This document shows positions 1 to 64,000 of a stretch of 64,000 bases of DNA, piece after piece. The notes beneath the pieces were generated by a model. It did no database searches, had not been told where the DNA came from, and saw only the letters and a list, made by a program, of their open reading frames with translations. The stretch is from positions 553,797 through 617,796 of the forward strand of contig CAZVXT010000001.1 in assembly GCA_964631145.1 (NCBI GenBank), read 5' to 3'. Origin of the DNA: an uncultured Candidatus Saccharibacteria bacterium. GTDB lineage: Bacteria; Patescibacteriota; Doudnabacteria; UBA920. Numbering within the stretch: the stretch's first letter is position 1; the number at the start of each line of letters is the position of its first letter. Both the position numbers and the translations under genes were made by a program.

Positions 1-2
1 TT

Positions 3-185
3 GAAAATTTACCAAATCCATACACCGAAAAAGAATTAGATAAAATATGCGAAATTCTTAATAGGAATTTATTTGATGTTCATGTTGAAAAAGAAGCTTA
101 TGAGAAAGCAACCAAACAAGTTGCCGTAAATACTGATATGAGAGCAAAATTATTGGCTATTTTAGGGCAAGCTGAAAAAACATAA
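3..185 (+). CDS. C-terminal fragment of a CDS entering from upstream of the window (hypothetical protein)
   Basis: Open frame 3 from window start to TAA at 183-185 (…AILGQAEKT*), followed by an intrinsic terminator. Confidence 0.3.
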   Translation, partial: ENLPNPYTEKELDKICEILNRNLFDVHVEKEAYEKATKQVAVNTDMRAKLLAILGQAEKT

Positions 186-220
186 AAGGGAAACAGATAT
201 AAGTTTCCCTTTTTTATTTT
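186..220. terminator. Bidirectional rho-independent terminator
   Basis: Hairpin gggaaac/gtttccc then T-run; A-run on the other side serves the convergent minus-strand gene. Confidence 0.55.
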
Positions 221-2153
221 ATAATTCGTAAGTTTGACCAGGATTAATTCCATCATCTAGCGGTGGTGTATATACATCTACTTTGGATTTTGGGATAGGT
301 TGATTCTTAGAATTAGTAAAAGAATTTTCAATAGCACTGGATAAATTATCAACTAATTTTGACTGGCTTTCTGCTTGAACTTGTCTAGCAGTATCCCAAA
401 TATCTGTTTTATTCTTTTTAGGAGGATAAGTTTTTGGACCCTTGTTAAACACTTGCCCTGTATTAACTCTCTTATTAAAACTACTTTTATTATAATTTGG
501 TTTAGGTCCAAAAGAGTTGGAATCTTTATTATATTTACTATCAGAATTATCTTGATTTGATCTTACAAAGTTATTGTCAGGTTTTTTATTGTTAGGTATG
601 GCAAAATTTTTCTGATTCTGATTCTCATTTTGAGGTTGCTTAAATTTTTCTAAAAATTCGGAAGAAATTTGGACGCCAGGCTTAGACTGTTCTTCAATAT
701 CAGTATTTGGCTTTAATAAATCCGAAGCTTTTTCTTGTTGAGGAGAGGAACCATAATTTTGATTCTGTTTATAGTTATTAGGACGAGAATCTTCAGAGCG
801 TGTAAACACTTTCGCAGCTTCTGTGTCATCGCCTACAGAATGCGCAGAAGCTTCATGAAATTCAGCACCCATCCAGCGGCTGATTTTATCCTCAACTTGC
901 TCTCTTGGGTTAGCATACCGCTCCCGGGAAACTTTAATAACTTTGTCAGCATCACCTACTGACCAATTTTCATCAATCATTATAGTTTTAGCAGTAAAAG
1001 GATCGCTCGCAACACCATTAATCATTAACTTCAAAATAATATGAGCTTTGGGCAGATTAACAATATCATTTGGAGTAAATGCAGGAGCAAACTCTGTTTC
1101 CAAAAATTCTGCATCTGCAGCACCAACTCTAAACACCACCATACTTCCTACGTTACCAAACACAGCATCTCGAACTTTATTATTGCCATCAGGTGTTAAC
1201 TGTCCTATATATTGATGTCCCATAATCAAGTTAAGTCTGTATTTTCTAGCTTCACTTAAAATAGTTGCAAAACTGTCAGTAACGAAGTTTTGAAACTCAT
1301 CTACATACAAATAAAAATCTTTACGCTCGTGTTCTGGAATATCCACGCGGGATAAAGCAGCTAATTGTAGCTTTGTAATTATCATTGCCCCAAGCAATGC
1401 AGAGTTGTCTTCCCCTACTTTACCTTTTGATAAATCTAGCAACAGAATTTTTTGATTATCCATAATCTCGCGTAAATCTATAGTAGACTTTGGTTGTCCT
1501 ACAATATTACGAATAACCGCAGAAGATAAAAATTGTCCAACTTTATTTTGAATTGGAGCGACGGCTTCTGTACGGTACTTTTCTGCATAGTTAGCAAATT
1601 CTTCGACCCAAAAAGCCTTAACCATTGGATCTTTAATATTGTCCACAATTTTTTTACGATATTTTTTGTCGACATACATACGGACAATACCAAGCATGGT
1701 ATTGCCAGGGCTATCTAATAAAGCCAATATCGTATTGTTCAAAATATATTCCATACGACTAGACCACATACTAGCCCAAATCTTGGTAAAAACACCCATC
1801 AGCCCAGAAGCAACCAAATGCTTATACTGCGATTGTACAGACTCTAATATATTAAAAGCTATAGGAAACTCTAAATCTGCGGGGTTTACATAGATTACAT
1901 CATTAATACGAGACTTCGGAACATAGTCTAAAATCTTTCTGACAGAATCACCGTGAGGATCTATAAAGCAAATACCTTTTCCATTGCGAATATCCTGCAC
2001 GGCCATATTTTCGAGCAATGTTGTTTTACCCATACCAGACTTACCTATTACATACATGTGCTTTCGACGATCGTCTTCTTTAATACCAAAAGGAACCTGC
2101 TGATTGCGGTAATTTGTTTTTGCGAAAAAATTAATTAGTTCTTTATTATCCAT
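219..2153 (-). CDS. VirD4/TraG/TrwB-like type IV coupling-protein-family ATPase (AAA_10/DUF87-like) with ~220-aa N/Q/K/S-rich low-complexity C-terminal tail
   Basis: Walker A GKSGMGKTT, Walker B-like YLYVDEFQNF, motifs IDPHGDS and MGHQYIGQL typical of TraG/TrwB coupling ATPases; C-terminal third is compositionally biased. Confidence 0.55.
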   Translation of the reverse strand: MDNKELINFFAKTNYRNQQVPFGIKEDDRRKHMYVIGKSGMGKTTLLENMAVQDIRNGKGICFIDPHGDSVRKILDYVPKSRINDVIYVNPADLEFPIAFNILESVQSQYKHLVASGLMGVFTKIWASMWSSRMEYILNNTILALLDSPGNTMLGIVRMYVDKKYRKKIVDNIKDPMVKAFWVEEFANYAEKYRTEAVAPIQNKVGQFLSSAVIRNIVGQPKSTIDLREIMDNQKILLLDLSKGKVGEDNSALLGAMIITKLQLAALSRVDIPEHERKDFYLYVDEFQNFVTDSFATILSEARKYRLNLIMGHQYIGQLTPDGNNKVRDAVFGNVGSMVVFRVGAADAEFLETEFAPAFTPNDIVNLPKAHIILKLMINGVASDPFTAKTIMIDENWSVGDADKVIKVSRERYANPREQVEDKISRWMGAEFHEASAHSVGDDTEAAKVFTRSEDSRPNNYKQNQNYGSSPQQEKASDLLKPNTDIEEQSKPGVQISSEFLEKFKQPQNENQNQKNFAIPNNKKPDNNFVRSNQDNSDSKYNKDSNSFGPKPNYNKSSFNKRVNTGQVFNKGPKTYPPKKNKTDIWDTARQVQAESQSKLVDNLSSAIENSFTNSKNQPIPKSKVDVYTPPLDDGINPGQTYEL

Positions 2154-2168
2154 AATAAATAAAAATAG

Positions 2169-3353
2169 TTAGCCAATTGGCAAATTTGAAGGTGGTTGAA
2201 TCTTCTTCATTTCTAAACTTTCTACATTTGATAGCTGCGAAGGAGTGGTAATAGGAAAATGGAATATCGTAGCTAATTCTTCAGTGTTGAGTATAAATTT
2301 TGGTAACCCTACCCACATACTACGCCCTTTAAAGGCATTAAACAACTCTATCTTTCGTCTTCTAACCCACCAATTAATATAAGGAGCTTCTAATGTTGGA
2401 GAGATGCGATAATCTTTTTTTGGTGAAAATCCAGGTTTAAATCCATTAAAGTTTGCGGAGCCGAATATTTTAAACGGACTCAATACAAGTTTCTTTGCAT
2501 TTTTATTGAAAGATGATTTTAAACCCATATGCAAAAGTCTAATTTTTGTAGCAAATGCCGGTCTTCCCATTTTTGCTTTAATAGCCGTGATTCTTTGTTT
2601 TGTAATATCATCTAATGCCATATACTCTTTACCAGCTGATAATTTTTCGATTTGCTCTTTTGCTTCCGCTTCCCAATCTGCATCATTAACAGGTTGAATA
2701 ATCGTTTGAAGACTATAAATTTCGTTTGCGCTAATGGTCTTAAAAGCTTCAAACAGCGGTGATAATGGGTCAACTAATACATTACTAACTTCTGGTCCGG
2801 TTAATCCTTCAAATTCTCTATAAGTTCTGATTGGAATACTTTGAGATTTTAATAACACAAATTCTGCTGCAAAAATATCATAAGAAGTATCATCCGGGTC
2901 GTATGTAAAATTAGCTAGATAATCTTTCACTTCTGTAATTTCTAAGGTAGGATAGCTTGCGTATAAAGCAGCTTCTACCAAATCTCTTTGCTTTGCTGGA
3001 ATACGAAAAACATATGAAATATAACCACCTAAACTTACTATTTCCATAGATAATTTGAAAACAGTTTTACCTTCTAAATATTTTTCTTGGAAAGTAAAGT
3101 TATCAAGCAAAATATGCAACTGCATCAACACTTGCTCAGCGCTATAAAAACTTGTTGGATTTTCTTTCGGCGGCTTTATCTCTAAAAACACCCACTCGAT
3201 TGTAGATTCATATTGCCCTTGGATCTCATCCATATACATCTGATATAGCAAATAGATTCCAAGTATTACAAAAAAGACAAAACCGCCATGACTAAATACA
3301 AGCCAGGCGATTTTAAGTACATATAAAATATTAGGGAATATGCTAGTGTCCAT
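2169..3353 (-). CDS. Hypothetical protein with N-terminal transmembrane helix, co-oriented with coupling ATPase
   Basis: 394-aa ORF, hydrophobic N-terminus (IAWLVFSHGGFVFFVILGIYLL), 16-nt spacing to downstream ATPase gene. Confidence 0.5.
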   Translation of the reverse strand: MDTSIFPNILYVLKIAWLVFSHGGFVFFVILGIYLLYQMYMDEIQGQYESTIEWVFLEIKPPKENPTSFYSAEQVLMQLHILLDNFTFQEKYLEGKTVFKLSMEIVSLGGYISYVFRIPAKQRDLVEAALYASYPTLEITEVKDYLANFTYDPDDTSYDIFAAEFVLLKSQSIPIRTYREFEGLTGPEVSNVLVDPLSPLFEAFKTISANEIYSLQTIIQPVNDADWEAEAKEQIEKLSAGKEYMALDDITKQRITAIKAKMGRPAFATKIRLLHMGLKSSFNKNAKKLVLSPFKIFGSANFNGFKPGFSPKKDYRISPTLEAPYINWWVRRRKIELFNAFKGRSMWVGLPKFILNTEELATIFHFPITTPSQLSNVESLEMKKIQPPSNLPIG

Positions 3354-3386
3354 TATTTATGTTTGTTTTTATATCAGTTTAAAATA

Positions 3387-4535
3387 TTAGCGTGTAGCCA
3401 AATCGTAAAGATTTTTGCCAACTTTTTTGAAAAGTTTTTTGTTAGATAACCCCACCAAAACTGTATTCTTTTTCACTAAACGCTTTTCTAAAACATGCTT
3501 GATAATCTCATCGCGAGTCATTTCGTGTCCAGATTCTTTAAGAACCTCTACAATAATATCAGAAACAACGCCGGGTTTGTAACCCCATTCGGTTAAGGCG
3601 TAAATACCACGTCCAACCAAAACAAAACGCTTATCTTTGATTAATTTATTATGAACAGTTTCTTTGTAAGCTTTGCGCTTATCAATGCCGTGCTTATTAA
3701 TCAACTCTGTGATCATAGAATAGTGTTCTGGTTTGCCATGATGTTTCATTACCAAATAAGCTTTATCGCCTACATCTTTAGGCTTTATTTCATTCCAGTG
3801 CCCTAAGCCAAATTCTCCAAATGGATTCTTTTTAATGCCAGCGGCGCTTTGAAGGTAATTAAGAACTACTTTAGGAGTTAATTTATCTTGATAGGTTTCA
3901 AAAAACTGAGATTTTTCCAATTTTTTTATGAAAGTATCAGGATCAATTGGCTTACCATGTTCATCTAATAAAGTTTTTGTAGTTTTAACAAATTCTATAA
4001 GAAAATCTTTATCAAAACCAATTTTGCTCCATGATCGCAATACATGCTCATCGCCAGTATGTTCTTCAATTTCTACTATTAACTTAAGCAAAAACTTAAT
4101 GGCATTTACATCACTTTCTGTTTCTGCGCCAAGATAAGTCATTAAAGAATCTTCAGACATAATGCCACCGTGTTCATGAATTGCAGACAAAATTAAATCA
4201 CGAGCTTCGATAAACTCTTCTAATTCTGCAACACCACGCTTAAGGTTCTTTAATAATTCTTTTTCGATTTGGCGAACGCGCTCTCTTGTTAAACCTTGTT
4301 CATCACCAACAGTTTTTAAGGTTTGACTAGATTCTCCCACCAAACCATAACGCTTGGAGAGAATATCTTTTTCTCGATCTTTAAGCGGTCCAAGAATTTT
4401 AGTAACGATTAAGTTAAGTTCAAATTGTTGTAAAGATTCTTTATTGTGAGAATCAATAATTGTATCCAAAATACCCATAAAATCAGTATAATTAAAAGAT
4501 ATTCTGATTATATCATACCATTCTAAAATGGTCAA
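3387..4535 (-). CDS. Sigma-70 region-4-like HTH domain protein (putative regulator)
   Basis: N-terminal DREKDILSKRYGL…LKTVGDEQGLTRERVRQIEKEL matches sigma-70 region 4 / LuxR-type HTH; C-terminal winged-helix-like tail. Confidence 0.4.
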   Translation of the reverse strand: MTILEWYDIIRISFNYTDFMGILDTIIDSHNKESLQQFELNLIVTKILGPLKDREKDILSKRYGLVGESSQTLKTVGDEQGLTRERVRQIEKELLKNLKRGVAELEEFIEARDLILSAIHEHGGIMSEDSLMTYLGAETESDVNAIKFLLKLIVEIEEHTGDEHVLRSWSKIGFDKDFLIEFVKTTKTLLDEHGKPIDPDTFIKKLEKSQFFETYQDKLTPKVVLNYLQSAAGIKKNPFGEFGLGHWNEIKPKDVGDKAYLVMKHHGKPEHYSMITELINKHGIDKRKAYKETVHNKLIKDKRFVLVGRGIYALTEWGYKPGVVSDIIVEVLKESGHEMTRDEIIKHVLEKRLVKKNTVLVGLSNKKLFKKVGKNLYDLATR

Positions 4536-4681
4536 ATAATAAAGTGAAAGAAAATATTATTAAAAGTCCAATATTTCCTAGTATTTTTATTAATATTTGA
4601 TGTATATTCTTAAAAAATTTTATTCAGTATAACACAAAAGCATAAAGTTAAACCTTATGCTTTTGAATATTTTAGATAAAT

Positions 4682-5608
4682 TTATTTAGCTAATTTTCTA
4701 TTTTTCCAGTTTTGCCAGATTACCAAAGTTGGACTAGCAACGAAAATTGAAGAATAAGTTCCAACTGCAATACCAATAAACAAAGCTAGAACGAAATATC
4801 TAATAGTATCACCACCGAACAATAATAAGGCTAGCAATACCAACAACACTGTTAAGCTGGTATTAAGAGACCGAACCAATGTTTGACTAATACTATGATT
4901 AACAATAAATTCTAAGCTTTTGCCTCCATAAACGCGTAAATTTTCGCGAATACGATCGAAAACAATAATTGTATCATGAACAGAGAAACCTAATACTGTT
5001 AACATGGCGGTAACGAACATGCTATCAACTTCTACTTTTAAGTAATGCCCTAAAATTGAAAATACTCCCAAAACAACAAGTAAGTCGTGAAGCAATGCTA
5101 CGATAGCGGCTACACCAAATTGCCAAGAGGATATTGGACGGTTAACCTTACGAAAGGCGTAAGCGATATAGATAATGATACCTATAGAAACCAATAATAA
5201 CTGGTAAATAGCTTTTTTAGTTAACTGCTCCCCTACAACTGGACCGATGGATTCAAATCTTAGTTCTTCGAAGTTACCAAATTTTTCTTTAATTTTTGAA
5301 AGCAAATTATCATGAGCTGATTTTTCCATATCACCTGTTTTGAAAATTATTCCATTATTATCTGTAGGTTGAGTTTGGAATGAGCCTATGTTTTGCTCTG
5401 TAAGAAAAGAATTAAACTGAGCTTGATCAACAGATTTTTCAAATTTAACTTCTGTTACGGTACCACCTTTGAAATCGATACCAAGATTTAATCCATACAC
5501 AGCTAATGAACCAACACCTAAGACTAAGATTGCAATCGATACTGCGATTAAATATTTGTAATAATTTAGTAGCTTCATTTTATTTATTATCCTTGATTTT
5601 AATTCCAA
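4682..5608 (-). CDS. secF: Protein translocase subunit SecF
   Basis: GIDFKGGT motif, six TM helices pattern, directly downstream of secD. Confidence 0.85.
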   Translation of the reverse strand: MELKSRIINKMKLLNYYKYLIAVSIAILVLGVGSLAVYGLNLGIDFKGGTVTEVKFEKSVDQAQFNSFLTEQNIGSFQTQPTDNNGIIFKTGDMEKSAHDNLLSKIKEKFGNFEELRFESIGPVVGEQLTKKAIYQLLLVSIGIIIYIAYAFRKVNRPISSWQFGVAAIVALLHDLLVVLGVFSILGHYLKVEVDSMFVTAMLTVLGFSVHDTIIVFDRIRENLRVYGGKSLEFIVNHSISQTLVRSLNTSLTVLLVLLALLLFGGDTIRYFVLALFIGIAVGTYSSIFVASPTLVIWQNWKNRKLAK

Positions 5609-7070
5609 ATAGCCAAGGATGAGAGAATAGCTTGGCAGTTACAAAGAGTTTAAGTAGAGTTCTAGTTACAGTAATTGCACTAAACATAGAAATTAAGATA
5701 CCGATAGACAAAGTTACAGCAAAACCTTTAATTGATGGGGTACCAAATAAATATAAGATTATAGTTGTAATTAAACTCGATACATTTGAATCTCTAATAG
5801 ACATCCATGCTCTAGCAAATCCATCCTCAATAGCCTTTGGAACGTCTTTGCCAGCACGCAATTCTTCTTTCATACGTTCGAAGATCAAAATATTAGCGTC
5901 TACTGCCATACCGACTGACAAAATGAATCCTGCAATACCAGCCAATGTTAAGGTTACGGGAGCTAATGCACCATTGATTAACATCAAAACCAAATAACTA
6001 AGCAGTGCCATTAAGCCAAAATACCAGCTCACTGTAATTCCTAATAAGAAGAATGCGCCAACTAAGACTACTGCAGTTACCGAAATACCAATTTTAAAGA
6101 TCGCAATAGACATTAATACATACAAAAGCAATGCGGCAACAGCAAGTAATCCTGGAAATCTATAGAAAAAGACCATAAAGAGGGCAACCAATAACAAGCC
6201 TATCAATCCAGCAATAATAGATTTTTGGATTGACTCTTTACCTAAAGTTGCACCAACATTTTGCTGGGAGATTAATTTAATCGGTACTGGCAATGCACCA
6301 GAATTTAAGCGGGTAGCAAATAATTTTGCTTCTTCAGGAGTAAAGTTTCCAGAAACAATAGCTTCGCCATTAGTAATTGCAGTTTGTACAGTTGGAGCAC
6401 TAATTATTTGACCATCCAAAATAATTGCAATTGGCTTTCCAATATTTGCTTTTGTTAAATCAGAAAATAATTGGGTACCTTCATCATCAAATTGCAATTT
6501 TACTACAATTTCTGAAGCTAATTGGCTTTTGCCAGAACTTTGCGCTTCTGCAATTGCCTTCTTCAAATTTTTACCTGATAATTTTGTAGGTATCCAGGCA
6601 GACAAAGGATCTATAACAACTTTTCCATCCGGACCAACTGTTGCATCCTGTGGCTTATTAGGGTCACCTTGAGTTCTAAATTCTAATAAAGGAGTTTGCC
6701 CTATTTGATCAATGGCTTTGTTAATATCAGTAATACCTGGAAGTTCTACAACAATCTGGTCAGTACCTTGTGTTTGAACTACTGGTTCGGATACTCCAAA
6801 ACTATTAACACGACGCTCAACAGTATCTCGAGCCGCTTGCAAGGCTTCACGCTTATCCCCTTCAGCAATATCTTTAAAATCAGCTTGATATACAAGATGT
6901 GCGCCACCTTGCAAATCCAAGCCTAAATGTATACCATATTGCTTGTTAAAATTGATTTTTAGCTTTCTTAAGTCAATTTTACTGCCGCCTGGCCAAACAA
7001 TCCATGCAGTAGCCAGCCCTAAAAGGACTATAAAGACAAAAAGTACTACTCTTTTGTAAAATGCTTTCAT
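5580..7070 (-). CDS. secD: Protein translocase subunit SecD
   Basis: LGLDLQGG motif, periplasmic domain plus C-terminal TM bundle; overlaps secF start. Confidence 0.85.
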   Translation of the reverse strand: MKAFYKRVVLFVFIVLLGLATAWIVWPGGSKIDLRKLKINFNKQYGIHLGLDLQGGAHLVYQADFKDIAEGDKREALQAARDTVERRVNSFGVSEPVVQTQGTDQIVVELPGITDINKAIDQIGQTPLLEFRTQGDPNKPQDATVGPDGKVVIDPLSAWIPTKLSGKNLKKAIAEAQSSGKSQLASEIVVKLQFDDEGTQLFSDLTKANIGKPIAIILDGQIISAPTVQTAITNGEAIVSGNFTPEEAKLFATRLNSGALPVPIKLISQQNVGATLGKESIQKSIIAGLIGLLLVALFMVFFYRFPGLLAVAALLLYVLMSIAIFKIGISVTAVVLVGAFFLLGITVSWYFGLMALLSYLVLMLINGALAPVTLTLAGIAGFILSVGMAVDANILIFERMKEELRAGKDVPKAIEDGFARAWMSIRDSNVSSLITTIILYLFGTPSIKGFAVTLSIGILISMFSAITVTRTLLKLFVTAKLFSHPWLFGIKIKDNK

Positions 7071-7107
7071 TTCTTAATATTTTTTAATTCTTTTGTATTA
7101 TACTAGG

Positions 7108-9669
7108 TTATTTTTGTTTAGCAAAGCCCTTAAAATAGCTATCTACTAATTCTGAATCTCGCTTAATCCAAGCCAAATTTATTCTAATCTTTTCGATAGT
7201 CTGAGCAACTGATTGCTTTTCTGTTTTTAAATATGGTTTAGCGTAATTTTGAAACTCCTTTAGTAGCTCATTAGTGCTAAAATCTCTCGCTCCTTCTATG
7301 ATATAGCCCATTAACTTGCCACCCATAAACATTTCTCTTAGTTGTTTATCTCTTGATTTTATTTCTTGCCACATCAAATGTGAAGTTTTTGAAATTAACA
7401 TCCCATGGATAATAGCAATTGGCAGGTCTTGAGGTCTAACTTGTCCAGAAAAAATAAACTCCAGTACTTGCTTGTATTCTTTTTCTCCTTTAGTTCTTAG
7501 CATTGCCGCTACAAGTTGATTTCGTTCTTCTTGAAGAGTAGCTTTTTTGTATTTATCAAATAGCGTGCTTAAAACTTTATTGTCACTGTAACTTGCTACA
7601 GCTAAAATTGCAGTTTTATGATTCCTATCAATACTTTTATTTTTTTCATACAAACTAAATTGTTTTTTTGCATATTGTTCGACTTCTTTCAGCCCAGCCA
7701 AGCCCGCATTACTAATAGCCAAAGATCTTAAAAGCTTTTGACTATCTGTATCATTCTTTTGGGAATTATATCCAAGCCTTGTTAAGACATTTGCGTACAA
7801 TTGTTTTTTCCAATTTAGAAAACTTTCGTAATATTTCTTATTTGAGGTAAAGAATACTCTTTCAATTTGTGCTAAATTCCCTGATATTTCTGCCCATACA
7901 ATATAACTATCTTCTGTCGCAGATATTTGGTTTACCACTTCCAAATATACGTCAGTTTGCACATATCCAGAAATCGCTAATAAGTACAAATTTCTAATTA
8001 AGGCTAATCTATCGTTAGAACCAATCTGCTTATTTTGCATCGCGCTTACTAATAAAGCAAGATATTTAATTGGGTAGTTTGTTATATAAAAACTTTGTTC
8101 ATTTGGATTGAGCTTAATAAATTTATAATTATTCTCGATATGCAAATGTGATATAGCCTTATTTGCTAAAATCATCCCACTCTGTTTATCATGATCAATT
8201 AACGCCTGCACCGGCACTTGCCATAAAGTTTTATCTTCATTCTTTTGAAGTGTAAAACGCTTTTGTGATAACTCTAACCCCTTTTTAGCATCAGTTATAG
8301 TAATAACTGGGTAACCTTTATCCTGTGTCCAAGCTTTTACTAAAGCAGAAATATTCTTATTAGACACCTTATCAAAAGCAGCCCACAAATCTTCCGAACT
8401 CGTATTTCCATAAGAATGCTTTTTTAAATAAATACGAAGTGCGTCCCGAAAATTATCAGCTCCGATATATCCCGAAATCATGCGCAAAATACTCGCTCCT
8501 TTACTATAAGAAATACCGTCAAATATTTCGCTAATCTCATGCGAGTGCTTAACTTCCACTTCTATTGGATGAGTCGAGAGCAAAGCATCTTCCTTAAGTG
8601 CATAAGACTGTTCTGATAATACAAACTTTGTCCAGAATCTCCACTCTGGAAATAACTCATCTACAACCAAATACGCCATATAGCAGGCGAAGCTTTCATT
8701 TAGCCACAAATGCGTCCACCACTTCATTGTGACCAAATTTCCAAACCACTGATGAACTAATTCGTGAGCAATAACTTCTGCAACTCGCTGTCTATTAATC
8801 AAAGATGTGTGCTTTTCATCTACCAATAAAGCAGTCTCTCTAAAAGTAATAGCGCCCCAATTTTCCATAGCGCCAGCTGCAAAATCTGGAATTGCTAATA
8901 AATCTAAGGTTTTAAGAGGATACTTAATACCAAAATAATTTTCTAAAAACTCTAAGCTTCTCTTTGCCGTCTCTAAACTAAAGGCAGCCAAATTGCTTTT
9001 GCCAGGTGTTGTATGAACTTTAATGACTGTGCCATTTTTAGTCTTTGTTTTAATATGATCTAACTCTCCAATTACGTATGCTAATAAATAGCTCGACATT
9101 TTTGGCGTTGATTCAAAATGCACAATCTTTTTATCCTTGCCTAATTTTTCAATTTTCTTTTCTTGAGTATTAGAAACAACTTGTAAATTTTTTGGAACGA
9201 CAATAGACAAATCGAAAATGGCTTTATGACTAGGCTCATCAAAACATGGAAAAGCCCGTCTTGCATCTGTGGCTTCAAATTGAGTGGTAGCCAAATGCTT
9301 TTCTTTTTTGTCATGAGTATACTTACTTCGATAAAACCCGTGGAGTTTATCATTAATACTTCCTGTAAACTCTATACATAAATTACCTTTTCCAAGTAAG
9401 CTAGTCGCAAATGTCAAAATAACTGTTTCAGAATACTTGTCATACGAAACATCTTTGCAATCTATTTGTTTTTTACCAAACTTAAAAACAGCCGAATTGA
9501 TTTCTATGTCGATACAATGCAAAACTATTTCTTTTGTTTTCTTTTTTATATCTATGTTAATAGCTTCAGATCCACTAAATGTAAAATTTTCTAAATCTGG
9601 GACAATTTGAAGAGTATATCTAATTGGCACCACATGATCTGGCAGCCGGTGATTGTTGGATTGTTTCAT
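7108..9669 (-). CDS. pepN: Aminopeptidase N (M1 family zinc metallopeptidase)
   Basis: GAMEN exopeptidase motif (AAGAMENWG) and HELVHQWFG…E zinc-binding HEXXH-E motif. Confidence 0.85.
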   Translation of the reverse strand: MKQSNNHRLPDHVVPIRYTLQIVPDLENFTFSGSEAINIDIKKKTKEIVLHCIDIEINSAVFKFGKKQIDCKDVSYDKYSETVILTFATSLLGKGNLCIEFTGSINDKLHGFYRSKYTHDKKEKHLATTQFEATDARRAFPCFDEPSHKAIFDLSIVVPKNLQVVSNTQEKKIEKLGKDKKIVHFESTPKMSSYLLAYVIGELDHIKTKTKNGTVIKVHTTPGKSNLAAFSLETAKRSLEFLENYFGIKYPLKTLDLLAIPDFAAGAMENWGAITFRETALLVDEKHTSLINRQRVAEVIAHELVHQWFGNLVTMKWWTHLWLNESFACYMAYLVVDELFPEWRFWTKFVLSEQSYALKEDALLSTHPIEVEVKHSHEISEIFDGISYSKGASILRMISGYIGADNFRDALRIYLKKHSYGNTSSEDLWAAFDKVSNKNISALVKAWTQDKGYPVITITDAKKGLELSQKRFTLQKNEDKTLWQVPVQALIDHDKQSGMILANKAISHLHIENNYKFIKLNPNEQSFYITNYPIKYLALLVSAMQNKQIGSNDRLALIRNLYLLAISGYVQTDVYLEVVNQISATEDSYIVWAEISGNLAQIERVFFTSNKKYYESFLNWKKQLYANVLTRLGYNSQKNDTDSQKLLRSLAISNAGLAGLKEVEQYAKKQFSLYEKNKSIDRNHKTAILAVASYSDNKVLSTLFDKYKKATLQEERNQLVAAMLRTKGEKEYKQVLEFIFSGQVRPQDLPIAIIHGMLISKTSHLMWQEIKSRDKQLREMFMGGKLMGYIIEGARDFSTNELLKEFQNYAKPYLKTEKQSVAQTIEKIRINLAWIKRDSELVDSYFKGFAKQK

Positions 9670-9694
9670 TTTTTTATTATAACAAAAGTATTGC

Positions 9695-10255
9695 TTAAAT
9701 TTTAGAAATTAGTTTTTTTAACTTTTTAAAGTCTTTTAAAATTACAGGCCTTAGCTTAGGGCTATATAAAGGTGCTGCGGGATGATAACTTAAAAAATAC
9801 TGAACGCCATCATGCAAAATAATTTTTCCATGATCGTTTGCCATATTTACTTTCTGGTTTAATAAAGTCATTGCTGATACTGCCCCCAAAATCACAATAA
9901 CTTTTGGACTGATAACTTTTATTTGTTGTTGCAAATGAATTTTACCGTGCTCTATGTCTTCCGGCTTAGGAGTAATGTATGTTTGAGGTAAGTACTTAAC
10001 AGCGCTCGTAATAAAAATATCTTTATCAGAAATTTGAATTTGCTCTAACAAATCTCTAAGCAATTTTCCTGCGCGTCCAATAAACGGCTTACCAGTGATA
10101 GATTCATTTTTCCCAGGTGCTTCACCTACTAGCATTATTTTTGAATTAGCACTTCCCTCCCCTGGAACCAAAATTCCCTTTACTCGATTTAGACAAAACT
10201 TACAAGTTAAAATACTCTTTTGAACTTTTTCCAGTTGTTTTTCTTTTAGACCCAT
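9695..10255 (-). CDS. Uracil-DNA glycosylase, family 4
   Basis: GEAPG motif (LVGEAPGKNE), FeS Cys ligands (CKFCLNR), HPAAPLY C-terminal motif. Confidence 0.8.
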   Translation of the reverse strand: MGLKEKQLEKVQKSILTCKFCLNRVKGILVPGEGSANSKIMLVGEAPGKNESITGKPFIGRAGKLLRDLLEQIQISDKDIFITSAVKYLPQTYITPKPEDIEHGKIHLQQQIKVISPKVIVILGAVSAMTLLNQKVNMANDHGKIILHDGVQYFLSYHPAAPLYSPKLRPVILKDFKKLKKLISKI

Positions 10256-10330
10256 ATTGGTATTTTATCATGAGACATTGACTTGAAAACATATTATTGA
10301 TACCATATGTAGATTTAACTAGGAGGAAAT

Positions 10331-10729
10331 ATGGAAGAAAAAGTTCAAATTATTGTTTTAGCAACTTACCTTAATCCAATTGATGATAATTATGAATGTG
10401 AATTTTATTGCACTGGCAGAAGATTAAACATGGATGAAGTATATAAATTGGGATTAAGCAAACTATATAAAGGCAAGAGCCCGTATTGCCCGGCTTGGTA
10501 TGAAGTTAAGCCTGGTAATAAAATTTATTACAGAAATGTAGATAGAGACAGAAACTTCTATCAGCATATTGAATATACTGTCCCCAAAGATGGGTTTAAA
10601 GAACCAATATCTATTTACGATCTGTTTTCTGTTTTTGCTGGATCATATCAATTTATGTGGCTTACCGAAGAGTGTCAGTATAAAGAAATTAGCAATAAAG
10701 AATTTTTAGAAAAAACCATAGGATTATAA
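10331..10729 (+). CDS. Hypothetical protein
   Basis: 132-aa ORF with GGAGG RBS (aactaggaggaaatatg); no recognised domain. Confidence 0.5.
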   Translation: MEEKVQIIVLATYLNPIDDNYECEFYCTGRRLNMDEVYKLGLSKLYKGKSPYCPAWYEVKPGNKIYYRNVDRDRNFYQHIEYTVPKDGFKEPISIYDLFSVFAGSYQFMWLTEECQYKEISNKEFLEKTIGL

Positions 10730-10730
10730 A

Positions 10731-10768
10731 TCAAAGCCGCAGATAATTCTGCGGCTCTATTTTATTTA
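10731..10768. terminator. Bidirectional intrinsic terminator between secA and upstream + gene
   Basis: Hairpin gccgcagataattctgcggc followed by T-rich tract. Confidence 0.5.
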
Positions 10769-13470
10769 TTTAGATTCTTTTGGTGTTGCTGGGAGTTTAT
10801 TAATCCGCACTTTTTGTACTTCATTCCACTACCGCAAAAACATGGGTCGTTTCTTCCAATAGTTTCACCCCTAGGATCTGCATTAGTATTTTCCATTGCT
10901 GTTTGACCAGCTGCAGTTAGCACAACATTATTTTGGCTTGGTGCTTCAGCCTGCAGTCCTGTAGAAACACGTAAAATGGTACTACTTACCTGCTTATCAA
11001 TTTCTGCCAATAATCTGTTAAATAATCCGTGACCTTCTTTTTTATACTCCACTAATGGATCACGCTGTCCATAACCGCGAAGTCTTACCGAGTCCCGTAA
11101 ATGATCCATAGTATCTAAGTGTTCCATCCACAAAGTATCGATGGCTTGTAAGTTTACCAATCTTCCGATTTGTGCAAATTGTTCTGCACCAAATTCTTGC
11201 AGCTTTTGGTCTAAAGCTTTGTCTATTACTAAATTAATTTCATCTAAGAGTGCAAATTCTTTATCTGCTGCACTATTTACATTAGATAAAATTTGATTAT
11301 AAACTTCATTAGTAATTAGTACAAAAGCTGAAATATCTTTAATACTTTCTTTAACTGCCTCATCTTCATCTAAGCTCTCAAAATAATTTTTGATAATTTG
11401 AGCAACTTGAGATTTTAAAAGTTCTTCAAAAAAAGTTTTAGCATCAAATTGACCATTTTCTAAACCTGGCAAAAACAAACGGCGCTTTTTGTAAATTACA
11501 TTGCGTTGGTGATTTAAGACATCATCAAATTCTAATACGTGTTTGCGAGTGTCAAAGTTTAAGCCTTCTATTTTCTTTTGTGCAGATTCAATAGATCTAG
11601 ACACCATTTTTGCTTCGATTGGCTGATCGTCAGGGATTCGAAGAGTTTCCATAATGCTTTGCATACGAGTACCACCAAAAAGCCTCATTAAGTCGTCTTC
11701 CATAGAAACATAAAATTGGCTATAACCAGGATCACCTTGGCGTCCGCTACGCCCACGAAGCTGGTTATCAATACGGCGAGATTCATGTCTTTCACTACCA
11801 ATAACAGCCAAGCCGCCGCTAGCTTTTACTTTTTCTGCTTCTTCTTTATCAACTGGATTACCTCCGAGTAAAATATCCACACCGCGACCAGCGATGTTAG
11901 TAGCCAAAGTTATTGCACCAGGGCGACCGGCTTGAGCAATAATCTGAGCCTCACGTTCATGATTTTTGGCATTCAAAAGTTCAAACTGCAAACCTTCTTT
12001 TTTTAGAGCATCTGCTAAAATTTCGTTTTTAGCAATACTAACAGTACCAATCAATACTGGCTGTCCATTTTTATGACGCTCTTTTACATCTTTAGCAATA
12101 GCTGCAAACTTTGCGGCTTCATTTTTGTAAACCAAGTCAGCGGCATCTTCTCTTTGCATGCCTTTATTAGTAGGAATTTGATCTACCTCTAATTGATAGA
12201 TTTTGAAAAATTCTTCTTCTTCAGTTTTTGCAGTACCTGTCATACCAGAAAGCCTGCTATACAACCTAAACAAATTTTGAAAAGTAATTGTAGCAAGAGT
12301 TTTGCTTTCTTGCTGAATTTTTACATTTTCTTTTGCTTCAATAGCTTGATGAAGACCTTCGCTATAACGACGTCCAAACATTAATCTTCCGGTAAATTCA
12401 TCAACAATAATGACTTCACCATCTCGAACGACGTAATCTCTATCACGTTTGAATAAAGTTTTAGCACGCAGTGCAGCTTCTATATGATGAAGAGTCTGCG
12501 CACCTTTTGCGGTATCGTAAATGTTACCGACATTTAATATCTTTTCGATTTTATTAATACCATCATCTGTTAAACTTGCAGCCTTATGCTTTTCATCTAC
12601 TGTATAATCTTTTTCTTCTTCTAGCCCAGAAACAAGTTTTGCAAATTGATAATACTTATCTGTTGGATCTGTGTCTGGCTGAGAAATAATTAAGGGCGTG
12701 CGAGCTTCATCAATCAAAATACTGTCAACTTCATCAACAATAGCAAAAAATAATTCGCGTTGACGAAGCTGGCTTGCATGCTGAACCATGTTATCGCGCA
12801 AATAATCAAAACCAAATTCATTATTGGTTCCAAACGTAATATCTGCACGATACGCTTCTTGCCTAGAAACAGGACGCATATGCTTAACATCCAAAACTAA
12901 TCCTTCTGTTTGACTTTCAATTTCTGCAATCTCCTCTGCTTCGGGCATGTATTCTGGGTCATACAAAAAAGAAGCTTCGTGTTGAATGCTGGCAATTGAT
13001 AATCCCAACTTGTGATAAACAGGACCCATCAAACTAGCTTGCCATCGTGCTAAATAGTCGTTAACTGTAACAATATGAGTACCTCTTCCAGAAAGAGCAA
13101 ATAAAGCCAAAGGCAAAGTAGCTGTTAAAGTTTTACCTTCACCAGTTTTCATTTCTGCAATACGGCCTTCAGCCAAAACTAATCCACCTGCAAGCTGGAC
13201 ATCATAATGAAACAATCCAATTGCCCGACGTGCTGCTTCTCTAGTTAAAGCAAAAACTCTGCTTCTAATTGTTTTTAATTCTTTAAAAATTTGATCAGTA
13301 TCAGATACTTGGGATAACTTATTTTTAAATTCAGACATCTCTTCTAAAATCTGCTGATCTGATAATTTCTTTATTTCTTCTTCTAAACTATTAATTTCTT
13401 CAATCTGAGCTTGGTATTTGGTTAAAGGATTGCTCGAACCTCTGGAAAATAAACGTGTAAATATAGACAT
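10762..13470 (-). CDS. secA: Preprotein translocase ATPase SecA
   Basis: DEAD-like motor motifs, C-terminal zinc-binding CFCGSGMKYKKCG; ORF track start 13524 but canonical SecA N-terminus begins at M19 (MSIFTRLF…, 13470). Confidence 0.9.
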   Translation of the reverse strand: MSIFTRLFSRGSSNPLTKYQAQIEEINSLEEEIKKLSDQQILEEMSEFKNKLSQVSDTDQIFKELKTIRSRVFALTREAARRAIGLFHYDVQLAGGLVLAEGRIAEMKTGEGKTLTATLPLALFALSGRGTHIVTVNDYLARWQASLMGPVYHKLGLSIASIQHEASFLYDPEYMPEAEEIAEIESQTEGLVLDVKHMRPVSRQEAYRADITFGTNNEFGFDYLRDNMVQHASQLRQRELFFAIVDEVDSILIDEARTPLIISQPDTDPTDKYYQFAKLVSGLEEEKDYTVDEKHKAASLTDDGINKIEKILNVGNIYDTAKGAQTLHHIEAALRAKTLFKRDRDYVVRDGEVIIVDEFTGRLMFGRRYSEGLHQAIEAKENVKIQQESKTLATITFQNLFRLYSRLSGMTGTAKTEEEEFFKIYQLEVDQIPTNKGMQREDAADLVYKNEAAKFAAIAKDVKERHKNGQPVLIGTVSIAKNEILADALKKEGLQFELLNAKNHEREAQIIAQAGRPGAITLATNIAGRGVDILLGGNPVDKEEAEKVKASGGLAVIGSERHESRRIDNQLRGRSGRQGDPGYSQFYVSMEDDLMRLFGGTRMQSIMETLRIPDDQPIEAKMVSRSIESAQKKIEGLNFDTRKHVLEFDDVLNHQRNVIYKKRRLFLPGLENGQFDAKTFFEELLKSQVAQIIKNYFESLDEDEAVKESIKDISAFVLITNEVYNQILSNVNSAADKEFALLDEINLVIDKALDQKLQEFGAEQFAQIGRLVNLQAIDTLWMEHLDTMDHLRDSVRLRGYGQRDPLVEYKKEGHGLFNRLLAEIDKQVSSTILRVSTGLQAEAPSQNNVVLTAAGQTAMENTNADPRGETIGRNDPCFCGSGMKYKKCGLINSQQHQKNLNK

Positions 13471-13616
13471 AAATATTACCGGAAAACCGGACTTTCTTTT
13501 AAAATTACCAATTAAGTATACCAAATAATATATCAGTGGTCACATAAGTTTATGTTGACATATAGTGAAAAATATGTTACTTTTATATGTCTATCAAGAC
13601 ACAAAGGAGGAAAATT

Positions 13617-14414
13617 ATGATTAAAAAATTATTATTTATTGCGTTGTTGATTGGTTTTACATTTGGTTGTAGTAATAGTGGTAAAAGAGTCGTTAATGTA
13701 AATTCAAATTCGGGAGTGAAAACAGCTACTCCCATCACACCTACTACTAACCCTACTCCAGATCGAAAAGCTGAGCAGGTTAAAGAAGTAAAATATAAAT
13801 GGGACCAAATTATCAATCCCAAAAATCAGTTCCTGGATGAGGTAAAGGGTGTAAAATTTTGCACAATAGAGAATCGCTATCAAGAATTTAAATACTTTTA
13901 TGAAGGTATGCCGAATCCAAAAAATCCAAAAGGGTCATATGGTTACGATTTGGTTACATATCAAGATCTGGATTTAAAACAGGAAGATGTATTAAAAAAA
14001 TACCAAGAATTAACCAAAGAATGGCTGGATGCACTTAAGGCGGAATTTCAAAAGCCAGTTCTTAAAGGTTGTAGTATTGGCGAAGGTGGCACAAGCTATA
14101 GTCAATACACAGACATAACTGCGGAAATTGAAAGTCTCGTCTCAGACTCAGATCAAGCAATTGATTTTATCAAGGCTAAAGAGCTGCGAGATATGTGGCT
14201 TAAAGCCTTCCAAAAAGATATTGCTTTGATTAAAAACGATCCAGAGCAAAAATCTGAATTAGAAGATATTATTAGAAGGGCAACTGAGGATTATAAATTT
14301 GAAGAAAAGGAGCTTTACACAAGCGTAGCTCCAAAAAGCTCTACAAACTCCAACTCCAAAGGCAATTCTAATTCTACAAGCAACTCTAATGTAAATTCAG
14401 CAGTAAATAAATAG
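13617..14414 (+). CDS. Lipoprotein, hypothetical (N/S-rich C-terminal tail)
   Basis: AAAGGAGG RBS then MIKKLLFIALLIGFTFGCSNSG signal peptide with lipobox LIGFTFGC. Confidence 0.65.
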   Translation: MIKKLLFIALLIGFTFGCSNSGKRVVNVNSNSGVKTATPITPTTNPTPDRKAEQVKEVKYKWDQIINPKNQFLDEVKGVKFCTIENRYQEFKYFYEGMPNPKNPKGSYGYDLVTYQDLDLKQEDVLKKYQELTKEWLDALKAEFQKPVLKGCSIGEGGTSYSQYTDITAEIESLVSDSDQAIDFIKAKELRDMWLKAFQKDIALIKNDPEQKSELEDIIRRATEDYKFEEKELYTSVAPKSSTNSNSKGNSNSTSNSNVNSAVNK

Positions 14415-14509
14415 GCTAAATCTAACCGGCAGAAAGTGTTGCCGGTTTTTTCTTGACTATAATATGAAAGTGAATTATAATTTTGAGAATATCTAAAGGA
14501 GGTATTTAT

Positions 14510-14923
14510 ATGGATTTAAGAGAAACCAAACTAACAATAGACCTTAAGGATCTATCATTAAATAGAATATTTGTTAATCCAAAAAGTGAGAAATCCGTTT
14601 TACAGCAATTGATCGAATCCCAAGCATATGGAGATCTACAGCTAGCAGAATATATTGCCAATTTAGAAAATATAGCCCCTAATGATAGTAACGGCATTTT
14701 TATACCAAACTACTTTAGAGACAGCAATATTGATCCCAATGTTTTGACAGGAGAAGTAATAGACGCCGATTATGGCAGCAAGTTATTATTTCCAGAGCAA
14801 AATAATGAAAATATGGGAATTGCTTGTATATATTGGTCCGGTGCTGGTTTATATAAAATCGCCTGGATAACAAATTTTGATTATGGAATATGTTATATGG
14901 TTAAGAACAGTAATCTTGATTAA
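14510..14923 (+). CDS. Hypothetical protein
   Basis: AAAGGAGG RBS 7 nt before ATG at 14510; no recognised domain. Confidence 0.5.
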   Translation: MDLRETKLTIDLKDLSLNRIFVNPKSEKSVLQQLIESQAYGDLQLAEYIANLENIAPNDSNGIFIPNYFRDSNIDPNVLTGEVIDADYGSKLLFPEQNNENMGIACIYWSGAGLYKIAWITNFDYGICYMVKNSNLD

Positions 14924-14943
14924 TTATTCATCAAAAAATTTTA

Positions 14944-14975
14944 AAAGACTGCAATAGATGCAGTCTCTTTTTTAT
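14944..14975. terminator. Bidirectional intrinsic terminator
   Basis: agactgc-aatagat-gcagtct hairpin plus T-run. Confidence 0.55.
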
Positions 14976-15304
14976 TCCCCTCTCTTAAACCAATTGCCAA
15001 TTCTGCGGCGTAAGGATAATTTTTTATCCTTTGCTTTAGCCAACTGTGTGGATATTTTAGGAATAACCAAATCTAAGGCTTGGTAAAAATCATCACCATG
15101 ACTTTCAGCATAATAACCACCTGGGGTAATTTTTATTTCTACCCTGCTAAATTGACCAGAATTATGCTTACTATCTTCTTGTAACTCTACATGAACTTGA
15201 TGCTCAGGTCGCAAATACTTATTTAATATACTTAACTTATCTTCGATACTATCTCTTATTGCATCTGTTAAAGTTGTTCCTGTAGCTGTAATATTTATTG
15301 CCAT
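14972..15304 (-). CDS. hpf: Ribosome hibernation promoting factor / RaiA (short form)
   Basis: MAINITATGTTLTDAIRDSIEDKL…HVELQ…RVEIKITPGG typical of sigma-54 modulation/HPF family. Confidence 0.8.
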   Translation of the reverse strand: MAINITATGTTLTDAIRDSIEDKLSILNKYLRPEHQVHVELQEDSKHNSGQFSRVEIKITPGGYYAESHGDDFYQALDLVIPKISTQLAKAKDKKLSLRRRIGNWFKRGE

Positions 15305-15351
15305 ATTGTTATTTCTCCTTAACTACATTATACCATCAAAATAACAAGATT

Positions 15352-16755
15352 TTAATTTATCAAATTATATGCCAGACGATTAAAATTACCTACCGCCATT
15401 ACTACAACTACATCATTATCATATAACTCTTGGCGTAAAATATGTAGAGCTTGATCTTTGTCAGCTACTAGTCTGGCATTAGGCTGATTTTTGATTATCT
15501 CTTCCAGAACCTGACTGCCTGTAATTGTATGTTCTGGTCTTTTTTCTCTGGCTGGATAGATCTCTGCCAACAAAACCTCATCTGCATTATTAAATGCTTT
15601 GGCTAAATCTGGCAAAACGCTTTGTGTTCGACTAAATGTATGAGGCTCAAATACTGCCCACAACTTTCTGGTTGGAAATCTTTCTTTTAAAGCACTGAGA
15701 GTTTCTCTAATAGCCGTTGGGTGATGAGCATAGTCATCAAATATCAAAATACTATCTCTAGTTCCAACTAACTCCATTCGTCGCTTTACCCCATAATACT
15801 CATCCAAACCATCTTGCACTTGTTCGTGGCTAAAACCTAAAGTGCGAAGCAAACTTATTACCCCTAAAGCATTATAAACATTTATTCCGCCAAATAAATT
15901 TATTTTATATGCTTCTGTTGCTGGTTGTCCATTTACTTTTTTTTCTACATCAAAGCTTGTGTGTGATTCTAAAGTTTGTATATTTTTTGCAACAAAATCT
16001 GCTTCATTTTTTATACCAAATGATACTTGCCCAATATTGTGACCATGCATTATTTTATTAAGTTCACTGCTATCAGAATTATATACAACCAAACCATCAT
16101 CAGGCATCTTTTCGATCATCTGATTTACTTCGCTCACCAACTCATCAAGACTTGCAAACATATCTGGATGATCAAATTCTAAATTATTTAATAAGCAAAT
16201 GTCTGGATCATACTGTGCAAATTTAGGGGTAGGATCATCGTGCAAAGCCTTATACTCATCACCTTCTACAACAAAATAATGACCGTCGCCGACAAAAAAA
16301 TTGCTTTCTTCTTTTTGTAGCACAGCACCAGTCATAAAGGAGCTTTGATCTATGTAATGAAGGGCAACACCAAGCATGCCGCTAGTTGTAGATTTACCAT
16401 GTGTTCCGGCTACCACAATTCTTAATTTGTCATTCATTAAGTTTCTAAGTAGCTCACTAAAAGAATAAAGTCTAATTCCCTGTTCTTCCAACCACATCAC
16501 TTCAGGGTTATTCAAGTCTTCTCCGGCTGATGCTATATAAAAATCAGCGCCGCTATTTTTTATATTTTCTACGTTATAACCTGTAAAATATTGGATCCCA
16601 TATTTATCTAAAACAGATTTAGCAGGATCATATAACTCTTTACTATCACTACCCAAAACTTCATGCCCTAATTCTTTAGCAATACCAGCAACTGCTGACA
16701 TTGCAATTCCACCAATGCCGATAAAATAAATTTTTTCTGTTCCTGTTAAATTCAT
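15352..16755 (-). CDS. murC: UDP-N-acetylmuramate--L-alanine ligase family (MurC/Mpl)
   Basis: N-terminal FIGIGGIAMSAVAGIAKELGHEVLGSD and ATP-binding VAGTHGKSTT Mur-ligase motifs. Confidence 0.7.
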   Translation of the reverse strand: MNLTGTEKIYFIGIGGIAMSAVAGIAKELGHEVLGSDSKELYDPAKSVLDKYGIQYFTGYNVENIKNSGADFYIASAGEDLNNPEVMWLEEQGIRLYSFSELLRNLMNDKLRIVVAGTHGKSTTSGMLGVALHYIDQSSFMTGAVLQKEESNFFVGDGHYFVVEGDEYKALHDDPTPKFAQYDPDICLLNNLEFDHPDMFASLDELVSEVNQMIEKMPDDGLVVYNSDSSELNKIMHGHNIGQVSFGIKNEADFVAKNIQTLESHTSFDVEKKVNGQPATEAYKINLFGGINVYNALGVISLLRTLGFSHEQVQDGLDEYYGVKRRMELVGTRDSILIFDDYAHHPTAIRETLSALKERFPTRKLWAVFEPHTFSRTQSVLPDLAKAFNNADEVLLAEIYPAREKRPEHTITGSQVLEEIIKNQPNARLVADKDQALHILRQELYDNDVVVVMAVGNFNRLAYNLIN

Positions 16756-16756
16756 A

Positions 16757-17785
16757 CTATAAATGCTTTTTAATAATTTGAATTTGCTCTTCGTTGTGAG
16801 CTAAGATCTTTTGCTTATCTGCAATCAACTGCCACATTTGTGGCAAAAACTGCTTTGCTGTGTCTTTCCCTAGTTGATAATAATCTTGGGTTTTGCCAAA
16901 ATCTGTAAAGTGCAAGAAGAAATACTTTTTTAAAAAAGAAATTTTTGGTGCTGGGGGCACTATGAGCAAGTCGCAATTAAAGTTACTATCAGGGTCATGG
17001 TTTTGCTGAGCTTTGATCGCCAAATCCAAAGCTTTGCCCAAAACACCGAATAGGTTATGGCTATTTTTTACCACATCATCAATGGATTGATAGGTTGAAA
17101 AAAAATCAGAGTCAGTTATAAAGTTGCTTAATTTTTCGTTTAATAGCCTAATTGGTTTAGGCCAAAGAATTTTACGAATAGTATTCAACCACGACTTTAA
17201 CACAATTTGCCACTTACTAAACACATGTCTTGTAGCTCGAAGATCTATACCAATAACAATATCTGCACCAGCTGTTTGGCAAACAGAACCCGGAACAATA
17301 CTTAAAATACCCCCGTCAACTAATGATTTATTACCCCATTCAACCGGTTCAAAAATACCAGGCAAAGTAGAAGATGCGCAAATTGCTTTAGCTATATCCC
17401 CATACTGCAAATCCACTTCTTCACCGGAGTTTATATCAGTTGCAATGATCGCAAGTTTAGGATGCACATCTTCAAAATTTTTATTTCTAGTAAACACTCG
17501 TAAGTATTCTTCTACTTTGTGCAAGTTATACAAACCACCGCTGGTTTGACTACGTTCAATCAAGGATGATAAAAATTCTATATCTAGCGCTAAAGCCTGT
17601 TCCTTTAATTGATTCAAACTCCCACATGCAAAACTTCCTGCAACAATAGATGCTCCAGACATTGATGCTATAAAATCTATGGGAAAATTATTTTCCTGTA
17701 GTACTTCTAAAAATCCTATATAAAATACAGAGCGAGTAGATGCACCGCTAAAAGCTAAAGCAATTTTTAATTTAGAACTTTCCAT
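16757..17785 (-). CDS. Patatin-like phospholipase
   Basis: Oxyanion FSGASTRS, GxSxG-like SMSGAS nucleophile elbow, catalytic DGG (LVDGGILS). Confidence 0.65.
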   Translation of the reverse strand: MESSKLKIALAFSGASTRSVFYIGFLEVLQENNFPIDFIASMSGASIVAGSFACGSLNQLKEQALALDIEFLSSLIERSQTSGGLYNLHKVEEYLRVFTRNKNFEDVHPKLAIIATDINSGEEVDLQYGDIAKAICASSTLPGIFEPVEWGNKSLVDGGILSIVPGSVCQTAGADIVIGIDLRATRHVFSKWQIVLKSWLNTIRKILWPKPIRLLNEKLSNFITDSDFFSTYQSIDDVVKNSHNLFGVLGKALDLAIKAQQNHDPDSNFNCDLLIVPPAPKISFLKKYFFLHFTDFGKTQDYYQLGKDTAKQFLPQMWQLIADKQKILAHNEEQIQIIKKHL

Positions 17786-18890
17786 TAAAGATTTTTTCTA
17801 CAATTAATTTTACAATTTTCTGATCAGCATCACTAGGTATAAGTTTTGATATATTGTTTATATATTTATTCTGCCTATCCGAACTTAGTAATAGATTATG
17901 CACTTCTTTAGGTAAATCCACTTCAGACTGATCAGCTATATAAGCGGCTTCCTGTTTGTATAAAAGTTCCGCGTTCTGTTCTTGATGACTTTGTGGCATA
18001 GGCAAAATAATAGCCGGTTTTTTATAAGTTGCCAAGTCAGTAATATTATTAATGCCAGCACGACTGATAATTAAATCAGATACAATATAGGCTTCGTTAA
18101 TCTCTTCTAAAAATTCGCATTGATAATAATTAGCAAATTTAACCTCAGGATTAAGTTTACCTTTACCGGCAATATGAATTATCTGGCAAAATTTTAACAA
18201 TTTTTCCAAGTTTTGCCAAACTAAAACATTTAGACCCATAGCCCCACTACTTCCGCCATTAACCAAAACTACAGGTTTTGAATCTAATAAATTAAAATTA
18301 GTTTTAATTTCTTCTTTAGATAATTTAACTTTAGTGTTTAATCTAGGGTTACCGGTCCAGAATACTTTATTATCTTTTAAATATTTATTACCAATACCCG
18401 ATCCTTGCAAAAAATCACTAGTAGAGTTTTCAAAACTTACCGTAATTAGCTTTGCAATCGTCATGCATAAAATGTTTGATAGACTAGGAACCAAGTCTTG
18501 TTGATGAATCATAACTGGTTTACGTAGAATCCATGCTGCCCACATCAAAGGTACTTGCGCATAACCACCGGCACCTAATATCAGTATTGGTTTATAACTG
18601 AATATCCAAGACAAGCTCTGAAAAAATCCAATTACAAATAAAACTGGAGATAAAAATGTTTGTAAAGAAAAATATCTCCTTAACTTACCGGTGATTATAT
18701 TTTTACTAATATAATTTTCCTTATTAGCAAAAATAGTACCCATGCCATGCTTAACATCTATAACCACTGGTTCAATATTATTATCCAAATCACGAAGAAC
18801 CTTTGCTACAGCAAGCAAAGGAACAATAGGACCAGCAGTTTGCCCACCTGCTAAAAAAATATGTCTTTTTTTATTCATTTTCTGGTTCAT
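17772..18890 (-). CDS. murG: Undecaprenyl-PP-MurNAc-pentapeptide-UDP-GlcNAc GlcNAc transferase (GT28)
   Basis: N-terminal LAGGQTAGPIVPLLAVA (GGTGGH-like) and C-terminal SRAG…KPAILPMPQSHQEQNAELL matching MurG donor-binding region. Confidence 0.7.
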   Translation of the reverse strand: MNQKMNKKRHIFLAGGQTAGPIVPLLAVAKVLRDLDNNIEPVVIDVKHGMGTIFANKENYISKNIITGKLRRYFSLQTFLSPVLFVIGFFQSLSWIFSYKPILILGAGGYAQVPLMWAAWILRKPVMIHQQDLVPSLSNILCMTIAKLITVSFENSTSDFLQGSGIGNKYLKDNKVFWTGNPRLNTKVKLSKEEIKTNFNLLDSKPVVLVNGGSSGAMGLNVLVWQNLEKLLKFCQIIHIAGKGKLNPEVKFANYYQCEFLEEINEAYIVSDLIISRAGINNITDLATYKKPAIILPMPQSHQEQNAELLYKQEAAYIADQSEVDLPKEVHNLLLSSDRQNKYINNISKLIPSDADQKIVKLIVEKIFNGKF

Positions 18891-20082
18891 AAGTTTGACT
18901 GGTAGGTAATTTTATGGAGTTATCACTATCGACTAAAGTCATTGTAGAAGAAGGAGAATTATTGTGAAATGATTTTTCATAACACGACATGGTTAATTGC
19001 GCTGTCTTAACCCAATCAAACATACGAGATCTTTCTATACTTCGTTGTTGCATTTGTTCATGAAAAGGTAAATCGCTAACTAATAGATTAATTTTATCCG
19101 CTATATCCTCTAAATTTAATGGGTCGAAGTATATTGCTGCATTATCATAAACTTCATTAAATACTTCTGTATTAGAAGCCAATACAGGAATTCCATATTG
19201 CATTGCTTCTACTGCAGGTAAACCAAATCCTTCATGTAGTGATGCAGTTATAAAAGCAAAAGCATTTTTATAAAGTGACGATTGAACATCATTATCAGTA
19301 AATCCTGTAAATAATAAATGGTCATTATGCTTGATTAACAAAGATTGATCTTTAATTTCTGGATAATGCGGATCAACCTTTCCAGCAATGACTAAATCCA
19401 AGTCAAACTTATACTTTTCAAGAAATAAATCAAAAGCCTGGCATAAAACAACAATATTTTTTTTACGCTCTAACGTACCAACAAACAACAAGTAAGGTCG
19501 ATTTAAACCATAATTACTTTTCACACTTTCGAAGTCTGCTTCTTCATTACTCTTACGTCCAGGGGCTTCTAAAGTAACAATAATTTTTCGCGGCTCGATA
19601 TTAAGATATTTAACTATTTCATTTTTAGCAGATTCTGTAACTGTGATCACAAACTCAGACTTCCTAGCTGCGAAATTGATAATATATTTATAAATTAAAA
19701 ACTTATAATATGTGCTTTTTTTATGTCCACTAATTTTATGATGCACCATGTCATGAATTGTCACGACAAATTTACCGCGATAAAAAATAGGAACATTAAA
19801 ATTTGGGAAATGCACTAAATCTAATTTATATCGATTAAGTAAACGCACAAATAGTATTTGCTCTTGCCAAGAATAATGCCTATACGGAGCCTCAACTAAC
19901 TGAGCACCTTTTCGCTTTAAAGATTCAATTTCTGAGGAGATGACATTTTCGGGATTATAAAAAATTATAAACTGATGCTTGCTTGCATATAAATCTAGCA
20001 AATGATCAAGCAACTCAAAACTATAGCGCCCTATACCCGCATTCCTTGTTCCACCCATTCTAAAATCAAATCCAATTTTCAT
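18871..20082 (-). CDS. Glycosyltransferase family 4
   Basis: EGFGLPAVEAMQYGIPVLASN GT4 signature. Confidence 0.75.
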   Translation of the reverse strand: MKIGFDFRMGGTRNAGIGRYSFELLDHLLDLYASKHQFIIFYNPENVISSEIESLKRKGAQLVEAPYRHYSWQEQILFVRLLNRYKLDLVHFPNFNVPIFYRGKFVVTIHDMVHHKISGHKKSTYYKFLIYKYIINFAARKSEFVITVTESAKNEIVKYLNIEPRKIIVTLEAPGRKSNEEADFESVKSNYGLNRPYLLFVGTLERKKNIVVLCQAFDLFLEKYKFDLDLVIAGKVDPHYPEIKDQSLLIKHNDHLLFTGFTDNDVQSSLYKNAFAFITASLHEGFGLPAVEAMQYGIPVLASNTEVFNEVYDNAAIYFDPLNLEDIADKINLLVSDLPFHEQMQQRSIERSRMFDWVKTAQLTMSCYEKSFHNNSPSSTMTLVDSDNSIKLPTSQTYEPENE

Positions 20083-20084
20083 AA

Positions 20085-21203
20085 TTAAGATTTATATAAA
20101 CTATTTTTAATAACCTCTACCGTTTTGTCCCAAGAAAATTTAGAAGCTTGCGCTAAACCTTTCATACTTAATTGCTCTCGCAACTGCTTATCGTTTAATA
20201 CTTCATGCAATACTTTTGCAATGTGAGCCGAATTATATGGATCTACTAACAATGCAGACTCTTCGCACACCTCTGGCAAGCTAGAAACATTTGATGTCAC
20301 AACTGGTGTCCCGACTGCCATAGCTTCTAAAACAGGCAAGCCAAAACCTTCAAATATACTTGGCCACACAAAAACTTTTGCCATTTTTATTAACGCAGGC
20401 TTATCTGATTCTGGAACATAACCAAGCAAATGAATTTGTTTGTTTTTTGGACTATTGTTTATCTGAGAGATAACATCATTATAATTCCAGCCAAACTTTC
20501 CCGCAATAACCAAATGCTCATTACCTTGGAGCATGTTAAATGCCTCGATAAGTTTTATTAAGTTTTTGCGTGGCTCTATCGTAGCTACAAATAATAAATA
20601 TTCTTGAGGGAGTAAATATTTATTGCGCACACCACGCATCACGGATTGATCAATATTCGGGCGATATCTATCATGATCAACGCCCAAATGAGCAACTGTA
20701 ATTTTATTGGGATCTACGCCACAGATTTCGACAATTGATTTTTTTGTATATTCGGAAACAGCAATAATTTGATCTGCTCTTTTGCAAAGTTTTTTTATGT
20801 TTACCAGTCTATGCCAAATACGAGATTTTAAAGAATAAAATTCTGGCATTAATAATGGAGACAGGTCATGAATAACCAAAGTTAATTTGGTAGTGCTTCT
20901 TAGAGCAACCAAATTTGGATTCGGCATAAAAACATGATTAGTTTCGCCTGCCAAACTTTCGATTTTTGGAATTCCAAAGATTTTGATTAGAAGATTTAAA
21001 ATTCTATTTGGAATTCGGGTTTGTTTATACTGTGCATTTATAAACTGAAATTGCTCAAAAGTTTTTAAACCAAATCCATTATAAAATAATTTATAAGTGT
21101 TTTGATGATCAGTGGATATCAAGCGTTCTATAACGTTAGTAGTAAAAAATTCCACTCCGCTAAACTCTAAGTTATTTAAACTACGCAAATCTATGGTTAT
21201 CAT
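20085..21203 (-). CDS. Glycosyltransferase family 4
   Basis: EGFGLPVLEAMAVGTPVVTSN GT4 signature. Confidence 0.75.
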   Translation of the reverse strand: MITIDLRSLNNLEFSGVEFFTTNVIERLISTDHQNTYKLFYNGFGLKTFEQFQFINAQYKQTRIPNRILNLLIKIFGIPKIESLAGETNHVFMPNPNLVALRSTTKLTLVIHDLSPLLMPEFYSLKSRIWHRLVNIKKLCKRADQIIAVSEYTKKSIVEICGVDPNKITVAHLGVDHDRYRPNIDQSVMRGVRNKYLLPQEYLLFVATIEPRKNLIKLIEAFNMLQGNEHLVIAGKFGWNYNDVISQINNSPKNKQIHLLGYVPESDKPALIKMAKVFVWPSIFEGFGLPVLEAMAVGTPVVTSNVSSLPEVCEESALLVDPYNSAHIAKVLHEVLNDKQLREQLSMKGLAQASKFSWDKTVEVIKNSLYKS

Positions 21204-22324
21204 AAAGAGTTAAGAATAATCTCCATTAATTTATTTTGAAAATTTTGCTTACTAAATTTTTTTGCATGACCAACCATTACTTCTTTCTTATATTTTTTTA
21301 TATCGAAGTTTAATAACACGTCGCTAAAATGATTATTATTAAAATTGTCCAACAACTCTCCTGTCTGCCCCGATATTACCGTTTCCAAACTACCAGCTTT
21401 TGCTAAGGCGATAGTGGGAGTACCACATGCAGCCGCTTCTAAAGGCATTATTCCAAAATCTTCTATTTGCGGAAAAATAAATGCTTTTGCATTTTGGTAT
21501 TCTGTTTTCAATTCTTCATCAGAAACCCTACCAAGAAATTTAATGGTTGGTCCAGCTATAGATTTTAGATATTCTCCTGCCCTACCAGTGCCCGCAACAT
21601 GCAAGTTTAAACCTAACTTATTACAAACTTTGATTACTAAATCGTGTTCTTTGTATGGCGCCAATCTTCCAGCAATCAAAAAATAATCACGGGAAGGTTG
21701 CTGAGCTGGAACAAAAAAATCTGCATCTACAAATGGATACACTACTTCTGCATTCCTACCATAAAAAGTCTTTATTCTATTTCTAACTTCTATAGAATTA
21801 GCAACAAAAGCATTAACTTTAGCAGCCACCATTAAATCCCATTTTTTTAGCCACCAAAAATAAAATCTTGCTAATGGCTTTGTAATGCTTGGTAATTCAT
21901 TTAAAGCATAATCTTCATCAGTCCATAAAAATCTTGTTGGTGTGTGGCAATAATTAACATGAACAGCTTGACCTTTATTTAAGCCTTTAATATAAGCAGA
22001 ACTCGAGCTAATAATTAGGTCGTAATTGGATAATGAATCGAGTTTTAAAGCTACAGGTATTAAAGGAAATAAAAATTGAAACCGAGGAAACAATTTATAC
22101 AGAGTTTGCAAAATACTATAAATAAAAGTTTTTGGTTTTACTTTTAGAGAATCAATAACCTTTTGCTCACCGGCTAAAGTATAAACCGGGCTATCTGGAA
22201 ATAGTTCTATGATTGCTTCAAAAACACGCTCAGCTCCTCCATACTGGGTAAATGAGTCATGTGCTAGTAAAACTTTTTTTGATAGTAACTCTTGTTTAGT
22301 AATCATCTTGTGGTTTTGTGCCAA
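21200..22324 (-). CDS. Glycosyltransferase family 4
   Basis: EDFGIMPLEAAACGTPTIA GT4-like signature; 4-nt overlap with neighbours (operon). Confidence 0.7.
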   Translation of the reverse strand: MAQNHKMITKQELLSKKVLLAHDSFTQYGGAERVFEAIIELFPDSPVYTLAGEQKVIDSLKVKPKTFIYSILQTLYKLFPRFQFLFPLIPVALKLDSLSNYDLIISSSSAYIKGLNKGQAVHVNYCHTPTRFLWTDEDYALNELPSITKPLARFYFWWLKKWDLMVAAKVNAFVANSIEVRNRIKTFYGRNAEVVYPFVDADFFVPAQQPSRDYFLIAGRLAPYKEHDLVIKVCNKLGLNLHVAGTGRAGEYLKSIAGPTIKFLGRVSDEELKTEYQNAKAFIFPQIEDFGIMPLEAAACGTPTIALAKAGSLETVISGQTGELLDNFNNNHFSDVLLNFDIKKYKKEVMVGHAKKFSKQNFQNKLMEIILNSL

Positions 22325-23738
22325 AGAATAATTGATAAAATGTTTTCACTAAAATTTTTACATCCCACCACAAGTTCCAATGTTCGATGTATAAAGTATT
22401 AAGTTTAATTTCTTCTTCAAATGGTAAATCAGGCCAAGACATTTGAGCTAATTGAGAAACTCCAAATATACCTGGCTTAATGCTAAACATTCTACGGTAA
22501 CGGTTTCGATAACGCTCCACCTCATCAATCACATGGGCGCGTGGACCAACCATACTCATATCCCCCTTCAACACATTCCAAAATTGAGGCAATTCATCCA
22601 ATTTAGATTTGCGCAAAAATCTCCCAACTCTTGTAACTCGAGGATCTTGCTTAATCTTTAAAAATGGACCTTCTGCTCCGCCACGATCATTATTTTCCCA
22701 AAGCTTAATTCGCACCGCCTCTGCATCATTACCACCATACTCATCACCCACACTAAGATGCGTATACATACTACGGAATTTATAAAAACGGAAGTCCTTA
22801 CCTCTTCCACCTCGAGGAGCTGCATATATAACCTTACCAGGGCTATCAAGCTTTATTGCAATGTAAATTGCAAGAAATATTGGGGATGTCAAAACTAAAC
22901 ATGCCCCGCTAGCTAGGATATCAAACAATCTTTTTACCACTTTTCCCCAGCCATCAAGCGGGGTATTTTTTAAGCTAATAACTGATGTTCCTCCTAACTC
23001 TATATATTCGACGCTATTTTTTTGAACATTATAAAAATTTGGAACAAAGCTAAAACCCAATCCTTTATTTCTAGCAAACTCAACCAAGTTGCTACTTTGT
23101 GCATCTGATAAAGAAGGATTAGTCTGCAAGACTTCATCAAAACCTTTCTCGTAATATAAAGCTTCTAATTTTTCTAAAACTTGGTCGCCATAATCCAATT
23201 CTGCAACGACCTTATATCCAAAAGTTTTGTCTCGAAGTCTATTTAAAATATGTTTTGATTGCTCATTAATACCGTTAACGATTATCAATCGGTGTAATCC
23301 ATAACCTCGCTTAAAAAACCACTGCTGGATTAATTTCAAAATTAACCTACCTATCCAAACAAAAACTATTGCAAACAACCAAGTTCCTAAAATAATAAAT
23401 CTAGACGGAAAAATTGTATGATCAAAGAAAAATAAAATAATTACAAACAACAGCCCTAAAGAACTACCCAAACTTATTCTTGAAATTTCAAAAATAAAAC
23501 CACGAGTTCCTTTTAAATTATATAAACCTAATAATGCATACCCTAAAATTAAAACCGGAATAATCATCAACAACACTTTTATAAATTGAAGCAAAGGTAA
23601 AGTATAAGCTACTGGACCAACTAATTGCGATTGCTGTAAATGTATTCTTAAATAAAAGGCAGCGATTCCAGCTAAAAACAAAAAAAAGACATCAGCTGGG
23701 ACAGATAATAAATTAAATACAAGTTCTGATTTCTTCAT
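22296..23738 (-). CDS. Undecaprenyl-phosphate sugar phosphotransferase (WbaP/bacterial sugar transferase family)
   Basis: N-terminal TM helices and C-terminal KLDELPQFWNVLKGDMSMVGPRA signature. Confidence 0.85.
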   Translation of the reverse strand: MKKSELVFNLLSVPADVFFLFLAGIAAFYLRIHLQQSQLVGPVAYTLPLLQFIKVLLMIIPVLILGYALLGLYNLKGTRGFIFEISRISLGSSLGLLFVIILFFFDHTIFPSRFIILGTWLFAIVFVWIGRLILKLIQQWFFKRGYGLHRLIIVNGINEQSKHILNRLRDKTFGYKVVAELDYGDQVLEKLEALYYEKGFDEVLQTNPSLSDAQSSNLVEFARNKGLGFSFVPNFYNVQKNSVEYIELGGTSVISLKNTPLDGWGKVVKRLFDILASGACLVLTSPIFLAIYIAIKLDSPGKVIYAAPRGGRGKDFRFYKFRSMYTHLSVGDEYGGNDAEAVRIKLWENNDRGGAEGPFLKIKQDPRVTRVGRFLRKSKLDELPQFWNVLKGDMSMVGPRAHVIDEVERYRNRYRRMFSIKPGIFGVSQLAQMSWPDLPFEEEIKLNTLYIEHWNLWWDVKILVKTFYQLFFGTKPQDDY

Positions 23739-23821
23739 ACTTTTATTATAGCAGTTTAAATAATTAAGAAAAAACTTAACTATTTGACAAAATGTAATAA
23801 TTTCTTTATAATTTGAAGGCT

Positions 23822-24212
23822 TTAAGCAAGTCGAGCGATTACTTCCTATTTTAGGTCATGCGCGGTAAATCCACGAATATATTTAATACTAATTACTGCT
23901 CATAATCTAAAATAGGAAGAGGAAAGTCCGAACACTTAGTTTGAAAGATTCATATGAGCTTTTAAACAATGGTAACGGGTAACACCCGTCGAGGGCAACC
24001 TTAGAGATGCGAGCAGAGACGCTGTCTTCAGCAATGAAGCAGCTTCCCAAATTTATTTGGGAAGAGCCGCTATGGCAACACAGCGGGTGAAACGGCTAAA
24101 TTCTTATCAAAGTGCAATGCCAAATTTGGTAGGCAGCACGAGATTATTGGCAACAATAATCCTAGATAGATTATCGCTTAGAAACAAAATTCGGCTTACG
24201 AGCTTGCTTAGA
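23822..24212 (+). ncRNA. rnpB: RNase P RNA (bacterial)
   Basis: GAGGAAAGUCCGAAC (P4 5' strand) and ACAAAAUUCGGCUUACGAGC (P4 3' strand) conserved blocks; P1 helix taagcaagt/gcttgctta closes the ends. Confidence 0.85.
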
Positions 24213-24294
24213 GCTAAAATAAAAACACACGAAATTTTAACATGAGTTATTTTTTTCGCGTGTTTTTAATTTACAAAATTGTTTAGGAGGAAAA

Positions 24295-24513
24295 ATGTTT
24301 GCAAAAGATTTTTATAAAACACAAACCAAGTCATCTAAAAGTTTAATTGGAAGAGAGATCTCAGTCATCCTTTCTAATACCATTGCCAGTAGTTGTGTTA
24401 TCAATGAAAAGCTACAAAACGAATTAGGAAGACAAATTAACACAATCCCCGACTCTTGTTCAGAAACAGAGAAAATGATTTATATCAATTCGGTATTAGC
24501 GTTGTTTAAATAA
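24295..24513 (+). CDS. Small hypothetical protein (72 aa)
   Basis: TAGGAGG RBS 6 nt upstream of ATG. Confidence 0.4.
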   Translation: MFAKDFYKTQTKSSKSLIGREISVILSNTIASSCVINEKLQNELGRQINTIPDSCSETEKMIYINSVLALFK

Positions 24514-24527
24514 GGAGAGAATACAAC

Positions 24528-24695
24528 ATGACAGAAGAGCTTGAGATAACAAAAATAATAGCAAGTAATAACCATTACAAACATTTTCATGCGAAAGATA
24601 GTTCTTATACACTAAAAGATCGAGTAGATGACTTCATAGAAGAAGCAAAAAAAGGTTATAAAATAATTATTACTTCGCACGCTTTTTTTTGCTGA
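24528..24695 (+). CDS. Small hypothetical protein (55 aa), below ORF-track threshold
   Basis: AAGGAGAG RBS then ATG at 24528; MTEELEITKIIASNNHYKHF… ends TGA 24693-24695. Confidence 0.3.
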   Translation: MTEELEITKIIASNNHYKHFHAKDSSYTLKDRVDDFIEEAKKGYKIIITSHAFFC

Positions 24696-24835
24696 TAAAT
24701 GCACATACCATACGGAGTATCACTTAAGCATATTCTACGATAAGATCCCCATTACAAACGGAGGAAGAAGGTTCGTTCAGTAATCAAGTTAATTGTGCGT
24801 TCTTTTGGACAGCTAAAGTTTATAAATAAAAGATA

Positions 24836-24864
24836 AAGCGGTTGAAAATCAACCGCTTTTTTAT
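24836..24864. terminator. Bidirectional intrinsic terminator downstream of uppS
   Basis: gcggttg-aaaat-caaccgc hairpin flanked by A-run and T-run. Confidence 0.6.
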
Positions 24865-25550
24865 TTGCCAAATCTTCGCTGCCTTAAACTTAATTCGTTT
24901 AATGCTAAATTAAATTCATTTTTAGTAAATTCTGGCCATAATTTTTCTGTAAAATAAAATTGACTATTAGCTGTTAGCCACATCATAAACCCAGCAGACC
25001 AATGCGGTTGCCCACCTGTACGGATGACCAAATCTACATCAGGTAGATCCCCTGTCCACAATACTTTACGCAAATCAACATTTTCTATATTACGTTTTTG
25101 CTTAAGCGCATTAATTGCAGACAGCATCTCCCTTTGACCGTCATAAACAAATAGTATAGTTAAAATGTATTTAGAAAATTTTTCGGTTTGAGAAATTATA
25201 TTTTCTATAGATTGAATGACATTTTTATCTTTAATAAAATCTCTCCACTCACCTACTAAATTAAATTTAACTTTACGCTCAATAAAACTTTTTAACAACT
25301 TAGGATTTTCTAATTCATTTGCCAAAAGCTTTAACAAAAACTCCACTTCAATTTTAGAACGTTTTTTTAAATTATCATATGAAGCTGCCCAAAAAGTAAT
25401 ATGGCTAACTTTATTATCAAATGCAGCATAAGCAATTTCCCAAAATCTCTTCACACCTTCTTCGTGACCTTGCCATGGCAAAAAATGCTGGACTTTTGCC
25501 CAGCGTCTATTGCCATCAGGAATTATTGCTATATGCTTTGAATTATCCAT
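24861..25550 (-). CDS. uppS: Undecaprenyl pyrophosphate synthase (isoprenyl transferase)
   Basis: HIAIIPDGNRRWAK catalytic motif and C-terminal RFG. Confidence 0.85.
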   Translation of the reverse strand: MDNSKHIAIIPDGNRRWAKVQHFLPWQGHEEGVKRFWEIAYAAFDNKVSHITFWAASYDNLKKRSKIEVEFLLKLLANELENPKLLKSFIERKVKFNLVGEWRDFIKDKNVIQSIENIISQTEKFSKYILTILFVYDGQREMLSAINALKQKRNIENVDLRKVLWTGDLPDVDLVIRTGGQPHWSAGFMMWLTANSQFYFTEKLWPEFTKNEFNLALNELSLRQRRFGK

Positions 25551-25974
25551 TATTTTTGTTTCTCTCAGAACTTATATCTACTTGTCTTTCTAAACGGTTT
25601 AAAATCTGTTTAATTTCTTTTAATGAAGCAAATTCTTGCTCAATTTCATCCTCAGTTTTTTCTGCTAAAACTTTTTCTTTTCTTAATCCTGAAATTAAAA
25701 TTTCATTACCTATAAAACTAGAAACAAAGACGCCAGAAAAAAGCAATATCACAAAACCAATAATAAAAGACAATGGACCGTCCCACCATAAAATATCGCT
25801 TAAGTTGATTAGAGATTCGCTTTGCACATAAATCGTAACTAGTGCATCAGCAGTATGCCAAATTCCCCGCCAAATCAAAACCACGCCAATACTAACAATA
25901 ATTCCGTATAGAAATGGATGATGACTTAAATAATAACGTATCGGATTTTCTATTTTTTCAAAAATCTTACTCAT
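25543..25974 (-). CDS. Hypothetical membrane protein, translationally coupled to uppS
   Basis: Two predicted TM helices; 8-nt overlap with uppS start. Confidence 0.45.
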   Translation of the reverse strand: MSKIFEKIENPIRYYLSHHPFLYGIIVSIGVVLIWRGIWHTADALVTIYVQSESLINLSDILWWDGPLSFIIGFVILLFSGVFVSSFIGNEILISGLRKEKVLAEKTEDEIEQEFASLKEIKQILNRLERQVDISSERNKNNG

Positions 25975-25978
25975 CTAA

Positions 25979-26473
25979 TTACTCCCAAACCTCGTCTGCA
26001 CTTGGACCATAAATTGAAGGAACCTTTCCGCCCGCAGCGCGCAAATAAGCAGCTAGTTGTCCACGATGATGAATGGTGTCAAAAAGCATACCAAGAAGAG
26101 CAGAAGATCTTGTTCCTTCATCCCCATAAAAATTAAAAGGCTTTTCTAATTCTGATTCATCTATATTGTTAAGAGCTGATAAAAATTTTTCGTTTATTTC
26201 GTCCAATATTTTTGCTCCGCCAATACCATCCTCAAAAGGTTCTACTTTTGCATAAACGTCTTTCCACTCTTCCATTTCAAGTGCCTTATCTCTACTCAAA
26301 AATAATTCTAAAGTACCGAGTTCTCCAATAATCGCAAGTGCTAAATCTTTGGCGTTTCTAGATTTTTCATCTGGCTTATAAGACATTCCTGATGCAGGTA
26401 TATTGGCAATTACTCTAGAAAAAGTTGCTAATTCTTTAGTAAAATACTTAATTAGTTCTTGTTTTGTTAACAT
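25979..26473 (-). CDS. DinB/YfiT-like (DinB_2 superfamily) protein
   Basis: C-terminal FDTIHHRGQLAAYLRAAG four-helix-bundle His motif. Confidence 0.6.
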   Translation of the reverse strand: MLTKQELIKYFTKELATFSRVIANIPASGMSYKPDEKSRNAKDLALAIIGELGTLELFLSRDKALEMEEWKDVYAKVEPFEDGIGGAKILDEINEKFLSALNNIDESELEKPFNFYGDEGTRSSALLGMLFDTIHHRGQLAAYLRAAGGKVPSIYGPSADEVWE

Positions 26474-26535
26474 AATCTATAAATTAATTATAGATACATT
26501 TTATCATTTTCCTACATTTGGGTAAAATTATTATA

Positions 26536-27306
26536 ATGAATCAAATATTGCTAATTAATAAACCTGTCGCAAAAACACCTCTAGAAGTTATTCATTTTGT
26601 TAAAGAAAAAATTAAAAAGTTTAAAAATGAAAAATTTACTTATGCTGGCAGATTAGACCCTATGGCAGAAGGTTTGCTTTTACTTTTATATGGACAAAAT
26701 TTGCACAATAAAAATAACTTTCTAAATCTTAATAAGGAATACCAAGCTCAAATCGTATTAGGAATCAACACAGATAGCTACGATGCACTTGGTCTACCAA
26801 CACTGATTAGTAAACAATGCTATGATACAGATCAAATTAAAAATAGTTTATTAAATTATATAGGAAACATTTCTTTACAACTCCCCCCTTACAGCTCAAA
26901 GCCTGTTAATGGCAAACCTTTATTCTGGTGGGCACAAAATAATAAACTAAACGATATTGAAATACCAATAGCCACCACTCAAATTTTTGATATAAAAGAT
27001 ATAAAATTTGAAGTCTTACCATTTTATATTGTTAAAGATTATATAATAAAAACTGCTTCCCAAGTAAATGGCGATTTCAGACAAACCCAAATTATTGATC
27101 ATTGGCAAAATTTTAACTTACCATCAGAACAAAAGCTACAAATTATAAACTTCACAATCTCTTGCAGTAGCGGTACTTATATTAGAAGCATTGCAAACAA
27201 AGTCGGCATAGAACTTGATAGCGGAGCATTTTTATTAAAATTAAAACGAACCAAAATTGGTCCGTATAATTTAGAGCAAGCTATAGATATAAACTTACTG
27301 AGTTAA
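26536..27306 (+). CDS. truB: tRNA pseudouridine(55) synthase
   Basis: INKPVAKTPLEV…AGRLDPMAEGLLLLLYG catalytic Asp motif; ATG at 26536 preferred over TTG 26518. Confidence 0.75.
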   Translation: MNQILLINKPVAKTPLEVIHFVKEKIKKFKNEKFTYAGRLDPMAEGLLLLLYGQNLHNKNNFLNLNKEYQAQIVLGINTDSYDALGLPTLISKQCYDTDQIKNSLLNYIGNISLQLPPYSSKPVNGKPLFWWAQNNKLNDIEIPIATTQIFDIKDIKFEVLPFYIVKDYIIKTASQVNGDFRQTQIIDHWQNFNLPSEQKLQIINFTISCSSGTYIRSIANKVGIELDSGAFLLKLKRTKIGPYNLEQAIDINLLS

Positions 27307-27669
27307 CTGCAACACATCTTGCGGTTTAATTTGTTCAATCTGCTGTGGAGATACCCCTGCACCAGAAAGAAGTGCTTTAAATAATAAATAAGTTCCCAGC
27401 ATCGATATGGTAGTAAAAATTATGCAATATAAAGCAACTCGTTTTGCATCGTCTTCAGATTTAAAATACAACCAAACTGCTATTAAATACCCCAATGGTG
27501 GAGCAAATAAAGACAGCATATAACTCCATCGTTTAATTCCGGAGCTTAAACTGTTACTATTTGCATTTGCCAAAGCATTTTCCATTAAAGCAGCTACATT
27601 GATATTTTTATCTTCTTTTATAAGCTCCTGATATTCACCTACTAAATTAGATAGTTTTTTCTCATCCAT
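27295..27669 (-). CDS. Hypothetical membrane protein
   Basis: 124-aa ORF with two hydrophobic helices. Confidence 0.4.
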   Translation of the reverse strand: MDEKKLSNLVGEYQELIKEDKNINVAALMENALANANSNSLSSGIKRWSYMLSLFAPPLGYLIAVWLYFKSEDDAKRVALYCIIFTTISMLGTYLLFKALLSGAGVSPQQIEQIKPQDVLQLTQ

Positions 27670-27673
27670 AGTT

Positions 27674-28249
27674 TTATTTTTTAATTGCTACTGTTGTTTC
27701 TTCAAATTTTTCTATAACTTCCCAAGTTGGAGAATTATTTAGCTCCTCGAAGAACTGATCACTAGTGCGGCTTGTTAAATGATTATTGCCACAAAATAAT
27801 ATACCACCATGCTTTAACAACCTTTGATAATGTGGTAAAAATTCATAGTGAATTTGAAATCCATCAAAAAAAATAAAATCAAAACTATCTTCCGGTAAGT
27901 CGCCCAACACTTCTTCTGCAACTTCGAATAAAATTGTATAGTTGCTATTTTCTGTATACTTTGAAATAAATTTCTGAGAAGACTTCCAATGCTCTTCATT
28001 TTTCTCTATAGAAATTATTTCTGCTTCAGGGCAAGTCTGTAATAGCAAAGTCGTAATAAAACCTGTACCTGTACCTATTTCTAGAATATTCTGAGGCTTG
28101 TATTTCCGGCAATAATTAACGAGCTTATTATATGATTGATAAGGATGGGCGCTGCAATTATGCTCTGCAACATGTGCCCTAGCTTGTACGAATAAATCTT
28201 CAAAATTGATCATATAATATATTTTTACATTTTTTTGAACCAATAACAA
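27674..28249 (-). CDS. Class I SAM-dependent (O-)methyltransferase
   Basis: ILEIGTGTGFITTLL motif I, FDFIFFDG motif. Confidence 0.65.
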   Translation of the reverse strand: MLLVQKNVKIYYMINFEDLFVQARAHVAEHNCSAHPYQSYNKLVNYCRKYKPQNILEIGTGTGFITTLLLQTCPEAEIISIEKNEEHWKSSQKFISKYTENSNYTILFEVAEEVLGDLPEDSFDFIFFDGFQIHYEFLPHYQRLLKHGGILFCGNNHLTSRTSDQFFEELNNSPTWEVIEKFEETTVAIKK

Positions 28250-28317
28250 TTAACCATTGATTTATTTAAGACATTTAATTATAATACCCAAACTAAAACA
28301 ATATTTTCGGAGGAAAA

Positions 28318-28899
28318 ATGAAACAAAAAGAGTACAAATTTTGTCCTTTATGTGGAAAGAACTTGCAAAACATTCTTTGCGAAAACGAATTTTATTTAGG
28401 ATGCATAGATATAATGGAGTGTGGATTTATACACTGGGATCAACCAAAATTAGTGGTAGCTGTTTTAATACCAATTTTTTCAGATAACGTGAATATAAAC
28501 ATCCCTAACCAAAATATGGTTAAGCATAATGGCATTGTTTTGATAAAAAGAAAGATACCGCCATTTCCTGGAAAATGGTGCTTACCAAGAGGTTTTGTAA
28601 AAAGGCATAGTCATCCAAAGGCAGAAGGTTCGCGAGAAGCATTAGAAGAAACTGGTTTAATCACCAGAGTAGAAAAGATTGCCGCCGTGTGCAACCCAAT
28701 GCCGGGTGAAATTAACAACATGACCATCACTTTTATTTCAAGAATTGTTGGTGGAAAACTGCAAGCTGGTGACGACGCAGCAGAAGTAGGAATTTTCGCA
28801 GATAATAATTTACCAGAGTTATGTTTTAGATCTGACAAGCAAATTATAAAAGACTGGTTTGGTGGCAGATATGGAACACTTACAGGTGAAGATTTATAA
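28318..28899 (+). CDS. NUDIX hydrolase with N-terminal zinc ribbon (NudC-like)
   Basis: CPLCGKNL…C…C ribbon then NUDIX box GKWCLPRGFVKRHSHPKAEGSREALEETGL. Confidence 0.65.
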   Translation: MKQKEYKFCPLCGKNLQNILCENEFYLGCIDIMECGFIHWDQPKLVVAVLIPIFSDNVNINIPNQNMVKHNGIVLIKRKIPPFPGKWCLPRGFVKRHSHPKAEGSREALEETGLITRVEKIAAVCNPMPGEINNMTITFISRIVGGKLQAGDDAAEVGIFADNNLPELCFRSDKQIIKDWFGGRYGTLTGEDL

Positions 28900-28939
28900 A
28901 TTAAAATAGACCAATAAGGTCTATTTATTTTTTTACAAA

Positions 28940-29344
28940 TTATTTACTAGCTGGCAAACTTTCGCATGCCTCGCCATCTTTATCACCATCTAACCTATTA
29001 GTATCTTTACTTACACCGCCTGCATTGGTAAAGAATTTTTGAGCTTCTACTTTAGTAGTAAAATCGTCACAATTATACTCGTCTGTTGGTTTGCCCTTAG
29101 AACTATCAGTAACCACATTACCCTCTTTGTCACGCAAAACTTTTGATTGCGCAACCCCTTGACCAGAAAGCAACTTGCCCAAATCCCAGTCATTATTTGT
29201 TGCCTCTAAACCCAAAGCTCCCAATAAAATTACAATAATAATTCCTACAATCCCTTTAGCAGCCTTGCGGCTCCCGCTCCCAGAAAAATCAGTCGCGCGA
29301 TCTTTAACTTTACCTACAACTTCTTTAATATCGTTTTGATTCAT
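28940..29344 (-). CDS. Excalibur calcium-binding domain protein with N-terminal membrane anchor
   Basis: C-terminal YNCDDFTTKVEAQKFF…DGDKDGEACE (DxDxDGxxCE) Excalibur signature. Confidence 0.65.
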   Translation of the reverse strand: MNQNDIKEVVGKVKDRATDFSGSGSRKAAKGIVGIIIVILLGALGLEATNNDWDLGKLLSGQGVAQSKVLRDKEGNVVTDSSKGKPTDEYNCDDFTTKVEAQKFFTNAGGVSKDTNRLDGDKDGEACESLPASK

Positions 29345-29533
29345 AAATTTAGATATAAAAATATAATGCTATAGCAATAACTAAGAGAACAATAATAACC
29401 GCTAAACGGATTTTTTTATTGCCTCGTGCTTGTTGTATATCCATGTATTTTTTTACTTAATTATTTATATTATACCATATTGACAGTATTAGAAAAACTT
29501 TATAATATATTAAGATTAATTCTAGGAGGAAGC

Positions 29534-29725
29534 ATGGACCAATCAACAATAATGCTATTGAACTTTATTTCATGGTTAATTATCTTTACATTTAAATCAG
29601 TAATAATTTATTTGGTTTTAAAAGTTACTATAAAATTAATTACTATCTTCATTGCAAAAATTGCAATGTATAGCGAAGGGTATAAAAACCGAGTAACAAG
29701 ATCAAGGGCAAATAAAATTGAATGA
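29534..29725 (+). CDS. Small membrane protein (63 aa)
   Basis: TAGGAGGAAGC RBS before ATG 29534; two hydrophobic helices. Confidence 0.4.
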   Translation: MDQSTIMLLNFISWLIIFTFKSVIIYLVLKVTIKLITIFIAKIAMYSEGYKNRVTRSRANKIE

Positions 29726-29773
29726 AAAATAAAATCGGAATTTACTTCCGATTTTTATTTAGTTTATGATTTA

Positions 29774-30280
29774 CTATTTAGCAGAGTAAATAACAACACC
29801 TTTTTCTAAAACTTCTTCAATAAAATTATTATTGCCAAATAAAGGTGTGATATTATCCCCATCCCAAAGTCCAAACAAAAATATAGATTCTCCACAATCC
29901 CAATCACTGCAACCTATCCACTGACTTTTAAATACAGACGACTTAGACCGATCCGCATTCATAGTTAGCGGATATAACATAATGTTTTCACCCGGAGCAA
30001 TGAGACCATTGCATTTAGCACAAATCAGAAAATTATTTTTAATATAATCTACTACATAAGGACCACAAAACGGACTATTTGGATTTGAAGAATACATCTT
30101 TCCTAAAATATAAACATCATACTTTTGGTTATTTTTGTGACCACATTCAAAATCTTTATACCCTGATGCTTCTATAATTTTTATATAAGCATCTGAGCAT
30201 TTTATGAATTTAGTTTCTGCCTGAGATTGACTACTAGTATGATTTTTTACACCATCATTACTTTCAATAATACCGTTCAC
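29774..30280 (-). CDS. Hypothetical Cys-rich protein
   Basis: 168-aa ORF with 11 Cys; no recognised domain. Confidence 0.4.
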   Translation of the reverse strand: MNGIIESNDGVKNHTSSQSQAETKFIKCSDAYIKIIEASGYKDFECGHKNNQKYDVYILGKMYSSNPNSPFCGPYVVDYIKNNFLICAKCNGLIAPGENIMLYPLTMNADRSKSSVFKSQWIGCSDWDCGESIFLFGLWDGDNITPLFGNNNFIEEVLEKGVVIYSAK

Positions 30281-30472
30281 ACTTTTAGATACAGTAATTT
30301 TACTTCTTAAAAATACAACTTATACATTATAATAAGCATGAATAGCATAGAAGCACTCCAATCAAATATAACATTTAAGTTTCCTCCTAAAATATTTTAA
30401 TAAAGTATATTAAAAATTGAACGTCCTGTCAATGACTCTATGTATAAAAAAACTTATTTTTCTTACGTGTTT

Positions 30473-30895
30473 TTATAACTCTTTTGACAATGATTGCAAA
30501 ACTTTAATAACAGACACAATGTCTGATGTTTTGTGACTACTAAGCAAAGCTGAGCTTAACTCAGTAGCCCTAAGCAATCCTTCTTCTAACAACCTTTTAC
30601 CACCGGAGGCTAATAATACATAACTAGCCCGAGCGTCGCGGCTATCAGATTGCTTTTTTACCATGCCAATTTTCTCCATGGGTAATAATATTCTAGTAAC
30701 CCCAGAAGCAGTTAAGCCTATCTGCTCTGCCAAATCTGTGCGACGCAATTTATTATCTTCCGCTTCAGAAAGCGCAAGCAAAATCATAAATTCAACCATA
30801 CTAAGTCCACCTAAAGAGTTATCAAACTTTCTAGTAAGAATATATTGCAATTTAAATAAGTGAAAAAAGAGTTTTATTCTATCTGATGTGTTCAT
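30473..30895 (-). CDS. MarR family transcriptional regulator
   Basis: Winged-helix region LAEQIGLTASGVTRILLPMEKIGMVKKQSDSRDARASYVLLASGGKRLL. Confidence 0.75.
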   Translation of the reverse strand: MNTSDRIKLFFHLFKLQYILTRKFDNSLGGLSMVEFMILLALSEAEDNKLRRTDLAEQIGLTASGVTRILLPMEKIGMVKKQSDSRDARASYVLLASGGKRLLEEGLLRATELSSALLSSHKTSDIVSVIKVLQSLSKEL

Positions 30896-30903
30896 ACTAT
30901 TTG

Positions 30904-30942
30904 ATTAATATTTGATATATCAAGTATATATCAAATATTAAT
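30904..30942. promoter_or_regulatory. Perfect 17-5-17 inverted repeat upstream of marR (candidate MarR operator)
   Basis: attaatatttgatatat-caagt-atatatcaaatattaat, 9 nt upstream of marR start codon. Confidence 0.5.
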
Positions 30943-30985
30943 TAGAGTCAATAGTTCTAACATTATCAATTCGATGGATCAATTC

Positions 30986-31573
30986 TTAAGTTGTGATAGT
31001 TGGATTATTAGAATATCCAGGATGATGAGTTTGCATAACATTCCATATAGACTGGTGATCCCCCGCTTGGATGCCAGAAATAACCTCTTTTAAGACATGC
31101 AAAGAATTATTTTCTCTTTTAAGGTCTTCTGCTTTGTGGTCCGGATTATGTTTTGATGAATAATAATCTATCTCAAAGTCATTTCCAAAAACTATATCAA
31201 AAATATATTTAGTCCTATTCAAGTGGTCATCTGAGGTTACTACAGCAATATTGCGCCAATTATTTGGTAAGCAAAAATCTACCTTACTAAAATATGCATT
31301 ACCTAAAGTGTCTTTAGAGTGATTTTCTTCTAAAATAAAATCTGGATTAATGCCTAATTCTACAGCATATTTCTTCATAGCAAGAGCTTCGGAACAAACA
31401 GGATTTTCTGTAAGTCTATAGGACCACAAACCAGACATTAAAATTTTATTCGCTAATTGTTGCTCAAAAAGTTCAAATCCCTTTCTTACCCTCAAACAAG
31501 AATCGTTAGGCAAACTACCGTCGCTGTTTATACCCCTACCCAAAACTATAATGACATCATATTTATAATTCAT
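30986..31573 (-). CDS. DUF218 (YdcF/ElyC/SanA) family protein
   Basis: YDVIIVLGRGINSDGS…RVRKGFELF…KILMSGL typical DUF218 core. Confidence 0.6.
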   Translation of the reverse strand: MNYKYDVIIVLGRGINSDGSLPNDSCLRVRKGFELFEQQLANKILMSGLWSYRLTENPVCSEALAMKKYAVELGINPDFILEENHSKDTLGNAYFSKVDFCLPNNWRNIAVVTSDDHLNRTKYIFDIVFGNDFEIDYYSSKHNPDHKAEDLKRENNSLHVLKEVISGIQAGDHQSIWNVMQTHHPGYSNNPTITT

Positions 31574-31707
31574 ATCATAATTATATCAATATTATTCAAG
31601 CCTGCTAATAATTTGTTATTATGCCACCGCTTTGACATTTTGGCAAAAATAAAGTAAACTTCATAAAGTATGATTTATTGAATAAAACTTGACGGAGGAA
31701 GTATTGC

Positions 31708-32145
31708 ATGTTTTTGTACCCAGAAATAACCCCAGAATTTACAATTTTACACATTCAAGATAAAGTTATCGACAATCAAATTAGCTCTGGATTATTACAC
31801 CAGACCTTGCTGGATATGACTACAAAATTAGAACATGATTTATATATAGAGCTAATTAACGTTCCTGAATTGTGCGATTCGGCAATTGGAGCACTCATGG
31901 TAGTGGGCTCAATAATTAACAAATTGGGATACAGCTTATATATTTCAAATCCTAATAAATATATTTTAAATAGATTTTTACAAACAGGCTTAACTAATTT
32001 GGTAAAAATTACTTATAGATCTTACAATTACACGATCTTTTTACCTTTAGAATTGAAAGCAGATTTAAATGAAGATTTTATAAATATAGCTTTTCAAAAT
32101 ATATTTCAACTCCCGGTCCAGCAAACAAGCAATATGATAAATTAA
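31708..32145 (+). CDS. STAS domain protein (anti-sigma-factor antagonist-like)
   Basis: GGAGG RBS; LYIELINVPELCDSAIGALMVVGSIINKLGYSLYISNPNKYILNRFLQTGLTNLVKI resembles SpoIIAA/STAS fold. Confidence 0.45.
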   Translation: MFLYPEITPEFTILHIQDKVIDNQISSGLLHQTLLDMTTKLEHDLYIELINVPELCDSAIGALMVVGSIINKLGYSLYISNPNKYILNRFLQTGLTNLVKITYRSYNYTIFLPLELKADLNEDFINIAFQNIFQLPVQQTSNMIN

Positions 32146-32157
32146 ATATATTCAAAA

Positions 32158-32190
32158 AACCCTTGTGTTAAACAAGGGTTTTTATTTATT
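32158..32190. terminator. Bidirectional intrinsic terminator
   Basis: cccttgt-gttaa-acaaggg hairpin plus T-run. Confidence 0.6.
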
Positions 32191-32778
32191 ATTTTTGCAA
32201 ATATAATTTAAATAATTTTTTTTATTAGGCTTAAACTCTTCAGAATATAAAATTTCAAAATTATTATCTGCTAATAATTTTTCTAATTCTTGACGAGAGT
32301 AAAAACTAAATAGTCTAGGTTCCGAAACCTTTGTTGAAGTGCGATATTCTTGTTTATCGCCCTCTATCATTCCTATCCCAAAAATCCCTTTTGGTTTTAA
32401 TACTCTTCTTACTTCTTGAAGTGCAAATGTAATTTGTTCTTTGCTTACGTGCAGCAAAGAAGTGTAAGCCCATACTCCATCAAAAGAATTATTATCAAAG
32501 GGTAAATTTAAAAAATCCGCAACTTCTGCATCTAATCCTCTAGTGCGCGCCAACCTAACCATTTCTTCTGAAGCATCTATACACACAACTTCTTTACTGT
32601 TCTGTTTTAAAATTAATCCATCCCTACCTGGACCACAACCAACATCTAATATTTTTTTACTAGAAGCATTAATAAAATAATCAAAAAATGTTTTTGGAAA
32701 TCTTTCCCAAAAATCTACAGTCTCTTGATCATACTGCTCTGCAAAATTGTTGTATGCCTTTATTGTTTGGCTATCCAT
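32182..32778 (-). CDS. Class I SAM-dependent methyltransferase
   Basis: ILDVGCGPGRDGLIL motif I; internal ATG at 32778 removes overlap with upstream gene. Confidence 0.65.
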   Translation of the reverse strand: MDSQTIKAYNNFAEQYDQETVDFWERFPKTFFDYFINASSKKILDVGCGPGRDGLILKQNSKEVVCIDASEEMVRLARTRGLDAEVADFLNLPFDNNSFDGVWAYTSLLHVSKEQITFALQEVRRVLKPKGIFGIGMIEGDKQEYRTSTKVSEPRLFSFYSRQELEKLLADNNFEILYSEEFKPNKKNYLNYICKNNK

Positions 32779-32786
32779 AGCAGTGA

Positions 32787-33296
32787 TTATAAATAATAAG
32801 GTAAAATACACTCGCTCCTATTAAAGCAACATGGACGTCTTTTACCCATTTTTAATTTTGAGTGCGTAATGTTAATTCTACGCTTTCTAGTTTCTGGATT
32901 TTTTGTAGAATCTATCCACCTAATCCAATCCCATCTCGCCATAGGAGTAATATCATTCCACAACTTCTTAACTTCTAAATCTTTGTTTAATTCTACTTTC
33001 AAGTCTTTAGGAACTTCAGGTTCGGTCCAATCTTTAACAACCTCTAATTCAATATTTGCTAAATGTGCTGGCTTTAACTTTACAGAACTTGCTAGTTTTT
33101 TATCTAGAACCAAAAAATGCCCACCCTTACCATCTGGCTCTAAAGGCTTTTGAATTGTTTGATTATTAATGACAGCACTGACCATAACCATACCTCTCGA
33201 AGGCATTTTAGCGCTAACCGATTTTGGCAAAACAAAAATCTGTATATCACTATTATTATAATTAGTTAATTTAGTTTGAAATTTAATTTTAGACAT
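32787..33296 (-). CDS. DUF1905 / YdeI-OmpD-associated family protein
   Basis: C-terminal WDWIRWIDSTKNPETRKRRINITHSKLKMGKRRP matches YdeI-type helical tail. Confidence 0.5.
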   Translation of the reverse strand: MSKIKFQTKLTNYNNSDIQIFVLPKSVSAKMPSRGMVMVSAVINNQTIQKPLEPDGKGGHFLVLDKKLASSVKLKPAHLANIELEVVKDWTEPEVPKDLKVELNKDLEVKKLWNDITPMARWDWIRWIDSTKNPETRKRRINITHSKLKMGKRRPCCFNRSECILPYYL

Positions 33297-33299
33297 AAA

Positions 33300-33959
33300 C
33301 TATAGTATGGTTAATAAATCTTTTAAGTTTGTAATAGTACAATCCACCTCATTACTTTCAATAAGCCCATCTTCATTTTTGTACCAAATAGTTTTCATTC
33401 CTAACAATCGCGCTGGAAGCAATCCTCTTTCTACATTATCATCAATCATTATAGAAGTATCAAATTCCGCCCCAACTCCAGACAAAACAGTTTTAAAAAT
33501 TTCAGGATTAGGTTTATCAACTCCTAAATGTCCTGACATATCGGCTGTATGCAAAAATTGCAATAGCCCTGCAGATTCTAATTTATTTTTTGCGACAACA
33601 GACTGATTGGCAATGATACCTAGTTTATATTTTTTAGATAATTGTTGCAAGGTCTCAAATGCTTCCATCCTTATAGGTTGGTCGTAATATTGTGGGGCGT
33701 TTGTATAAGAAGACTTTAAATCAAGCAAGGCATTTTCAATATTATTAGAATTTACAAATATTTTTATAACATTTTCATCCAAAGATCCATCCATAGCACT
33801 TGCCCTCTTCCATTGTTGCTTAATATCATCCATGGTCAGATTAAAAGAATATTTTTGAATTATAGATAAATCATTTTTTTGTCTCCAATTCAAAAAACTA
33901 GATTCGTCTATTAATACTCCCCCGACATCAAAAAATAACCATTTAATACTTTCAAACAT
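33300..33959 (-). CDS. HAD-superfamily hydrolase
   Basis: Motif I FFDVGGVL, motif III/IV …MIDDN. Confidence 0.65.
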   Translation of the reverse strand: MFESIKWLFFDVGGVLIDESSFLNWRQKNDLSIIQKYSFNLTMDDIKQQWKRASAMDGSLDENVIKIFVNSNNIENALLDLKSSYTNAPQYYDQPIRMEAFETLQQLSKKYKLGIIANQSVVAKNKLESAGLLQFLHTADMSGHLGVDKPNPEIFKTVLSGVGAEFDTSIMIDDNVERGLLPARLLGMKTIWYKNEDGLIESNEVDCTITNLKDLLTIL

Positions 33960-34055
33960 TTAGATAGATTTATTAGTTTCAATTGATATTAGTATAACAA
34001 AACTTTCAATTAATCAAATTTAAAAGCACAACTGACTAGTTGTGTTATAAACTTT

Positions 34056-34556
34056 CTAAAAATTTTCTTTATCCCAAATTAAAATAGAATAAATGCCAAT
34101 TATCAAAGCTCCCACTGCTATTAATATCGCTGAAAAAAAGAAAATGTTACTCACTAAATAAGTAGACTGCAGTAAATTTAATCTAAATAATATTTGATTC
34201 CAATCATGAGAATCAACATCTCCTGTTAATAAAGGCAATCTCATCGCCAAAGCATCGCCTGCATAAACAGAAACATTAATTAAATTAATAGCTGTCCAAT
34301 AAATCATTATAACCACTGCTTCCCATTGTTGCCGTGCAAACAAAAAGTATCCAGCACAAATTAACGGCACTAAAATTTGCAATACTGATCCTCCTAGTAT
34401 TGTCATAAACTCGCCAAACAACATAAAAATTACATGACCTGCTTCATGGAATAGCAAATCTACATTATCTATAAAATGCCATGACAGCGATGTGTTTGCA
34501 TAATACAGAACATAGATAAATCCAAAAATAATGACTAAGAGTTTAAATATTTTCAT
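34056..34556 (-). CDS. Polytopic membrane protein with intramembrane HExxH (putative M50-like zinc metalloprotease)
   Basis: LLFHEAGHVIFMLFG within a hydrophobic segment; five predicted TM helices. Confidence 0.3.
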   Translation of the reverse strand: MKIFKLLVIIFGFIYVLYYANTSLSWHFIDNVDLLFHEAGHVIFMLFGEFMTILGGSVLQILVPLICAGYFLFARQQWEAVVIMIYWTAINLINVSVYAGDALAMRLPLLTGDVDSHDWNQILFRLNLLQSTYLVSNIFFFSAILIAVGALIIGIYSILIWDKENF

Positions 34557-34659
34557 ATTATTATTTTACCAAACAATTATCTTATAAACTTATGAGAAAA
34601 CTTATACTTGACATTTATATTTATATATGATATAATATCGAAAAATAGGAGGAATTTTT

Positions 34660-34986
34660 ATGAAAACTATTATCCACATCGACGATGATGAAACTTGGAG
34701 AAATTGGGTTGCTTATATTTTAGATAAAGCTGGGTATAAGCTATCATCTTTTAATAACATTAAAGATGCTAATGATTTTATATCTCAAAATGATATTTCT
34801 TTGGTGATCACAGATGGCAACATTGAGTCTGATAATGATGGTTATATTTTGGCAAAAGACTTGTATGAAAGTAAAAATAATGTTTTGCTTTTATCTGGTA
34901 AACACTACGAAAATATACCATTAATAAAAAAACTAGGATTTAATGAAAATAGTTTTTTGCAAATAGTTAAAAACATAATAGAATGA
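34660..34986 (+). CDS. Single-domain response-regulator receiver (CheY-like), orphan
   Basis: GGAGG RBS; IIHIDDDE acidic pocket, LVITDGNIESDNDG phospho-Asp region, LLLSGK. Confidence 0.45.
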   Translation: MKTIIHIDDDETWRNWVAYILDKAGYKLSSFNNIKDANDFISQNDISLVITDGNIESDNDGYILAKDLYESKNNVLLLSGKHYENIPLIKKLGFNENSFLQIVKNIIE

Positions 34987-35345
34987 GACAATGCTCATTC
35001 TTTTTTTATAAAAATTGATTTCATTTTATAAATGCATTAAGAGCATTAATCTTTTATTGACAAATTACCATTCCTATAATAAAGTAGTTAGTTATCTTAA
35101 TTGATAACATAAAAATAAGGAGTGTCATAAATATATGGTTCTTGAAGGCAAAATGAAATTAACATTAGAAGAGTTAATTGAAACTTTAACTAATGATGGA
35201 TAAATCCAAAAAATGTTTGAATTTGTTCGCTACCTTGAAAGATACGGCGAAACTTACGGAAAAGTCAGAGATCAACATAGAGTTGTATCGATAACAGCGC
35301 ACAATAATAGTTAAGTAGATTAAATCGGTAATGCAAGTATAAAAA

Positions 35346-35378
35346 TAAGGCGATAAATTTTATCGCCTTTTTATTTTA
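35346..35378. terminator. Bidirectional intrinsic terminator
   Basis: aggcgata-aattt-tatcgcct hairpin with flanking A/T runs. Confidence 0.6.
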
Positions 35379-35984
35379 TACAACTATTTTTAAAATATCT
35401 AAAGAAATTAAATCGATTCTTAATTGTTCTGCACTTTTATATAATAACGGCATATACCCAATTTTATCTGCACCTCTCAAAGATTGTGGAGAATCGTCAA
35501 TAAAAACTAATTCAGAAGGAGAAACTCCCAATTTATCAAATAACACTTGATAAGCTTGTGGATCGGGTTTTTGAAAACCAATTTCTGCAGATATCAAAAA
35601 AGTATCAAAGTGTTTATCCAAACCTTCTTCCTTTAAAAAAATTCCATTGCTACGAGTATTATTACTTAATAAACCGACTTTTAGTCCAGATTGCTTTAGT
35701 TTCTCTACTATATCAATTACTTGTTGGTTTATTTCCGCTTTACCATTTTCAACTAAATAATCTACAACATTTTTAAAATATTGTTCTTTATTAATTTGCT
35801 TAAGAATAATCTCCCACAATTCCCTATAAGAAATATCTCCTAGATTTGATAACTTGTTATGCTCAAAATAAACCGATTTTAAATCGTCTAAAGGAAAATT
35901 AATTATGCGTGAAATATCAGGAATCATCGGTTTGTGCATACTAATTACTCCCCCATAATCAAATCCCACAGCTTTTATATTCAT
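35376..35984 (-). CDS. HAD-superfamily hydrolase (beta-phosphoglucomutase-like)
   Basis: Motif I VGFDYGGVI, GLLSNN, FIDDS. Confidence 0.65.
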   Translation of the reverse strand: MNIKAVGFDYGGVISMHKPMIPDISRIINFPLDDLKSVYFEHNKLSNLGDISYRELWEIILKQINKEQYFKNVVDYLVENGKAEINQQVIDIVEKLKQSGLKVGLLSNNTRSNGIFLKEEGLDKHFDTFLISAEIGFQKPDPQAYQVLFDKLGVSPSELVFIDDSPQSLRGADKIGYMPLLYKSAEQLRIDLISLDILKIVV

Positions 35985-36091
35985 GATGTTATTTTATCAA
36001 ATCCCTACATTTTCTAAAAATAAACCAGAATTGACTTAATTATCATAATAGTATATAATTCTATGAAATTTTAAATTGGAGGATTTGAAAA

Positions 36092-36664
36092 ATGGACATA
36101 TCAAGTATTACAAATATTCAACGAAGCCTAAATTTTACAGAAAGAATAATAAATATTTTACAATGGTTATCAATTGTAGGTATATTAACCGGAATTGTTA
36201 ATTTTATTTTATATTTACCGCTGGGATACTTTTTTCTACCATGGTGGACCATTATTGCTTTTTGTGCAATGTTTATAGCAATGACGATTCTAGGTGTTCA
36301 AAAGTCACATATAAACACTGCACGTATAAATATAGATGGTAAAATAACCATTATAAAAGCCGAGGTAACGCTGTTTGATATTGAAAATATCGAAAGCAAG
36401 CTAAATCTTAGCAATAAAAATAAGGAAGAAAAGTTAAGAATAATCACAGAAGCGCTCGATACCTTACAACAAGTATTGAAAGCTAACTCTTTTTTAGAAA
36501 TTTTTAACAAGAAAAAAGTAAAAATACCAGAGGTTGTAAAAACAGTGGTTCCGCAAAATACATTAAACTTAATCCATCAATATGAAGAAGGTGAAATATC
36601 TGTGGTATATATGCATCACCATGTTAGTGGAGTTAAAGAAATATTTAAAAAATTATATACATAA
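36092..36664 (+). CDS. Hypothetical membrane protein
   Basis: GGAGGA RBS; two N-terminal TM helices then coiled-coil-like region. Confidence 0.45.
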   Translation: MDISSITNIQRSLNFTERIINILQWLSIVGILTGIVNFILYLPLGYFFLPWWTIIAFCAMFIAMTILGVQKSHINTARINIDGKITIIKAEVTLFDIENIESKLNLSNKNKEEKLRIITEALDTLQQVLKANSFLEIFNKKKVKIPEVVKTVVPQNTLNLIHQYEEGEISVVYMHHHVSGVKEIFKKLYT

Positions 36665-36785
36665 TAAAATATATCATAGAGCATATAAGCTCTATTTTTT
36701 GTATATTTTTTAGTAAAAAATAAACATCAATATAATATTTTTAAAAATTAAAAAGCACTCTTATTTCAAAAGTGCTTTATTGTTA

Positions 36786-37616
36786 TCAAAAAGTTTGCAA
36801 AGTTATTCTTGCATCAAGATTTGGAGTGCGAGATATAGATTTCTTTCTTTGATTCTGCCTTTTTATCTTTGTGCGTAAATACTTGGCAATTTTTTTATTA
36901 TATTCATCTATATTATTCTTATAATCAAATGTCCAAAAGAGATTATCAAGAATTTTGCCATGCCTTGCGGCAATTTTTGCCGAAGTTAATTTACTGGTGC
37001 AAAATTTGCCATTTACCGTAAAACGCATACATTTGGACCTCTTATCAAACCTAAGTCCGGGCTTATCAAAGACAAAACCGAACGTTAAGTTATTCCAATT
37101 CTCTTTCCAAACAGCATGGTCATAAGGAATATGTAAATCGAAAAAGAACATAACTATTACTTCGACAACATAACCCGGCCACCCACATTCGGCAGCGCCA
37201 TATGGTGTAATCATTCCAAAATTTTTATTCCTACCTAATATTTTTTTAAATGCTGGCAAAGCCGCTGTCGAGTTATAAGCAGCATTAACAAAGTGTATCG
37301 GGTAAGAATATTTGCCTAGTAATTTTGCCAAATCTACATAAGTAATAACACGAAATTGTTCTTCAACGGTAAAAGTCCATCCTTCCGAATTTCCATAACC
37401 CATATAGATCAGCATTAATGGCTCATCTGGTTTTTGTAATTCCAATCTTTGTTCAAGCTGTTTAATAATTTCTTGAGTATCCAAACTCCCTAAGATGACG
37501 TAAATGTCTTCTTCGTTTAAGTTTGTATGCTCAGTCAGTTTGTCTTTTGTTCTTATAGCCGCATTAGGTAGCATATCTTTACTATCTATGCCGCCAATAA
37601 TAATCGCTTTAGACAT
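36786..37616 (-). CDS. Hypothetical protein
   Basis: 276-aa ORF with TAGGAGG RBS; no confident domain. Confidence 0.45.
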   Translation of the reverse strand: MSKAIIIGGIDSKDMLPNAAIRTKDKLTEHTNLNEEDIYVILGSLDTQEIIKQLEQRLELQKPDEPLMLIYMGYGNSEGWTFTVEEQFRVITYVDLAKLLGKYSYPIHFVNAAYNSTAALPAFKKILGRNKNFGMITPYGAAECGWPGYVVEVIVMFFFDLHIPYDHAVWKENWNNLTFGFVFDKPGLRFDKRSKCMRFTVNGKFCTSKLTSAKIAARHGKILDNLFWTFDYKNNIDEYNKKIAKYLRTKIKRQNQRKKSISRTPNLDARITLQTF

Positions 37617-37776
37617 ATTTTTCCTCCTAATATATTCAAAATATTCTTTTAAAGAACAGATTATTATAGCGAATATTTAAGGGCTTGTCAAAGCATGGAG
37701 AATTTATACGGATGAATTAAAGTAAATATTTATTATTAAATAAATACCAATACAAAAAAATCGCTATGAAGGCGAT

Positions 37777-37977
37777 TTAATGTGCGGCTCTCAACTTTGC
37801 TGCTTTTTCAACAACCTTTCTTTGATCTCTGTTTGCTTCCTTTACCACCTTTTCTATGACTTTTTTCTTATAAGACGATGAGGCATCATGAGAGAACCTA
37901 GAAAATTTGCTTTGCTTTATTTTATTTACCTTACCGCTAGTACCAAATATTTTATTTAAAAAATCCATCATATTCAT
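37777..37977 (-). CDS. Small basic protein (66 aa), translationally coupled to zeta-like kinase
   Basis: ATGA overlap with upstream gene; K/R-rich helical sequence. Confidence 0.4.
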   Translation of the reverse strand: MNMMDFLNKIFGTSGKVNKIKQSKFSRFSHDASSSYKKKVIEKVVKEANRDQRKVVEKAAKLRAAH

Positions 37978-38675
37978 TCGATTAATTTTCTAAGCTCGTC
38001 TTCATTATAAAAAATGTCTAGATGATTGTCAATATTTTCAATATCTAATCTTGTCTTACCAATATCATTATCATAATCTTTAATTACTAAATTTAACCTG
38101 ATTTGATGTCCAAAATCATTTTTTAACTTATTGACATTATTTTTTGAGGAGACAAAACCATTAATAAAAGCATCTTTTGTAATGTTTCTTCCTTCTAATA
38201 ATTCTCGATCTTGTGTGAACTTCCAAGCTATTATCGGATCCTGATACAAATAATATATTTCAATATAATTTCTGTATCGTAAACTTAACTCAATATTAGA
38301 TTTAGCAACAACGTAATTTGCCATTGTACCATCCAATACAAAGTTTTGATTATTTTTTAAAACAAAGTTATAAATTTCTGAAACACCAATACTTATTGCA
38401 TTTTGAAATAAATAAGCATTTGTACCATTATATATTTCAGAGGGCAAAGTATTTCTAATTTCATCCGGATCAATTCTCACCACACCATCACCTAGTTCTT
38501 TAATCAAATCTTTTGAAAATTCAGTTTTACCTGCACCTGGTGAACCAGCCATAAATACTGAAGCTGGCTTATCATCCGGTAAATAAATTTTTACATTAGC
38601 AAATTTATTAATTAAATCGTTTTTAGACTTACGAATATGTTTCGCTGCTTGCTTAGATAATTCTTCATCTTTCAT
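37974..38675 (-). CDS. Zeta-toxin-like P-loop kinase family protein
   Basis: VFMAGSPGAGKTEFSK Walker A, downstream RIDPDEIR and VLDGTM resembling PF06414; start moved to MKDEEL (38675) because the longer ORF overlaps tRNA-Trp. Confidence 0.5.
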   Translation of the reverse strand: MKDEELSKQAAKHIRKSKNDLINKFANVKIYLPDDKPASVFMAGSPGAGKTEFSKDLIKELGDGVVRIDPDEIRNTLPSEIYNGTNAYLFQNAISIGVSEIYNFVLKNNQNFVLDGTMANYVVAKSNIELSLRYRNYIEIYYLYQDPIIAWKFTQDRELLEGRNITKDAFINGFVSSKNNVNKLKNDFGHQIRLNLVIKDYDNDIGKTRLDIENIDNHLDIFYNEDELRKLIE

Positions 38676-38716
38676 AAACTCATCATAACAAAAAACCGCC
38701 TTCACGGCGATTTTTG

Positions 38717-38790
38717 TGGCAGGGGCTGTAGGAATCGAACCTACGCAAATGGTTTTGGAGACCATTGTACTACCATTATACGAAGCCCCC
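38717..38790 (-). tRNA. tRNA-Trp (anticodon CCA)
   Basis: Cloverleaf: GGGGGCT acceptor, anticodon loop CTCCAAA, T-arm GTAGGTTCGATTCCTAC, CCA encoded. Confidence 0.85.
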
Positions 38791-38842
38791 TGGTTTTTTA
38801 ATTATATCAAACAGCCCTTCCGAACTCGAAAGGGCCAATTGA

Positions 38843-38998
38843 TTACTTAGTTTCTTTATGCAAAGTTTGCTTGCGGCAACGGTTGCAATATTTCTTGATT
38901 TCTAGTCTGGCTTGAGTGTTCTTTTTATTCTTACGAGTTGCGTAATTTAAATTGTGACACTCAGTACATTCCATATCAATACGACGGTCTTGTGACAT
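38843..38998 (-). CDS. rpmG: 50S ribosomal protein L33
   Basis: [51 protein letters not shown]; CxxC…CxxC zinc ribbon; below ORF-track size cut-off. Confidence 0.8.
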
Positions 38999-39103
38999 AG
39001 TAGCTTCTTAATTTCTTAATTAAATGTGTCCCATGCAGGCAAATGTTAAACCTAGAATATTCTAGAGTTAGCATAAGCCAACATGATTGCTTAGATTAAA
39101 TTT

Positions 39104-39179
39104 CTGGAGCCGGCTGTCGGACTCGAACCGACCACCTACGGTTTACAAAACCGTTGCTCTACCGGATGAGCTAAGCCGG
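39104..39179 (-). tRNA. tRNA-Thr (anticodon UGU)
   Basis: GCCGGCTTAGCTCA… D-arm, anticodon loop TTTGTAA, T-arm GGTCGGTTCGAGTCCGACA, CCA encoded. Confidence 0.8.
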
Positions 39180-39461
39180 CACGACTCTTATAAAATTTAC
39201 TAAATTATTGTACCAGGTTTGACAAGTTTTGTCCAATCTTTTATGATTAGACGGTCTCACACATCTAAGAACTGCAAACAGTTACGAATAGCGGCAAAAA
39301 CACCCGTACCTCTATCTCCCACTCAATCCATAGGAGGAATCCGATTTTACCACTCCACATCAATCTAAACAGGGCAAGTCGGGCTCACATTTTTCTACAC
39401 CAAAAGCATTGCTTTTGGTTTTATTTTTTGCTAAAATCAATTCAATTTGTAGGAGGTAAAT

Positions 39462-39959
39462 ATGAATTTTATTGATAATTTTTTAGATAAAATATTTGAT
39501 CAGTTAGCTTTGCAAGCCAGCAATGCCAAACTAATCTTAAAACAGTTTTCTGCCAAAAATCTTGGTATTATTTGTGGAGGCAAAAACCCAAATTTTGATC
39601 AAGATCCAAAGCATCGCATTGTTGGCGTATGGACATATTGTTCAAACTGCAAATGGTTTGGTTTTACAGACGTAATAGACCCATGGTCATACAATAGTCA
39701 TTCTGATTGCGAAAATTGCTATGCCAGAATAGATTATTCGCCCAGACAAATTTTTGGTTTTAGCCTAGCTTACATAAACATGAAGCACCAAATTTTGTCC
39801 CAAAGACCAAGCAACAAAAACAAGTTAATGACCTTTGCAAAATGTTTATGGCAAAGCAGAACCACAGAAGAAATTCCTGAGCATCAAGAAGGCAAAACAT
39901 GGTCAGAATTAGAAAGAGACGCTGTATTAAAAATTAGCGTGGCGTGGCTACTTCAATAA
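39462..39959 (+). CDS. Hypothetical Cys-rich protein
   Basis: TAGGAGG RBS; CSNCKWFGF…CENCY zinc-ribbon-like pairs; opposite orientation to flanking tRNA genes. Confidence 0.45.
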   Translation: MNFIDNFLDKIFDQLALQASNAKLILKQFSAKNLGIICGGKNPNFDQDPKHRIVGVWTYCSNCKWFGFTDVIDPWSYNSHSDCENCYARIDYSPRQIFGFSLAYINMKHQILSQRPSNKNKLMTFAKCLWQSRTTEEIPEHQEGKTWSELERDAVLKISVAWLLQ

Positions 39960-39966
39960 ACCTTAA

Positions 39967-39994
39967 ACACGGAAGTTATCCGTGTTTTTTTATT
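39967..39994 (+). terminator. Intrinsic terminator
   Basis: acacgga-agtta-tccgtgt hairpin followed by T7. Confidence 0.65.
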
Positions 39995-40028
39995 AAAACA
40001 AAAACAGCCTGGCGAGACTGTCTTTGTT

Positions 40029-40115
40029 TGGTGGGCAGGACAGGATTCGAACCTGTGAAGGCACAAGGCCGGCTGATTTACAGTCAGCTGCGTTTGACCG
40101 CTTCGCTACCTACCC
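40029..40115 (-). tRNA. tRNA-Tyr (anticodon GUA, long variable arm)
   Basis: GGGTAGG acceptor, anticodon loop CTGTAAA, extended variable arm, T-arm CAGGTTCGAATCCTG, CCA encoded. Confidence 0.8.
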
Positions 40116-40124
40116 ATATTTTTC

Positions 40125-40200
40125 TGGAGCCGTTGTCCGGGATCGAACCGGAGACCTTCTCCTTACCATGGAGATGCTCTACCGACTGAGCTACAACGGC
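40125..40200 (-). tRNA. tRNA-Thr (anticodon GGU)
   Basis: GCCGTTGTAGCTCAGTCGGTAGAGCA, anticodon loop ATGGTAA, T-arm GGTTCGATCCC, CCA encoded. Confidence 0.8.
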
Positions 40201-40301
40201 AAACTACTTGAAAATATTTATAAGGCTTAGGCTACAAAAGTTAATAAATAGGAATATATTAACTTAATAATATTACTAAAATATCTATAATTTTTCAAGT
40301 A

Positions 40302-41072
40302 CTAATTAGGATTTTTTGATTCTAATTCAAATTTATAGTCTTGGTACTTTTTATTGTTTGGGTCCAATGATAATGCAGTGCTTATAGAATTAATTGCCGA
40401 GGCAAATTCGCCTAGCCCACTTTGTGCCAAAGCCAAATTAAAGAATCTACCAGGGTTACTATTATCCAAATCAACAGCTCTTTGATAGCTAGAAACAGAC
40501 TTAGAAAAATCTTTAACATGCAAACTTACCAGCCCGAGCCTTGCCCAATAGCTCACTTCTGTTGGAGCGTGATTAGTTAAATACTCGTACAAAGGAACTG
40601 CTTCATCAAACTTCTTTTCTTTGATGTAATATTGTCCTAACAAATCATAATTTACGAAGTTTTTAGGATTTTTGCGAATTTGCTGAATATAATATCCCTC
40701 ATCCTTAACTAAAATAGCAAATTTATCTTGTTCTTTTTCGGTTCCCAAAATCTTTTTAAAGTTATAGCGGACTTTAGGTCCAGGTTTAAGACCTTTTGCT
40801 TCTAATAAAAATTGGGTTAATTTATGAAAAATTACAACAAAAAAATTCTTAGTTTTAGAAAAACTAATGAACGGCAATCCTTTGGACCTAAGTGTTTTGT
40901 CTAAAGAATGACTCACTGCAATGTTAGAGCTAACATTCTTAGTCTCAACGTTGGCAGTGGCTTCTGGGAGTTTACGCAAAAACCACACCACCAATCCAAG
41001 TACAGATAATATAAATACTAAATTAAAAATTAAATTAAAGGCCAACACAAATAAATTTAAAAATAGAGTCAA
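40302..41072 (-). CDS. Tetratricopeptide-repeat protein with N-terminal TM anchor
   Basis: Hydrophobic N-terminus; repeated W-LG-Y/ A-x-x-Y-x-x-A TPR-like units. Confidence 0.55.
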   Translation of the reverse strand: MTLFLNLFVLAFNLIFNLVFILSVLGLVVWFLRKLPEATANVETKNVSSNIAVSHSLDKTLRSKGLPFISFSKTKNFFVVIFHKLTQFLLEAKGLKPGPKVRYNFKKILGTEKEQDKFAILVKDEGYYIQQIRKNPKNFVNYDLLGQYYIKEKKFDEAVPLYEYLTNHAPTEVSYWARLGLVSLHVKDFSKSVSSYQRAVDLDNSNPGRFFNLALAQSGLGEFASAINSISTALSLDPNNKKYQDYKFELESKNPN

Positions 41073-41101
41073 AATTAGGTTTTGACTCTATTATTATAAC
41101 A

Positions 41102-41686
41102 TTAACTACCAAGGATAAATCTAGAAAATCTGCGAACCTGAATATTTTCGCCCATTTTTCCTGTTGCTTCACCAAGAAGTTCTGCAACTGTTTTTGAACT
41201 ATCTTTAACGTAAGGTTGATTTAGAAGACAAACTTCTTCGAAATACTTCTGGACTTTACCTTCTAGCATTTTTTCTAAGATGTCAGCAGGTTTATCACCA
41301 GCCTGTTCTTTGTAGATTTCTTTTTCTTTTTCTACAACTTCACTAGGAACTTGTTCGCTAGAAACATACAAAGGATTACTTGCTGCAATATGCAATGCCA
41401 AACCTTTTGCTAGTTCTTTAAAATCTTCTGTGCGAGCCACAAAGTCTGTCTCACAGTTAAGCTCCACCAATGCTCCAATACGTCCGCCAGCATGAATATA
41501 ACTTTCGATCACACCTTCGTTGGCGATGCGATCAGCTTTTTTAGCTTGCTTTGCCAAACCTTTTTTACGCAAAATTTCTAAAGCTTTATCTTGATCACCA
41601 CCAGCTTCTTCTAAAGCTTCTTTTACATCTACAATTCCAGCTCCAGTTTGTTCGCGCAAGGATTTTAATAAATTGTTATCAGCCAT
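41102..41686 (-). CDS. tsf: Elongation factor Ts (short form)
   Basis: N-terminal UBA-like LLKSLREQTGAGIVDVKEALEEAGGDQDKALEILRKKG. Confidence 0.85.
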   Translation of the reverse strand: MADNNLLKSLREQTGAGIVDVKEALEEAGGDQDKALEILRKKGLAKQAKKADRIANEGVIESYIHAGGRIGALVELNCETDFVARTEDFKELAKGLALHIAASNPLYVSSEQVPSEVVEKEKEIYKEQAGDKPADILEKMLEGKVQKYFEEVCLLNQPYVKDSSKTVAELLGEATGKMGENIQVRRFSRFILGS

Positions 41687-41742
41687 AAATTTAATTTAAA
41701 TTAATTTTTTATTTTGCCTTAATAGGTTTAAAACTTGATTGA

Positions 41743-42447
41743 TTATTGCTTTGCATTAACTGCACTGCTACGACCTTCTGCAATAGCATCCGCAATAATA
41801 CCGGTAATCAAAGTAACAGCGTGACTAGAATCGTCATTTGCTGGAATTGGATAATTAACCAAATCTGGGTTTGTATTAGTATCTGTTATAGCAATTACAG
41901 GTACTTTCATTTTGCGAGCTTCTGCCAAAGCAATATCATCATGATGAATATCAACAATAAATACAGCTTGTGGGGTGCGCTTCATTTCTTTAATACCTTC
42001 AAAAAGTTGAGTTAACTTTTCAATTTCACGTTCGATAAGCAAACGTTCTTTTTTGGTATACTTTACATCAAAATCTGCAGAAGCTTTTTGTTGTTCTAAT
42101 TTTTCTAGCTTACGAACTGTTTTTTGAATAGTTCTGAAGTTAGTAAAAGTTCCACCTAACCAACGTAAGTTTACATACGGCATGCCAATCTTAGATGCTT
42201 GTGCTTTTACAATATCGCGAGCTTGGCGCTTTGTGCCTATAAATAAAATGTTACCGCCAGCTTTTGCAATATCACCAGCAAACTTTGCAGCCTTTTCTAA
42301 AGCTGTTTTGGTTTTTTCTAAATCAATGATATGTACATTATTGCGGGTCGCAAAAATATACTGCTTCATTTTTGGATTCCAGCGGGAAGCCTTATGCCCA
42401 AAGTGAGCACCGCTTTTTAGCAACTCTAAAAGACTAATATCTTTCAT
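41743..42447 (-). CDS. rpsB: 30S ribosomal protein S2
   Basis: LLKSGAHFGHKASRWNPKM N-terminal signature. Confidence 0.9.
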   Translation of the reverse strand: MKDISLLELLKSGAHFGHKASRWNPKMKQYIFATRNNVHIIDLEKTKTALEKAAKFAGDIAKAGGNILFIGTKRQARDIVKAQASKIGMPYVNLRWLGGTFTNFRTIQKTVRKLEKLEQQKASADFDVKYTKKERLLIEREIEKLTQLFEGIKEMKRTPQAVFIVDIHHDDIALAEARKMKVPVIAITDTNTNPDLVNYPIPANDDSSHAVTLITGIIADAIAEGRSSAVNAKQ

Positions 42448-42619
42448 GTTGTTATCCTTTCACACCTATTTCGCGTCCGGTTTTATCTCTAGTAAGAGCC
42501 ATAAAACTGCAGGATAACTGCGAAATATGTTTAATTAATACAAAAAAAGTATAACAAACCTTGACTATTTTGGCAAGGGCGGGTATAATTACCAAAGCAT
42601 AAACCTTGATTATTTTTAT

Positions 42620-42883
42620 ATGAAAACAGGAATTCACCCAAAATATAACGACACTGTACAAGTAGCTTGTGCATGTGGCAACAAATTTACAACTGGTTCA
42701 GTTTTATCTCAAATCGATACTGAAATCTGCAGCAATTGTCATCCGTTTTATACTGGAAAGCAAAAGATTTTAGATACTACTGGTAATGTTGACCGCTTTA
42801 GTAAGCGTCGTGCTGCTGGAGAAAAAGCTTTGGCAGAAAAGAAAGAAAAAAAGCCTCGTAAAGCTCGCGTTGCAAAAGCTTAA
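42620..42883 (+). CDS. rpmE: 50S ribosomal protein L31 with Lys-rich C-terminal extension
   Basis: [23 protein letters not shown]…[12 protein letters not shown]; extra ~20 aa K/A-rich tail. Confidence 0.8.
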
Positions 42884-42896
42884 CAAATACTTAAAA

Positions 42897-42923
42897 AAGA
42901 CCCATTTTCGGGTCTTTTTTTAT
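42897..42923 (+). terminator. Intrinsic terminator after rpmE
   Basis: agaccc-attttc-gggtc hairpin plus T8. Confidence 0.7.
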
Positions 42924-43008
42924 TCCCTGCTTATATTCTCAACTATTGACATTTTATTAAATTTATGATATGATATCATCATAAAATCAAAAAAAATTGG
43001 AGGAAACT

Positions 43009-43620
43009 ATGAGTAAAGATACTAAAGACTTTTTAGGATTTATGGGGTTAATTATTGGAATGATTTTGCTATCAGCAATTTTAACTGCAATATTTGGAGA
43101 TGGGATCATCAACATGATTGGCAGTTTAATTGTGTTATATGCTATAGTAGCCATCCCATGCCTGCTAATAGCGTTTGTCAGCCTGTTTGTATTTGTCAAA
43201 AAAGGCAATTACACCAATGGCAAAGAAACTCTACGTCGAGCATTTTTAATTAGTTTATTCTTTGTTTCATTTCATCTCGTTTTTAGCTGGCATTTAGGTC
43301 AACTAAAAAATGAATTTGATGCAAAAAGCTGGAACTGCAACGAAGACAGCATCAATGCTGTTTACGAATGCAACGGTAATCTTGATGAAATTATTTATCG
43401 TCGCAATATAACGATGAATAATTCTCACTTCATTAATGTTGGCAGTTGGTGGACAAATGGTTTAATCAATACCCGGTTTATGGCACACATCTTTGTGCCA
43501 GGAATCAAATGGATTAAAGATTGGTATTATGCTAAGCCGAAAGTTACAAAACCAATAAACAACTCAAAAATGACAAATTCAGAATCAAAAAATGAATCTG
43601 GCAAATGTGCCGGATGTTAA
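43009..43620 (+). CDS. Hypothetical membrane protein
   Basis: GGAGG RBS before ATG 43009; three N-terminal TM helices, Cys-containing extracytoplasmic domain. Confidence 0.45.
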   Translation: MSKDTKDFLGFMGLIIGMILLSAILTAIFGDGIINMIGSLIVLYAIVAIPCLLIAFVSLFVFVKKGNYTNGKETLRRAFLISLFFVSFHLVFSWHLGQLKNEFDAKSWNCNEDSINAVYECNGNLDEIIYRRNITMNNSHFINVGSWWTNGLINTRFMAHIFVPGIKWIKDWYYAKPKVTKPINNSKMTNSESKNESGKCAGC

Positions 43621-43721
43621 CAAACTTTGGGCACGAGACACACTCTCCTCTGCCCTTTTTTATTTACTTTATTCTTTTATAAGCCTTGTTTTAGGCTTTT
43701 TTTAATGGTAAAATAAACATT

Positions 43722-44792
43722 ATGAATCCTGCATTTATACAAATTTTAGAAGAATATCACAAACTAACTAACGAGCTCAGCTCTGGTGAAAATGTAGATA
43801 TTGCTAAACTCGGCAAGCGTCAAGCCGAGCTTTTGCCAGTGGTACAGAAAATTGAGGCACTTCAAAAAATGCAGAGCGATATAGAAGGCAATAAAGAATT
43901 TCTCGACAGCGATGATGAGCAAATGAAAAACATGGCTGCAGAAGAAATCAAAGAGCTGGAGTCAAAAATTATAGAAGTTACTGATCAAATTGAAGAGCTT
44001 CTTTTGCCAAAAGACCCAAACGATGATAAAAATTGTATCTTAGAAATGCGTGCTGGCGCTGGTGGCGACGAAAGTAGCTTGTTTGCAGCAGAAATGTTTC
44101 GAGCCTATTCAAAATATGCAGAAAGCCAAGGCTGGAGCACAAAAATTGTTTCTAGTTCCCGTAGCGATAGCGGTGGCTTTAAAGAAGTGATTTTTGAAAT
44201 TACCGGACGAAGCAGTGGGCAAAGTATGCCTTATTCAAAATTTAAATATGAATCTGGTGTACACAGAGTACAGCGTGTTCCCGAAACAGAAAAAAATGGT
44301 CGTGTACACACCTCAACTATTACTGTCGCTGTAATGCCAGAGCTTAAAGAAAGCGATTATCAAATTGATCCTAAAGATTTAAAGATAGAAGCCACAACCT
44401 CTTCTGGCGCTGGCGGACAAAGTGTTAACACTACATATAGTGCTATTCGTATTGTTCACATCCCTACAGGCATTGTGGCTACATGTCAGGACGAACGCAG
44501 TCAAGCTCAAAATAAAGAAAAAGCGCTAGCAGTAATTCGCGCTCGCGTTTCTAGCTACTACCGCGAGATTGAAGAAGCCAAGCTTACTGCTAATCGCCGT
44601 AGCCAAATTGGGACTGGTGATAGAAGTGAAAAAATCCGCACTTACAATTTCCCACAAGATCGTGTAACTGACCACAGAATAAATAAAAACTTTAATCAGA
44701 TTAGCCTTATCATGGAAGGAGAATTTGAAGATATTATTAGTAGTATCCAAAAAGCTGAAATCGAACTTAAAAAAGAAAACCTAGCCAAGTAA
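43722..44792 (+). CDS. prfA: Peptide chain release factor 1
   Basis: GGQ motif ([23 protein letters not shown]) and RF1-type P-x-T region (RVPETE). Confidence 0.85.
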
Positions 44793-45607
44793 TGACTATC
44801 TCTGAAGTTTTTAAAAAATATAATAATATCGAAGTTGAGCTGCTTTTAGAAAAAGTTTTAAAGCTATCTAAAGAGCAGCTTTTTGTTAATCACAAACAAG
44901 TATTAACGGCAAAGCAGGTAGATAAATTGACACGACTTGCTCATGAGAGAGTTAAGGGCAAGCCAATAGCTTATATTTTAGGATACAAACATTTTTATGG
45001 ACTAAAATTTAAGGTCAATAAAAACACTCTTATCCCCCGTCCAGAAAGCGAATGGCTGGTAGATAGAGCTATTAGCCATATTAAAAAGAATAGAGGCAGA
45101 GCTCTTAATATTGCAGATATCGGCACAGGTTCTGGCTGCTTGATAATTAGCACTGCCCATACTGCAGGTAATGATAAAATTAAATACTACGCTTCAGACA
45201 TAAGTTTAGAAGCTCTTAAAATTGCAAAGTATAACAGTCAAATACATCATGCAAATATTTCTTTTAAACATTCAGATTTATTATCAGGATATAAACAAAA
45301 ATTTGATTTAATATTTGCCAATCTCCCCTATGTTCCATTATCTTCTTACCAAAATTTAAAAGAAGGTTTAAAATATGAGCCTCGGAACGCAATTACCACC
45401 GAAGATGAAGTTTGGAAAATTTATAATAGATTTTTAGATCAAGCATCTAATAAACTTAATGCTAATGGCGTTATACTTTTTGAAATTGATCCTCTGCAAA
45501 AACCAATTTTAGGTAAAGAAATAAAAAAAAGAGTACCTGGAGCAAAAATTAAATTTGCTAAAGATATTCAGGGTTTATGGAGATACTGTGAGGTAAAAGC
45601 TGGTTAA
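44792..45607 (+). CDS. prmC: Release factor glutamine N5-methyltransferase
   Basis: IADIGTGSGCL SAM motif and NLPY (NPPY variant); overlaps prfA stop. Confidence 0.75.
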   Translation: MTISEVFKKYNNIEVELLLEKVLKLSKEQLFVNHKQVLTAKQVDKLTRLAHERVKGKPIAYILGYKHFYGLKFKVNKNTLIPRPESEWLVDRAISHIKKNRGRALNIADIGTGSGCLIISTAHTAGNDKIKYYASDISLEALKIAKYNSQIHHANISFKHSDLLSGYKQKFDLIFANLPYVPLSSYQNLKEGLKYEPRNAITTEDEVWKIYNRFLDQASNKLNANGVILFEIDPLQKPILGKEIKKRVPGAKIKFAKDIQGLWRYCEVKAG

Positions 45608-45633
45608 AATTATGTAAATTTTTAGGAGGAAAT

Positions 45634-45987
45634 ATGCAAGTTGTTATAAGCAAGCCGTTCATCAAATCCACTATAGGTTACTGGGGACAATTTATAATAG
45701 CGATAATAGCTGCCGTAATTAAATTTTTCTTTAATATAGATGTTTATACCATATCAATAATTGCTTCTTTTACTGCAGGAGTTATAAATTTTTATTATCA
45801 ACTACAATCTAAACATAGCATAAGCGATAGTCTTAGTAATTCGTTTTTTAAAATAGGTAAACTTTTTACTTTAATTATGGCTTTACTGATAGCTATATTA
45901 GATCCAATTCATAACTGCATAGACATGCTGCTATGGGTAACCGCGGCATACTTGCTAATTTATCTATTTCAAAAACCGCCTAAATAA
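45634..45987 (+). CDS. Hypothetical small membrane protein
   Basis: TAGGAGG RBS; three hydrophobic helices. Confidence 0.45.
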   Translation: MQVVISKPFIKSTIGYWGQFIIAIIAAVIKFFFNIDVYTISIIASFTAGVINFYYQLQSKHSISDSLSNSFFKIGKLFTLIMALLIAILDPIHNCIDMLLWVTAAYLLIYLFQKPPK

Positions 45988-46005
45988 ATAGGCGGTTTAT
46001 TTTAT
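45974..46005. terminator. Bidirectional intrinsic terminator
   Basis: ccgcct-aaataaata-ggcgg hairpin plus T-run. Confidence 0.55.
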
Positions 46006-46008
46006 ATA

Positions 46009-46662
46009 TTATTTAGTTTCTTCAGTTTCTGGCTTTTCTTCTGGACCAACCGCAGCAGCTACTGCAGCGGCTTCATCAACCTCAGAAGCTAAGTCAGCTT
46101 CAACATCGCGAGGTTCCTGAACTTTAGCAACTACTTCGTCTGCTTCTGCTTTAATCTTAACTTTACCACTAACTTTAATATCTTTAACTTCTACAACATC
46201 ATCAAAGGAAGCTAATTTAGAAATATCAACTTCTAAATGCTGAGGCAAGTCACCTGGTAAACATTCAACTTCAACTTCAGATAAAACTTTTACCAAAGTT
46301 CCACCAAAAGCTTTTACAGCATGGGATTCACCGATAAATTCTAAAGGAATATTAGCAGTAATTTCTTCATCCATACGAACTTCTAAAAAGTCTACATGAA
46401 TAGGTTCTGTGGTTAAATAATGCGCTTGAACATCTTGAATCAAAACATTCTTGATATCACCGTTTGGTAAAACCAAACCAATGATAGTGCTTTCACCAGC
46501 TTTACGCAAAACTTTAGTGAAATCAATTAAGTTAACGCTAAGGTGTTGGTTTTGTACACCATGTCCATACAATTCTGCAGGAATTAAACCTTGGCGGTAT
46601 AAGCCTTTAGCAGTACGAGTGCTAAGCTCTCTAGTATTTGCTTGTAAACTAATCTTTTCCAT
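46009..46662 (-). CDS. rplY: 50S ribosomal protein L25 / general stress protein Ctc form
   Basis: RTAKGLYRQGLIPAELYG…HVDFLEV L25 core plus acidic C-terminal extension. Confidence 0.8.
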   Translation of the reverse strand: MEKISLQANTRELSTRTAKGLYRQGLIPAELYGHGVQNQHLSVNLIDFTKVLRKAGESTIIGLVLPNGDIKNVLIQDVQAHYLTTEPIHVDFLEVRMDEEITANIPLEFIGESHAVKAFGGTLVKVLSEVEVECLPGDLPQHLEVDISKLASFDDVVEVKDIKVSGKVKIKAEADEVVAKVQEPRDVEADLASEVDEAAAVAAAVGPEEKPETEETK

Positions 46663-46664
46663 GT

Positions 46665-46973
46665 TTATAGTTTAGTAATTTCCACTTCAGTAAACGCCTG
46701 GCGATGACCGATCTTGCGACGGTACTTGCTTTTTGGCCTATACTTTAACACATGAATTTTATCACCACGACCTTGGTTTAAAATTTTTGCTTCAACTGAT
46801 TTACCTGACAAAAATGGGGTTCCTACCTCATAATCTTTTTCAGAGAAAACAGCTAAAACATCAGAAAAACTGATTGTATCACCGATTTCACCGGCTAGTT
46901 TTTCTACTTGAATTTTATCACCTTTGGCAACCATATATTGCTTACCACCGGTTTGAATAACTGCTAATGACAT
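46665..46973 (-). CDS. rplU: 50S ribosomal protein L21
   Basis: MSLAVIQTGGKQYMVAKGDKIQVEKL. Confidence 0.85.
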   Translation of the reverse strand: MSLAVIQTGGKQYMVAKGDKIQVEKLAGEIGDTISFSDVLAVFSEKDYEVGTPFLSGKSVEAKILNQGRGDKIHVLKYRPKSKYRRKIGHRQAFTEVEITKL

Positions 46974-47084
46974 AAAAATAAAGGTTTTATAAAATTTAAA
47001 TCAATACTTGGATATTTTATCTAACTTTGGCTGGTTTGTCAACAAAAAATTAAAATTATAAGGTTTTAACTAGTGCAAATTGGA

Positions 47085-48131
47085 CTAATGAAGGCTTGTG
47101 CTTAAAATTGTGTCCAAATCAGAGTATTTGAGTTCAAAACCCAAAATTTGGCTAATTTTTGAGTTATCAGCCACGGTTATAGTGGCATCCCCTTCACGAC
47201 GCGGAGATATTTGTACTGGTATAACCTTACCTAAAAATTTTTCTGTAGCGCTTAATATCTGCTTTACAGAATATCCCGAACTAGCCCCAATATTAAATAT
47301 TTGATGCTTTAATTGCTCCATTTTTGGCAAAACAGCACTGTGAGCCCTTGCAATATCCAAAACATGAACATAGTCCCTAATACCTGTACCGTCCGGAGTT
47401 GAGTAATCATCGCCCAGAATATTTAAGTATGGCAAATTGCCACTCGCTACTTCATTGAGCTGAGTTAACAAATGGCTTTTATGGGAAGAATATATAGTTT
47501 TATCAAAATCAGAACCACAAGCATTAAAATATCTAAATATAACTGCGTTAAGCGGGGTAAATTTTGTATAATATTCTATAATTTTCTCACATATCAACTT
47601 TGAATAACCATAAGGATCCAAAGGATTTGTTAAAGCACTTTCGTTGATAGGCATATCTTTCTGAATACCATAAACTGCTGCTGTAGATGAAAAAATAATA
47701 TTATTTACTGCTGCATTATGCATGACTGATAACAAATTCTGGGTTGCGACTGCATTATTCTTAAGATACCAATCAGGTTTTTCTACAGACTCGCCAACTT
47801 CAATACTGGCAGCCAAATGGATAACAGCATTAATCTTGTGTTCTAAAAAAATTCTATTTAAAATACTCAAATCCAACAAATCACCTTGGACAAATTTAGC
47901 TTTAGTATCTAGGTTCTCGGCTTTTCCAGTAGATAAGTTGTCCAAAATAATTACATCATAGCCATCTTTAATTAACTGCCTAACTACATGAGAGCCAATA
48001 TAACCAGCCCCACCGGTAACCAAAACAGTTGATTTAATAGACTGCCCTTGATTTTGAGCTTGAGTCACCAAGCGAGTTAACTGCTCAAGCTGTGGATCGA
48101 TTGTTAAAACTTTATTTAGTATTTGAGACAT
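47085..48131 (-). CDS. galE: UDP-glucose 4-epimerase with ~33-aa N-terminal extension
   Basis: VLVTGGAGYIGSH Rossmann motif, YxxxK; ORF-track start at 48164 is TTG, first ATG is 48131. Confidence 0.8.
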   Translation of the reverse strand: MSQILNKVLTIDPQLEQLTRLVTQAQNQGQSIKSTVLVTGGAGYIGSHVVRQLIKDGYDVIILDNLSTGKAENLDTKAKFVQGDLLDLSILNRIFLEHKINAVIHLAASIEVGESVEKPDWYLKNNAVATQNLLSVMHNAAVNNIIFSSTAAVYGIQKDMPINESALTNPLDPYGYSKLICEKIIEYYTKFTPLNAVIFRYFNACGSDFDKTIYSSHKSHLLTQLNEVASGNLPYLNILGDDYSTPDGTGIRDYVHVLDIARAHSAVLPKMEQLKHQIFNIGASSGYSVKQILSATEKFLGKVIPVQISPRREGDATITVADNSKISQILGFELKYSDLDTILSTSLH

Positions 48132-48268
48132 ATTGTTTTTATTATATCTCTTGATTAACAACAAAACAAATTGTTGATTTATATATAATTATAAACACTT
48201 TGCATTATATTTATTTTACGCAAAATAAAAACTCCTCACATAAAGTAAGGAGTCTTTATTTAAATGAC

Positions 48269-50260
48269 TTATGCTTTGATAAAAGCCATAAGAGCATTAC
48301 GCTTGCGCAAAACTACAAATCCTGCGGTAATTAAGCCGGCAAAGATTGCTGCAGATGTAGCAGCACTACCAGTCTTAGGAGCTACAAAGATTTGCTTACC
48401 TGGAATGTTAACAATTACAGTATTACCATAAGTGTTAGAAATCTTGTAAGTCAAATTTTGAGCTAGACTATTTTTGACACGAACTTTAAAGGTTTTAGTA
48501 ACAGTCTCACCTGCACGAATAGTTACGCTTGGGTAAGTAAGTACAGAACCACTTAAAGTTGCACCATTTGCTTCGATCAAGTCTGCAAGTGGTAACACTT
48601 GAGACAAATCATCGCGGATTACATAATTTACTGCATCACCAGTACCAGTATTGGTAGTAGTAAGAGTAAATGTTACAAAATCTTCGCGAGAAGCATCAGT
48701 AGTAGTAGCATCAACGTTTTTAGTATCGTTGAAAGCACGCTTAGAAAGAACAATATTTGGTTGACCTGGGTTAACAACTACAGTAACAGTTACGTCAGCA
48801 GGGTCATTAACTGGACCAACATTGTCAGCTGCAGCGTAAGCAATGTTGCGGATATAAGTATTTCCAGCAGCAGTTACGGTTGCAGAGAAAGTAATTTGTT
48901 TGCTTTGACCAGGGTTCATAGAACCTAAGATCAAATTACGAGTTGTAGTGTAAGTTACACCATCAACACGAACAGTAGCGGTATCTAAGTTTAATCCTGC
49001 AGGAATAACGTCATCAAATCTTGTGTTTGTTAAGACGGTATTACCAGTATTGGTAACAGTAACTTGATAAGTTACACGTTCACCAGTTTTTGCTGAAACA
49101 ACTTCATTGTAACCAGTTCCAGTAGTATCATTTTTAACTACTTTAGCAATAGAAATTGCAGGATTACCAGGGTTTACAACAGGGTTTACAGTTACTAAAG
49201 CAGTATCAGAAACAGAAGCTGTATTAGTACCCTTAGCAGTAGCGGTGTTTACCAAACTACCAGAAGTAGCAACAGTCTTTGAGTTATAAACAATAACTTT
49301 TTCTTGACCAACTTGCATATCACCAAGGCTAATAGCACCTGGGATTACACTTGATGATGTAATACCATCAATGGTCGCAGTACCAGTTTCGAAATTTACA
49401 CCAGCAGCACCAGTATCAGACAAAACAACGTTTTGTGCTACTACAGAACCAGTATTCTTTACAGCGATGCGATATTGAACACGTTCGTTTTGGTTAACTG
49501 CTACAGAATCAGCAAAAGCTGAATTCTTATCTAAACTACGAACTTGCTTGTTGATGCTTAAAGTAGTGTCTGAAGGAGTAGTTGTACCAGTAACTTTAAA
49601 TTTAAAGCTTAGGAACATACTAAATTCGAAACAAGACTTCATATCACCAAGAGTATAAGTAGAATTACCTATATTCAAAGCACCTTTACCAGCAACTGGA
49701 GCACCTTTGTAGTCATATACATAACCACTATTTGGCACTATTTCCAATTTAGCGTTTGCTGGAGTGTGGATAGTAAAGCTTTGAGTAACAGTGTTAGTGT
49801 TATCACCTTTGAAGGTCACACTAATTTTGTGTTGTGATCCAACAGTAGTATCTGTTACTGTGCTAATTTTTACATTCTTAGCAGTAGTTATAGCTGGGTC
49901 AAGGTTATTAGCTGCACCATTGTGAATGTACATCAATGCAACACCTTGTTGACCAACACCTAGATCCAAACCATTGCTCCAATCAGCAGCAGAAGTTGAG
50001 AACTGAGGGTTTTGTACGTCTAAAGCAGCATCAATTGCTGGAAAGTCCATACACTGAGGAGTATTACTATCAGTGTAAATTACCGGCCAATAGTTTAAGG
50101 TTGGCACAACTGGTGGGTTTTGACAGTTTTCTGCAGAAGTATGGATATTGGTTACCTGCGGAATTGCAAATAAAACAACAGCCAAACCAACAACAGCGAT
50201 TAAACTACCAAATAAACCAAGTTTAGCAAATGAGCGACTTTGGAAAATGTTCTTTAGCAT
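48269..50260 (-). CDS. DUF11-repeat surface protein with N-terminal signal anchor and C-terminal APKTG-TM-basic sorting-like signal
   Basis: Repeats such as RVQYRIAVKNTGSVVAQNVVLSD / RVTYQVTVTNTGNTVLTN / FVTFTLTTTNTGTGDAVNY; C-terminus VAPKTGSAATSAAIFAGLITAGFVVLRKRN. Confidence 0.6.
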   Translation of the reverse strand: MLKNIFQSRSFAKLGLFGSLIAVVGLAVVLFAIPQVTNIHTSAENCQNPPVVPTLNYWPVIYTDSNTPQCMDFPAIDAALDVQNPQFSTSAADWSNGLDLGVGQQGVALMYIHNGAANNLDPAITTAKNVKISTVTDTTVGSQHKISVTFKGDNTNTVTQSFTIHTPANAKLEIVPNSGYVYDYKGAPVAGKGALNIGNSTYTLGDMKSCFEFSMFLSFKFKVTGTTTPSDTTLSINKQVRSLDKNSAFADSVAVNQNERVQYRIAVKNTGSVVAQNVVLSDTGAAGVNFETGTATIDGITSSSVIPGAISLGDMQVGQEKVIVYNSKTVATSGSLVNTATAKGTNTASVSDTALVTVNPVVNPGNPAISIAKVVKNDTTGTGYNEVVSAKTGERVTYQVTVTNTGNTVLTNTRFDDVIPAGLNLDTATVRVDGVTYTTTRNLILGSMNPGQSKQITFSATVTAAGNTYIRNIAYAAADNVGPVNDPADVTVTVVVNPGQPNIVLSKRAFNDTKNVDATTTDASREDFVTFTLTTTNTGTGDAVNYVIRDDLSQVLPLADLIEANGATLSGSVLTYPSVTIRAGETVTKTFKVRVKNSLAQNLTYKISNTYGNTVIVNIPGKQIFVAPKTGSAATSAAIFAGLITAGFVVLRKRNALMAFIKA

Positions 50261-50524
50261 TTTCTTAATTCTCTCCCAAAATATTAATAATTTAATATTT
50301 TGATTAATTAATCTGTTGATTTACCCAACCTTTGCCGGCTGTAAATAAATCATATAAGTATACTTTATTTTTACTATTTTGTCAATATTTATAATCGGTG
50401 ATTGGTCATAAATATAACCAAAATAACAAAAAATGGCTTAATTTAGCCATTTTATGAGATAATTATATCCATTATTATATAGTTTGACAAGTCGGTTAAT
50501 TACTAGATTTATAATATTTTTATA

Positions 50525-50710
50525 TTAAATACCTGAATAAATAACACCTTTAAATTCGTTATTAACGATTAAAGGGATTCCTTTAAAAGCTTTAACCTGT
50601 TGAGCCAATCTTTGCACAGTACAAGCATGTTTTCTACCTGTAGCACAGTGGGCACAAAGTCTGCTTAATTTATTTATAATATCTCGTTTTGTTAATTCTA
50701 ATTCTGACAT
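50525..50710 (-). CDS. Small Cys-containing protein co-transcribed downstream of lexA
   Basis: 12-nt spacing after lexA stop; CAHCATGRKHAC motif. Confidence 0.4.
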   Translation of the reverse strand: MSELELTKRDIINKLSRLCAHCATGRKHACTVQRLAQQVKAFKGIPLIVNNEFKGVIYSGI

Positions 50711-50722
50711 ATATTTCTAATA

Positions 50723-51334
50723 TTATTCTAAGTTTCTAATTACCCCTACAACCTTACCCTGGATCATCCACTCTTCTTTGGGGTAAATATTTTGATAATC
50801 CGGGTTTTCGGCTTTTAAGTAAGCCCGGTTTTTAATTTGCACGAACCTTTTAACTGTTGCTTCGTCGTGCAGCAAAGCAACTACGATATCATTATTTTTT
50901 GCTTCTTTTGTTGGTCTGACAATTACCAAATCTCCTTCATGGATGCCGGCATTAATCATACTGTCTCCCCTAACTCTCAATAAAAATACATCTCGCCTAC
51001 CTTTGATAAATGTTTGAGGTAAATTTATCCAGTCTTCTATAAACTCTTCTGCTAAATGAGGACTACCCGCTTGTACTGATCCCAAAATAGGAACCCGGAT
51101 TAAACCTTTTTCTAAGCTATCATTTAAACTATTAAGAACTTGAATACCTCTTGCTTTACCGCTGGTCTTTATATAGCCACCTTCTTCTAATGCAGATAAT
51201 AATTTCGCTACAGCATTTTTAGATTTTACTTCTAAATGATTTGCCATTTCTGATAACGATGGAGGTAAATTATAATCTCTAATTTGTGAGACTATAAATT
51301 TTAATAATTGTTTTTGTCTGTCTGTTAGGCTCAT
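50723..51334 (-). CDS. lexA: LexA repressor
   Basis: N-terminal wHTH, cleavage-site region VQAGSP, Ser-Lys dyad (VRGDSMINAGI…VKRF). Confidence 0.85.
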   Translation of the reverse strand: MSLTDRQKQLLKFIVSQIRDYNLPPSLSEMANHLEVKSKNAVAKLLSALEEGGYIKTSGKARGIQVLNSLNDSLEKGLIRVPILGSVQAGSPHLAEEFIEDWINLPQTFIKGRRDVFLLRVRGDSMINAGIHEGDLVIVRPTKEAKNNDIVVALLHDEATVKRFVQIKNRAYLKAENPDYQNIYPKEEWMIQGKVVGVIRNLE

Positions 51335-51345
51335 ATATTTATTCT

Positions 51346-51363
51346 TAATCTATTTATAGATTA
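51346..51363. promoter_or_regulatory. 18-bp perfect palindrome upstream of lexA (candidate SOS/LexA operator)
   Basis: TAATCTAT-tt-ATAGATTA 12 nt upstream of lexA start; adjacent cGTTCGTAC element. Confidence 0.4.
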
Positions 51364-51438
51364 TACGTTCGTACACCCAATGTCAATATGTAAAAAACAA
51401 GGCAAATTTGCCTTGTTTAATAATTTATCCACAATTAT

Positions 51439-51669
51439 TTATGATAGTAAATATTTTAAGAATCCTATTAATGTATCAATAACAGTTTTAAGAACTGGAA
51501 TTGATGAAGGCAGTAATACAACTAAAAGAATTAAGTATATAAAATTCTTTTTCAGAACTTGAATTACAGAATAAACCAATAATCCAGCAATAATAAAAGG
51601 GATGACTGGGCGAATAAACTCTGGAAAAATATTGAGGATGCTATTATAAATATCTATTAAAGCTGTCAT
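51439..51669 (-). CDS. Small membrane protein (76 aa)
   Basis: Two hydrophobic helices; same strand as lexA. Confidence 0.35.
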   Translation of the reverse strand: MTALIDIYNSILNIFPEFIRPVIPFIIAGLLVYSVIQVLKKNFIYLILLVVLLPSSIPVLKTVIDTLIGFLKYLLS

Positions 51670-51677
51670 AAATTTAT

Positions 51678-52241
51678 TTAAATTGCTAATGATATATTTG
51701 GGTAGTCAAATATATCTTTTATGAATCTATCAAAAGTATCCTTTCTATCCTGAAATTCTTGCTGCGACATAACAGTGTAATTAATTTCTGTGTTAACTAG
51801 TTCACTATATTTTGTTATAAAATCTCCAAGCTTATTGTTATGCTTTCCTACCAATAAAATATCTACAGGCAAATTAGGTTGCATTACAAAAATTCCTGAT
51901 AAAACAATTTGCTTATAAGAACCAGTGGTTTTGATCCCTGCTAGCAAAGGATCTATGGTAGAAGATAATACATTATTAGTTTTCTGTAATTCCGTCTTTA
52001 TATTCTTTATCAAACCGCTATTAGAATTAACCTGATAAAACAACTCTTCTTCTTTATTAGAAGTTAATAGTAATTGATGATAAGCCAAACTTTTAAGTGC
52101 GCTAATAATTTGAGGTTTTGGACGACCAATGATAGTAACCAACTCCCCCGCGGCGTAAGCTCGGGGTACTGAAAATAGCATGTAAGTCAACAAATCTGTC
52201 TGAACTTCAGATTCTAAAATTTTTGATAAAATAGCTAACAT
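51678..52241 (-). CDS. Hypothetical protein
   Basis: ORF-track start 52343 overlaps the divergent gene; internal ATG at 52241 (MLAILSKIL…) gives a clean divergent promoter region. Confidence 0.45.
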   Translation of the reverse strand: MLAILSKILESEVQTDLLTYMLFSVPRAYAAGELVTIIGRPKPQIISALKSLAYHQLLLTSNKEEELFYQVNSNSGLIKNIKTELQKTNNVLSSTIDPLLAGIKTTGSYKQIVLSGIFVMQPNLPVDILLVGKHNNKLGDFITKYSELVNTEINYTVMSQQEFQDRKDTFDRFIKDIFDYPNISLAI

Positions 52242-52307
52242 ATTACTAATATTATACCATGTGGTGTTCCCACTCTGAATAAATGATATAATGAATATAA
52301 GAATAAT

Positions 52308-54341
52308 ATGAACCAAACAGAAACACAAGTTGTAAAAATCCACTTAGGAGATAACAAACAAACTAGCAGTTTTATATATACTTTGGCTGATTCTATCGAA
52401 GAAACTGGTGTAGAAATATACCTAGTTTGTGAATTACCTTTATTTAACCCCGCAGCAAGCAATGATTGCCAAAAAATCGCAGAAGCTATCGCTGGCTCTC
52501 TTCGCCGTAGCTATTCTAAAGCAGGAAAGATTAACATATTTGAAAATGCACTTTCTGCAATCAATGAAGAATTAGGAAAATTAATTAACATAGGCAAAAC
52601 TCACTGGCTAGGAAAGCTTAATGCTATTGTAGCGGCAAAACAAAATGACATATTAAGCATTTCTTCTGTGGGAAAAGTGTCTTCCCTATTATACCGAGAT
52701 AACGAATTTGTCTCTGTATCAGAAAGCACAAATTCTACACAACACTTAAAAACATTTGAAAACTTCTCTGAAGGTAAATTAAGACTAGGAGATATTTTAG
52801 TTCTATCCACATCTCAACTATTTAATCACATTTCTGCAGATAGAATTAAAAAACTACTTTCAAAAAGCGATCTACCAACTGTTGCCGATACAGTTATAAA
52901 TTTGCTTCAAGATGAACTTGGACCAGATGTTGCCTGTGCCACTATTTTTGCGGCTCAAGTTGAAGCTGGATCCATAGTTGATGAAGAGGTGGAATTGCAG
53001 CAATATTTAGACAATCAAAAAATTGAAGCACCGTCTACGATGTCTCAGGTAAAGCAACTGGTGCCTACAAAAACATGGGAATCTCTTGGTACTGCAAAAA
53101 AAATATCTCAAAATATATGGCAAGATGTTTATAAAAAATATCTAAAGCCAAGCTATTGGAAAAGTTTAGTAAACAATAGCGGCAAAACTTTGCAGGTTGT
53201 TCAAAATAGACTGTCCAGCACAGCTAGCAAAGTTAAACCATCAACAGTTTCTAACAATATCAGCAACTATAGCAAACAGAAAAAAATATTTTTTGCTTCT
53301 GCATTAATATTACTTATTGTTTTAGGCGCAAATATTACAATTAACAAAATTAAGTCTAACAAAAATAATACAATTGCGGCTTATGATTCTCAAATTTCTA
53401 ATATAGAAAAGCTAATTAATGACAGCAATGCGGCACTATTATACGATAATCAATCTCAAGCCGGCGATTTATATAACCAGATCAAAGATTTGTTAAATTT
53501 ACCTGAAGATAAGTTATCTAGCGAACAGCTGAGTAAATATCAATCGTTAAAATCCCAAGCAGACGAACTTAACAAAAAAATTACCAAAACAGATAGTGTG
53601 GATGTTTCGGAGATCGGTAGCTTAAGCAATAGCAATAACTTAATAAACTTAAGTAATTATCTAGCAACGGAAACCAACCGTACAATAGTTAGCTACAATA
53701 AAACCACAAAGAAGATAGAAGACAATACTTTAAAGTTAAGCGAAAGTGTAGTGGCTAGCGTCGCCTTGCAAAACAATCTGGCAGCAGTTTATACAGGTAA
53801 TGATATAGTTTTGTGGTCGCCTTCTGATGGAATTATTAAAGGTAGGTTTAGCGATAACTTACCATCAAAAAATGATTTCGGTGGAATCACAACATATAGC
53901 ACTAATAATAAAGTCTATTTTATAGACAAAAATTCAGGTGAAGTAAAAAGCTTAGCCCCTTCATCAACTGGTTTTTCTAATTTAACAACCTCCTTTAGCG
54001 ACCCAAGATTAAAATCTGCAAATAGTATTGCCATCGATAGTAATATTTACTTTATTTCTGGCGGAAAGGTAATTAAATTTAATTCAGGTAAAGAACAAAC
54101 CTTTAATGCTGCGGTTTCTAATCTACCGGACAGTGCAAAGATTTACACTTCTGTTGGAGCACAAAGAATTTATATCCTAAATCCACAAAGCAAGCAGTTG
54201 ACCATTCTTAACAAGGATGGAACCCTAGTTAAAAGCATCTCTAGCGACAAGTTTAGCGACCTAAAAGACTTTGCGATAGATGAAAAAAATAACACAGCTT
54301 ATATATTAAGCGGCACAAGTTTGTTAAAAGTATCATTATAA
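52308..54341 (+). CDS. PP2C-like (PPM-family-like) domain protein with central TM helix and C-terminal repeat-rich extracytoplasmic domain
   Basis: GDILVLSTSQLFNHIS and DVACATIFAAQV resemble PPM motifs 8 and 11; TM IFFASALILLIVLGANITI; C-terminal repeated hydrophobic-Y-F/I-I strands. Confidence 0.4.
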   Translation: MNQTETQVVKIHLGDNKQTSSFIYTLADSIEETGVEIYLVCELPLFNPAASNDCQKIAEAIAGSLRRSYSKAGKINIFENALSAINEELGKLINIGKTHWLGKLNAIVAAKQNDILSISSVGKVSSLLYRDNEFVSVSESTNSTQHLKTFENFSEGKLRLGDILVLSTSQLFNHISADRIKKLLSKSDLPTVADTVINLLQDELGPDVACATIFAAQVEAGSIVDEEVELQQYLDNQKIEAPSTMSQVKQLVPTKTWESLGTAKKISQNIWQDVYKKYLKPSYWKSLVNNSGKTLQVVQNRLSSTASKVKPSTVSNNISNYSKQKKIFFASALILLIVLGANITINKIKSNKNNTIAAYDSQISNIEKLINDSNAALLYDNQSQAGDLYNQIKDLLNLPEDKLSSEQLSKYQSLKSQADELNKKITKTDSVDVSEIGSLSNSNNLINLSNYLATETNRTIVSYNKTTKKIEDNTLKLSESVVASVALQNNLAAVYTGNDIVLWSPSDGIIKGRFSDNLPSKNDFGGITTYSTNNKVYFIDKNSGEVKSLAPSSTGFSNLTTSFSDPRLKSANSIAIDSNIYFISGGKVIKFNSGKEQTFNAAVSNLPDSAKIYTSVGAQRIYILNPQSKQLTILNKDGTLVKSISSDKFSDLKDFAIDEKNNTAYILSGTSLLKVSL

Positions 54342-54407
54342 AATAAAACCCAGCCTTGACTCGGGCTTTATTTTATGGTAATTTTATAAAAATTTCAGGA
54401 GGCATTT

Positions 54408-55001
54408 ATGAGAGAACAACCGCATACAGATATTACTGATGTAATGCTAGTTAATGGATATAAGACATTAAAAGCAATGCTATTATTTAATTATTTTACT
54501 GTTGGGCAAGTGTGCGAACATGCACAAGTTACCAGTGACTTTGTTAATCTTGTAATACAAGATTTTTCATTAGCTCAATATTTTCAACACTACGAAGAAA
54601 ATGATAATCCACTTGATTCGGAATATGTATTATCAAGTCAGGGCTGGAATGAAATATTTCAAATATCTGAAAATATGTATAACAACCAAATTTTAGTGCA
54701 TAGCACTTTAAATAGATTAGTAACTAAAGGCTTAATAAATGTTTATCCAGCCAACGATGAAACAATCATTGAAAGCCTAAAAATGACAGAAATTACTTTA
54801 GATGAATGTTTCAAATCTGATAAAAAATCGGTTAAAGAATTTAAATTAAGTGTTGCTAAATTTTATCTTGATTCATTAATCAATCATACAAAAGGTATTC
54901 AGGTTCTTGAACCTGAAAAACCAGATGTTCAAGAACTGGCAAAAAAAGTGAATCAGTGTATAAAAAAATTTCAAGAATATTCTGAAACATTAGCACAATA
55001 A
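54408..55001 (+). CDS. Hypothetical protein
   Basis: CAGGAGG RBS; 197 aa, no domain. Confidence 0.45.
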   Translation: MREQPHTDITDVMLVNGYKTLKAMLLFNYFTVGQVCEHAQVTSDFVNLVIQDFSLAQYFQHYEENDNPLDSEYVLSSQGWNEIFQISENMYNNQILVHSTLNRLVTKGLINVYPANDETIIESLKMTEITLDECFKSDKKSVKEFKLSVAKFYLDSLINHTKGIQVLEPEKPDVQELAKKVNQCIKKFQEYSETLAQ

Positions 55002-55003
55002 AA

Positions 55004-55035
55004 ATAGACCTCTACATGTAGAGGTCTTTTATTTT
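55004..55035. terminator. Bidirectional intrinsic terminator
   Basis: 22-nt perfect palindrome agacctctacatgtagaggtct plus T-run. Confidence 0.65.
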
Positions 55036-55448
55036 CAACATTCTGATAACATTGTCGAAATTTTTAGGTCTTTTATAATTCTATCAAAATCTATACCAAA
55101 AACAATTGAACTTATATCTTCCGCATCGCTTGTGCTTTTATTTTTAGCATACTCATAGCTAACTTTTTGTTTCCACCCACACGCACAATCCCATACAAAT
55201 TCGAAATCATAAATTGTTATGATTTTAAATTTATTACTTGGCAATAAAATATATTTATCAGCAAAAATAATTCTTTTTTCTCTAAAGTCATAAGGTAAAA
55301 ACAAGGCTTCTTCTTCAGTCAAAAAATCAGCGTTCTCTGCCATATAAATTTTTCCGCAAACACACTCTGCATCTTCTACCATAGAAGACAAAAAATCAAA
55401 CTCTTCCAAAACTTCTTTAATTTCTTCAAATGTTAAATTTTGAATCAT
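55035..55448 (-). CDS. Hypothetical protein
   Basis: 137-aa ORF; Cys pairs CVCGK…CACGW. Confidence 0.4.
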   Translation of the reverse strand: MIQNLTFEEIKEVLEEFDFLSSMVEDAECVCGKIYMAENADFLTEEEALFLPYDFREKRIIFADKYILLPSNKFKIITIYDFEFVWDCACGWKQKVSYEYAKNKSTSDAEDISSIVFGIDFDRIIKDLKISTMLSEC

Positions 55449-55564
55449 TATTAATATCCCCCGTTTTATATTTTGAATAAATAATACAGCAACTGTGCAG
55501 CCATGTAAAGCTTGACGCTAGACATAGTTAAACCTATAATACTTAAAAAATACGGAGGAGATTT

Positions 55565-56155
55565 ATGAACATAGAGAAGGTTTTTACATATGATACTTTG
55601 CAAGTTGATTTATATACGGTTCTACATATATCTCTAGGTATGAAAAAAGTTTCAACAGGATTGATATATGAGATAACCACTATACATATGCCAAGAATTG
55701 CCGGACTACTTAATCCGTTTCAAGATTATTTTGAGCCCAATTTTTGCTTTAATGAATTTAGGTTTATTGAAAGAACTATCACAAATCCACGAGTGATGGA
55801 AATAGCTCGAAATAACATATGGAATGATCACATATCACGTCCTAGAATTTTTAGACGTTTGATTAGGCAAAAGTTATGGATGAGCTTAGAGCAAAGTGAA
55901 GACAGATATAAGCAAGCGTGCTTAGCATTAAATGAACTAATTTCAAAAGTAGAAAATTCTGAAAAAAGCCAGCAATTAATAGCTCAAAATATTTTCTCAC
56001 TAATAAGCAGTAAAATTAAATTCCTAGAAGACATTGAAGCCGAGTTTAAAATTCTCTACAAAGATGCCATGCAAAACCCTCAATCTAAGCATTATAAAGA
56101 CTGGTGTAATAAAGTAATTTTTCAAAGAAAAATAAATATAATTACACCATTTTAG
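55565..56155 (+). CDS. Hypothetical protein
   Basis: CGGAGGAG RBS; 196 aa. Confidence 0.45.
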   Translation: MNIEKVFTYDTLQVDLYTVLHISLGMKKVSTGLIYEITTIHMPRIAGLLNPFQDYFEPNFCFNEFRFIERTITNPRVMEIARNNIWNDHISRPRIFRRLIRQKLWMSLEQSEDRYKQACLALNELISKVENSEKSQQLIAQNIFSLISSKIKFLEDIEAEFKILYKDAMQNPQSKHYKDWCNKVIFQRKINIITPF

Positions 56156-56161
56156 AATAAT

Positions 56162-56194
56162 AAAAAAACTCCCAATTAAGGGAGTCTTTTTTAT
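56162..56194. terminator. Bidirectional intrinsic terminator
   Basis: actccc-aattaa-gggagt hairpin with A7/T8 flanks. Confidence 0.65.
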
Positions 56195-56203
56195 TTGAAA
56201 CTA

Positions 56204-56608
56204 TTATTTCAAGTTTACAGTAGCACCAGCTTCTTCTAATTTCTTTTTCAATTCTTCAGCTTCAGCTTTTGGAGCACCTTCTTTAACTACTTGAGGAGCG
56301 CCATCTACCATGTCTTTAGCTTCTTTTAAGCCTAGACCAGTAACTTCACGTACTACTTTAATAACATTGATTTTGTTATCACCAGCAGATACTAATTCAA
56401 CGTTAAATTCGTCTTTTTCTTCTGCTGCTGCAGCGCCTGCACCCGCAGGCATAGCACCCATCATCATAGGAGCTGCTGCTGACACACCAAATTTATCTTC
56501 TAGAACTTTTACTAATTCAGAAAGTTCTAATACAGACAATTTTTCTATTTGACCTACTAAGTCTGCAAATTTTGCAGGAACTTCTACAGTCTTGTTTTCT
56601 TCTGACAT
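56204..56608 (-). CDS. rplL: 50S ribosomal protein L7/L12
   Basis: N-terminal dimerisation helix, Ala/Gly-rich hinge, C-terminal [24 protein letters not shown]. Confidence 0.9.
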
Positions 56609-56632
56609 TATTATATAAATTAATTAATAAAA

Positions 56633-57148
56633 TTATTTTTGAGCAACGGCATTAAGCACATTGATCAAACCACGAATGTTTCCAGCAAGAACATTTACGA
56701 AGCCAGAAACAGGAGCATTGATTGTACCAACGAGTTTTGCTCGTAGTTCGTCTTTGCTTGGAAGATCAGCCAAAGCCATCATCTGTGTACTATCTGCAAA
56801 TTTACCATCAACAACACCGCTCAAAATATTAATAGTTTTAATATCTTTGGAGATGTTTTTGATTATACGTGCAGGAGCTACCTCGTCTTGCTCTGAAACA
56901 GATAAAATCACAGGTAATTTATAATCTAATTCAGAAACTTGAATACCTTTTGCTTCAAAAGCTTTTTTGATCAAAGGAATTTTATAAACTTTTGCCTTTA
57001 CCCCTTCGCTACCCAAAGCACGACGAAGCTTATCCATTTCGACTACTGTAGTACCCCGGTATTCCGCTAACACTATAGATTTTGCAGATTCCAAACGAGA
57101 TGTTAACTCTTGGAAGTCTTGTTCTTTTTGTTGTCTTGTTTTTGCCAT
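56633..57148 (-). CDS. rplJ: 50S ribosomal protein L10
   Basis: MAKTRQQKEQDFQELTSRLESAKSIVLAEYRGTTVVEMDKLRR. Confidence 0.85.
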   Translation of the reverse strand: MAKTRQQKEQDFQELTSRLESAKSIVLAEYRGTTVVEMDKLRRALGSEGVKAKVYKIPLIKKAFEAKGIQVSELDYKLPVILSVSEQDEVAPARIIKNISKDIKTINILSGVVDGKFADSTQMMALADLPSKDELRAKLVGTINAPVSGFVNVLAGNIRGLINVLNAVAQK

Positions 57149-57210
57149 ATATTTCTTTCACTCTATAAAATACAGAGTATAATATCCGACCTTTTAACTG
57201 CATATCCGAA

Positions 57211-57234
57211 AATAAAAAACTCGGTTTCCCGAGC
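57211..57234 (-). promoter_or_regulatory. Terminator-like hairpin in rplJ leader (candidate L10 autoregulatory attenuator)
   Basis: On minus strand GCTCGG-GAAA-CCGAG followed by UUUUUUAUUUU, ~65 nt upstream of rplJ start, with no minus-strand gene ending there. Confidence 0.4.
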
Positions 57235-57369
57235 CAAATTATAATTACACTTTCTTTAAAAGGTGTAAAATATAATGTTCCTCGGTGGGCTTCTAACAAA
57301 TTTGATAGAATTTAAAGCCGTTTGGCCACCAACTGTCTTTGGATATTTAGTTAATAGTATTATACTACA

Positions 57370-57398
57370 TTGACTAAATTTGTCAAAACTGCTAAATT
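57370..57398 (+). promoter_or_regulatory. Sigma-70-type promoter with overlapping palindrome
   Basis: TTGACT-17 nt-TAAATT; palindrome TTGAC-TAAATTT-GTCAA overlaps -35. Confidence 0.4.
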
Positions 57399-57430
57399 AG
57401 CAAAAGATTTATTAGGGGGTATCTATACAT

Positions 57431-57763
57431 ATGGAAGGTGAAATACTGCTCCAACCTGAAGGCTCTGGGGTGCAATTAACTACTAGAAATTTATTTTTTA
57501 GTGCAGACTACATAATTAAAGGTTTTTGCTTTGAAAACCAAGACCATCACATGATTCTATGCTTTTTAAGCAAACTTGCTGGGAGAAAAGCTATAAAAAA
57601 ATTATTAGAACATGGGGTGATTAACGAATCTTTTGCTATAAAATTTGAAGAATATATTAAAAATTCAAATATTTCTGAATCTGAAAATGTTTATGATGAT
57701 ATACCATTTTATTGGGATAAAAAAAATTTAGTCCCCGAACAAAGATCAGAGTCTGTGCATTAA
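57431..57763 (+). CDS. Hypothetical protein
   Basis: GGGGG RBS; 110 aa. Confidence 0.45.
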   Translation: MEGEILLQPEGSGVQLTTRNLFFSADYIIKGFCFENQDHHMILCFLSKLAGRKAIKKLLEHGVINESFAIKFEEYIKNSNISESENVYDDIPFYWDKKNLVPEQRSESVH

Positions 57764-57774
57764 AATTATAAAAA

Positions 57775-57811
57775 TTTAAAAGCGACGAAATTTCGTCGCT
57801 TTATTTTTATA
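57775..57811. terminator. Bidirectional intrinsic terminator
   Basis: agcgacg-aaattt-cgtcgct hairpin plus T-run. Confidence 0.65.
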
Positions 57812-57815
57812 ACAA

Positions 57816-58295
57816 TTATTTACCCACCCAAGGATTACCATCATCGACACCACTATAAACACCAGAGGCTTTATTATTACGATCTATAACTTCTTGCTTT
57901 GCTTGCTTTGCGATTCTTTCCATATCCTCATAATCTAAAACTGGAAAATTACTCATTTTTTGAGCTGCCTCCCAAGCCAGGTTGAAGCCAACTTTCCAAT
58001 CTGGATTGTTTTGAGTAAAGCTCTCTTCTTTTAAAGCTTCTATTAAATCTTCTTTTACTCGCTCTATTCTATCTTCGGATACCTCATTATGATTTTGAGA
58101 AAGTGAGGATCTAAGTGCTTCGGAGTTTATAGCTAAAGCTGGGTTGATATCTTTTGCTGCTTGAGCGTAGTTATCTACTGCTTCTTTAGACCAAGCCTCG
58201 GACATTTCCTTTTCTTCTACTGTTCCCTCTTGACTCATTTGGTGCAAGTCTTCTATATCTGATCTTGCCCCATTAAATTTATCGAATTCACTCAT
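57816..58295 (-). CDS. Acidic hypothetical protein
   Basis: 159 aa, strongly acidic, helical. Confidence 0.45.
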   Translation of the reverse strand: MSEFDKFNGARSDIEDLHQMSQEGTVEEKEMSEAWSKEAVDNYAQAAKDINPALAINSEALRSSLSQNHNEVSEDRIERVKEDLIEALKEESFTQNNPDWKVGFNLAWEAAQKMSNFPVLDYEDMERIAKQAKQEVIDRNNKASGVYSGVDDGNPWVGK

Positions 58296-58394
58296 AATTT
58301 ATATATTAATTACTTTTATTATAACTTTTTTATAAAAATGGTTTTCCACAGCTTAATTAAAAAGAGCAATATTCCTATTGCTCTATTTTGGACT

Positions 58395-58679
58395 TCAAAG
58401 ATCAAGGCTTTGAAAGTCATGATTTGGTTTTGTGCTTTGCCACAAGATTGTGATCAAAGCCGCAACGCTCAACAACCCGAAAAGGATCAAAGTCAAAACT
58501 CCGGCTTGAGTTGCAAATTCTTCACCAAATCTTTGCATTGCGAGCAATGTCATAATGTCTTGAATTGGCGATGGAATTGTTTGTCCAGGACCAGCAATGA
58601 TGTGCTGAATCCATGCCACCAGAAAATTGGCAGCAAACAATGCAATGCTCAAAATTTTCCAATCAAAAATTTCTTTCAT
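58395..58679 (-). CDS. Hypothetical membrane protein
   Basis: AGGAGG RBS (rc of cctcct at 58686); two TM helices; preferred over overlapping + ORF. Confidence 0.4.
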   Translation of the reverse strand: MKEIFDWKILSIALFAANFLVAWIQHIIAGPGQTIPSPIQDIMTLLAMQRFGEEFATQAGVLTLILFGLLSVAALITILWQSTKPNHDFQSLDL

Positions 58680-58749
58680 TTTAACCTCCTATTTAAAAAT
58701 TTTAATACGATAATAAAGTTTAGGCAAATAAATTAACAGGTAATTTAAT

Positions 58750-58914
58750 TTACCATCTCTGACGACCAACTTTTCGTTGTTCGCGAAATTTTAATGTTTT
58801 ATTTTTATCATGAACCCGTCGCTCTCGACGCTTTTGCCTAGATTCGTTTTTAGATGCAACTGCATCAAAATTTGGATCCAAAGCTTTTATTTCGTTAGAG
58901 ACAGATAGCATCAT
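58750..58914 (-). CDS. rpsU: 30S ribosomal protein S21-like
   Basis: MLSVSNEIKALDPNFDAVASK…RQKRRERR…KTLKFREQRKVGRQRW aligns with S21 pattern; longer ORF to 58962 would abut the tRNA-like element. Confidence 0.35.
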   Translation of the reverse strand: MMLSVSNEIKALDPNFDAVASKNESRQKRRERRVHDKNKTLKFREQRKVGRQRW

Positions 58915-58965
58915 ATGTTCGCACCAGCCCTTGCTGATTAAGCTTTTTCTTATTTTTTTCATAAG

Positions 58966-59035
58966 GCACTAACAGGAATTGAACCTGTTATTCTAGATTA
59001 CTAGTCTAGCATATGTCCATTTGTACTTTAGCGCC
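58966..59035 (-). tRNA. tRNA-like element with AGU anticodon (possible tRNA-Thr(AGU) or pseudo-tRNA)
   Basis: Acceptor GGCGCTA/TAGTGCC, 3-bp D-stem, perfect anticodon stem CTAGA/TCTAG with loop CUAGUAA, T-arm ACAGG-TTCAATT-CCTGT; no CCA encoded. Confidence 0.35.
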
Positions 59036-59192
59036 AATATTCAATTTTGGAAGCACTACTTTTTGTAATACTCTCAAAAAAGAAGTGGTGTTGTATGCAG
59101 TTCTAAAATCTTTTCTCTAATTTTAGATCCATACCGGCACCACAGCCGAACTTGTTTTGGGACTTACACCCCCGGATCAGTTTCCGGATGCA

Positions 59193-59546
59193 TTACCAAC
59201 ATCTCGTATAAAACACAGTGTTGGTTGCCGTTGGTTGCTCGAAAGACATTTTGCTTTCCCACCACGAACCAAACGCCTTGCAGTAGCCAAGTTTTTTGAG
59301 ACGCTTATCACGCTCAGCAACTACAGCTTCTGATCTACGCTTGGCAGTGGTATAAAGCTTACCTTCCGAGTCCGTGCACTCACCGTTAGAATCAAATCTA
59401 CCAGGTGCAGGGCAATCTTCAACTCCGCTGCGAAACTCCTCCCACAAATCAGCCACTGCTTTTTGGGCAGCAAAATGATTTGCAAAAGTATTTCCAACGA
59501 CAACAATAGCGGCAAAAACAACGATAACAGCAATAATAGTTTTCAT
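59193..59546 (-). CDS. Secreted Cys-rich hypothetical protein
   Basis: GGAGG RBS; signal peptide MKTIIAVIVVFAAIVVVGNTFA; six Cys; locally elevated G+C. Confidence 0.45.
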   Translation of the reverse strand: MKTIIAVIVVFAAIVVVGNTFANHFAAQKAVADLWEEFRSGVEDCPAPGRFDSNGECTDSEGKLYTTAKRRSEAVVAERDKRLKKLGYCKAFGSWWESKMSFEQPTATNTVFYTRCW

Positions 59547-59586
59547 AATTTTATTTTCCTCTTTTTTATTTTTTATTTTAGACCAA

Positions 59587-59742
59587 TGGAGATGGCGGGA
59601 ATCGAACCCGCATCCAAGAATTTTAATACCTATTTATGCAGATTCAACTAAGTTTGCAGTCCTTAGTAACGCAAGTCCTTCTCGTGGTTGGTTATCCTTA
59701 CTTTCTACCCGGCTAAAATCCCTGTCGAAGCCTGTCACCCCC
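59587..59742 (-). ncRNA. ssrA: tmRNA-like gene (ssrA), unusually short (~156 nt), CCA not encoded
   Basis: 5' GGGGGUGACAGGCUUCGACAGGGAUUU matches the tmRNA 5' consensus; 3' GCGGGUUCGAUUCCCGCCAUCUCCA forms T-arm plus acceptor; G3-U70 Ala identity pair present; candidate tag ORF GCA AAC UUA GUU GAA UCU GCA UAA. Confidence 0.5.
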
Positions 59743-59789
59743 TTACCAATTTCCGAAATTTCTTTATAAAGCAATTCCGAAAAAAAGTG

Positions 59790-59822
59790 CGAAGCTAAAC
59801 AGCTTCGCAAGATATTAACCGT
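59790..59822 (-). terminator. Intrinsic terminator downstream of HicB-like gene
   Basis: On minus strand gcgaagc-uguuua-gcuucgc followed by U7. Confidence 0.6.
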
Positions 59823-59826
59823 GATG

Positions 59827-60525
59827 TTAATACCTGATTCTAAACTCTGCCCTTAAACCTAAGATTTGATTGAGATAATCTAAAGGTTCTACATCTACTG
59901 GCTTATCATAGACCAGCACAAACTGATCACTACGAACCATGGATGCTGGCTTGTTTTTTACCACAGCCATCATCCCTTTTTGCCTCTGACGACAAACACT
60001 ACAATCCCCATAACATCCATAAACTACAGTCATCACCATGTCATCAAGCACAGCAATCTGTCTAGAATTTTCCCATCCTGGGACAGTGATTAACCCAATC
60101 ACATTCCAGTCTTTTGAGTATGCCGCTGTTTGCAAGGAAATTTGCTTATCCCAAGCCTTCCTTTCAAGTTTTAGATTATACATTTCCCGTTTAAAATTAA
60201 TATTACGGACCAAAGATTGCAATGCCAGTTCTTCACTTCTACCAATTCCTCTACTTTGTTCAAACTCCAAACACTTTGCTAAATAAATTTTTCCCGAAGG
60301 CAAATCGTGAGTATTATAAGTAACAGTTAATTCTTCTGCACTATAAAGTCTATCTGGCATATCAGCAAAATATTCAGCATCTATAAATTCTTCAACTTTA
60401 TTTTGTAAATCTTTTTGAGCGTCTTCAATATTTTTACCTAATCCAAAAACGGTTGGAAACTGTTTGCATGTAGAGATAAATCCTTCTGAGGTTTTGGTGT
60501 TTCTTACGGTTCAAATTGTTTTCAT
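59827..60525 (-). pseudogene. HicB-like N-terminal domain protein interrupted by an in-frame TGA at codon 5 (ORF track reports only 59827..60360)
   Basis: GGAGG RBS 5 nt before ATG 60523-60525; reading MKTI*TVRNTKTSEGFISTCKQFPTVFGLGKNIEDAQKDLQNKVEEFIDAEYFAD continues in frame into MPDRLY…; the 55 codons between are stop-free and resemble a HicB/UPF0150 fold. Confidence 0.45.
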
Positions 60526-60581
60526 AATGCCTCCAAAAATTTGTAATTTTTATTTTTCCAAACAAACGAATATTCACTTGC
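60519..60581 (-). repeat. Promoter/5'-leader repeat copy A (shared with 61873..61940)
   Basis: 35-nt identical core ttttatttttccaaacaaacgaatattcacttgct plus shared ttcataat…cctcca SD region. Confidence 0.6.
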
Positions 60582-60620
60582 TGGGAAAAATTCCCAAAGT
60601 CACGTGCTTTGGGTTAATGA

Positions 60621-60962
60621 CTAATCATCATAGTCATAGTTTAAGTAAGTGTAATTTTCATCGCAATCCGAGACAGGAAAACCAAAATCTCTTAACTTTT
60701 GCTCATCCATTATTGGATAATCAAAAAGTTCAGCAATTGGAAATATCCTTGGGGTTACTACGTCCATCTCTTGCACATGTAATAACTCTTGATGAGAAGT
60801 GCTGGTGCAATAACAACCACACTTTTCTGTATCATCCCAAGTTAGATTATCAGCAACAAAGCTAACAATCGACTTTCTAATAGATTCCAGACTTTCATCT
60901 GGAGCTTCGACAGTATGATAGTTATTTTGACCATACTCCTTTAATACAATCATTAGTTTCAT
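60621..60962 (-). CDS. Hypothetical protein
   Basis: AGGAGGG RBS before ATG at 60962 (MKLMIVLKEYGQ…); preferred over overlapping + ORF. Confidence 0.4.
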   Translation of the reverse strand: MKLMIVLKEYGQNNYHTVEAPDESLESIRKSIVSFVADNLTWDDTEKCGCYCTSTSHQELLHVQEMDVVTPRIFPIAELFDYPIMDEQKLRDFGFPVSDCDENYTYLNYDYDD

Positions 60963-61122
60963 AGCCCTCCTATATAACTTTTTTCTGTTACTTGCTAATT
61001 CGCCGGTCAGCATATAAATTAGTCAAGTGTCCTAAAAGTTTTTTCCCTCTTTTTTAATCGACGTAAACACATCGACTAAAAAAGAGGTGCGAAGTTTTTT
61101 AGGCTTCGCATAAGTTTTCAAG

Positions 61123-61332
61123 TTAATAGAATTTCTTATCTTTAAAAGTGTTTATACTGCCGCCCCAATCGTCCTTTAACCATCCAATATACATACCGAG
61201 CTTAATAGCATCTGCTGTAGATATTGAATCAGGGACTTGGATATGATAACCACCTTTATTAAACGAAATATCTCCTTTAACTTTTAATGTTAAATCTACG
61301 AGTCGGGATAATGCCCAGTCAGGATTAAACAT
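61123..61332 (-). CDS. Hypothetical small protein (69 aa)
   Basis: GGAGGT RBS before MFNPDWALSRL…; intrinsic terminator downstream. Confidence 0.4.
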   Translation of the reverse strand: MFNPDWALSRLVDLTLKVKGDISFNKGGYHIQVPDSISTADAIKLGMYIGWLKDDWGGSINTFKDKKFY

Positions 61333-61469
61333 AATACCTCCACTACTTTCTTCTGTCTCTCGCTTACACACCAAAAGGCATTATGCAAGTCGAGTGTCCG
61401 GAAAGAACCTAATTACAAGTATAATTACTTGGACCATAGTTTAGTTTTGGTATTATGAACACCTTTTGT

Positions 61470-61661
61470 TTACTTATTGATTACTAATATAAACAACTCT
61501 CGTAAACAATATACTGCTACACCAACCATTAAAATCATAAATAAAGTTAGCATAATCATTTGTCCAGTATCGTGATTTGCTGCGGCTTCTTTGGAAGCTG
61601 TAGCTACAGCCACACACCCAACAGTTGAAATAATACACCCCAATATATAAAAAATCTTCAT
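61470..61661 (-). CDS. Small hydrophobic membrane peptide (63 aa)
   Basis: GAGGAGG RBS before MKIFYILGCIISTVGCVAVA…; two TM segments. Confidence 0.4.
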   Translation of the reverse strand: MKIFYILGCIISTVGCVAVATASKEAAANHDTGQMIMLTLFMILMVGVAVYCLRELFILVINK

Positions 61662-61746
61662 AAATCCTCCTCGATATAATCCCAATTTTTAAAAGACTAA
61701 ACAGTTAATCTTCTAAAAAAGAGGTGCAATATTAATTGCACAGGTG

Positions 61747-61878
61747 TTATAACACACGAATAAATCGTGCACACTCAGCGGCAATTGCCGGACCATAAGT
61801 GTTATATAAATGAGCAAAGCTCAATGAACCTACTACAATAAGCATGGCTCCCAATAATACTTCTACAATAAATTTCAT
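61747..61878 (-). CDS. Small hydrophobic peptide (43 aa) driven by repeat copy B
   Basis: GGAGG RBS before MKFIVEVLLGAMLIVVGSLSFAHLYNTYGPAIAAECARFIRVL; stem-loop terminator follows. Confidence 0.4.
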   Translation of the reverse strand: MKFIVEVLLGAMLIVVGSLSFAHLYNTYGPAIAAECARFIRVL

Positions 61879-61940
61879 AATTTCCTCCAGATTTTTTATT
61901 TAAAATTTTATTTTTCCAAACAAACGAATATTCACTTGCT
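61873..61940 (-). repeat. Promoter/5'-leader repeat copy B
   Basis: Same 35-nt core as 60547..60581 plus SD region. Confidence 0.6.
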
Positions 61941-62232
61941 TAGAAAAATGGCAAATCAAGTTTGCCGAGGTTTTTTGTCCCATTTACAATAGCGTGGAAC
62001 AAGTCTTTGGATAGTTCGACCATGCGCGCGGTAGCGAACAGTCCTAGTATCACATTTCGGACAACCGCAGTGTTCGTCTTCCAACTTGGCTGCGGCAACT
62101 TTAGGTGCGACATAAATGGTTATTTTTATGTTCATCATTTAAAGTATATTGCGGTCTCGCCTTGGTTTATAAACTATCGGCTAAATAATTTTTCTTTCCC
62201 CAAGATCCCCGCACTGTTTTTTTGAAACTTGC

Positions 62233-62478
62233 TTAGGCAGCAGCAACGGTTACTTTCTTCGCAGGTTTTCGTTTGAACTCTTGTCGCTTTTTATGAAGCT
62301 TCATAAGAGAATCATAACGATCACCCGCTCGATACCGCCGCGCGTCGGCATGGCTAACGATATTAGCTGCAGTTGCCGCGTTTAATTGAGCATCGATGCC
62401 AGCAAACTTCAATTTTGGTCTATGTTGAACCATATAAGCTAATTCAACTTCAACCAATTTTTCGATTTTGGTTATCAT
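62233..62478 (-). CDS. Hypothetical basic protein (81 aa)
   Basis: AGGAGG RBS; locally elevated G+C; 5'-UTR hairpin ccacc/ggtgg precedes the RBS. Confidence 0.4.
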   Translation of the reverse strand: MITKIEKLVEVELAYMVQHRPKLKFAGIDAQLNAATAANIVSHADARRYRAGDRYDSLMKLHKKRQEFKRKPAKKVTVAAA

Positions 62479-63059
62479 TATCTTTTCCTCCTATATAACC
62501 CACCAGCCACGGTGGTTTTATTTATTTTTATTTTCTTTTTCGAGATGACGAATTTACACTCATCCCCTCAAAAAAGGAGCCCAACTTAAAGTTGAGCATA
62601 AGTATGTGTTAGATGCTTTCCACAGCACCCTGCTGTAATTGGAGTTACAGCTTTCGCTTCCACTGCAGAGGAACCGCATTTTGTCTGACCTTCTCAGAAG
62701 ATGTCTTGCATAGACAATCCCAGCATCAATTTTTATCAAAATGATGACTTACACAAAATAGATTTTGACTAGACCTAGGAGTATATATATAGTTCATTAC
62801 CTTAGGGCAATAAAAGGCATTCTAGTATGCCACCTGACTTCCGAAGAACGAAGTCATTGGTCTAAGATATATACTTAATCAGGGTTATTTTGCAAAATTG
62901 CAAAAGTGACACGCAACCCTCCTAAATATTTTTAGCGTTCTATTTTAGATCGCCTATTTTAATTTTCAAATTTTGAAAACTAGAATAGACGGATGATTTA
63001 AGTTTGAAGTTTAAATCACCTCAATAAAATTTGTCTTGCGACATAAATTACCTCCTTTG

Positions 63060-63760
63060 ATAAAAATTTCCTATACGCTAGGATTACTTAGCGCCGGCGC
63101 GACCCAAGCCGGTAATCTGCTGCCCCTCCCATGGGGGTCGATATGGTCTTTATCGACATAGTCTTTTGGGTCTTGGGTAGACCGTTAGGTTTGCAGCCCG
63201 CTTTCGCGAGGAGCTTGTCCCCTAACCGGGCAAGCTCTTGGCGGCTTAAGCCGCTCAAGTCTGTCATATTTTTCAATTTTTTCTGTTCAGCTAAGTTTGT
63301 AACTCAACTGAACAGTTTGGGTGCTGAGCTGGTGGCTCATTGTTAACACCGCAGTCTGAAAATTTTCTTGTCACCTATTGTAACGAACTTTTTACAAAGC
63401 TTTGTCCAATAGGATCTCGCCATCACCGTTCTTGCGCGAGACTTTACGGATTTACGGTTGACCCAGATCTTGGGTTGTCAGTTACTCGTTTTCAGACGAA
63501 CCGGCAAAAATAAAGATTACTTTATCCCCGCCGGCCCGTCTGCAAAGTTGTAAGCTGGTGCTTAAACTAGCAAGCTAGTCTAAACATCTCTACAGTCGGG
63601 CGGACATATTAAAAAGCTGTAATCTTTGAATTAGATAACAACCTTTACAAGACCAACTCGCTGTGTGGCAAGTATTTATATGATTATTAGCCCCGTAATA
63701 GAGGCACTCCTGCCTACCAGCGATGTTCCTTTAATTTCTTAATGGAAACTAGCCGTAAAA
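63060..63760. other. ORF-free, G+C-enriched, stem-loop-dense region (candidate large structured RNA of unknown class)
   Basis: No ORF above 71 aa in any frame over ~1.5 kb (62480-64000); many perfect 5-8 bp hairpins such as CTGTTCAG…CTGAACAG, GAGCTTG…CAAGCTC, GCGGCttaaGCCGC, TCTCGC…GCGAGA. Confidence 0.25.
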
Positions 63761-64000
63761 GATTGTTATTTACTTTTCAAAATTTCAGCTTACAAAAGTA
63801 TTATACACGAATAATTATTTTTGTCAAGAAGTTTTAACAAAATTTTGTATATTTTTCTTTAAACATTGTTTTTATTAAGTATTTTGTAATAAATTATTGA
63901 TATTTTATATAAACATAATAAGATAAATCATGTAATTATTTGTTTTGGATAAAAATAAAAAAGCATCAATTGCTTTTGTAGAGTAAATCTACTTTGCAGT

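Follow-up and report, generated by a model that had tools for sequence, protein, structure and literature searches.

A tRNA-Thr(AGU)-type element with a degenerate core beside orphan genes in a Patescibacteria genome

We found, on the minus strand of a 64,000-nucleotide stretch (hereafter the window) of a contig from a tiny Patescibacteria bacterium of groundwater type, a tRNA-like element with the anticodon AGU, which its match to the Rfam family RF00005 shows beyond doubt to be tRNA-derived and which is an orphan, present in only one genome among the material searched. The explanation that we prefer, with about even confidence, is that of an AT-rich, core-degenerate tRNA-Thr(AGU)-type gene, imported or left behind with a gene cassette, that would be transcribed by read-through and could be processed, while contributing little or nothing to decoding. 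The coordinates of the element and of its neighbours are collected in Table 1.

The RF00005 covariance model matches the element with 48.2 bits, against a gathering score of 29, and with an E-value of 3.1e-07 for the search of the whole window against 4227 Rfam families; the host tRNAs score 61.6-68.4 bits with this model. With our own covariance model, R1, the element scores 69.4 bits. ARAGORN left it uncalled, at the default setting as well as at the relaxed settings -ps95 to -ps70, and returned at -ps80 and -ps70 only a 99-nt nonsense fold. The structure-based call on which the initial annotation had made the tRNA assignment depend is therefore given by Infernal but withheld by ARAGORN. The tRNA-type cloverleaf itself had been placed correctly, except that the Rfam boundary lies at 58964 instead of 58966, i.e. 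2 nt further at the 3′ end. The plus strand, which would have an anticodon ACU, matched nothing but an unrelated family, by chance and with 19 bits, the T loop and G18 G19 being present on the minus strand only.

The acceptor stem is formed by 7 bp, six Watson-Crick pairs and G4-U69, the anticodon stem by a perfect 5-bp helix carrying the 7-nt loop CUAGUAA, and the T stem, with G53-C61, by a perfect 5-bp helix carrying the loop UUCAAUU; in these three arms 17 out of 17 pairs are intact. A position-by-position check showed that G18, G19, Y32, U33 and R37 are kept, together with U54, U55, C56, R57 and A58 of the T loop. The D stem, on the contrary, has only 3 pairs (G10-U25, U11-A24 and A12-U23), all of them A/U or G-U, followed by C13.A22. 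On this check the acceptor stem, perfect anticodon stem, canonical T arm, 3-bp D stem and AGU loop that had been read from the letters all hold.

Table 1. Coordinates of the tRNA-like element and of the features around it.
Feature	Position	Strand	Description
tRNA-like element	58964..59035	minus	72 nt, GGCGCUAAAGUACAAAUGGACAUAUGCUAGACUAGUAAUCUAGAAUAACAGGUUCAAUUCCUGUUAGUGCCU; Rfam RF00005
Acceptor stem of element	59035-59029 / 58971-58965	minus	
D arm of element	59026-59011	minus	
Anticodon arm of element	59009-58993	minus	
Anticodon AGU (A34 G35 U36)	59000..59002	minus	loop C32-U33-A-G-U-A37-A38; plus strand reads ACT
T arm of element	58988-58972	minus	
Discriminator U73 of element	58964	minus	encoded CCA absent
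Terminator of gene upstream of tmRNA	59809-59788		precedes tmRNA; terminator scan
Shrunken tmRNA	59584..59742	minus	159 nt; Rfam RF00023, 60.9 bits; no encoded CCA; head of putative unit
ORF117	59193..59546	minus	small secreted or membrane-type protein upstream of element; 57-60% identical homologues in relatives
Spacer between ORF117 and element	59052..59084	minus	T-run CUUCUUUUUU (about 59085-59076), then 8-bp hairpin
Hairpin of spacer	59072-59052	minus	8 bp, AGUAUUAC-AAAAA-GUAGUGCU; from sequence
ORF70	58750..58962	minus	orphan small basic protein, 70 aa; longest-ORF start ATG 58962
Likely true start of ORF70	ATG 58914 or 58911	minus	codon 17/18; 49-52 nt past element
ORF94	58395..58679	minus	orphan membrane-type protein; strong SD AGGAGGT; last gene of putative unit
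Terminator-like hairpin and T-run	58363..58384	minus	closes putative unit tmRNA-ORF117-element-ORF70-ORF94

The element was then compared with a baseline of 40 genuine Patescibacteria tRNAs from the window and 83 related loci. It carries A8, C21 and A48, which occur in 0/40, 0/40 and 1/40 of these tRNAs, respectively, whereas U8 is present in 40/40 and A21 in 39/40. The invariant tertiary core (U8, A21, Y48) is thus lost, which affects the 8-14-21 triple and the 15-48 Levitt pair. The GC content is 0.37, compared to 0.50-0.71 in the clade tRNAs. The cloverleaf has a calculated energy of −15.1 kcal/mol, 3.8 above the element's own MFE (−18.9), with an ensemble probability of 0 for the D stem, compared to −28.9 and −31.0 kcal/mol for the cloverleaves of the two host tRNA-Thr. 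A 3-bp D stem (11/40) and the lack of an encoded CCA (15/40) are both ordinary in the phylum.

These features could be those of a functionless duplicate of a host tRNA-Thr that decays neutrally, with G34 changed to A and AT-biased mutations, and the low GC near the genomic background, the three invariant core positions hit, the weak D arm and the lack of conservation all agree with such a history. With either host tRNA-Thr, however, the element shares an identity of only 58%, and in 100,000 simulations of neutral decay of either gene to 58% a mean of 8.4 pairs stayed intact, all 17 being kept in ≤1e-5 of them. As the 17/17 pairs survive far beyond the neutral expectation, the element is not a decayed host copy; a plain decayed copy is excluded by these simulations, the acceptor identity pair 2:71 differs as well, and we give the decaying duplicate next to no credence. 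The tRNA-Glu(UUC) that more distant Patescibacteria carry ahead of rplJ was not supported as its source either: both have the 5′ acceptor strand GGCGCUA and a 4-nt variable loop, but the overall identity of ≤63% does not exceed that with the tRNAs for Trp or Gln. A bacterial Y RNA of the YrlA type was rejected too: no TROVE ORF is present among the long ORFs of the window, the permissive Rfam scan gave no Y-RNA family, and the ends of the element form a closed acceptor stem.

Threonine identity was considered position by position. G35, U36 and G1-C72 are determinants for ThrRS, and the element matches the host tRNA-Thr at these positions and at U73, a discriminator found in 5/5 tRNA-Thr of the host and its relatives. 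The second acceptor pair is G2-C71, against C2-G71 in 5/5 Patescibacteria tRNA-Thr and in 19/19 distinct viral tRNA-Thr(AGU). In the comparison with the tRNA-Thr isoacceptors called for in the initial annotation, made here with the GGU and UGU genes of the window, G35, U36, G1-C72 and U73 agree and the pair 2:71 differs, at 58% overall identity. Both isoacceptors, tRNA-Thr(GGU) at 40125-40200 and tRNA-Thr(UGU) at 39105-39180, were called by ARAGORN.

An accessory tRNA-Thr(AGU) that ThrRS would charge after its excision and CCA addition, and that would boost the reading of ACU with an unmodified A34 (or with I34, if TadA is permissive), is less probable than the explanation we prefer, though not remote. 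In its favor are a cloverleaf that exceeds the curated covariance threshold, a perfect anticodon arm with C32, U33, A37 and A38, the host-like G35, U36, G1-C72 and U73, and 17 pairs outside the D arm kept in a way unlike neutral decay; the short D stem and absent CCA are, as said, ordinary in the phylum. ACU, the Watson-Crick partner of AGU, is the commonest Thr codon of the host (336/714, 47%), and an unmodified AGU anticodon has a strong preference for ACU (PMC11066159). The pairing with the commonest codon, together with a U73 like that of the host tRNA-Thr, leaves room for a real decoding role, and the perfect anticodon stem and canonical loop, which a mere processing substrate does not need, hint at decoding in the past or at present. 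There is a precedent in Mycoplasma capricolum (PMC3711424), and canonical tRNA-Thr(AGU) genes are carried by 69 viral contigs.

Against the accessory tRNA stand the A8, C21 and A48 that break the 8-14-21 and 15-48 contacts, a GC content below the ≥0.50 of the clade, a cloverleaf that is not the favored fold, the G2-C71 pair that neither the clade nor the viral tRNA-Thr have, a Thr box already covered by the GGU and UGU isoacceptors, the lack of an own promoter or terminator and the absence from every relative examined. Considering A8/C21/A48, the weak D arm, G2-C71 and the presence of the regular isoacceptors, the element probably has little or no part in the decoding of threonine codons. That A34 tRNA genes other than tRNA-Arg are rare in bacteria, as the initial annotation had remarked, agrees with the literature (PMC11066159). 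TadA is sequence-specific for an anticodon loop like that of tRNA-Arg(ACG) (PMC11066159), and the loop CUAGUAA, in which positions 35 and 36 are not those of the Arg ACG anticodon, does not have the features of a TadA substrate. Genes tadA, rnz, cca and thrS were not found within the 64 kb of the window (the genome has roughly 654 kb).

The search for relatives of the element covered 83 loci (1.35 Mb), made up of 80 rplJ loci and three contigs with ORF117 homologues, and none was detected there with our own covariance model. When 81 loci were searched for exact copies of the full-length element, the same contig alone was returned, and the Rfam scan of the 8 closest loci and of the contigs with ORF117 homologues showed no counterpart. 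A pattern scan of JGI metagenomes yielded 6 matches, none of them a relative: four are not tRNAs, and the other two are canonical tRNA-Thr(AGU) genes, identical to each other but of another sequence type. In IMG/VR, three specific viral patterns gave 0 matches, and a loose pattern gave the 69 contigs with canonical tRNA-Thr(AGU), which represent 19 distinct sequences, ≤68% identical to the element.

In the neighborhood of the element, ORF117 is the last gene in common with the relatives, the similarity ending at its stop codon. Between the tmRNA gene and rplJ the relatives have a kinase-like gene where the host has an orphan cassette, and no remnant of this gene was found at the element locus. 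The tmRNA is shrunk to 131-159 nt in this neighborhood, and a homologue is present in one relative (L007), in which a TROVE gene adjoins the tmRNA, not a tRNA-like element. ORF70, ORF94 and ORF159 are orphans with host-like codon usage, which makes it less likely that they were acquired very recently from a dissimilar donor. Most likely, the element came with, or was left by, a genome-specific orphan cassette that replaced the kinase-like gene between tmRNA and rplJ.

The location of the element, at the exact end of the similarity to relatives, beside genome-specific orphans and with a tmRNA gene, a classic integration target, at a distance of 550 nt, would also suit a rebuilt attL-type tRNA, once the attachment site of an integrative element. 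No integrase, phage, mobile-element or defence family was found among the neighbors with PHROGs, PADLOC, Pfam and NCBIfam, none of 50,697 phage records was matched by positions 57400-64000 in blastn, and searches of viral contigs with ORF117 and ORF159 gave no relatives. A second copy of the tRNA 3′ half was not found in the window even with ≤3 mismatches, nor were att-like repeats, and the permissive Rfam scan showed no sub-threshold tRNA fragment. Moreover, the relatives have no tRNA at this site that could have been the target. The integration scar is already largely refuted by these results, and we regard it as very improbable.

The transcription of the element was then considered. In scans that are consensus matches only, and in which the regional count of promoter-like sites is no higher than in shuffles, no -10-like hexamer was found in the 70 nt upstream of the element, while the same regular expression found clear -10 boxes at the host Trp, Thr-UGU, RNase P RNA and rplJ genes; no terminator was found after the element, while the host tRNA clusters have one. 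Terminators bracket the segment 59788...58363. The element presents, by these consensus scans, an intact acceptor/T-arm minihelix without promoter- or terminator-like sites of its own inside a putative unit bracketed by terminators. In the spacer behind ORF117 the terminator scan gave no hit; comparison with the corresponding gaps of three relatives (L089-L091) showed that the T-run is the tail of their ORF117 terminator, the stem of which is lost here.

With the preferred explanation, the element would probably be transcribed by read-through from the tmRNA/ORF117 unit, owing to the loss of this terminator stem. Recognition by RNase P, whose RNA gene is present in the window (Rfam), would be expected at G1, because the acceptor/T-arm stack, G18G19 and the T loop are intact. 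The 3′ end would be trimmed and CCA-tailed at U73 via the route that the CCA-less tmRNA must use; that 3′ trimming and CCA addition exist in the clade is indicated by this tmRNA and by the 15/40 tRNAs of relatives without encoded CCA. The excision would free a small tRNA-like RNA, predicted to be poorly charged, and would leave ORF117 and ORF70-ORF94 on separate pieces of the transcript.

The gene downstream, ORF70, had been described as rpsU/S21-like, which it is not. No Pfam or NCBIfam match at E≤0.1 and no PHROG or PADLOC family was obtained, no S21 chain was found at E≤10 among the PDB sequences, BLASTP gave no alignment to E. coli S21, and among 5.8 billion proteins the only match of ORF70 is itself; it is an orphan. 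Its closeness to the element had been given as 4 nt to the longest start; with the Rfam boundaries U73 is 1 nt from this ATG, but the closeness depends on this start, which is doubtful. Codons 17-70 have a codon score of 0.33, like host genes, compared to −0.08, like non-coding sequence, for codons 1-16, and an SD-like GGTG lies 7 nt before M17, the ATGs at codons 17/18 being the only ORF70 starts with such a GGTG. This evidence for a start at M17/18 is suggestive, not decisive, since the 16 codons scored upstream are a small sample. As the coding signal of ORF70 begins about 50 nt further down, the abutment of element and gene is probably an artefact of the longest ORF.

The use of a tRNA-like structure as a selected punctuation mark, where cleavage by RNase P and by an enzyme of the RNase Z type would separate the ORF117 and ORF70-ORF94 messages, has to be weighed against these data, and appears improbable to us. 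The D arm and core matter less to RNase P and RNase Z than the acceptor/T-arm module, which is perfect in the element, while the D arm and core are degenerate; the element, devoid of its own promoter and terminator, lies between same-strand ORFs in the terminator-bracketed unit, and its helices are better preserved than neutral drift away from a host copy would allow. If ORF70 starts at 58962, the cut would leave an essentially leaderless mRNA, with 1 nt ahead of its AUG. An SD is present in just 8/43 genes, and in six genes a -10 box ends exactly 6 nt before the ATG, with a background of about 1 per position; these few SDs and the excess of -10 boxes at 6 nt show that leaderless initiation is in use, and widely so, in this host. 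The leaderless reading nevertheless depends on the doubtful start, as codons 1-16 are non-coding-like and GGTG precedes M17. Furthermore, the perfect anticodon arm is unnecessary for punctuation, there is no conservation in relatives as a sign of selection, and, to our knowledge, tRNA punctuation is established in organelles and not in free-living-type bacterial operons. In a bolder form, which we hold to be improbable as well, a tRNA module would have been recruited as punctuation in a unit tmRNA-ORF117-X-ORF70-ORF94, its excision by RNase P and a 3′ endonuclease uncoupling the two halves and giving a leaderless ORF70 mRNA, and the excised RNA may also act as a tRNA-Thr with unmodified A34 for ACU.

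Three options had been left by the initial annotation: a genuine but unusual tRNA-Thr, a pseudo-tRNA, and a tRNA-like remnant of processing or of a mobile element. The data confirm the origin from a tRNA, disfavor an ordinary tRNA-Thr isoacceptor, and leave a reading close to the last two, an imported or relic tRNA of processable shape.

As a working tRNA, the element would give the few known bacterial A34 tRNAs other than tRNA-Arg a Patescibacteria member whose core departs strikingly from the canonical one, and it would help to ask how far translation in CPR bacteria, with its reduced apparatus, depends on the tRNA core. As a processing module, it would be a case of tRNA punctuation of the organelle kind in a bacterium with leaderless mRNAs; either this or an unmodified-A34 tRNA-Thr, if true, would be a first for the phylum. 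Covariance-model and heuristic tRNA finders disagree on the element, which should be flagged in annotation as a low-confidence or pseudo tRNA-Thr(AGU) and not as an isoacceptor, and ORF70 should not carry an S21 label. The neighborhood, with its shrunken tmRNA and its orphans of host-like codon usage, is more telling on the plasticity of CPR genomes than the element.

The closest bacterial system is that of Mycoplasma capricolum, which has a tRNA-Thr(AGU) with unmodified A34 (PMC3711424, PMC11066159). Both are AGU genes of a bacterium with a small, AT-rich genome, found alongside a tRNA-Thr(UGU). The M. capricolum tRNA is canonical and essential and replaces the GGU isoacceptor in a minimal set, whereas here tRNA-Thr(GGU) is present in the window, the body of the element is off-specification (A8, C21, A48, G2-C71, GC 0.37), and it occurs in one genome only. 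The viral tRNA-Thr(AGU) genes share with the element the A34 threonine anticodon, the anticodon-loop and T-loop motifs, a location in accessory DNA and, in 17 of the 19, an unencoded CCA. They differ from it by U8, G1-C72/C2-G71, a regular D arm and a call by ARAGORN, the best being 68% identical, and no viral gene or viral homologue was found among the neighbors of the element.

In the eukaryotic cytoplasm, tRNA-Thr(AGU) is an I34 tRNA made by ADAT2/3. The element resembles it in the anticodon AGU, the loop CUAGUAA, the absence of an encoded CCA and an acceptor of the G2-C71 type, and presumably its first five acceptor pairs and U73 are like those of human tRNA-Thr-AGT. There is no relation in the D arm, the variable loop or the T stem, and the contig around the element is bacterial, with neighbors that are host-like.

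tRNA-like processing signals are known as the punctuation of organelle transcripts, as the t-elements of plant mitochondria and as tRNAs within bacterial mRNA operons (E. coli tufB). As in these, a tRNA-shaped module with an intact acceptor/T-arm substrate and a degenerate remainder is found in a putative polycistronic transcript; unlike them, the element keeps a perfect anticodon arm and lacks the conservation that would indicate selection, and its cleavage is only predicted. Finally, the element has in common with tRNA pseudogenes a score under that of genuine tRNAs (48 versus 62-68 bits), the loss of invariant positions, a background-like GC content and the lack of conservation, but its 17 pairs in three helices are intact, unlike the product of neutral decay from a host gene.

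When the whole 64-kb window was compared with all 4227 Rfam families, the tRNA-like element on the minus strand matched the tRNA covariance model with 48.2 bits (gathering score 29; E = 3.1e-07), and the plus strand gave no tRNA match at this place. The RNA sequence of the element is GGCGCUAAAGUACAAAUGGACAUAUGCUAGACUAGUAAUCUAGAAUAACAGGUUCAAUUCCUGUUAGUGCCU. The Rfam alignment and a position check gave a 7-bp acceptor stem with one G-U pair, a perfect 5-bp anticodon stem, an anticodon loop CUAGUAA, a T arm with a perfect stem and the loop UUCAAUU, and a D stem of G-U, U-A and A-U pairs only, followed by a C13.A22 mismatch; the fold described in the initial annotation is present in all these parts. 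Relaxed structure-based calling, which had been proposed as a check, gave a divided answer: the Rfam model calls the element, but ARAGORN does not, since with default settings it called only the window's four regular tRNAs, and at all relaxed thresholds to -ps70 it returned only a 99-nt nonsense fold. A chance cloverleaf is ruled out by the E-value of the Rfam match.

A small covariance model made from the tRNAs of the window was used to scan the window and 83 related Patescibacteria loci (1.35 Mb in total), and the 40 genuine full-length tRNAs obtained served as baseline. Position 8, U in 40/40 of them, is A in the element; position 14 is A in 40/40 and in the element; position 21, A in 39/40, is C; and the A found at position 48 occurs in 1/40. 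All three deviations (positions 8, 21 and 48) fall in the tertiary core, i.e. the 8-14-21 triple and the 15-48 pair, and G18G19, the T loop, G53-C61, U33 and A37 are canonical. The GC content is 0.37, compared to 0.50-0.71 in the baseline, and is close to the local genomic background of 0.33-0.38. The cloverleaf energy is -15.1 kcal/mol, 3.8 above the element's own minimum, with an ensemble probability of zero for the D stem; the two host tRNA-Thr cloverleaves reach -28.9 and -31.0 kcal/mol, close to their minima. A 3-bp D stem (11/40) and the absence of an encoded CCA (15/40) are ordinary in the phylum, although the regular tRNAs of the window, unlike the element, all encode CCA (4/4).

The rarity of A34 tRNA genes other than tRNA-Arg(ACG), pointed out in the initial annotation, agrees with the literature, in which they are "extremely rare" in bacteria (PMC11066159), and a recent survey covering the tRNA genes of 95 complete Patescibacteria genomes makes no mention of AGU or A34 tRNAs in its main text (PMC13011429). 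TadA of E. coli has a high specificity for the ACG loop, and without modification the AGU anticodon strongly favours ACU over ACC (PMC11066159); unmodified tRNA-Thr(AGU) is in use in M. capricolum (PMC3711424). G35, U36, G1-C72 and the discriminator U73, common to 5/5 clade tRNA-Thr, are compatible with threonine identity. The 2:71 pair is G-C; the five clade tRNA-Thr all have C-G here, and so does every one of the 19 distinct tRNA-Thr(AGU) sequences recovered from viral contigs. In E. coli, ThrRS is known to use C2-G71 as a determinant. The window encodes both tRNA-Thr(GGU) and tRNA-Thr(UGU), which together serve the ACN box without the element. A functional accessory tRNA-Thr(AGU) tuned to ACU would suit the codon usage, in which ACU makes up 47% of Thr codons; we consider this reading unlikely.

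Sigma-70-type boxes are recognisable at the regular RNA genes of the window (RNase P RNA, TTGACA-17-TATAAT; tRNA-Trp, TATAAT; tRNA-Thr(UGU), TACAAT; rplJ leader, 12/12), and its tRNA clusters terminate in hairpin-plus-T-run terminators. At the element, there is no TAnnWT hexamer in the preceding 70 nt, the promoter-like count around it does not exceed the shuffle level, and the terminator scan found nothing terminator-like after it. The T-run CUUCUUUUUUGAG upstream is the tail of the terminator that follows ORF117 in relatives, the stem of which is lost in the window. The simplest reading of these consensus patterns is that the element would be transcribed by read-through from the tmRNA/ORF117 unit. 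A promoter-like site inside the element (TGGACA-18-TAGAAT, 10/12), which begins in the D loop and reaches the 3' side of the anticodon stem, lies in a region where the count of such sites equals the shuffle expectation; the start predicted from this consensus match is ~20 nt before the first ORF70 ATG. The RNase P RNA gene is present in the window. Like the element, the neighbouring tmRNA is encoded without CCA; if it works, the cell can therefore trim and CCA-tail such precursors.

An SD-like motif is found in only 8/43 long genes of the window, and in six genes a TATAAT/TAAAAT box, in many cases preceded by TG, ends exactly 6 nt before the ATG, where ~1 is expected per position. By these patterns the genome clearly uses leaderless mRNAs, which adds to the appeal of a selected punctuation element, a reading that we still hold to be quite improbable.

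The first ORF 3' of the element, ORF70, had been labelled S21-like only from its basic C-terminal tail. It belongs to no Pfam, NCBIfam, PHROG or PADLOC family, matched no S21 chain among PDB sequences at E<=10 and gave no alignment with E. coli S21. The headline claim of the initial annotation is thus right in that the tRNA-like element is real and wrong about its S21-like neighbour. If the Rfam boundaries are taken, 1 nt separates the discriminator from the first ORF70 ATG. In this small sample, codons 1-16 score -0.08 (non-coding-like) and codons 17-70 score 0.33 (coding-like), and the sole SD-like motif, GGTG, is 7 nt before M17; on these grounds the true start is probably ~50 nt downstream.

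The window was assigned to Patescibacteria by its L10 protein, whose closest species representatives (<=76% identity) are MAGs labelled Candidatus Doudnabacteria or 'Saccharibacteria'; the contig is found both in the Logan assembly SRR12712853 and in the NCBI record. ORFs 177, 117, 70, 94, 159, 110, 196 and 137 had zero tblastn matches in 80 rplJ loci, and even protein collections of 5.8 billion and 1.84 billion entries left ORF70, ORF94 and ORF159 as orphans. Their codon statistics are host-like (0.22-0.48 for the orphan ORFs; host mean 0.38, spurious-ORF mean -0.09), and they look like real, resident genes. Only ORF117 has homologues (57-60% identity), on short groundwater contigs; there a terminator and then a kinase-like gene come after the homologue, an arrangement also seen in the related locus L007, and no tRNA-like element was detected in these contigs at E<=1. 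The DNA similarity ends exactly at the ORF117 stop codon, and no remnant of the kinase-like gene was found in the window. By this comparison, the element and the genes after it make up a cassette specific to this genome, at a hypervariable spot that lies between ssrA and rplJ.

Coordinates of the features (window positions unless a related locus is named; numbers give the order in the minus-strand series)
Order	Feature	Position	Strand	Remark
1	terminator	59809-59788	-	upstream end
2	tmRNA	59742-59584	-	159 nt; RF00023, 60.9 bits
3	ORF117	59193..59546	-	
4	spacer			
5	tRNA-like element	58964..59035	-	
	AGU anticodon	59002-59000	-	
	internal promoter-like site	58990-59019	-	
6	ORF70	58750..58962	-	
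7	ORF94	58395..58679	-	
8	terminator	58384-58363	-	directly after ORF94
9	ORF159			
10	ORF110		opposite	
11	L10 leader and rplJ-rplL	56204-57360	-	end of series; RF00557, 46 bits; perfect TTGACA-16-TATAAT
	hypervariable spot	57400-59190, 59827-64000		L007 7650-10000; L089 859-2432
	47-nt repeat	60545-60591, 61903-61949		partial copy 57574-57588
	zeta-toxin-domain ORF	37974-38765	-	E 6e-32
	tRNA-Trp	38717-38790	-	
	coupling protein	219-2153	-	window edge
	LexA	50723-51334		
	genes with leaderless-type starts (examples)	7108..9669, 9695..10255, 22296..23738, 30986..31573, 34056..34556, 35376..35984	-	
	leaderless-type start	43722..44792 (gene, example)	+	
	tmRNA, L007	7516-7646	+	131 nt; 56.9 bits
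	tmRNA, L046	12847-13250	-	404 nt; 133.7 bits
	TROVE-domain gene, L007	5293-6591	+	E 1.1e-17

At the hypervariable spot, relatives carry the kinase-like gene (weak Pkinase/APH matches) and the window a run of small orphan ORFs instead. The rplJ-rplL pair is isolated, with no rplK-rplA before it, no rpoB after it and orphan ORFs on both sides. Two copies of a 47-nt direct repeat (94% identical) lie in intergenic DNA ahead of small orphan ORFs; the first holds the end (~60577) of the independent Logan assembly of the contig. Elsewhere, a zeta-toxin-domain ORF directly follows tRNA-Trp, which its longest frame overlaps, the real start probably being an ATG past the tRNA's terminator. A TrwB/TraG-type type IV coupling protein adjoins SecDF, SecA and an M1 peptidase, and LexA is also encoded.

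Identity between the element and each of the two host tRNA-Thr is 58%. In simulations of AT-biased random substitution of the host tRNA-Thr genes, tracking 17 acceptor, anticodon and T pairs, all pairs stayed intact in ~1e-3 of runs at 20% of sites substituted, in 4-7e-5 at 30% and in <=1e-5 at the observed 42% (mean 8.4 intact). This pair loss excludes a neutrally decayed host duplicate, and such a copy still decaying is barely credible. The element would then be either of foreign origin and still young, or have helices under selection. Nothing points to its vehicle: integrases, phage genes and att repeats were not found, nor did the neighbours show viral relatives; an integration scar is highly improbable.

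We give about an even chance to an orphan tRNA-Thr(AGU)-type gene, probably imported. The gene would have been acquired from elsewhere and transcribed by read-through, RNase P and 3' trimming would excise it, because the acceptor/T-arm module is intact, and the product would be a poor decoder or none. For annotation, we recommend tRNA-Thr(AGU) flagged as low-confidence or pseudo.

The tmRNA of the window and that of L007, both ~2.4 kb upstream of rplJ, are shortened compared with the normal one in L046 (Magasanikbacteria). The two halves of their tRNA-like domain are only ~60-88 nt apart, too little for pseudoknots PK2-PK4. Both share an internal block ...AAGGA...ACUUGCG...; the window tmRNA has a possible tag frame ending ...ANLVESA-stop, and that of L007 no obvious in-frame stop. 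Neither was called by ARAGORN, and a literature search yielded no description of shortened tmRNAs from Patescibacteria; they may be more novel than the tRNA-like element. L007 also encodes a TROVE-domain (Ro60/Rsr-like) protein ~0.9 kb upstream of its mini-tmRNA, and the window has no TROVE gene. Bacterial Rsr genes usually adjoin Y RNAs bearing tRNA-like modules.

No relative of the element was found in any search: exact and degenerate patterns gave 0 specific matches in IMG/VR, and their matches in JGI metagenomes were all unrelated: two canonical tRNA-Thr(AGU) genes, identical to each other but of another sequence type, along with four sequences that are not tRNAs. When only the AGU loop and the T loop were specified, this loose pattern matched 70 IMG/VR viral contigs, in 69 of which ARAGORN called a tRNA-Thr(AGU) (19 distinct sequences), with the GCCCTTATAGCTCAGTGGTAGAGC... 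family and its close variants making up most of the calls. Viral contigs thus commonly carry a canonical tRNA-Thr(AGU), which contrasts with how seldom cellular bacteria have this anticodon. All the viral genes have U8, G1-C72/C2-G71 and regular D arms, whereas the element has A8, G2-C71 and a weak D stem, and their identity to it is <=68%. Therefore, A34 tRNA-Thr on accessory DNA is a known kind, among which the element is, by its sequence, a deviant without kin; it belongs to the aberrant accessory tRNA genes, themselves of a known kind.

Follow-up and report, generated by a model that had tools for sequence, protein, structure and literature searches.

A drastically shortened tmRNA-derived gene in a strain-specific insert of a Doudnabacteria-like genome

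A 156-nt tmRNA-derived gene

The window (the whole 64-kb stretch of DNA analyzed here) belongs to a Doudnabacteria-like genome (CPR/Patescibacteria) and carries, at 59587-59742 on the minus strand, a genuine but drastically shortened tmRNA-derived gene (the mini-tmRNA). RNA positions are numbered along the minus strand, with RNA position 1 at window position 59742 and the discriminator A156 at 59587. The gene and its parts are as follows.

59587-59742, minus strand: miniature tmRNA-like gene, 156 nt in its predicted mature form; RF00023 score 60.9 bits
59736-59742, minus strand: 5′ strand of the acceptor stem, GGGGGUG, RNA 1-7, with the G3 of G3-U; pairs with CAUCUCC at 59588-59594
59711-59724, minus strand: 5′ strand of helix 2 (P2), RNA 19-32; from cmscan consensus pairs and from MFE and constrained folds
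59631-59710, minus strand: interior loop of 80 nt, RNA 33-112, weakly structured; from the fold z-score, pseudoknot enumeration and shuffles
59634-59657, minus strand: candidate tag frame GCA AAC UUA GUU GAA UCU GCA UAA (ANLVESA*), RNA 86-109
59615-59630, minus strand: 3′ strand of helix 2 (P2), RNA 113-128; from cmscan consensus pairs and from MFE and constrained folds
59587-59611, minus strand: T-arm, 3′ strand of the acceptor stem and discriminator A156, followed by UUG; from the cmscan alignment and comparison with host tRNAs

The covariance-model scan for tmRNA was positive: cmscan matched RF00023 to 59584-59742 on the minus strand, end to end over model positions 1-374. At 60.9 bits the match clears the gathering score of 47, and its E value, calculated over the whole window, is 2.4e-21. 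In this alignment 88 unaligned nucleotides stand in for 300 model positions; all of the score is earned by the tRNA-like domain and none by the interior. The match to tmRNA is far beyond chance, and its coordinates are exact. ARAGORN, run on the window, reported no tmRNA at 59587-59742. The original prediction had described a tmRNA-like gene of ~156 nt on this strand, with a textbook 5′ end, a T-arm/acceptor 3′ end and the G3-U70 pair, and had pointed out that four pseudoknots would not fit; the sequence and RF00023 bear out the gene, all of the named elements are readable, and the interior between the helix 2 strands measures only 80-88 nt.

The tRNA-like domain combines a 7-bp acceptor stem, the G3-U70 pair, A73, a T-loop of the GUUCGAnUC type and a D-region of the GA..GGnUUCGAC type with the lack of an anticodon arm. 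The acceptor stem is formed by GGGGGUG (RNA 1-7) and CAUCUCC (RNA 149-155) and includes two wobble pairs, G3-U153 and G5-U151, and the T-arm, GCGGG-UUCGAUU-CCCGC (RNA 132-148), is canonical. The D-region reads GACAGGCUUCGAC and is of the GA..GGCUUCGAC type. The domain is G+C-rich (51%, versus ~33% for the genome), and the gene does not encode CCA, its 3′ end reading ..CUCCA followed by UUG. Helix 2, which joins this domain to the rest of the RNA, is present although much shorter than usual, with 11 bp (19-29/118-128) extended by a further 3 bp (30-32/113-115).

The interior has little discernible structure. Its sole hairpin is 6 bp long (76-81/91-96), the fold of the whole RNA is no more stable than that of shuffled sequences (z = -0.48), and when H-type pseudoknots were enumerated, the only one to emerge was weak (-6.5 kcal/mol) and spanned the tag frame. 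Upstream of the candidate resume codon, where RF00023 leaves the interior unaligned, we saw no credible PK1, and H5 and PK2-PK4 are absent, with only 3 nt between the stop codon and the 3′ strand of helix 2. The pentamer AAGGA occurs three times in the interior, a count that is significant for AAGGA itself (0.14% of shuffles) but not when any 5-mer is considered post hoc (8.9%).

The frame from GCA to UAA, which the original prediction had also noted as lacking the AA degron, is the only one open through the interior, and an in-frame GCG at 59670-59672 would extend its product to ALLRTANLVESA*. Of dinucleotide shuffles, 2.9% contain a comparable tag-like ORF, and the candidate tag ends in ..SA and not in ..AA. 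The GCA lies at RNA 86, close to the position of the resume codon in E. coli tmRNA (RNA 90), and the opening GCA AAC is common to both RNAs. GTDB species representatives, JGI metagenomes and IMG/VR yielded no homologous RNA; we regard (A)ANLVESA as a plausible but unproven tag. Since the stop codon lies 3 nt from helix 2, translation of the tag would require helix 2 to unwind.

The insert and its neighbours

The gene is part of a strain-specific insert, and the DNA sequencing runs SRR12712853 and SRR12712864 hold the locus. The insert and its surroundings contain the following features.

57400-63630, minus strand: insert of small orphan ORFs, ~6.3 kb, carrying both RNA genes; boundaries approximate, from synteny
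59827-60360, minus strand: 177-aa orphan ORF directly upstream of the RNA; the C-terminal half has a homologue, a 97-aa ORF, in a related locus (L034)
59788-59809, minus strand: intrinsic terminator of the 177-aa ORF, 45 nt upstream of RNA position 1
59193-59546, minus strand: 117-aa ORF directly downstream, starting 38 nt past the RNA; the one genuine homologue comes from L034
58964-59035, minus strand: accessory tRNA-like gene with anticodon loop CUAGUAA (AGU, Thr-type); Rfam tRNA score 48.2 bits

A conserved TrmB gene with its adjoining non-coding block and the L10 leader flank the insert. Synteny was assessed at loci found through L10 homologues (L005, L007-L009 and L029-L033). Relatives with 77-81% L10 identity have the genes downstream of L10-L12 in common; upstream of L10 they carry PPase-MGMT-DUF218, and the closest relative carries MGMT-DUF218-TrmB-non-coding block-two unrelated ORFs. 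The insert is missing from eight related loci, none of which has a tmRNA or a tRNA at that position. Searches among 5.8e9 proteins returned no homologues of the 177-aa and 159-aa ORFs of the insert, and none of the insert ORFs matched a Pfam, PHROG or PADLOC family. We refer to the insert as a putative island, a designation that draws on synteny and orphan content only. No consensus promoter was found between the terminator of the 177-aa ORF and the mini-tmRNA.

The accessory tRNA(AGU) gene lies ~550 nt from the mini-tmRNA, with the ATG of the next ORF 2 nt past it. It has a G+C content of 39% and was missed by ARAGORN. CCA is encoded by each of the window's four host tRNA genes (49-59% GC), but by neither the mini-tmRNA nor tRNA(AGU).

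One explanation for the gene is that it is the organism's sole ssrA, a radically reduced, pseudoknot-free one-piece housekeeping tmRNA of a genome-reduced CPR bacterium that tags with (A)ANLVESA. The intact tRNA-like domain and a tag-like frame placed as far from the 5′ end as in canonical tmRNAs are consistent with this explanation, as are the small genome and the reduction of many CPR genes, and Rfam found no second tmRNA in the 64-kb window or in ~5.5 kb more of the same genome. (A tblastn search of the window for smpB also found nothing, a weak negative given that the query was the distant E. coli SmpB.) Moreover, PK2-4 are dispensable for tagging in E. coli and a hairpin can replace PK1 (review PMC3968760), and ~22% of Patescibacteria genomes have no tmRNA call (PMC11915505). 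However, standard tmRNAs predominate in the phylum, where 6765 genomes yielded 5252 of them (PMC11915505), the gene is missing from the syntenic locus of eight relatives, its neighbours are orphans, and it lacks the CCA that host tRNA genes encode. We also searched GTDB species representatives, JGI metagenomes and IMG/VR with strict patterns for the tmRNA 5′ and 3′ ends separated by a gap of 95-126 nt. No homologue of the mini-tmRNA was found in any of the three collections, and in the GTDB species representatives, which presumably include Doudnabacteria, only two contigs matched, both with another kind of short gene. The radically reduced housekeeping tmRNA had been the leading option of the original prediction; the strain-specific insert, the missing CCA and the aberrant tRNA nearby speak against it, and we now consider it improbable.

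The surroundings were also examined for signs of mobility. In the 12 kb covered, from the window and L010, we detected no integrase, no phage structural or replication gene and no att repeat, and the window contains no att-type repeats of the 3′ ends of the mini-tmRNA or the tRNA and no second match to the mini-tmRNA 3′ end. Comparison of the island with INPHARED phages by blastn gave no match, the RNA giving only generic T-arm/acceptor matches to phage tmRNAs, and neither the exact island tRNA nor a 47-nt repeat occurs in IMG/VR. These results bear on the idea that the gene is a by-product of integration, either an att-site fragment or a rearranged ssrA target of a genomic island. tmRNA genes are often island integration sites (PMC11915505), and this gene does sit within a variable region, but fragments of that origin lack one gene end (PMC4131195), whereas this gene has both of its ends, which are base-paired. 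In addition, the window holds no duplicate of either 3′ end, the Pfam, PHROG and PADLOC searches revealed no integrase, and the relatives have no ssrA at this locus that might have served as a target. An origin of this kind thus seems very improbable. Of the island-insertion remnant that had been raised initially, the island setting stands and the mechanism does not, and the gene is better described as cargo than as an att remnant.

A distant syntenic homologue of both flanking genes was reached through the 117-aa ORF on a short contig (L034), where the two proteins have 38% and 42% amino acid identity to those of the window. Where the window has the tmRNA between these genes, L034 retains no more than a vestige of 18-22 nt, an indication that members of this element family can lose the gene. 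The vestige also fits decay, and we considered the possibility that the window gene is a functionless relic of an element-carried or host-captured tmRNA whose mRNA and pseudoknot part was lost by internal deletion. The vestige would then mark a reductive trend, in keeping with an interior that does not align to the tmRNA model, a fold whose stability does not exceed that of shuffles, the short helix 2, the G5-U wobble, the lack of a detectable promoter and the absence of homologues from every collection searched. In contrast, all defining positions of the tRNA-like domain are intact at 51% GC in a ~33% GC genome, and both strands of P1, P2 and the T-arm are still complementary. If the L034 vestige is homologous, an unselected RNA old enough for its flanking proteins to have diverged to ~40% identity would be unrecognisable, and a deletion of exactly the region enclosed by helix 2 that leaves a tag-like frame is unlikely by chance. 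We count the perfect tRNA-like domain of the window copy in a 33% GC genome as suggestive of selection on that domain. Decay, raised initially as a degenerate copy, is a possibility that deserves to be taken seriously, even though we think it rather unlikely.

A putative accessory tmRNA and its possible roles

The explanation that we favor, with moderate confidence, is that the mini-tmRNA was acquired horizontally and, together with the accessory tRNA, is cargo of a strain-specific island in a Doudnabacteria chromosome, the island perhaps being a phage-like or other mobile or hypervariable element. We regard the gene as accessory and not housekeeping because the insert is absent in relatives, its neighbours are orphans, CCA is not encoded and an odd tRNA lies nearby. 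Counting against this explanation are the absence of any mobile-element hallmark in the 12 kb examined and of a match in phage collections, the lack of RNA homologues in the collections searched, the absence of a consensus promoter, a fold no better than shuffles, a helix 2 far shorter than in working tmRNAs and the L034 vestige.

If the accessory mini-tmRNA is expressed, RNase P and 3′ processing would cut it from a polycistronic island transcript, and the host CCA-adding enzyme would supply its CCA. AlaRS would then recognize G3-U70 and A73 and alanylate the RNA, and the tRNA-like domain would bind SmpB and EF-Tu, so that the mini-tmRNA would either enter host trans-translation or compete for it. 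The RNA is probably charged with alanine and probably binds SmpB. Two outcomes can be envisaged, which we rank about equally. In the first, the ribosome would resume at the GCA at RNA 86, at the usual distance from the 5′ end, and add (A)ANLVESA; as this tag lacks the ..LAA degron, ribosomes would be rescued minus the normal proteolysis signal. In the second, the RNA would serve chiefly to compete, titrating SmpB and stalled ribosomes, as has been proposed for the TLD-only tmRNA of phage DS6A, a type of molecule that inhibits tmRNA (PMC4131195; PMC11915505). That the gene is a working, CDS-bearing minimal tmRNA through which a mobile element in CPR redirects host rescue, adding the non-degron tag (A)ANLVESA by way of its 8-codon frame, is at present a doubtful proposition.

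If functional, the mini-tmRNA would represent the natural minimum for tmRNA and would suggest that mobile elements manipulate trans-translation in ultra-small bacteria. Were it in addition to tag, a TLD, a 14-bp helix 2 and an unstructured loop would suffice for natural trans-translation, in an RNA much shorter than a typical standard one-piece tmRNA (~360 nt). There is also a consequence for annotation. ARAGORN misses such genes and Rfam calls a full-length tmRNA, with the result that a gene of this kind could be misrecorded as the organism's ssrA.

Comparison with known miniature and standard tmRNAs

Miniaturised tmRNAs have been documented in few cases, namely phage DS6A, some plastids, Nasuia and one Patescibacteria genus, and their role may be either rescue without tagging or sabotage of host rescue. 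Among these, the window RNA would be an intermediate form, with a TLD, a short helix 2 and a pseudoknot-free loop bearing a tag-like frame, carried as accessory cargo in a CPR genome.

The likeness to a standard one-piece tmRNA (RF00023) extends to the tRNA-like domain, helix 2, the position of the putative resume codon, the GCA AAC opening and terminal alanine of the candidate frame and the UAA stop. In contrast to the standard form, the window RNA lacks PK1, H5 and PK2-PK4, its helix 2 has 11-14 bp, its candidate tag does not end in ..AA, its CCA is unencoded, unlike that of host tRNA genes, and its locus is not conserved. It also differs from the ssrA fragments left by island integration, which have one gene end, a duplicate at the other border and an integrase nearby; this gene has both ends, and the window shows neither a duplicate nor an integrase.

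Pseudoknots have also been lost from the reduced tmRNAs found in plastids and endosymbionts and from bacterial forms that possibly have no CDS (Nasuia and the Patescibacteria genus 9FT-COMBO-53-11), some of which also have no recognisable tag frame (PMC11915505). These forms are the sole ssrA of a reduced genome, whereas the window RNA appears to be accessory; 9FT-COMBO-53-11 belongs to the same phylum as the window genome but to another lineage. We take the name of that genus to imply a G+C content of ~53%, compared with 33% for the window genome.

The tmRNA of mycobacteriophage DS6A (class ‘Standard, no CDS’ in the tmRNA database; Mao et al. 2009, Hudson et al. 2014, Nawrocki et al. 2025) likewise keeps an alanine-accepting TLD and has lost the pseudoknots, and it is mobile-element-associated and predicted to bind SmpB, in competition with host tmRNA. 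By comparison, the window RNA has roughly double that length, still has helix 2 and an 80-nt loop that contains a tag-like frame, and lies in a CPR chromosome in which no phage genes were recognised; it is thus a longer variant and not ‘little more than the TLD’.

Our strict pattern scans show that both sizes recur: tmRNA-like genes of TLD-only size (~60-85 nt) and short ones (~145-165 nt) were recovered, most of them on viral or phage-like contigs and often beside tRNA genes. In IMG/VR, at least 27 contigs carry DS6A-like genes of TLD-only size, those inspected lying beside tRNA genes, and 6 carry genes of intermediate size. The ~145-165-nt forms score 64-72 bits, and most have tRNA genes as neighbours or share their contig with phage-family proteins: L003/L024 and L021 adjoin tRNA genes or arrays, and L024 and L012 encode phage-family proteins. 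The two members of one pair of short tmRNA genes (L011/L015), compared for a coding signature, differ by 5 synonymous and 6 non-synonymous changes, which gives no clear signal. As far as we have found, the phage-like ~145-165-nt forms have no published description. Like the window RNA, these genes (L003/L020/L022/L024, L002, L011/L015, L012 and L021) consist of a TLD, helix 2 and an interior of 73-88 nt; in contrast to it, most of them encode CCA, their G+C contents and hosts differ, and their interiors are not homologous to that of the window RNA.

A tmRNA-derived gene and its interior

The original prediction placed a minimal tmRNA-like gene of ~156 nt on the minus strand at 59587-59742 of the window, and this gene is real, with exact coordinates. 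A search of the whole window with Rfam RF00023 gave a match at 59584-59742 (-), model positions 1-374, with 60.9 bits (E = 2.4e-21), above the gathering score of 47. Because the alignment skips 300 model positions and leaves 88 nt unaligned in their place, this score is carried entirely by the tRNA-like domain (TLD); for comparison, an 82-nt TLD-only gene on a viral contig scored 63 bits. ARAGORN, also suggested as a check, reported four tRNAs and no tmRNA in the window. The minus strand from 59742 to 59584 reads GGGGGUGACAGGCUUCGACAGGGAUUUUAGCC...GGUAUUAAAAUUCUUGGAUGCGGGUUCGAUUCCCGCCAUCUCCA followed by UUG, and the 5′ end, the 3′ T-arm and acceptor and the G3-U pair had all been described accurately.

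Features of the mini-tmRNA (RNA position 1 is window 59742)
RNA 1-7/149-155 (-): acceptor stem, G1-C, G2-C, G3-U, G4-C, G5-U, U6-A, G7-C
A156, window 59587 (-): discriminator, from the sequence reading
RNA 132-148 (-): T-arm, GCGGG/UUCGAUU/CCCGC
Mini-tmRNA (-): D-region, GACAGGCUUCGAC
RNA 19-29/118-128, extended by 30-32/113-115 (-): helix 2, from the model alignment and folding

The two strands of helix 2 are separated by 80 nt (RNA 33-112). Folding of the entire RNA gave a minimum-energy structure no more stable than those of dinucleotide shuffles (z = -0.48), the sole interior hairpin has 6 bp (RNA 76-81/91-96), and enumeration of H-type pseudoknots over the mini-tmRNA found no PK1-like structure. 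Therefore the pseudoknot ring is absent, as had been proposed, and the RNA probably lacks any pseudoknot. The gene is thus derived from tmRNA, with an intact TLD and a short helix 2 and without the pseudoknots.

One of the three interior reading frames is open throughout, with a UAA stop at RNA 107-109, 3 nt from the 3′ strand of helix 2. This frame contains GCG at RNA 71 and GCA at RNA 86, and from the latter it reads GCA AAC UUA GUU GAA UCU GCA UAA (ANLVESA*), the candidate tag frame of the original prediction, which ends in SA and not in the usual AA. The GCA at RNA 86 lies near position 90, where E. coli tmRNA has its resume codon, and the first two codons are the same as those of the E. 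coli tag. When the interior was dinucleotide-shuffled, 2.9% of the shuffles contained a tag-like frame (GCN start, at least 6 codons, GCN as the final sense codon, then a stop), so that ANLVESA as a candidate tag is suggestive but not proven. The interior also carries AAGGA three times (window 59660-59699 (-), RNA 44-83), two copies being UAAGGA; this was seen in 0.14% of shuffles for AAGGA itself, although some 5-mer is present three times in 8.9%. AAGGA can pair with the anti-Shine-Dalgarno sequence at the end of 16S rRNA.

A strain-specific insert in a cellular genome

The window encodes SecA, SecD/F, a Mur ligase, RF1 with PrmC, S2, EF-Ts, L25, L10, L7/L12 and RNase P RNA, and its DNA is cellular. 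Named L10 homologues (69-77% identity) are labelled Candidatus Doudnabacteria, and an identical L10 protein is found on an NCBI contig and on Logan contigs. The class A RNase P RNA (23823-24214 (+)) scored only 112 bits against a threshold of 100, with large unaligned insertions (the first hairpin, for instance, has about 57 additional nt) and helices that fit the model poorly, and is a divergent CPR-type RNA.

We compared eight related loci found via L10 homologues of 77-81% identity. Downstream of L10-L12, all eight have a ~670-aa protein, LexA and a DUF11/CLIPPER protein in common. Upstream of the L10 leader, four of them (L005, L007, L008/L009) carry a pyrophosphatase or H+-PPase gene, then MGMT, then DUF218, none of which was found by tblastn in the window or in L010, the contig that prolongs it to about 69.5 kb. 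In the closest relative (L031/L032) the order is MGMT, DUF218, TrmB, a ~1.25-kb gene-free block, two unrelated small ORFs and L10. The window with L010 has a 473-aa ORF, a HATPase_c_3 protein, a 320-aa ORF, TrmB, a gene-poor block, then ~6.3 kb of small ORFs with two RNA genes, and the L10 leader; its TrmB is 52% identical in amino acids to that of L032, and the first ~230 nt of its gene-poor block are 70% identical to L032. Rfam, pattern searches and ARAGORN found neither tmRNA nor tRNA at any related locus, and thus the mini-tmRNA occupies a hypervariable slot as part of a strain-specific insert. The insert ORFs matched no family in Pfam, PHROG or PADLOC. Among 5.8 billion proteins, the 177-aa ORF adjoining the mini-tmRNA had no homologue and a 159-aa ORF had one, 90% identical, on a 532-bp contig. 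No mobile-element hallmark gene or att repeat was found within the 12 kb examined (window and L010). We consider it very improbable that the gene is a by-product of integration.

The second RNA gene of this orphan-gene insert is an aberrant tRNA about 550 nt downstream of the mini-tmRNA:

58964-59035 (-): tRNA-like gene, anticodon AGU (Thr-type, A34), Rfam tRNA 48.2 bits

This gene, missed by ARAGORN, has 39% GC, an anticodon loop CUAGUAA and two non-standard D-stem pairs flagged in the Rfam alignment. No CCA follows it, and the ATG of the next ORF lies 2 nt past its 3′ end. Genes for tRNA-Thr(UGU) and tRNA-Thr(GGU) are already present in the host, at 39-40 kb. Each of the window's four ordinary tRNA genes (Trp, Thr-UGU, Tyr and Thr-GGU; 49-59% GC) has a CCA encoded directly after it, whereas the mini-tmRNA ends in CUCCA, then UUG, without one. 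Both insert RNA genes are thus unlike those of the host, and their missing CCA may be taken as a second, independent sign of foreign origin. The strain-specific insert with its aberrant tRNA and the lack of an encoded CCA both stand against the mini-tmRNA being the sole reduced housekeeping ssrA of the organism, which we regard as improbable. An intrinsic terminator (59809-59788) lies 45 nt ahead of the mini-tmRNA, no consensus promoter was found between the two, and the next ORF begins 38 nt beyond the gene; the RNA would need processing from an operon transcript, like phage tRNAs.

The 117-aa ORF downstream of the mini-tmRNA had one real homologue among 1.84 billion cluster representatives, on a 1,092-bp contig (L034) where the ORF upstream shows homology to the C-terminal half of the 177-aa ORF. 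The 177-aa pair is 38% identical (E = 2e-16), the 117-aa pair 42% (E = 5e-22). Between the two L034 genes (560-640) a terminator is followed by ..AAAUGGGGAUCAAUCUCCACCAUGU.., and no TLD was found there. The stretch has AUCUCCA in common with the acceptor 3′ strand of the window (p about 0.01 for a chance 7-mer match in 134 nt), and is readable as a collapsed 5-bp G3-U acceptor helix with a UCAA loop and then ACCA, or as a degenerate T-arm. The helix form would resemble the minimal AlaRS 'tetraloop' substrates of in vitro work. The stretch could be either a vestige of a tmRNA-like gene, which is probable, or an extreme miniature. If it is a vestige, the gene would have been in the common ancestor of both elements and nearly lost in L034, which would show that its loss is tolerated. 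In that case, because the TLD of the window is perfect while the neighboring proteins diverged to about 40% identity, the comparison would be an argument that selection has acted on the TLD in the lineage of the window. That the mini-tmRNA is a relic in decay is a possibility to which we give lesser weight.

Three further features of this region were noted. A second small variable slot flanks the L10-L12 operon between L7/L12 and the conserved ~677-aa gene (54408-56155); it holds three ORFs (197, 137 and 196 aa) without a Pfam family, and the matching interval has no called gene in L005 and other genes in other relatives (e.g. L007, L029). In the interval that separates the variable insert from the TrmB-family regulator, a consensus promoter TTGACA-N17-TATAAT (63827->63794) precedes ~450-500 nt without a convincing ORF (window ~63827-63300 (-), onward in L010 5690-6200). 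This stretch is homologous to L032 ~2380-2900, conserved in blocks with 74% column identity, matches no Rfam family at E<=1, and is a candidate for an undescribed ncRNA or long leader of Doudnabacteria. Within the insert lies a 47-nt direct repeat (60545-60591 and 61903-61949, 94% identical), each copy directly upstream of an RBS and ATG on the minus strand. Breaks in independent Logan assemblies fall at its copies, and it may represent a recombination site or a promoter/operator present twice.

Short tmRNA-like genes elsewhere

A strict pattern of tmRNA 5′ and 3′ ends 95-126 nt apart matched two contigs among GTDB species representatives (binned as Anaerolineae), 16 in JGI metagenomes and one in IMG/VR. 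None of these matches has an interior homologous to that of the window RNA, and no homologue for covariation was found in these three collections. An architecture of 145-165 nt recurs, with a TLD, helix 2 and a 73-88-nt interior (64-72 bits; L002, L003, L011/L015, L012 and L021).

Short tmRNA-like genes on other contigs
L003 5953-6101 (-), equal to L020/L022/L024: 149 nt, 63.8 bits; counterpart at L002 327-475
L011 1502-1665 (-): metagenome, 65-72 bits
L015 219-382 (-): metagenome, 65-72 bits
L012 2376-2537: metagenome, 65-72 bits
L021 1268-1411: metagenome, 65-72 bits

The L003/L024 gene stands at the head of about 30 arrayed tRNAs, and phage-family proteins (phrog_11528, E = 3.5e-85; an exonuclease) are encoded on the same contig. 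Two of the contigs with the 149-nt gene are binned as Anaerolineae MAGs in GTDB and are probably misbinned or integrated phage; L002 and L003 have no conserved tag frame. L012 lies on a 242-kb contig with phrog_23947 (E = 1e-134). The L021 gene is followed by three tRNAs, and its GCC UAA is possibly a 1-codon tag. A 23-26-codon frame is open in both L011 and L015, and its 5 synonymous and 6 non-synonymous substitutions bear no clear coding signature. Another match, L013 (108 bits), has an NN gap in its sequence and probably represents a broken gene of the standard type. TLD-only genes of 60-85 nt stand directly before a tRNA in L004/L016/L026, L014/L017, L018, L023 and L025, and in IMG/VR (L035-L066) the strict ends matched 27 viral contigs at TLD-only spacing (about 60-85 nt) and 6 at intermediate spacing. 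Thus miniature tmRNA genes recur on viral and phage-like contigs.

Two phage annotations also merit mention. The 374-nt 'ssrA' of Stenotrophomonas phage vB_SmaM_Bhz51 (OR797040.1 67979-68352) overlaps a tRNA-Thr and looks over-extended or permuted, because the acceptor 3′ end is reached after only about 90 nt of the annotated gene. Lactococcus phage phiL47 (~50544-50890) has an unannotated tmRNA of standard length, tag ANTQLAVA*, between two tRNA genes.

Interpretation and known systems

We somewhat favor the view that a mobile or hypervariable element carries the mini-tmRNA as accessory cargo. Against this view stand the negative searches for mobile-element hallmark genes and att repeats in the 12 kb, for homologues of the RNA and for a promoter. 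Maturation of the RNA would require RNase P and the addition of CCA, after which AlaRS would charge it through G3-U70/A73 and SmpB would bind it; translation would then resume on the short frame, yielding a non-degron tag, or the RNA would compete with the host tmRNA. The gene and its description in the original prediction stand, but we prefer this accessory miniature of the island to the first option listed there, a radically reduced tmRNA of the organism. We consider it rather unlikely that the RNA is a functional tmRNA of naturally minimal size with which a mobile element re-routes ribosome rescue.

Only 9 of the 97,179 sequences in the tmRNA database are 'standard, no CDS', a group made up of phage DS6A, two ~65-bp plastid genes, Nasuia and the Patescibacteria genus 9FT-COMBO-53-11; for Patescibacteria the same source counts 5252 standard genes across 6765 genomes, along with 3 'NoCDS' instances (Nawrocki, Petrov and Williams 2025, PMC11915505). 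Tagging in E. coli requires PK1, which is replaceable by a small hairpin, and not PK2-4, whose role is in folding and maturation (review, PMC3968760); therefore a coding-loop tmRNA without pseudoknots is mechanistically conceivable. No natural coding-loop tmRNA this short was found in PMC11915505, PMC4131195 or PMC3968760. The DS6A tmRNA has been called 'little more than the TLD' (Hudson et al. 2014, PMC4131195), and DS6A is the only phage named for the TLD-only class (PMC11915505, PMC4131195). Such a TLD molecule strongly inhibits tmRNA, perhaps by SmpB titration, according to Mao et al. 2009 as cited in PMC4131195. The mini-tmRNA differs from this DS6A-type class in being longer and possibly coding, and we view it as a variant of that class.

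Follow-up and report, generated by a model that had tools for sequence, protein, structure and literature searches.

A premature in-frame TGA at codon 5 of an orphan gene with a HicB-like N-terminal segment in a CPR bacterium

The gene described here lies within a 64-kb stretch of DNA, hereafter the window, which forms part of a genome of 653,896 bp with a GC content of about 33%. The window is bacterial and not viral, since it houses SecA, SecD/F, Mur ligases, RF1 with PrmC, the ribosomal proteins L10/L12, LexA, an M1 peptidase, RNase P RNA, and tRNAs. Open reading frames under code 11 span around 86% of its length. Every one of the core proteins tested is a singleton at 90% identity, and the nearest relatives of the RF1, at about 77% identity, carry the label Patescibacteria or Doudnabacteria. 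From these protein comparisons we infer that the host is a CPR bacterium without a close sequenced relative.

Read directly on the minus strand, the sequence runs TTTTTGGAGGCATT and then ATG AAA ACA ATT TGA ACC GTA AGA and onward, such that a start codon with a Shine-Dalgarno (SD) sequence is followed by three further sense codons and then by an in-frame stop. Beyond this TGA, 50 sense codons join ATG 60360 in frame, and from there 177 codons lead to a TAA at 59829-59827; no ATG, GTG, or TTG occurs in this reading frame between the TGA and ATG 60360. Much of this arrangement had been recognized in the original prediction. That codon 5 after the ATG at 60523-60525 is TGA is borne out by the sequence and by a Logan assembly, and the frame does stay open, from 60510 to 60361, into the annotated MPDRLY start. 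The prediction had also placed a GGAGG 5 nt from the ATG and counted 55 open codons after the stop; the GGAGG and the ATG are both present with a spacer of 4 nt, and the open codons number 50, as they do in the peptide given with the prediction itself. The features of the locus are collected in Table 1.

Table 1. Features of the TGA-interrupted gene, its transcription unit, and the tRNA relevant to its decoding (window positions)
Feature	Position	Strand	Remarks
Copy 2 of the 47-nt element, 94% identical	61903..61949	(-)	Heads the neighbouring four-gene unit
Terminator-like hairpin with T-run	60593..60613	(-)	Closes the upstream four-gene unit
Promoter/operator-like element, copy 1 of a 47-nt direct repeat	60545..60591	(-)	Palindrome CAAnnGAATATTCnnTTG; directly upstream of SD and ATG
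Shine-Dalgarno GGAGG	60530..60534	(-)	4-nt spacer CATT to ATG
Probable native start ATG	60523..60525	(-)	Met-Lys-Thr-Ile, then TGA
In-frame TGA, codon 5	60511..60513	(-)	Opposite conserved Phe/Cys/Tyr in strand 1 of CPR HicB antitoxins
50 open codons, HicB/UPF0150-like N-terminal domain (TVRNTKTSEGFISTCKQFPTVFGLGKNIEDAQKDLQNKVEEFIDAEYFAD)	60361..60510	(-)	Gene-like codon usage
177-aa ORF from Met56 (MPDRLY...), stop included	59827..60360	(-)	Exact product in NCBI and Logan protein sets
Conserved C-terminal domain of about 95 aa with CX3CX2C motif (GCYGDCSVC)	59839..60114	(-)	Stand-alone 97-aa homologues
Terminator-like hairpin with T-run	59788..59809	(-)	Closes this single-gene unit
tRNA-Trp(CCA)	38717..38790	(-)	C9, U11:A24 pair, normal 5-bp anticodon stem

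The TGA at 60511-60513 is real. In the Logan assembly of run SRR12712853, all 278 of the 278 aligned bases are identical to the window, the TGA included, and the Logan contig that bears the TGA is reported for two samples. A sequencing error, which was among the options raised originally, would imply a genuine sense codon, for example TGG, at this site, and a single-base difference would be sufficient to account for it. However, the site is not a homopolymer, and because an independent assembly is identical through the TGA, an error of assembly or polishing is very unlikely. The Logan contigs break at about 60553-60577 and at 61935, which is attributable to the copies of the 47-nt repeat that lie there.

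This repeat is informative about where translation of the gene begins. A hairpin with a T-run also lies ahead of its second copy, and behind that copy come an A/T spacer, GGAGG, and ATGAAA; the two copies probably represent the shared promoter/operator of two tandem transcription units. As the whole cassette of terminator, 47-nt element, SD, and ATGAAA is duplicated at the neighbouring unit, ATG 60525 is probably the native start of the gene. Initiation at Met56 is plausible since most genes in the window lack an SD: one is present in only 19 of the 87 ORFs, and SecA, SecD, RF1, and the Mur ligases are all without. The observation in the original prediction that MPDRLY has no SD thus carries little weight. 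More generally, most core genes of the window have A/T-rich, SD-less starts, and a perfect AGGAGG is found in a subset of mostly small hypothetical genes. The 130-aa ORF at 60621-61013 (-) is probably a 113-aa gene that starts from ATG 60962 behind an AGGAGG, and only the 113-aa product is on record.

The segment that lies between the TGA and Met56 has the character of coding sequence. At 33% GC, the chance of encountering 50 open codons is about 0.006. The codon-usage log-odds of the 50-codon segment, taken in frame, amounts to 0.44 per codon, where real genes have a mean of 0.35 and off-frame windows a mean of -0.74; the value exceeds those of 77% of genuine in-frame 50-codon windows and of all off-frame windows. 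The segment also bears a likeness to the HicB family. An hmmsearch with a profile built from 28 CPR HicB proteins matches residues 9-45 with E=1.9e-5, and this is the sole match among 1,224 six-frame segments of the window, while hhalign with a profile of 28 such proteins aligns residues 10-49 with 77% probability and E=2e-5. The Pfam model PF21748 (UPF0150) gives E=0.022 and 15.1 bits, below its cutoff of 27.3. The proposed HicB/UPF0150 likeness is therefore upheld at moderate strength only, with a unique profile match by HMMER and a sub-threshold Pfam score.

When genome contigs were scanned, a single relative emerged, a hicB-hicA pair on the Saccharibacteria MAG contig CAYRXD010000067.1, whose 70-aa HicB is 40% identical to residues 10-49 over 40 aa. 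This HicB is a member of a large CPR family whose proteins are 72 aa long and are named HicB antitoxins by several sources. The first residues of the interrupted gene, M-K-T-I-stop-T-V-R-N-T-K, align without gaps to M-T-Y-K-F-T-T-I-I-T-K of the family, in which the residue opposite the TGA is mostly Phe, with Cys in the closest members (MKCTT) and Tyr in a single one. The TGA consequently occupies the place of a conserved sense codon, just as had been suggested. Structure prediction by AlphaFold from the single sequence returned a pLDDT of 33; a mixed alignment raised the C-terminal half to 74-87 but left the HicB-like part under 50. A possible second HicB-like repeat at residues 56-115 gives a faint signal only (i-Evalue 2.2; BLASTP E=0.59) and is not claimed here. 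Together, the open frame and its codon usage, the family match, the position of the TGA, and the promoter architecture argue that the 50-codon segment is a coding-like and HicB-like part of the gene.

The same evidence bears on a quite different view of the locus, in which MKTI-stop would be a designed leader peptide, the gene would always have been translated from Met56, and the 50 codons would constitute a 5' untranslated region. The product on record does start at Met56, and SD-less starts are the norm in this genome. Such an untranslated region would, however, have gene-like codon usage in precisely the frame of the downstream gene and would match HicB, with the residues ahead of it aligning to the family N-terminus across the TGA. 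Moreover, in bacterial reinitiation the 150 nt to the next start is too far for coupling. A mini-ORF of this kind is highly improbable.

The N-terminal 50 residues share with the CPR HicB antitoxins (72 aa; PF24113/PF21748 UPF0150-like) a succession of strand, strand-Cys, GK(N/T)IE(D/E)AQK.L, and helix, and the N-terminal length is the same. In the window, however, the domain is interrupted by a stop, its Pfam scores fall under the gathering threshold, and it is fused to some 175 further residues that include an unrelated C-terminal CX3CX2C domain, and a HicA gene is neither adjacent to it nor found elsewhere in the window. A phmmer search with the HicA of the hicB-hicA locus against the 1,224 six-frame segments of the 64-kb window returned nothing below E=3, so that no HicA-like partner is found within 64 kb. 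HicAB antitoxins are recognized by a small size or by an RHH/HTH tail, and the conceptual protein here is 232 aa long. Without a HicA partner, without a DNA-binding tail, and with sub-threshold profile scores, the gene appears to fall outside the HicAB antitoxins despite its HicB-like N-terminus. The neighbouring ORFs have no significant Pfam match (all E>=0.009, below cutoff) and no PADLOC match, and a defence or toxin partner next door was rejected on the basis of these scans.

The conserved part of the protein is its C-terminal domain, of which independent 97-aa versions are encoded in the 943-kb NCBI genome CP064996.1 and by a short contig of the Logan set. The domain has no Pfam match, and Foldseek against the PDB gave a best E of 0.18, with no fold match. 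An orthologue of the whole gene with a sense codon at the TGA position was not found: a word-indexed search of 5.8 billion proteins returned only the gene's own 177-aa product, a full HMMER search of 1.8 billion representatives contributed nothing beyond the two 97-aa C-terminal homologues, the scan of genome contigs gave only the unrelated hicBA pair, and scans of metagenome and viral contigs for the gene gave nothing.

Some neighbours of the gene recur beside both stand-alone homologues. In CP064996.1, a conserved non-coding element precedes the 97-aa gene, after which come the gene for an 81-aa 'ELAYMV' protein and a short tmRNA, an order that parallels the one in the window; on the Logan contig, a homologue of the 117-aa ORF at window 59193-59546 lies behind the 97-aa gene. 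This recurrence points to a small-gene neighbourhood that is conserved next to tmRNA. By comparison with the stand-alone homologues, the HicB-like domain is a lineage-specific N-terminal addition, and its loss need not, for that reason, kill the gene. Two of the neighbours are themselves orphans. One is the 117-aa Cys-containing protein, which has an N-terminal hydrophobic stretch (window 59193-59546 (-); locus L003 651-1052), and the other is the 81-aa 'VELAYMV' protein (window 62233-62478 (-); 7184-7429 in the CP064996.1 excerpt L006).

In this window, TGA is a stop codon and the standard code holds. The 32 long genes, which together comprise 12,153 codons, contain no in-frame TGA as against 125 TGG, and TGA terminates a gene at each of two ATGA stop/start overlaps (21200-21203 and 37974-37977). 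A genome-wide TGA-sense code had been considered unlikely from the outset, and for the window these observations exclude it. A foreign element with code 4 or 25 was also considered, and when the region from 57 to 64 kb was translated with TGA as sense, no other TGA-split gene came to light.

Selenocysteine, or a lineage-wide reassignment of TGA as in code 4 or 25, would make the codon a sense codon. Some encouragement for such a reading is provided by the closest HicB relatives, which have Cys opposite the TGA, and by the reading of TGA as Gly in some CPR lineages, namely Gracilibacteria and Absconditabacteria. Most HicB members, however, have Phe and not Cys at the aligned position, and neither a hairpin after the UGA nor a SECIS or tRNA-Sec match was found. 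Reassignment is contradicted by the counts and ATGA overlaps just described and by RF1 relatives of the Patescibacteria/Doudnabacteria type, a group that, to our knowledge, is not known to be recoded. Both versions are largely refuted, and we regard them as exceedingly improbable. In the literature, no paper was found that ties Saccharibacteria or Patescibacteria to UGA recoding.

The signals that usually accompany programmed recoding are likewise absent from the site. Over 116 nt around and after the TGA, the minimum free energy is -11.8 kcal/mol (z=+1.38), and 183 of 200 shuffled sequences fold at least as well, so that no SECIS-like hairpin beyond that of shuffled sequence is seen. Rfam searches of 57000-61000 at E<=1 gave no match at the TGA region, and no tRNA-Sec was found within the 64-kb window. 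A +1 frameshift would give UUU GAA CCG UAA, meeting a stop three codons on, and a -1 frameshift would enter a 47-aa ORF (60434-60577) that ends at 60434; neither rejoins the ORF, and both were rejected. In having an early in-frame UGA shortly downstream of an SD-like sequence, the gene is reminiscent of prfB, where RF2 is made by a +1 frameshift. It differs from prfB in that the codon before the stop is AUU and not CUU, that neither shifted frame rejoins the ORF, and that the protein is not a release factor. With no SECIS, no Rfam match, and stops in both shifted frames, nothing positive speaks for the programmed recoding that had been put forward as an option.

Of the three options in the original prediction, a nonsense mutation is the best supported, and a recent nonsense mutation at codon 5 is, on balance, our favoured reading of the locus, held with somewhat more confidence than doubt. 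Under this reading, an ancestral single-gene unit would have encoded a protein of about 232 aa, in which a HicB/UPF0150-like first domain would be followed by a second region with a long helix at its end and then by the C-terminal CX3CX2C domain. A point mutation would then have converted codon 5 into TGA. The ancestral codon would most likely have been TGG (Trp) or TGT/TGC (Cys), from each of which TGA is a one-step change. With TGA being a stop in this organism, initiation at the strong SD and ATG 60525 would yield no more than a tetrapeptide. The event would be a recent one, as no further damage is seen in the 50 codons downstream of the stop. Translation from the internal ATG 60360 may still supply the conserved C-terminal part, given that most genes here start without an SD.

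The gene would in effect be N-terminally truncated, or else a young pseudogene, and this is the best explanation of the available features. Like ordinary nonsense pseudogenes and N-truncated genes, it has one premature stop, a frame that is otherwise intact, and a database product that starts at the next ATG; it is unusual among them in having no orthologue to give the ancestral codon and in being undamaged in its remainder. We would class the stop as a premature stop codon of the ordinary kind. The intact strong SD, frame, and codon usage would, however, fit ongoing use of the full-length frame through readthrough just as well.

Readthrough of this type would be mediated by the tRNA-Trp(CCA), which is the sole near-cognate UGA decoder in the window, where RF1, accompanied by PrmC, is the only release factor present. 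If the tRNA were to read the TGA as Trp occasionally, with a frequency in the region of a percent, a small amount of full-length HicB-like protein would still be made, and the stop would be either tolerated or a strong down-regulator. The C9 and the U11:A24 pair of the tRNA correspond to the A9C and G24A (Hirsh) states, both of which promote UGA readthrough in E. coli tRNA-Trp (PMC13092985). A precedent is available in Bacillus subtilis, which is described, in the passage of PMC2704378 that cites Lovett 1991, as decoding UGA as Trp at low efficiency. Tryptophan would also be a conservative fit at a position that is Phe, Tyr, or Cys in the family, and the SD, frame, and codon usage are all intact.

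Nonetheless, the natural bacterial tRNA-Trp genes classified in PMC13092985 (2,414/3,438 with 4-bp anticodon stem) commonly carry A9C and/or G24A, also in bacteria that use TGA as a normal stop, and because the variants are so widespread, C9/A24 is not specific evidence for readthrough here. No stimulatory structure or context is apparent at the TGA, no other in-frame TGA occurs among the 12,153 codons, and there is no sign that the full-length protein is needed. A leaky UGA is accordingly regarded as unlikely.

The usage of TGA as a stop has some bearing on this leaky decoding. TGA is a rare stop in the window, ending 8 of the 77 ORFs of at least 70 aa, and the four clearly real TGA-ending genes (21200, 36786, 37974, and 55035, all (-)) each have a second stop within 0-1 codons, compared with 6 of 61 TAA-ending genes. 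These counts would favour a leaky UGA that is backed up by tandem stops, but the signal is weak because two of the four cases are simply ATGA overlaps. The idea of backup stops was further downgraded by the likely real TGA-ending gene at 34660-34986, which has a strong SD and no second stop close by; the count leaves out a small TGA-ending candidate at 24528-24695.

A more far-reaching version would hold that UGA decoding is ambiguous in this organism, and that the C9/A24 tRNA-Trp makes the codon-5 TGA a throttle and not a knockout of the HicB-like protein. We consider this quite unlikely. Were it true, the lineage would be at an early stage of stop-to-Trp reassignment, with its rare TGA stops backed by tandem stops. 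The finding would gain in importance if the genome as a whole avoided TGA, carried backup stops, and had an RF2 that was weak or missing; UGA decoding that is ambiguous, in a CPR lineage not among the known code-25 groups, would then have a natural reporter in this site.

If the favoured explanation of a recent nonsense mutation is right, the finding in itself matters little, as it amounts to a premature stop in an orphan gene. It is of some value for annotation, in that the 177-aa product on record would be the remnant of a longer, HicB-like-fused gene. The surroundings of the gene are more interesting than the stop, and include a tmRNA of only about 155 nt, a conserved RNA-like element, and shared leader motifs.

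The tmRNA, which is very short, lies directly downstream of the gene at 59584-59742 (-), where 159 nt match Rfam RF00023 with 60.9 bits. Its tRNA-like ends are intact, 88 nt are found where the model has around 300, and ARAGORN misses the gene. A possible tag frame reads GCA AAC TTA GTT GAA TCT GCA TAA (ANLVESA). A counterpart of 154 nt is found in CP064996.1 (11737-11890 (+) in excerpt L006), scoring 66 bits and about 72% identical, from which it follows that the miniature form of tmRNA is conserved.

An ORF-poor stretch of about 1.2 kb occupies 62560-63800 and contains no ORF of at least 90 aa even with TGA as sense. It is headed by a predicted near-consensus promoter, TTGACA-17-TATAAT. The first 350 nt or so (window 63490-63842 (-)) are conserved in CP064996.1 (5272-5641 (+) in the same excerpt; nhmmer E=1e-23), where they likewise lie ahead of a member of this gene family. 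Neither genome gave an Rfam match to this element at E<=0.01, the best in the window having E=0.49, and its conservation suggests that it is possibly an undescribed structured RNA of Patescibacteria.

A leader of about 60 nt, CTTTyCGGACACTyGAC...GGyG...GCrAG.GACAGAAGAAAGT, occurs in the window at 60963-61030 (-) and at about 61335-61400 (-), and in the excerpt of CP064996.1 at 5925-6000 (+). It precedes the SD and ATG of two small orphans in the window and of the stand-alone 97-aa gene in CP064996.1, and could be a promoter or a cis-regulatory RNA. Finally, a tRNA-like gene at 58964-59035 (-) scores 48 bits with Rfam and is missed by ARAGORN. From the sequence of the anticodon loop, CUAGUAA, its anticodon would be AGU (Thr), an unusual one, and two further tRNA-Thr genes in the window carry the anticodons TGT and GGT.
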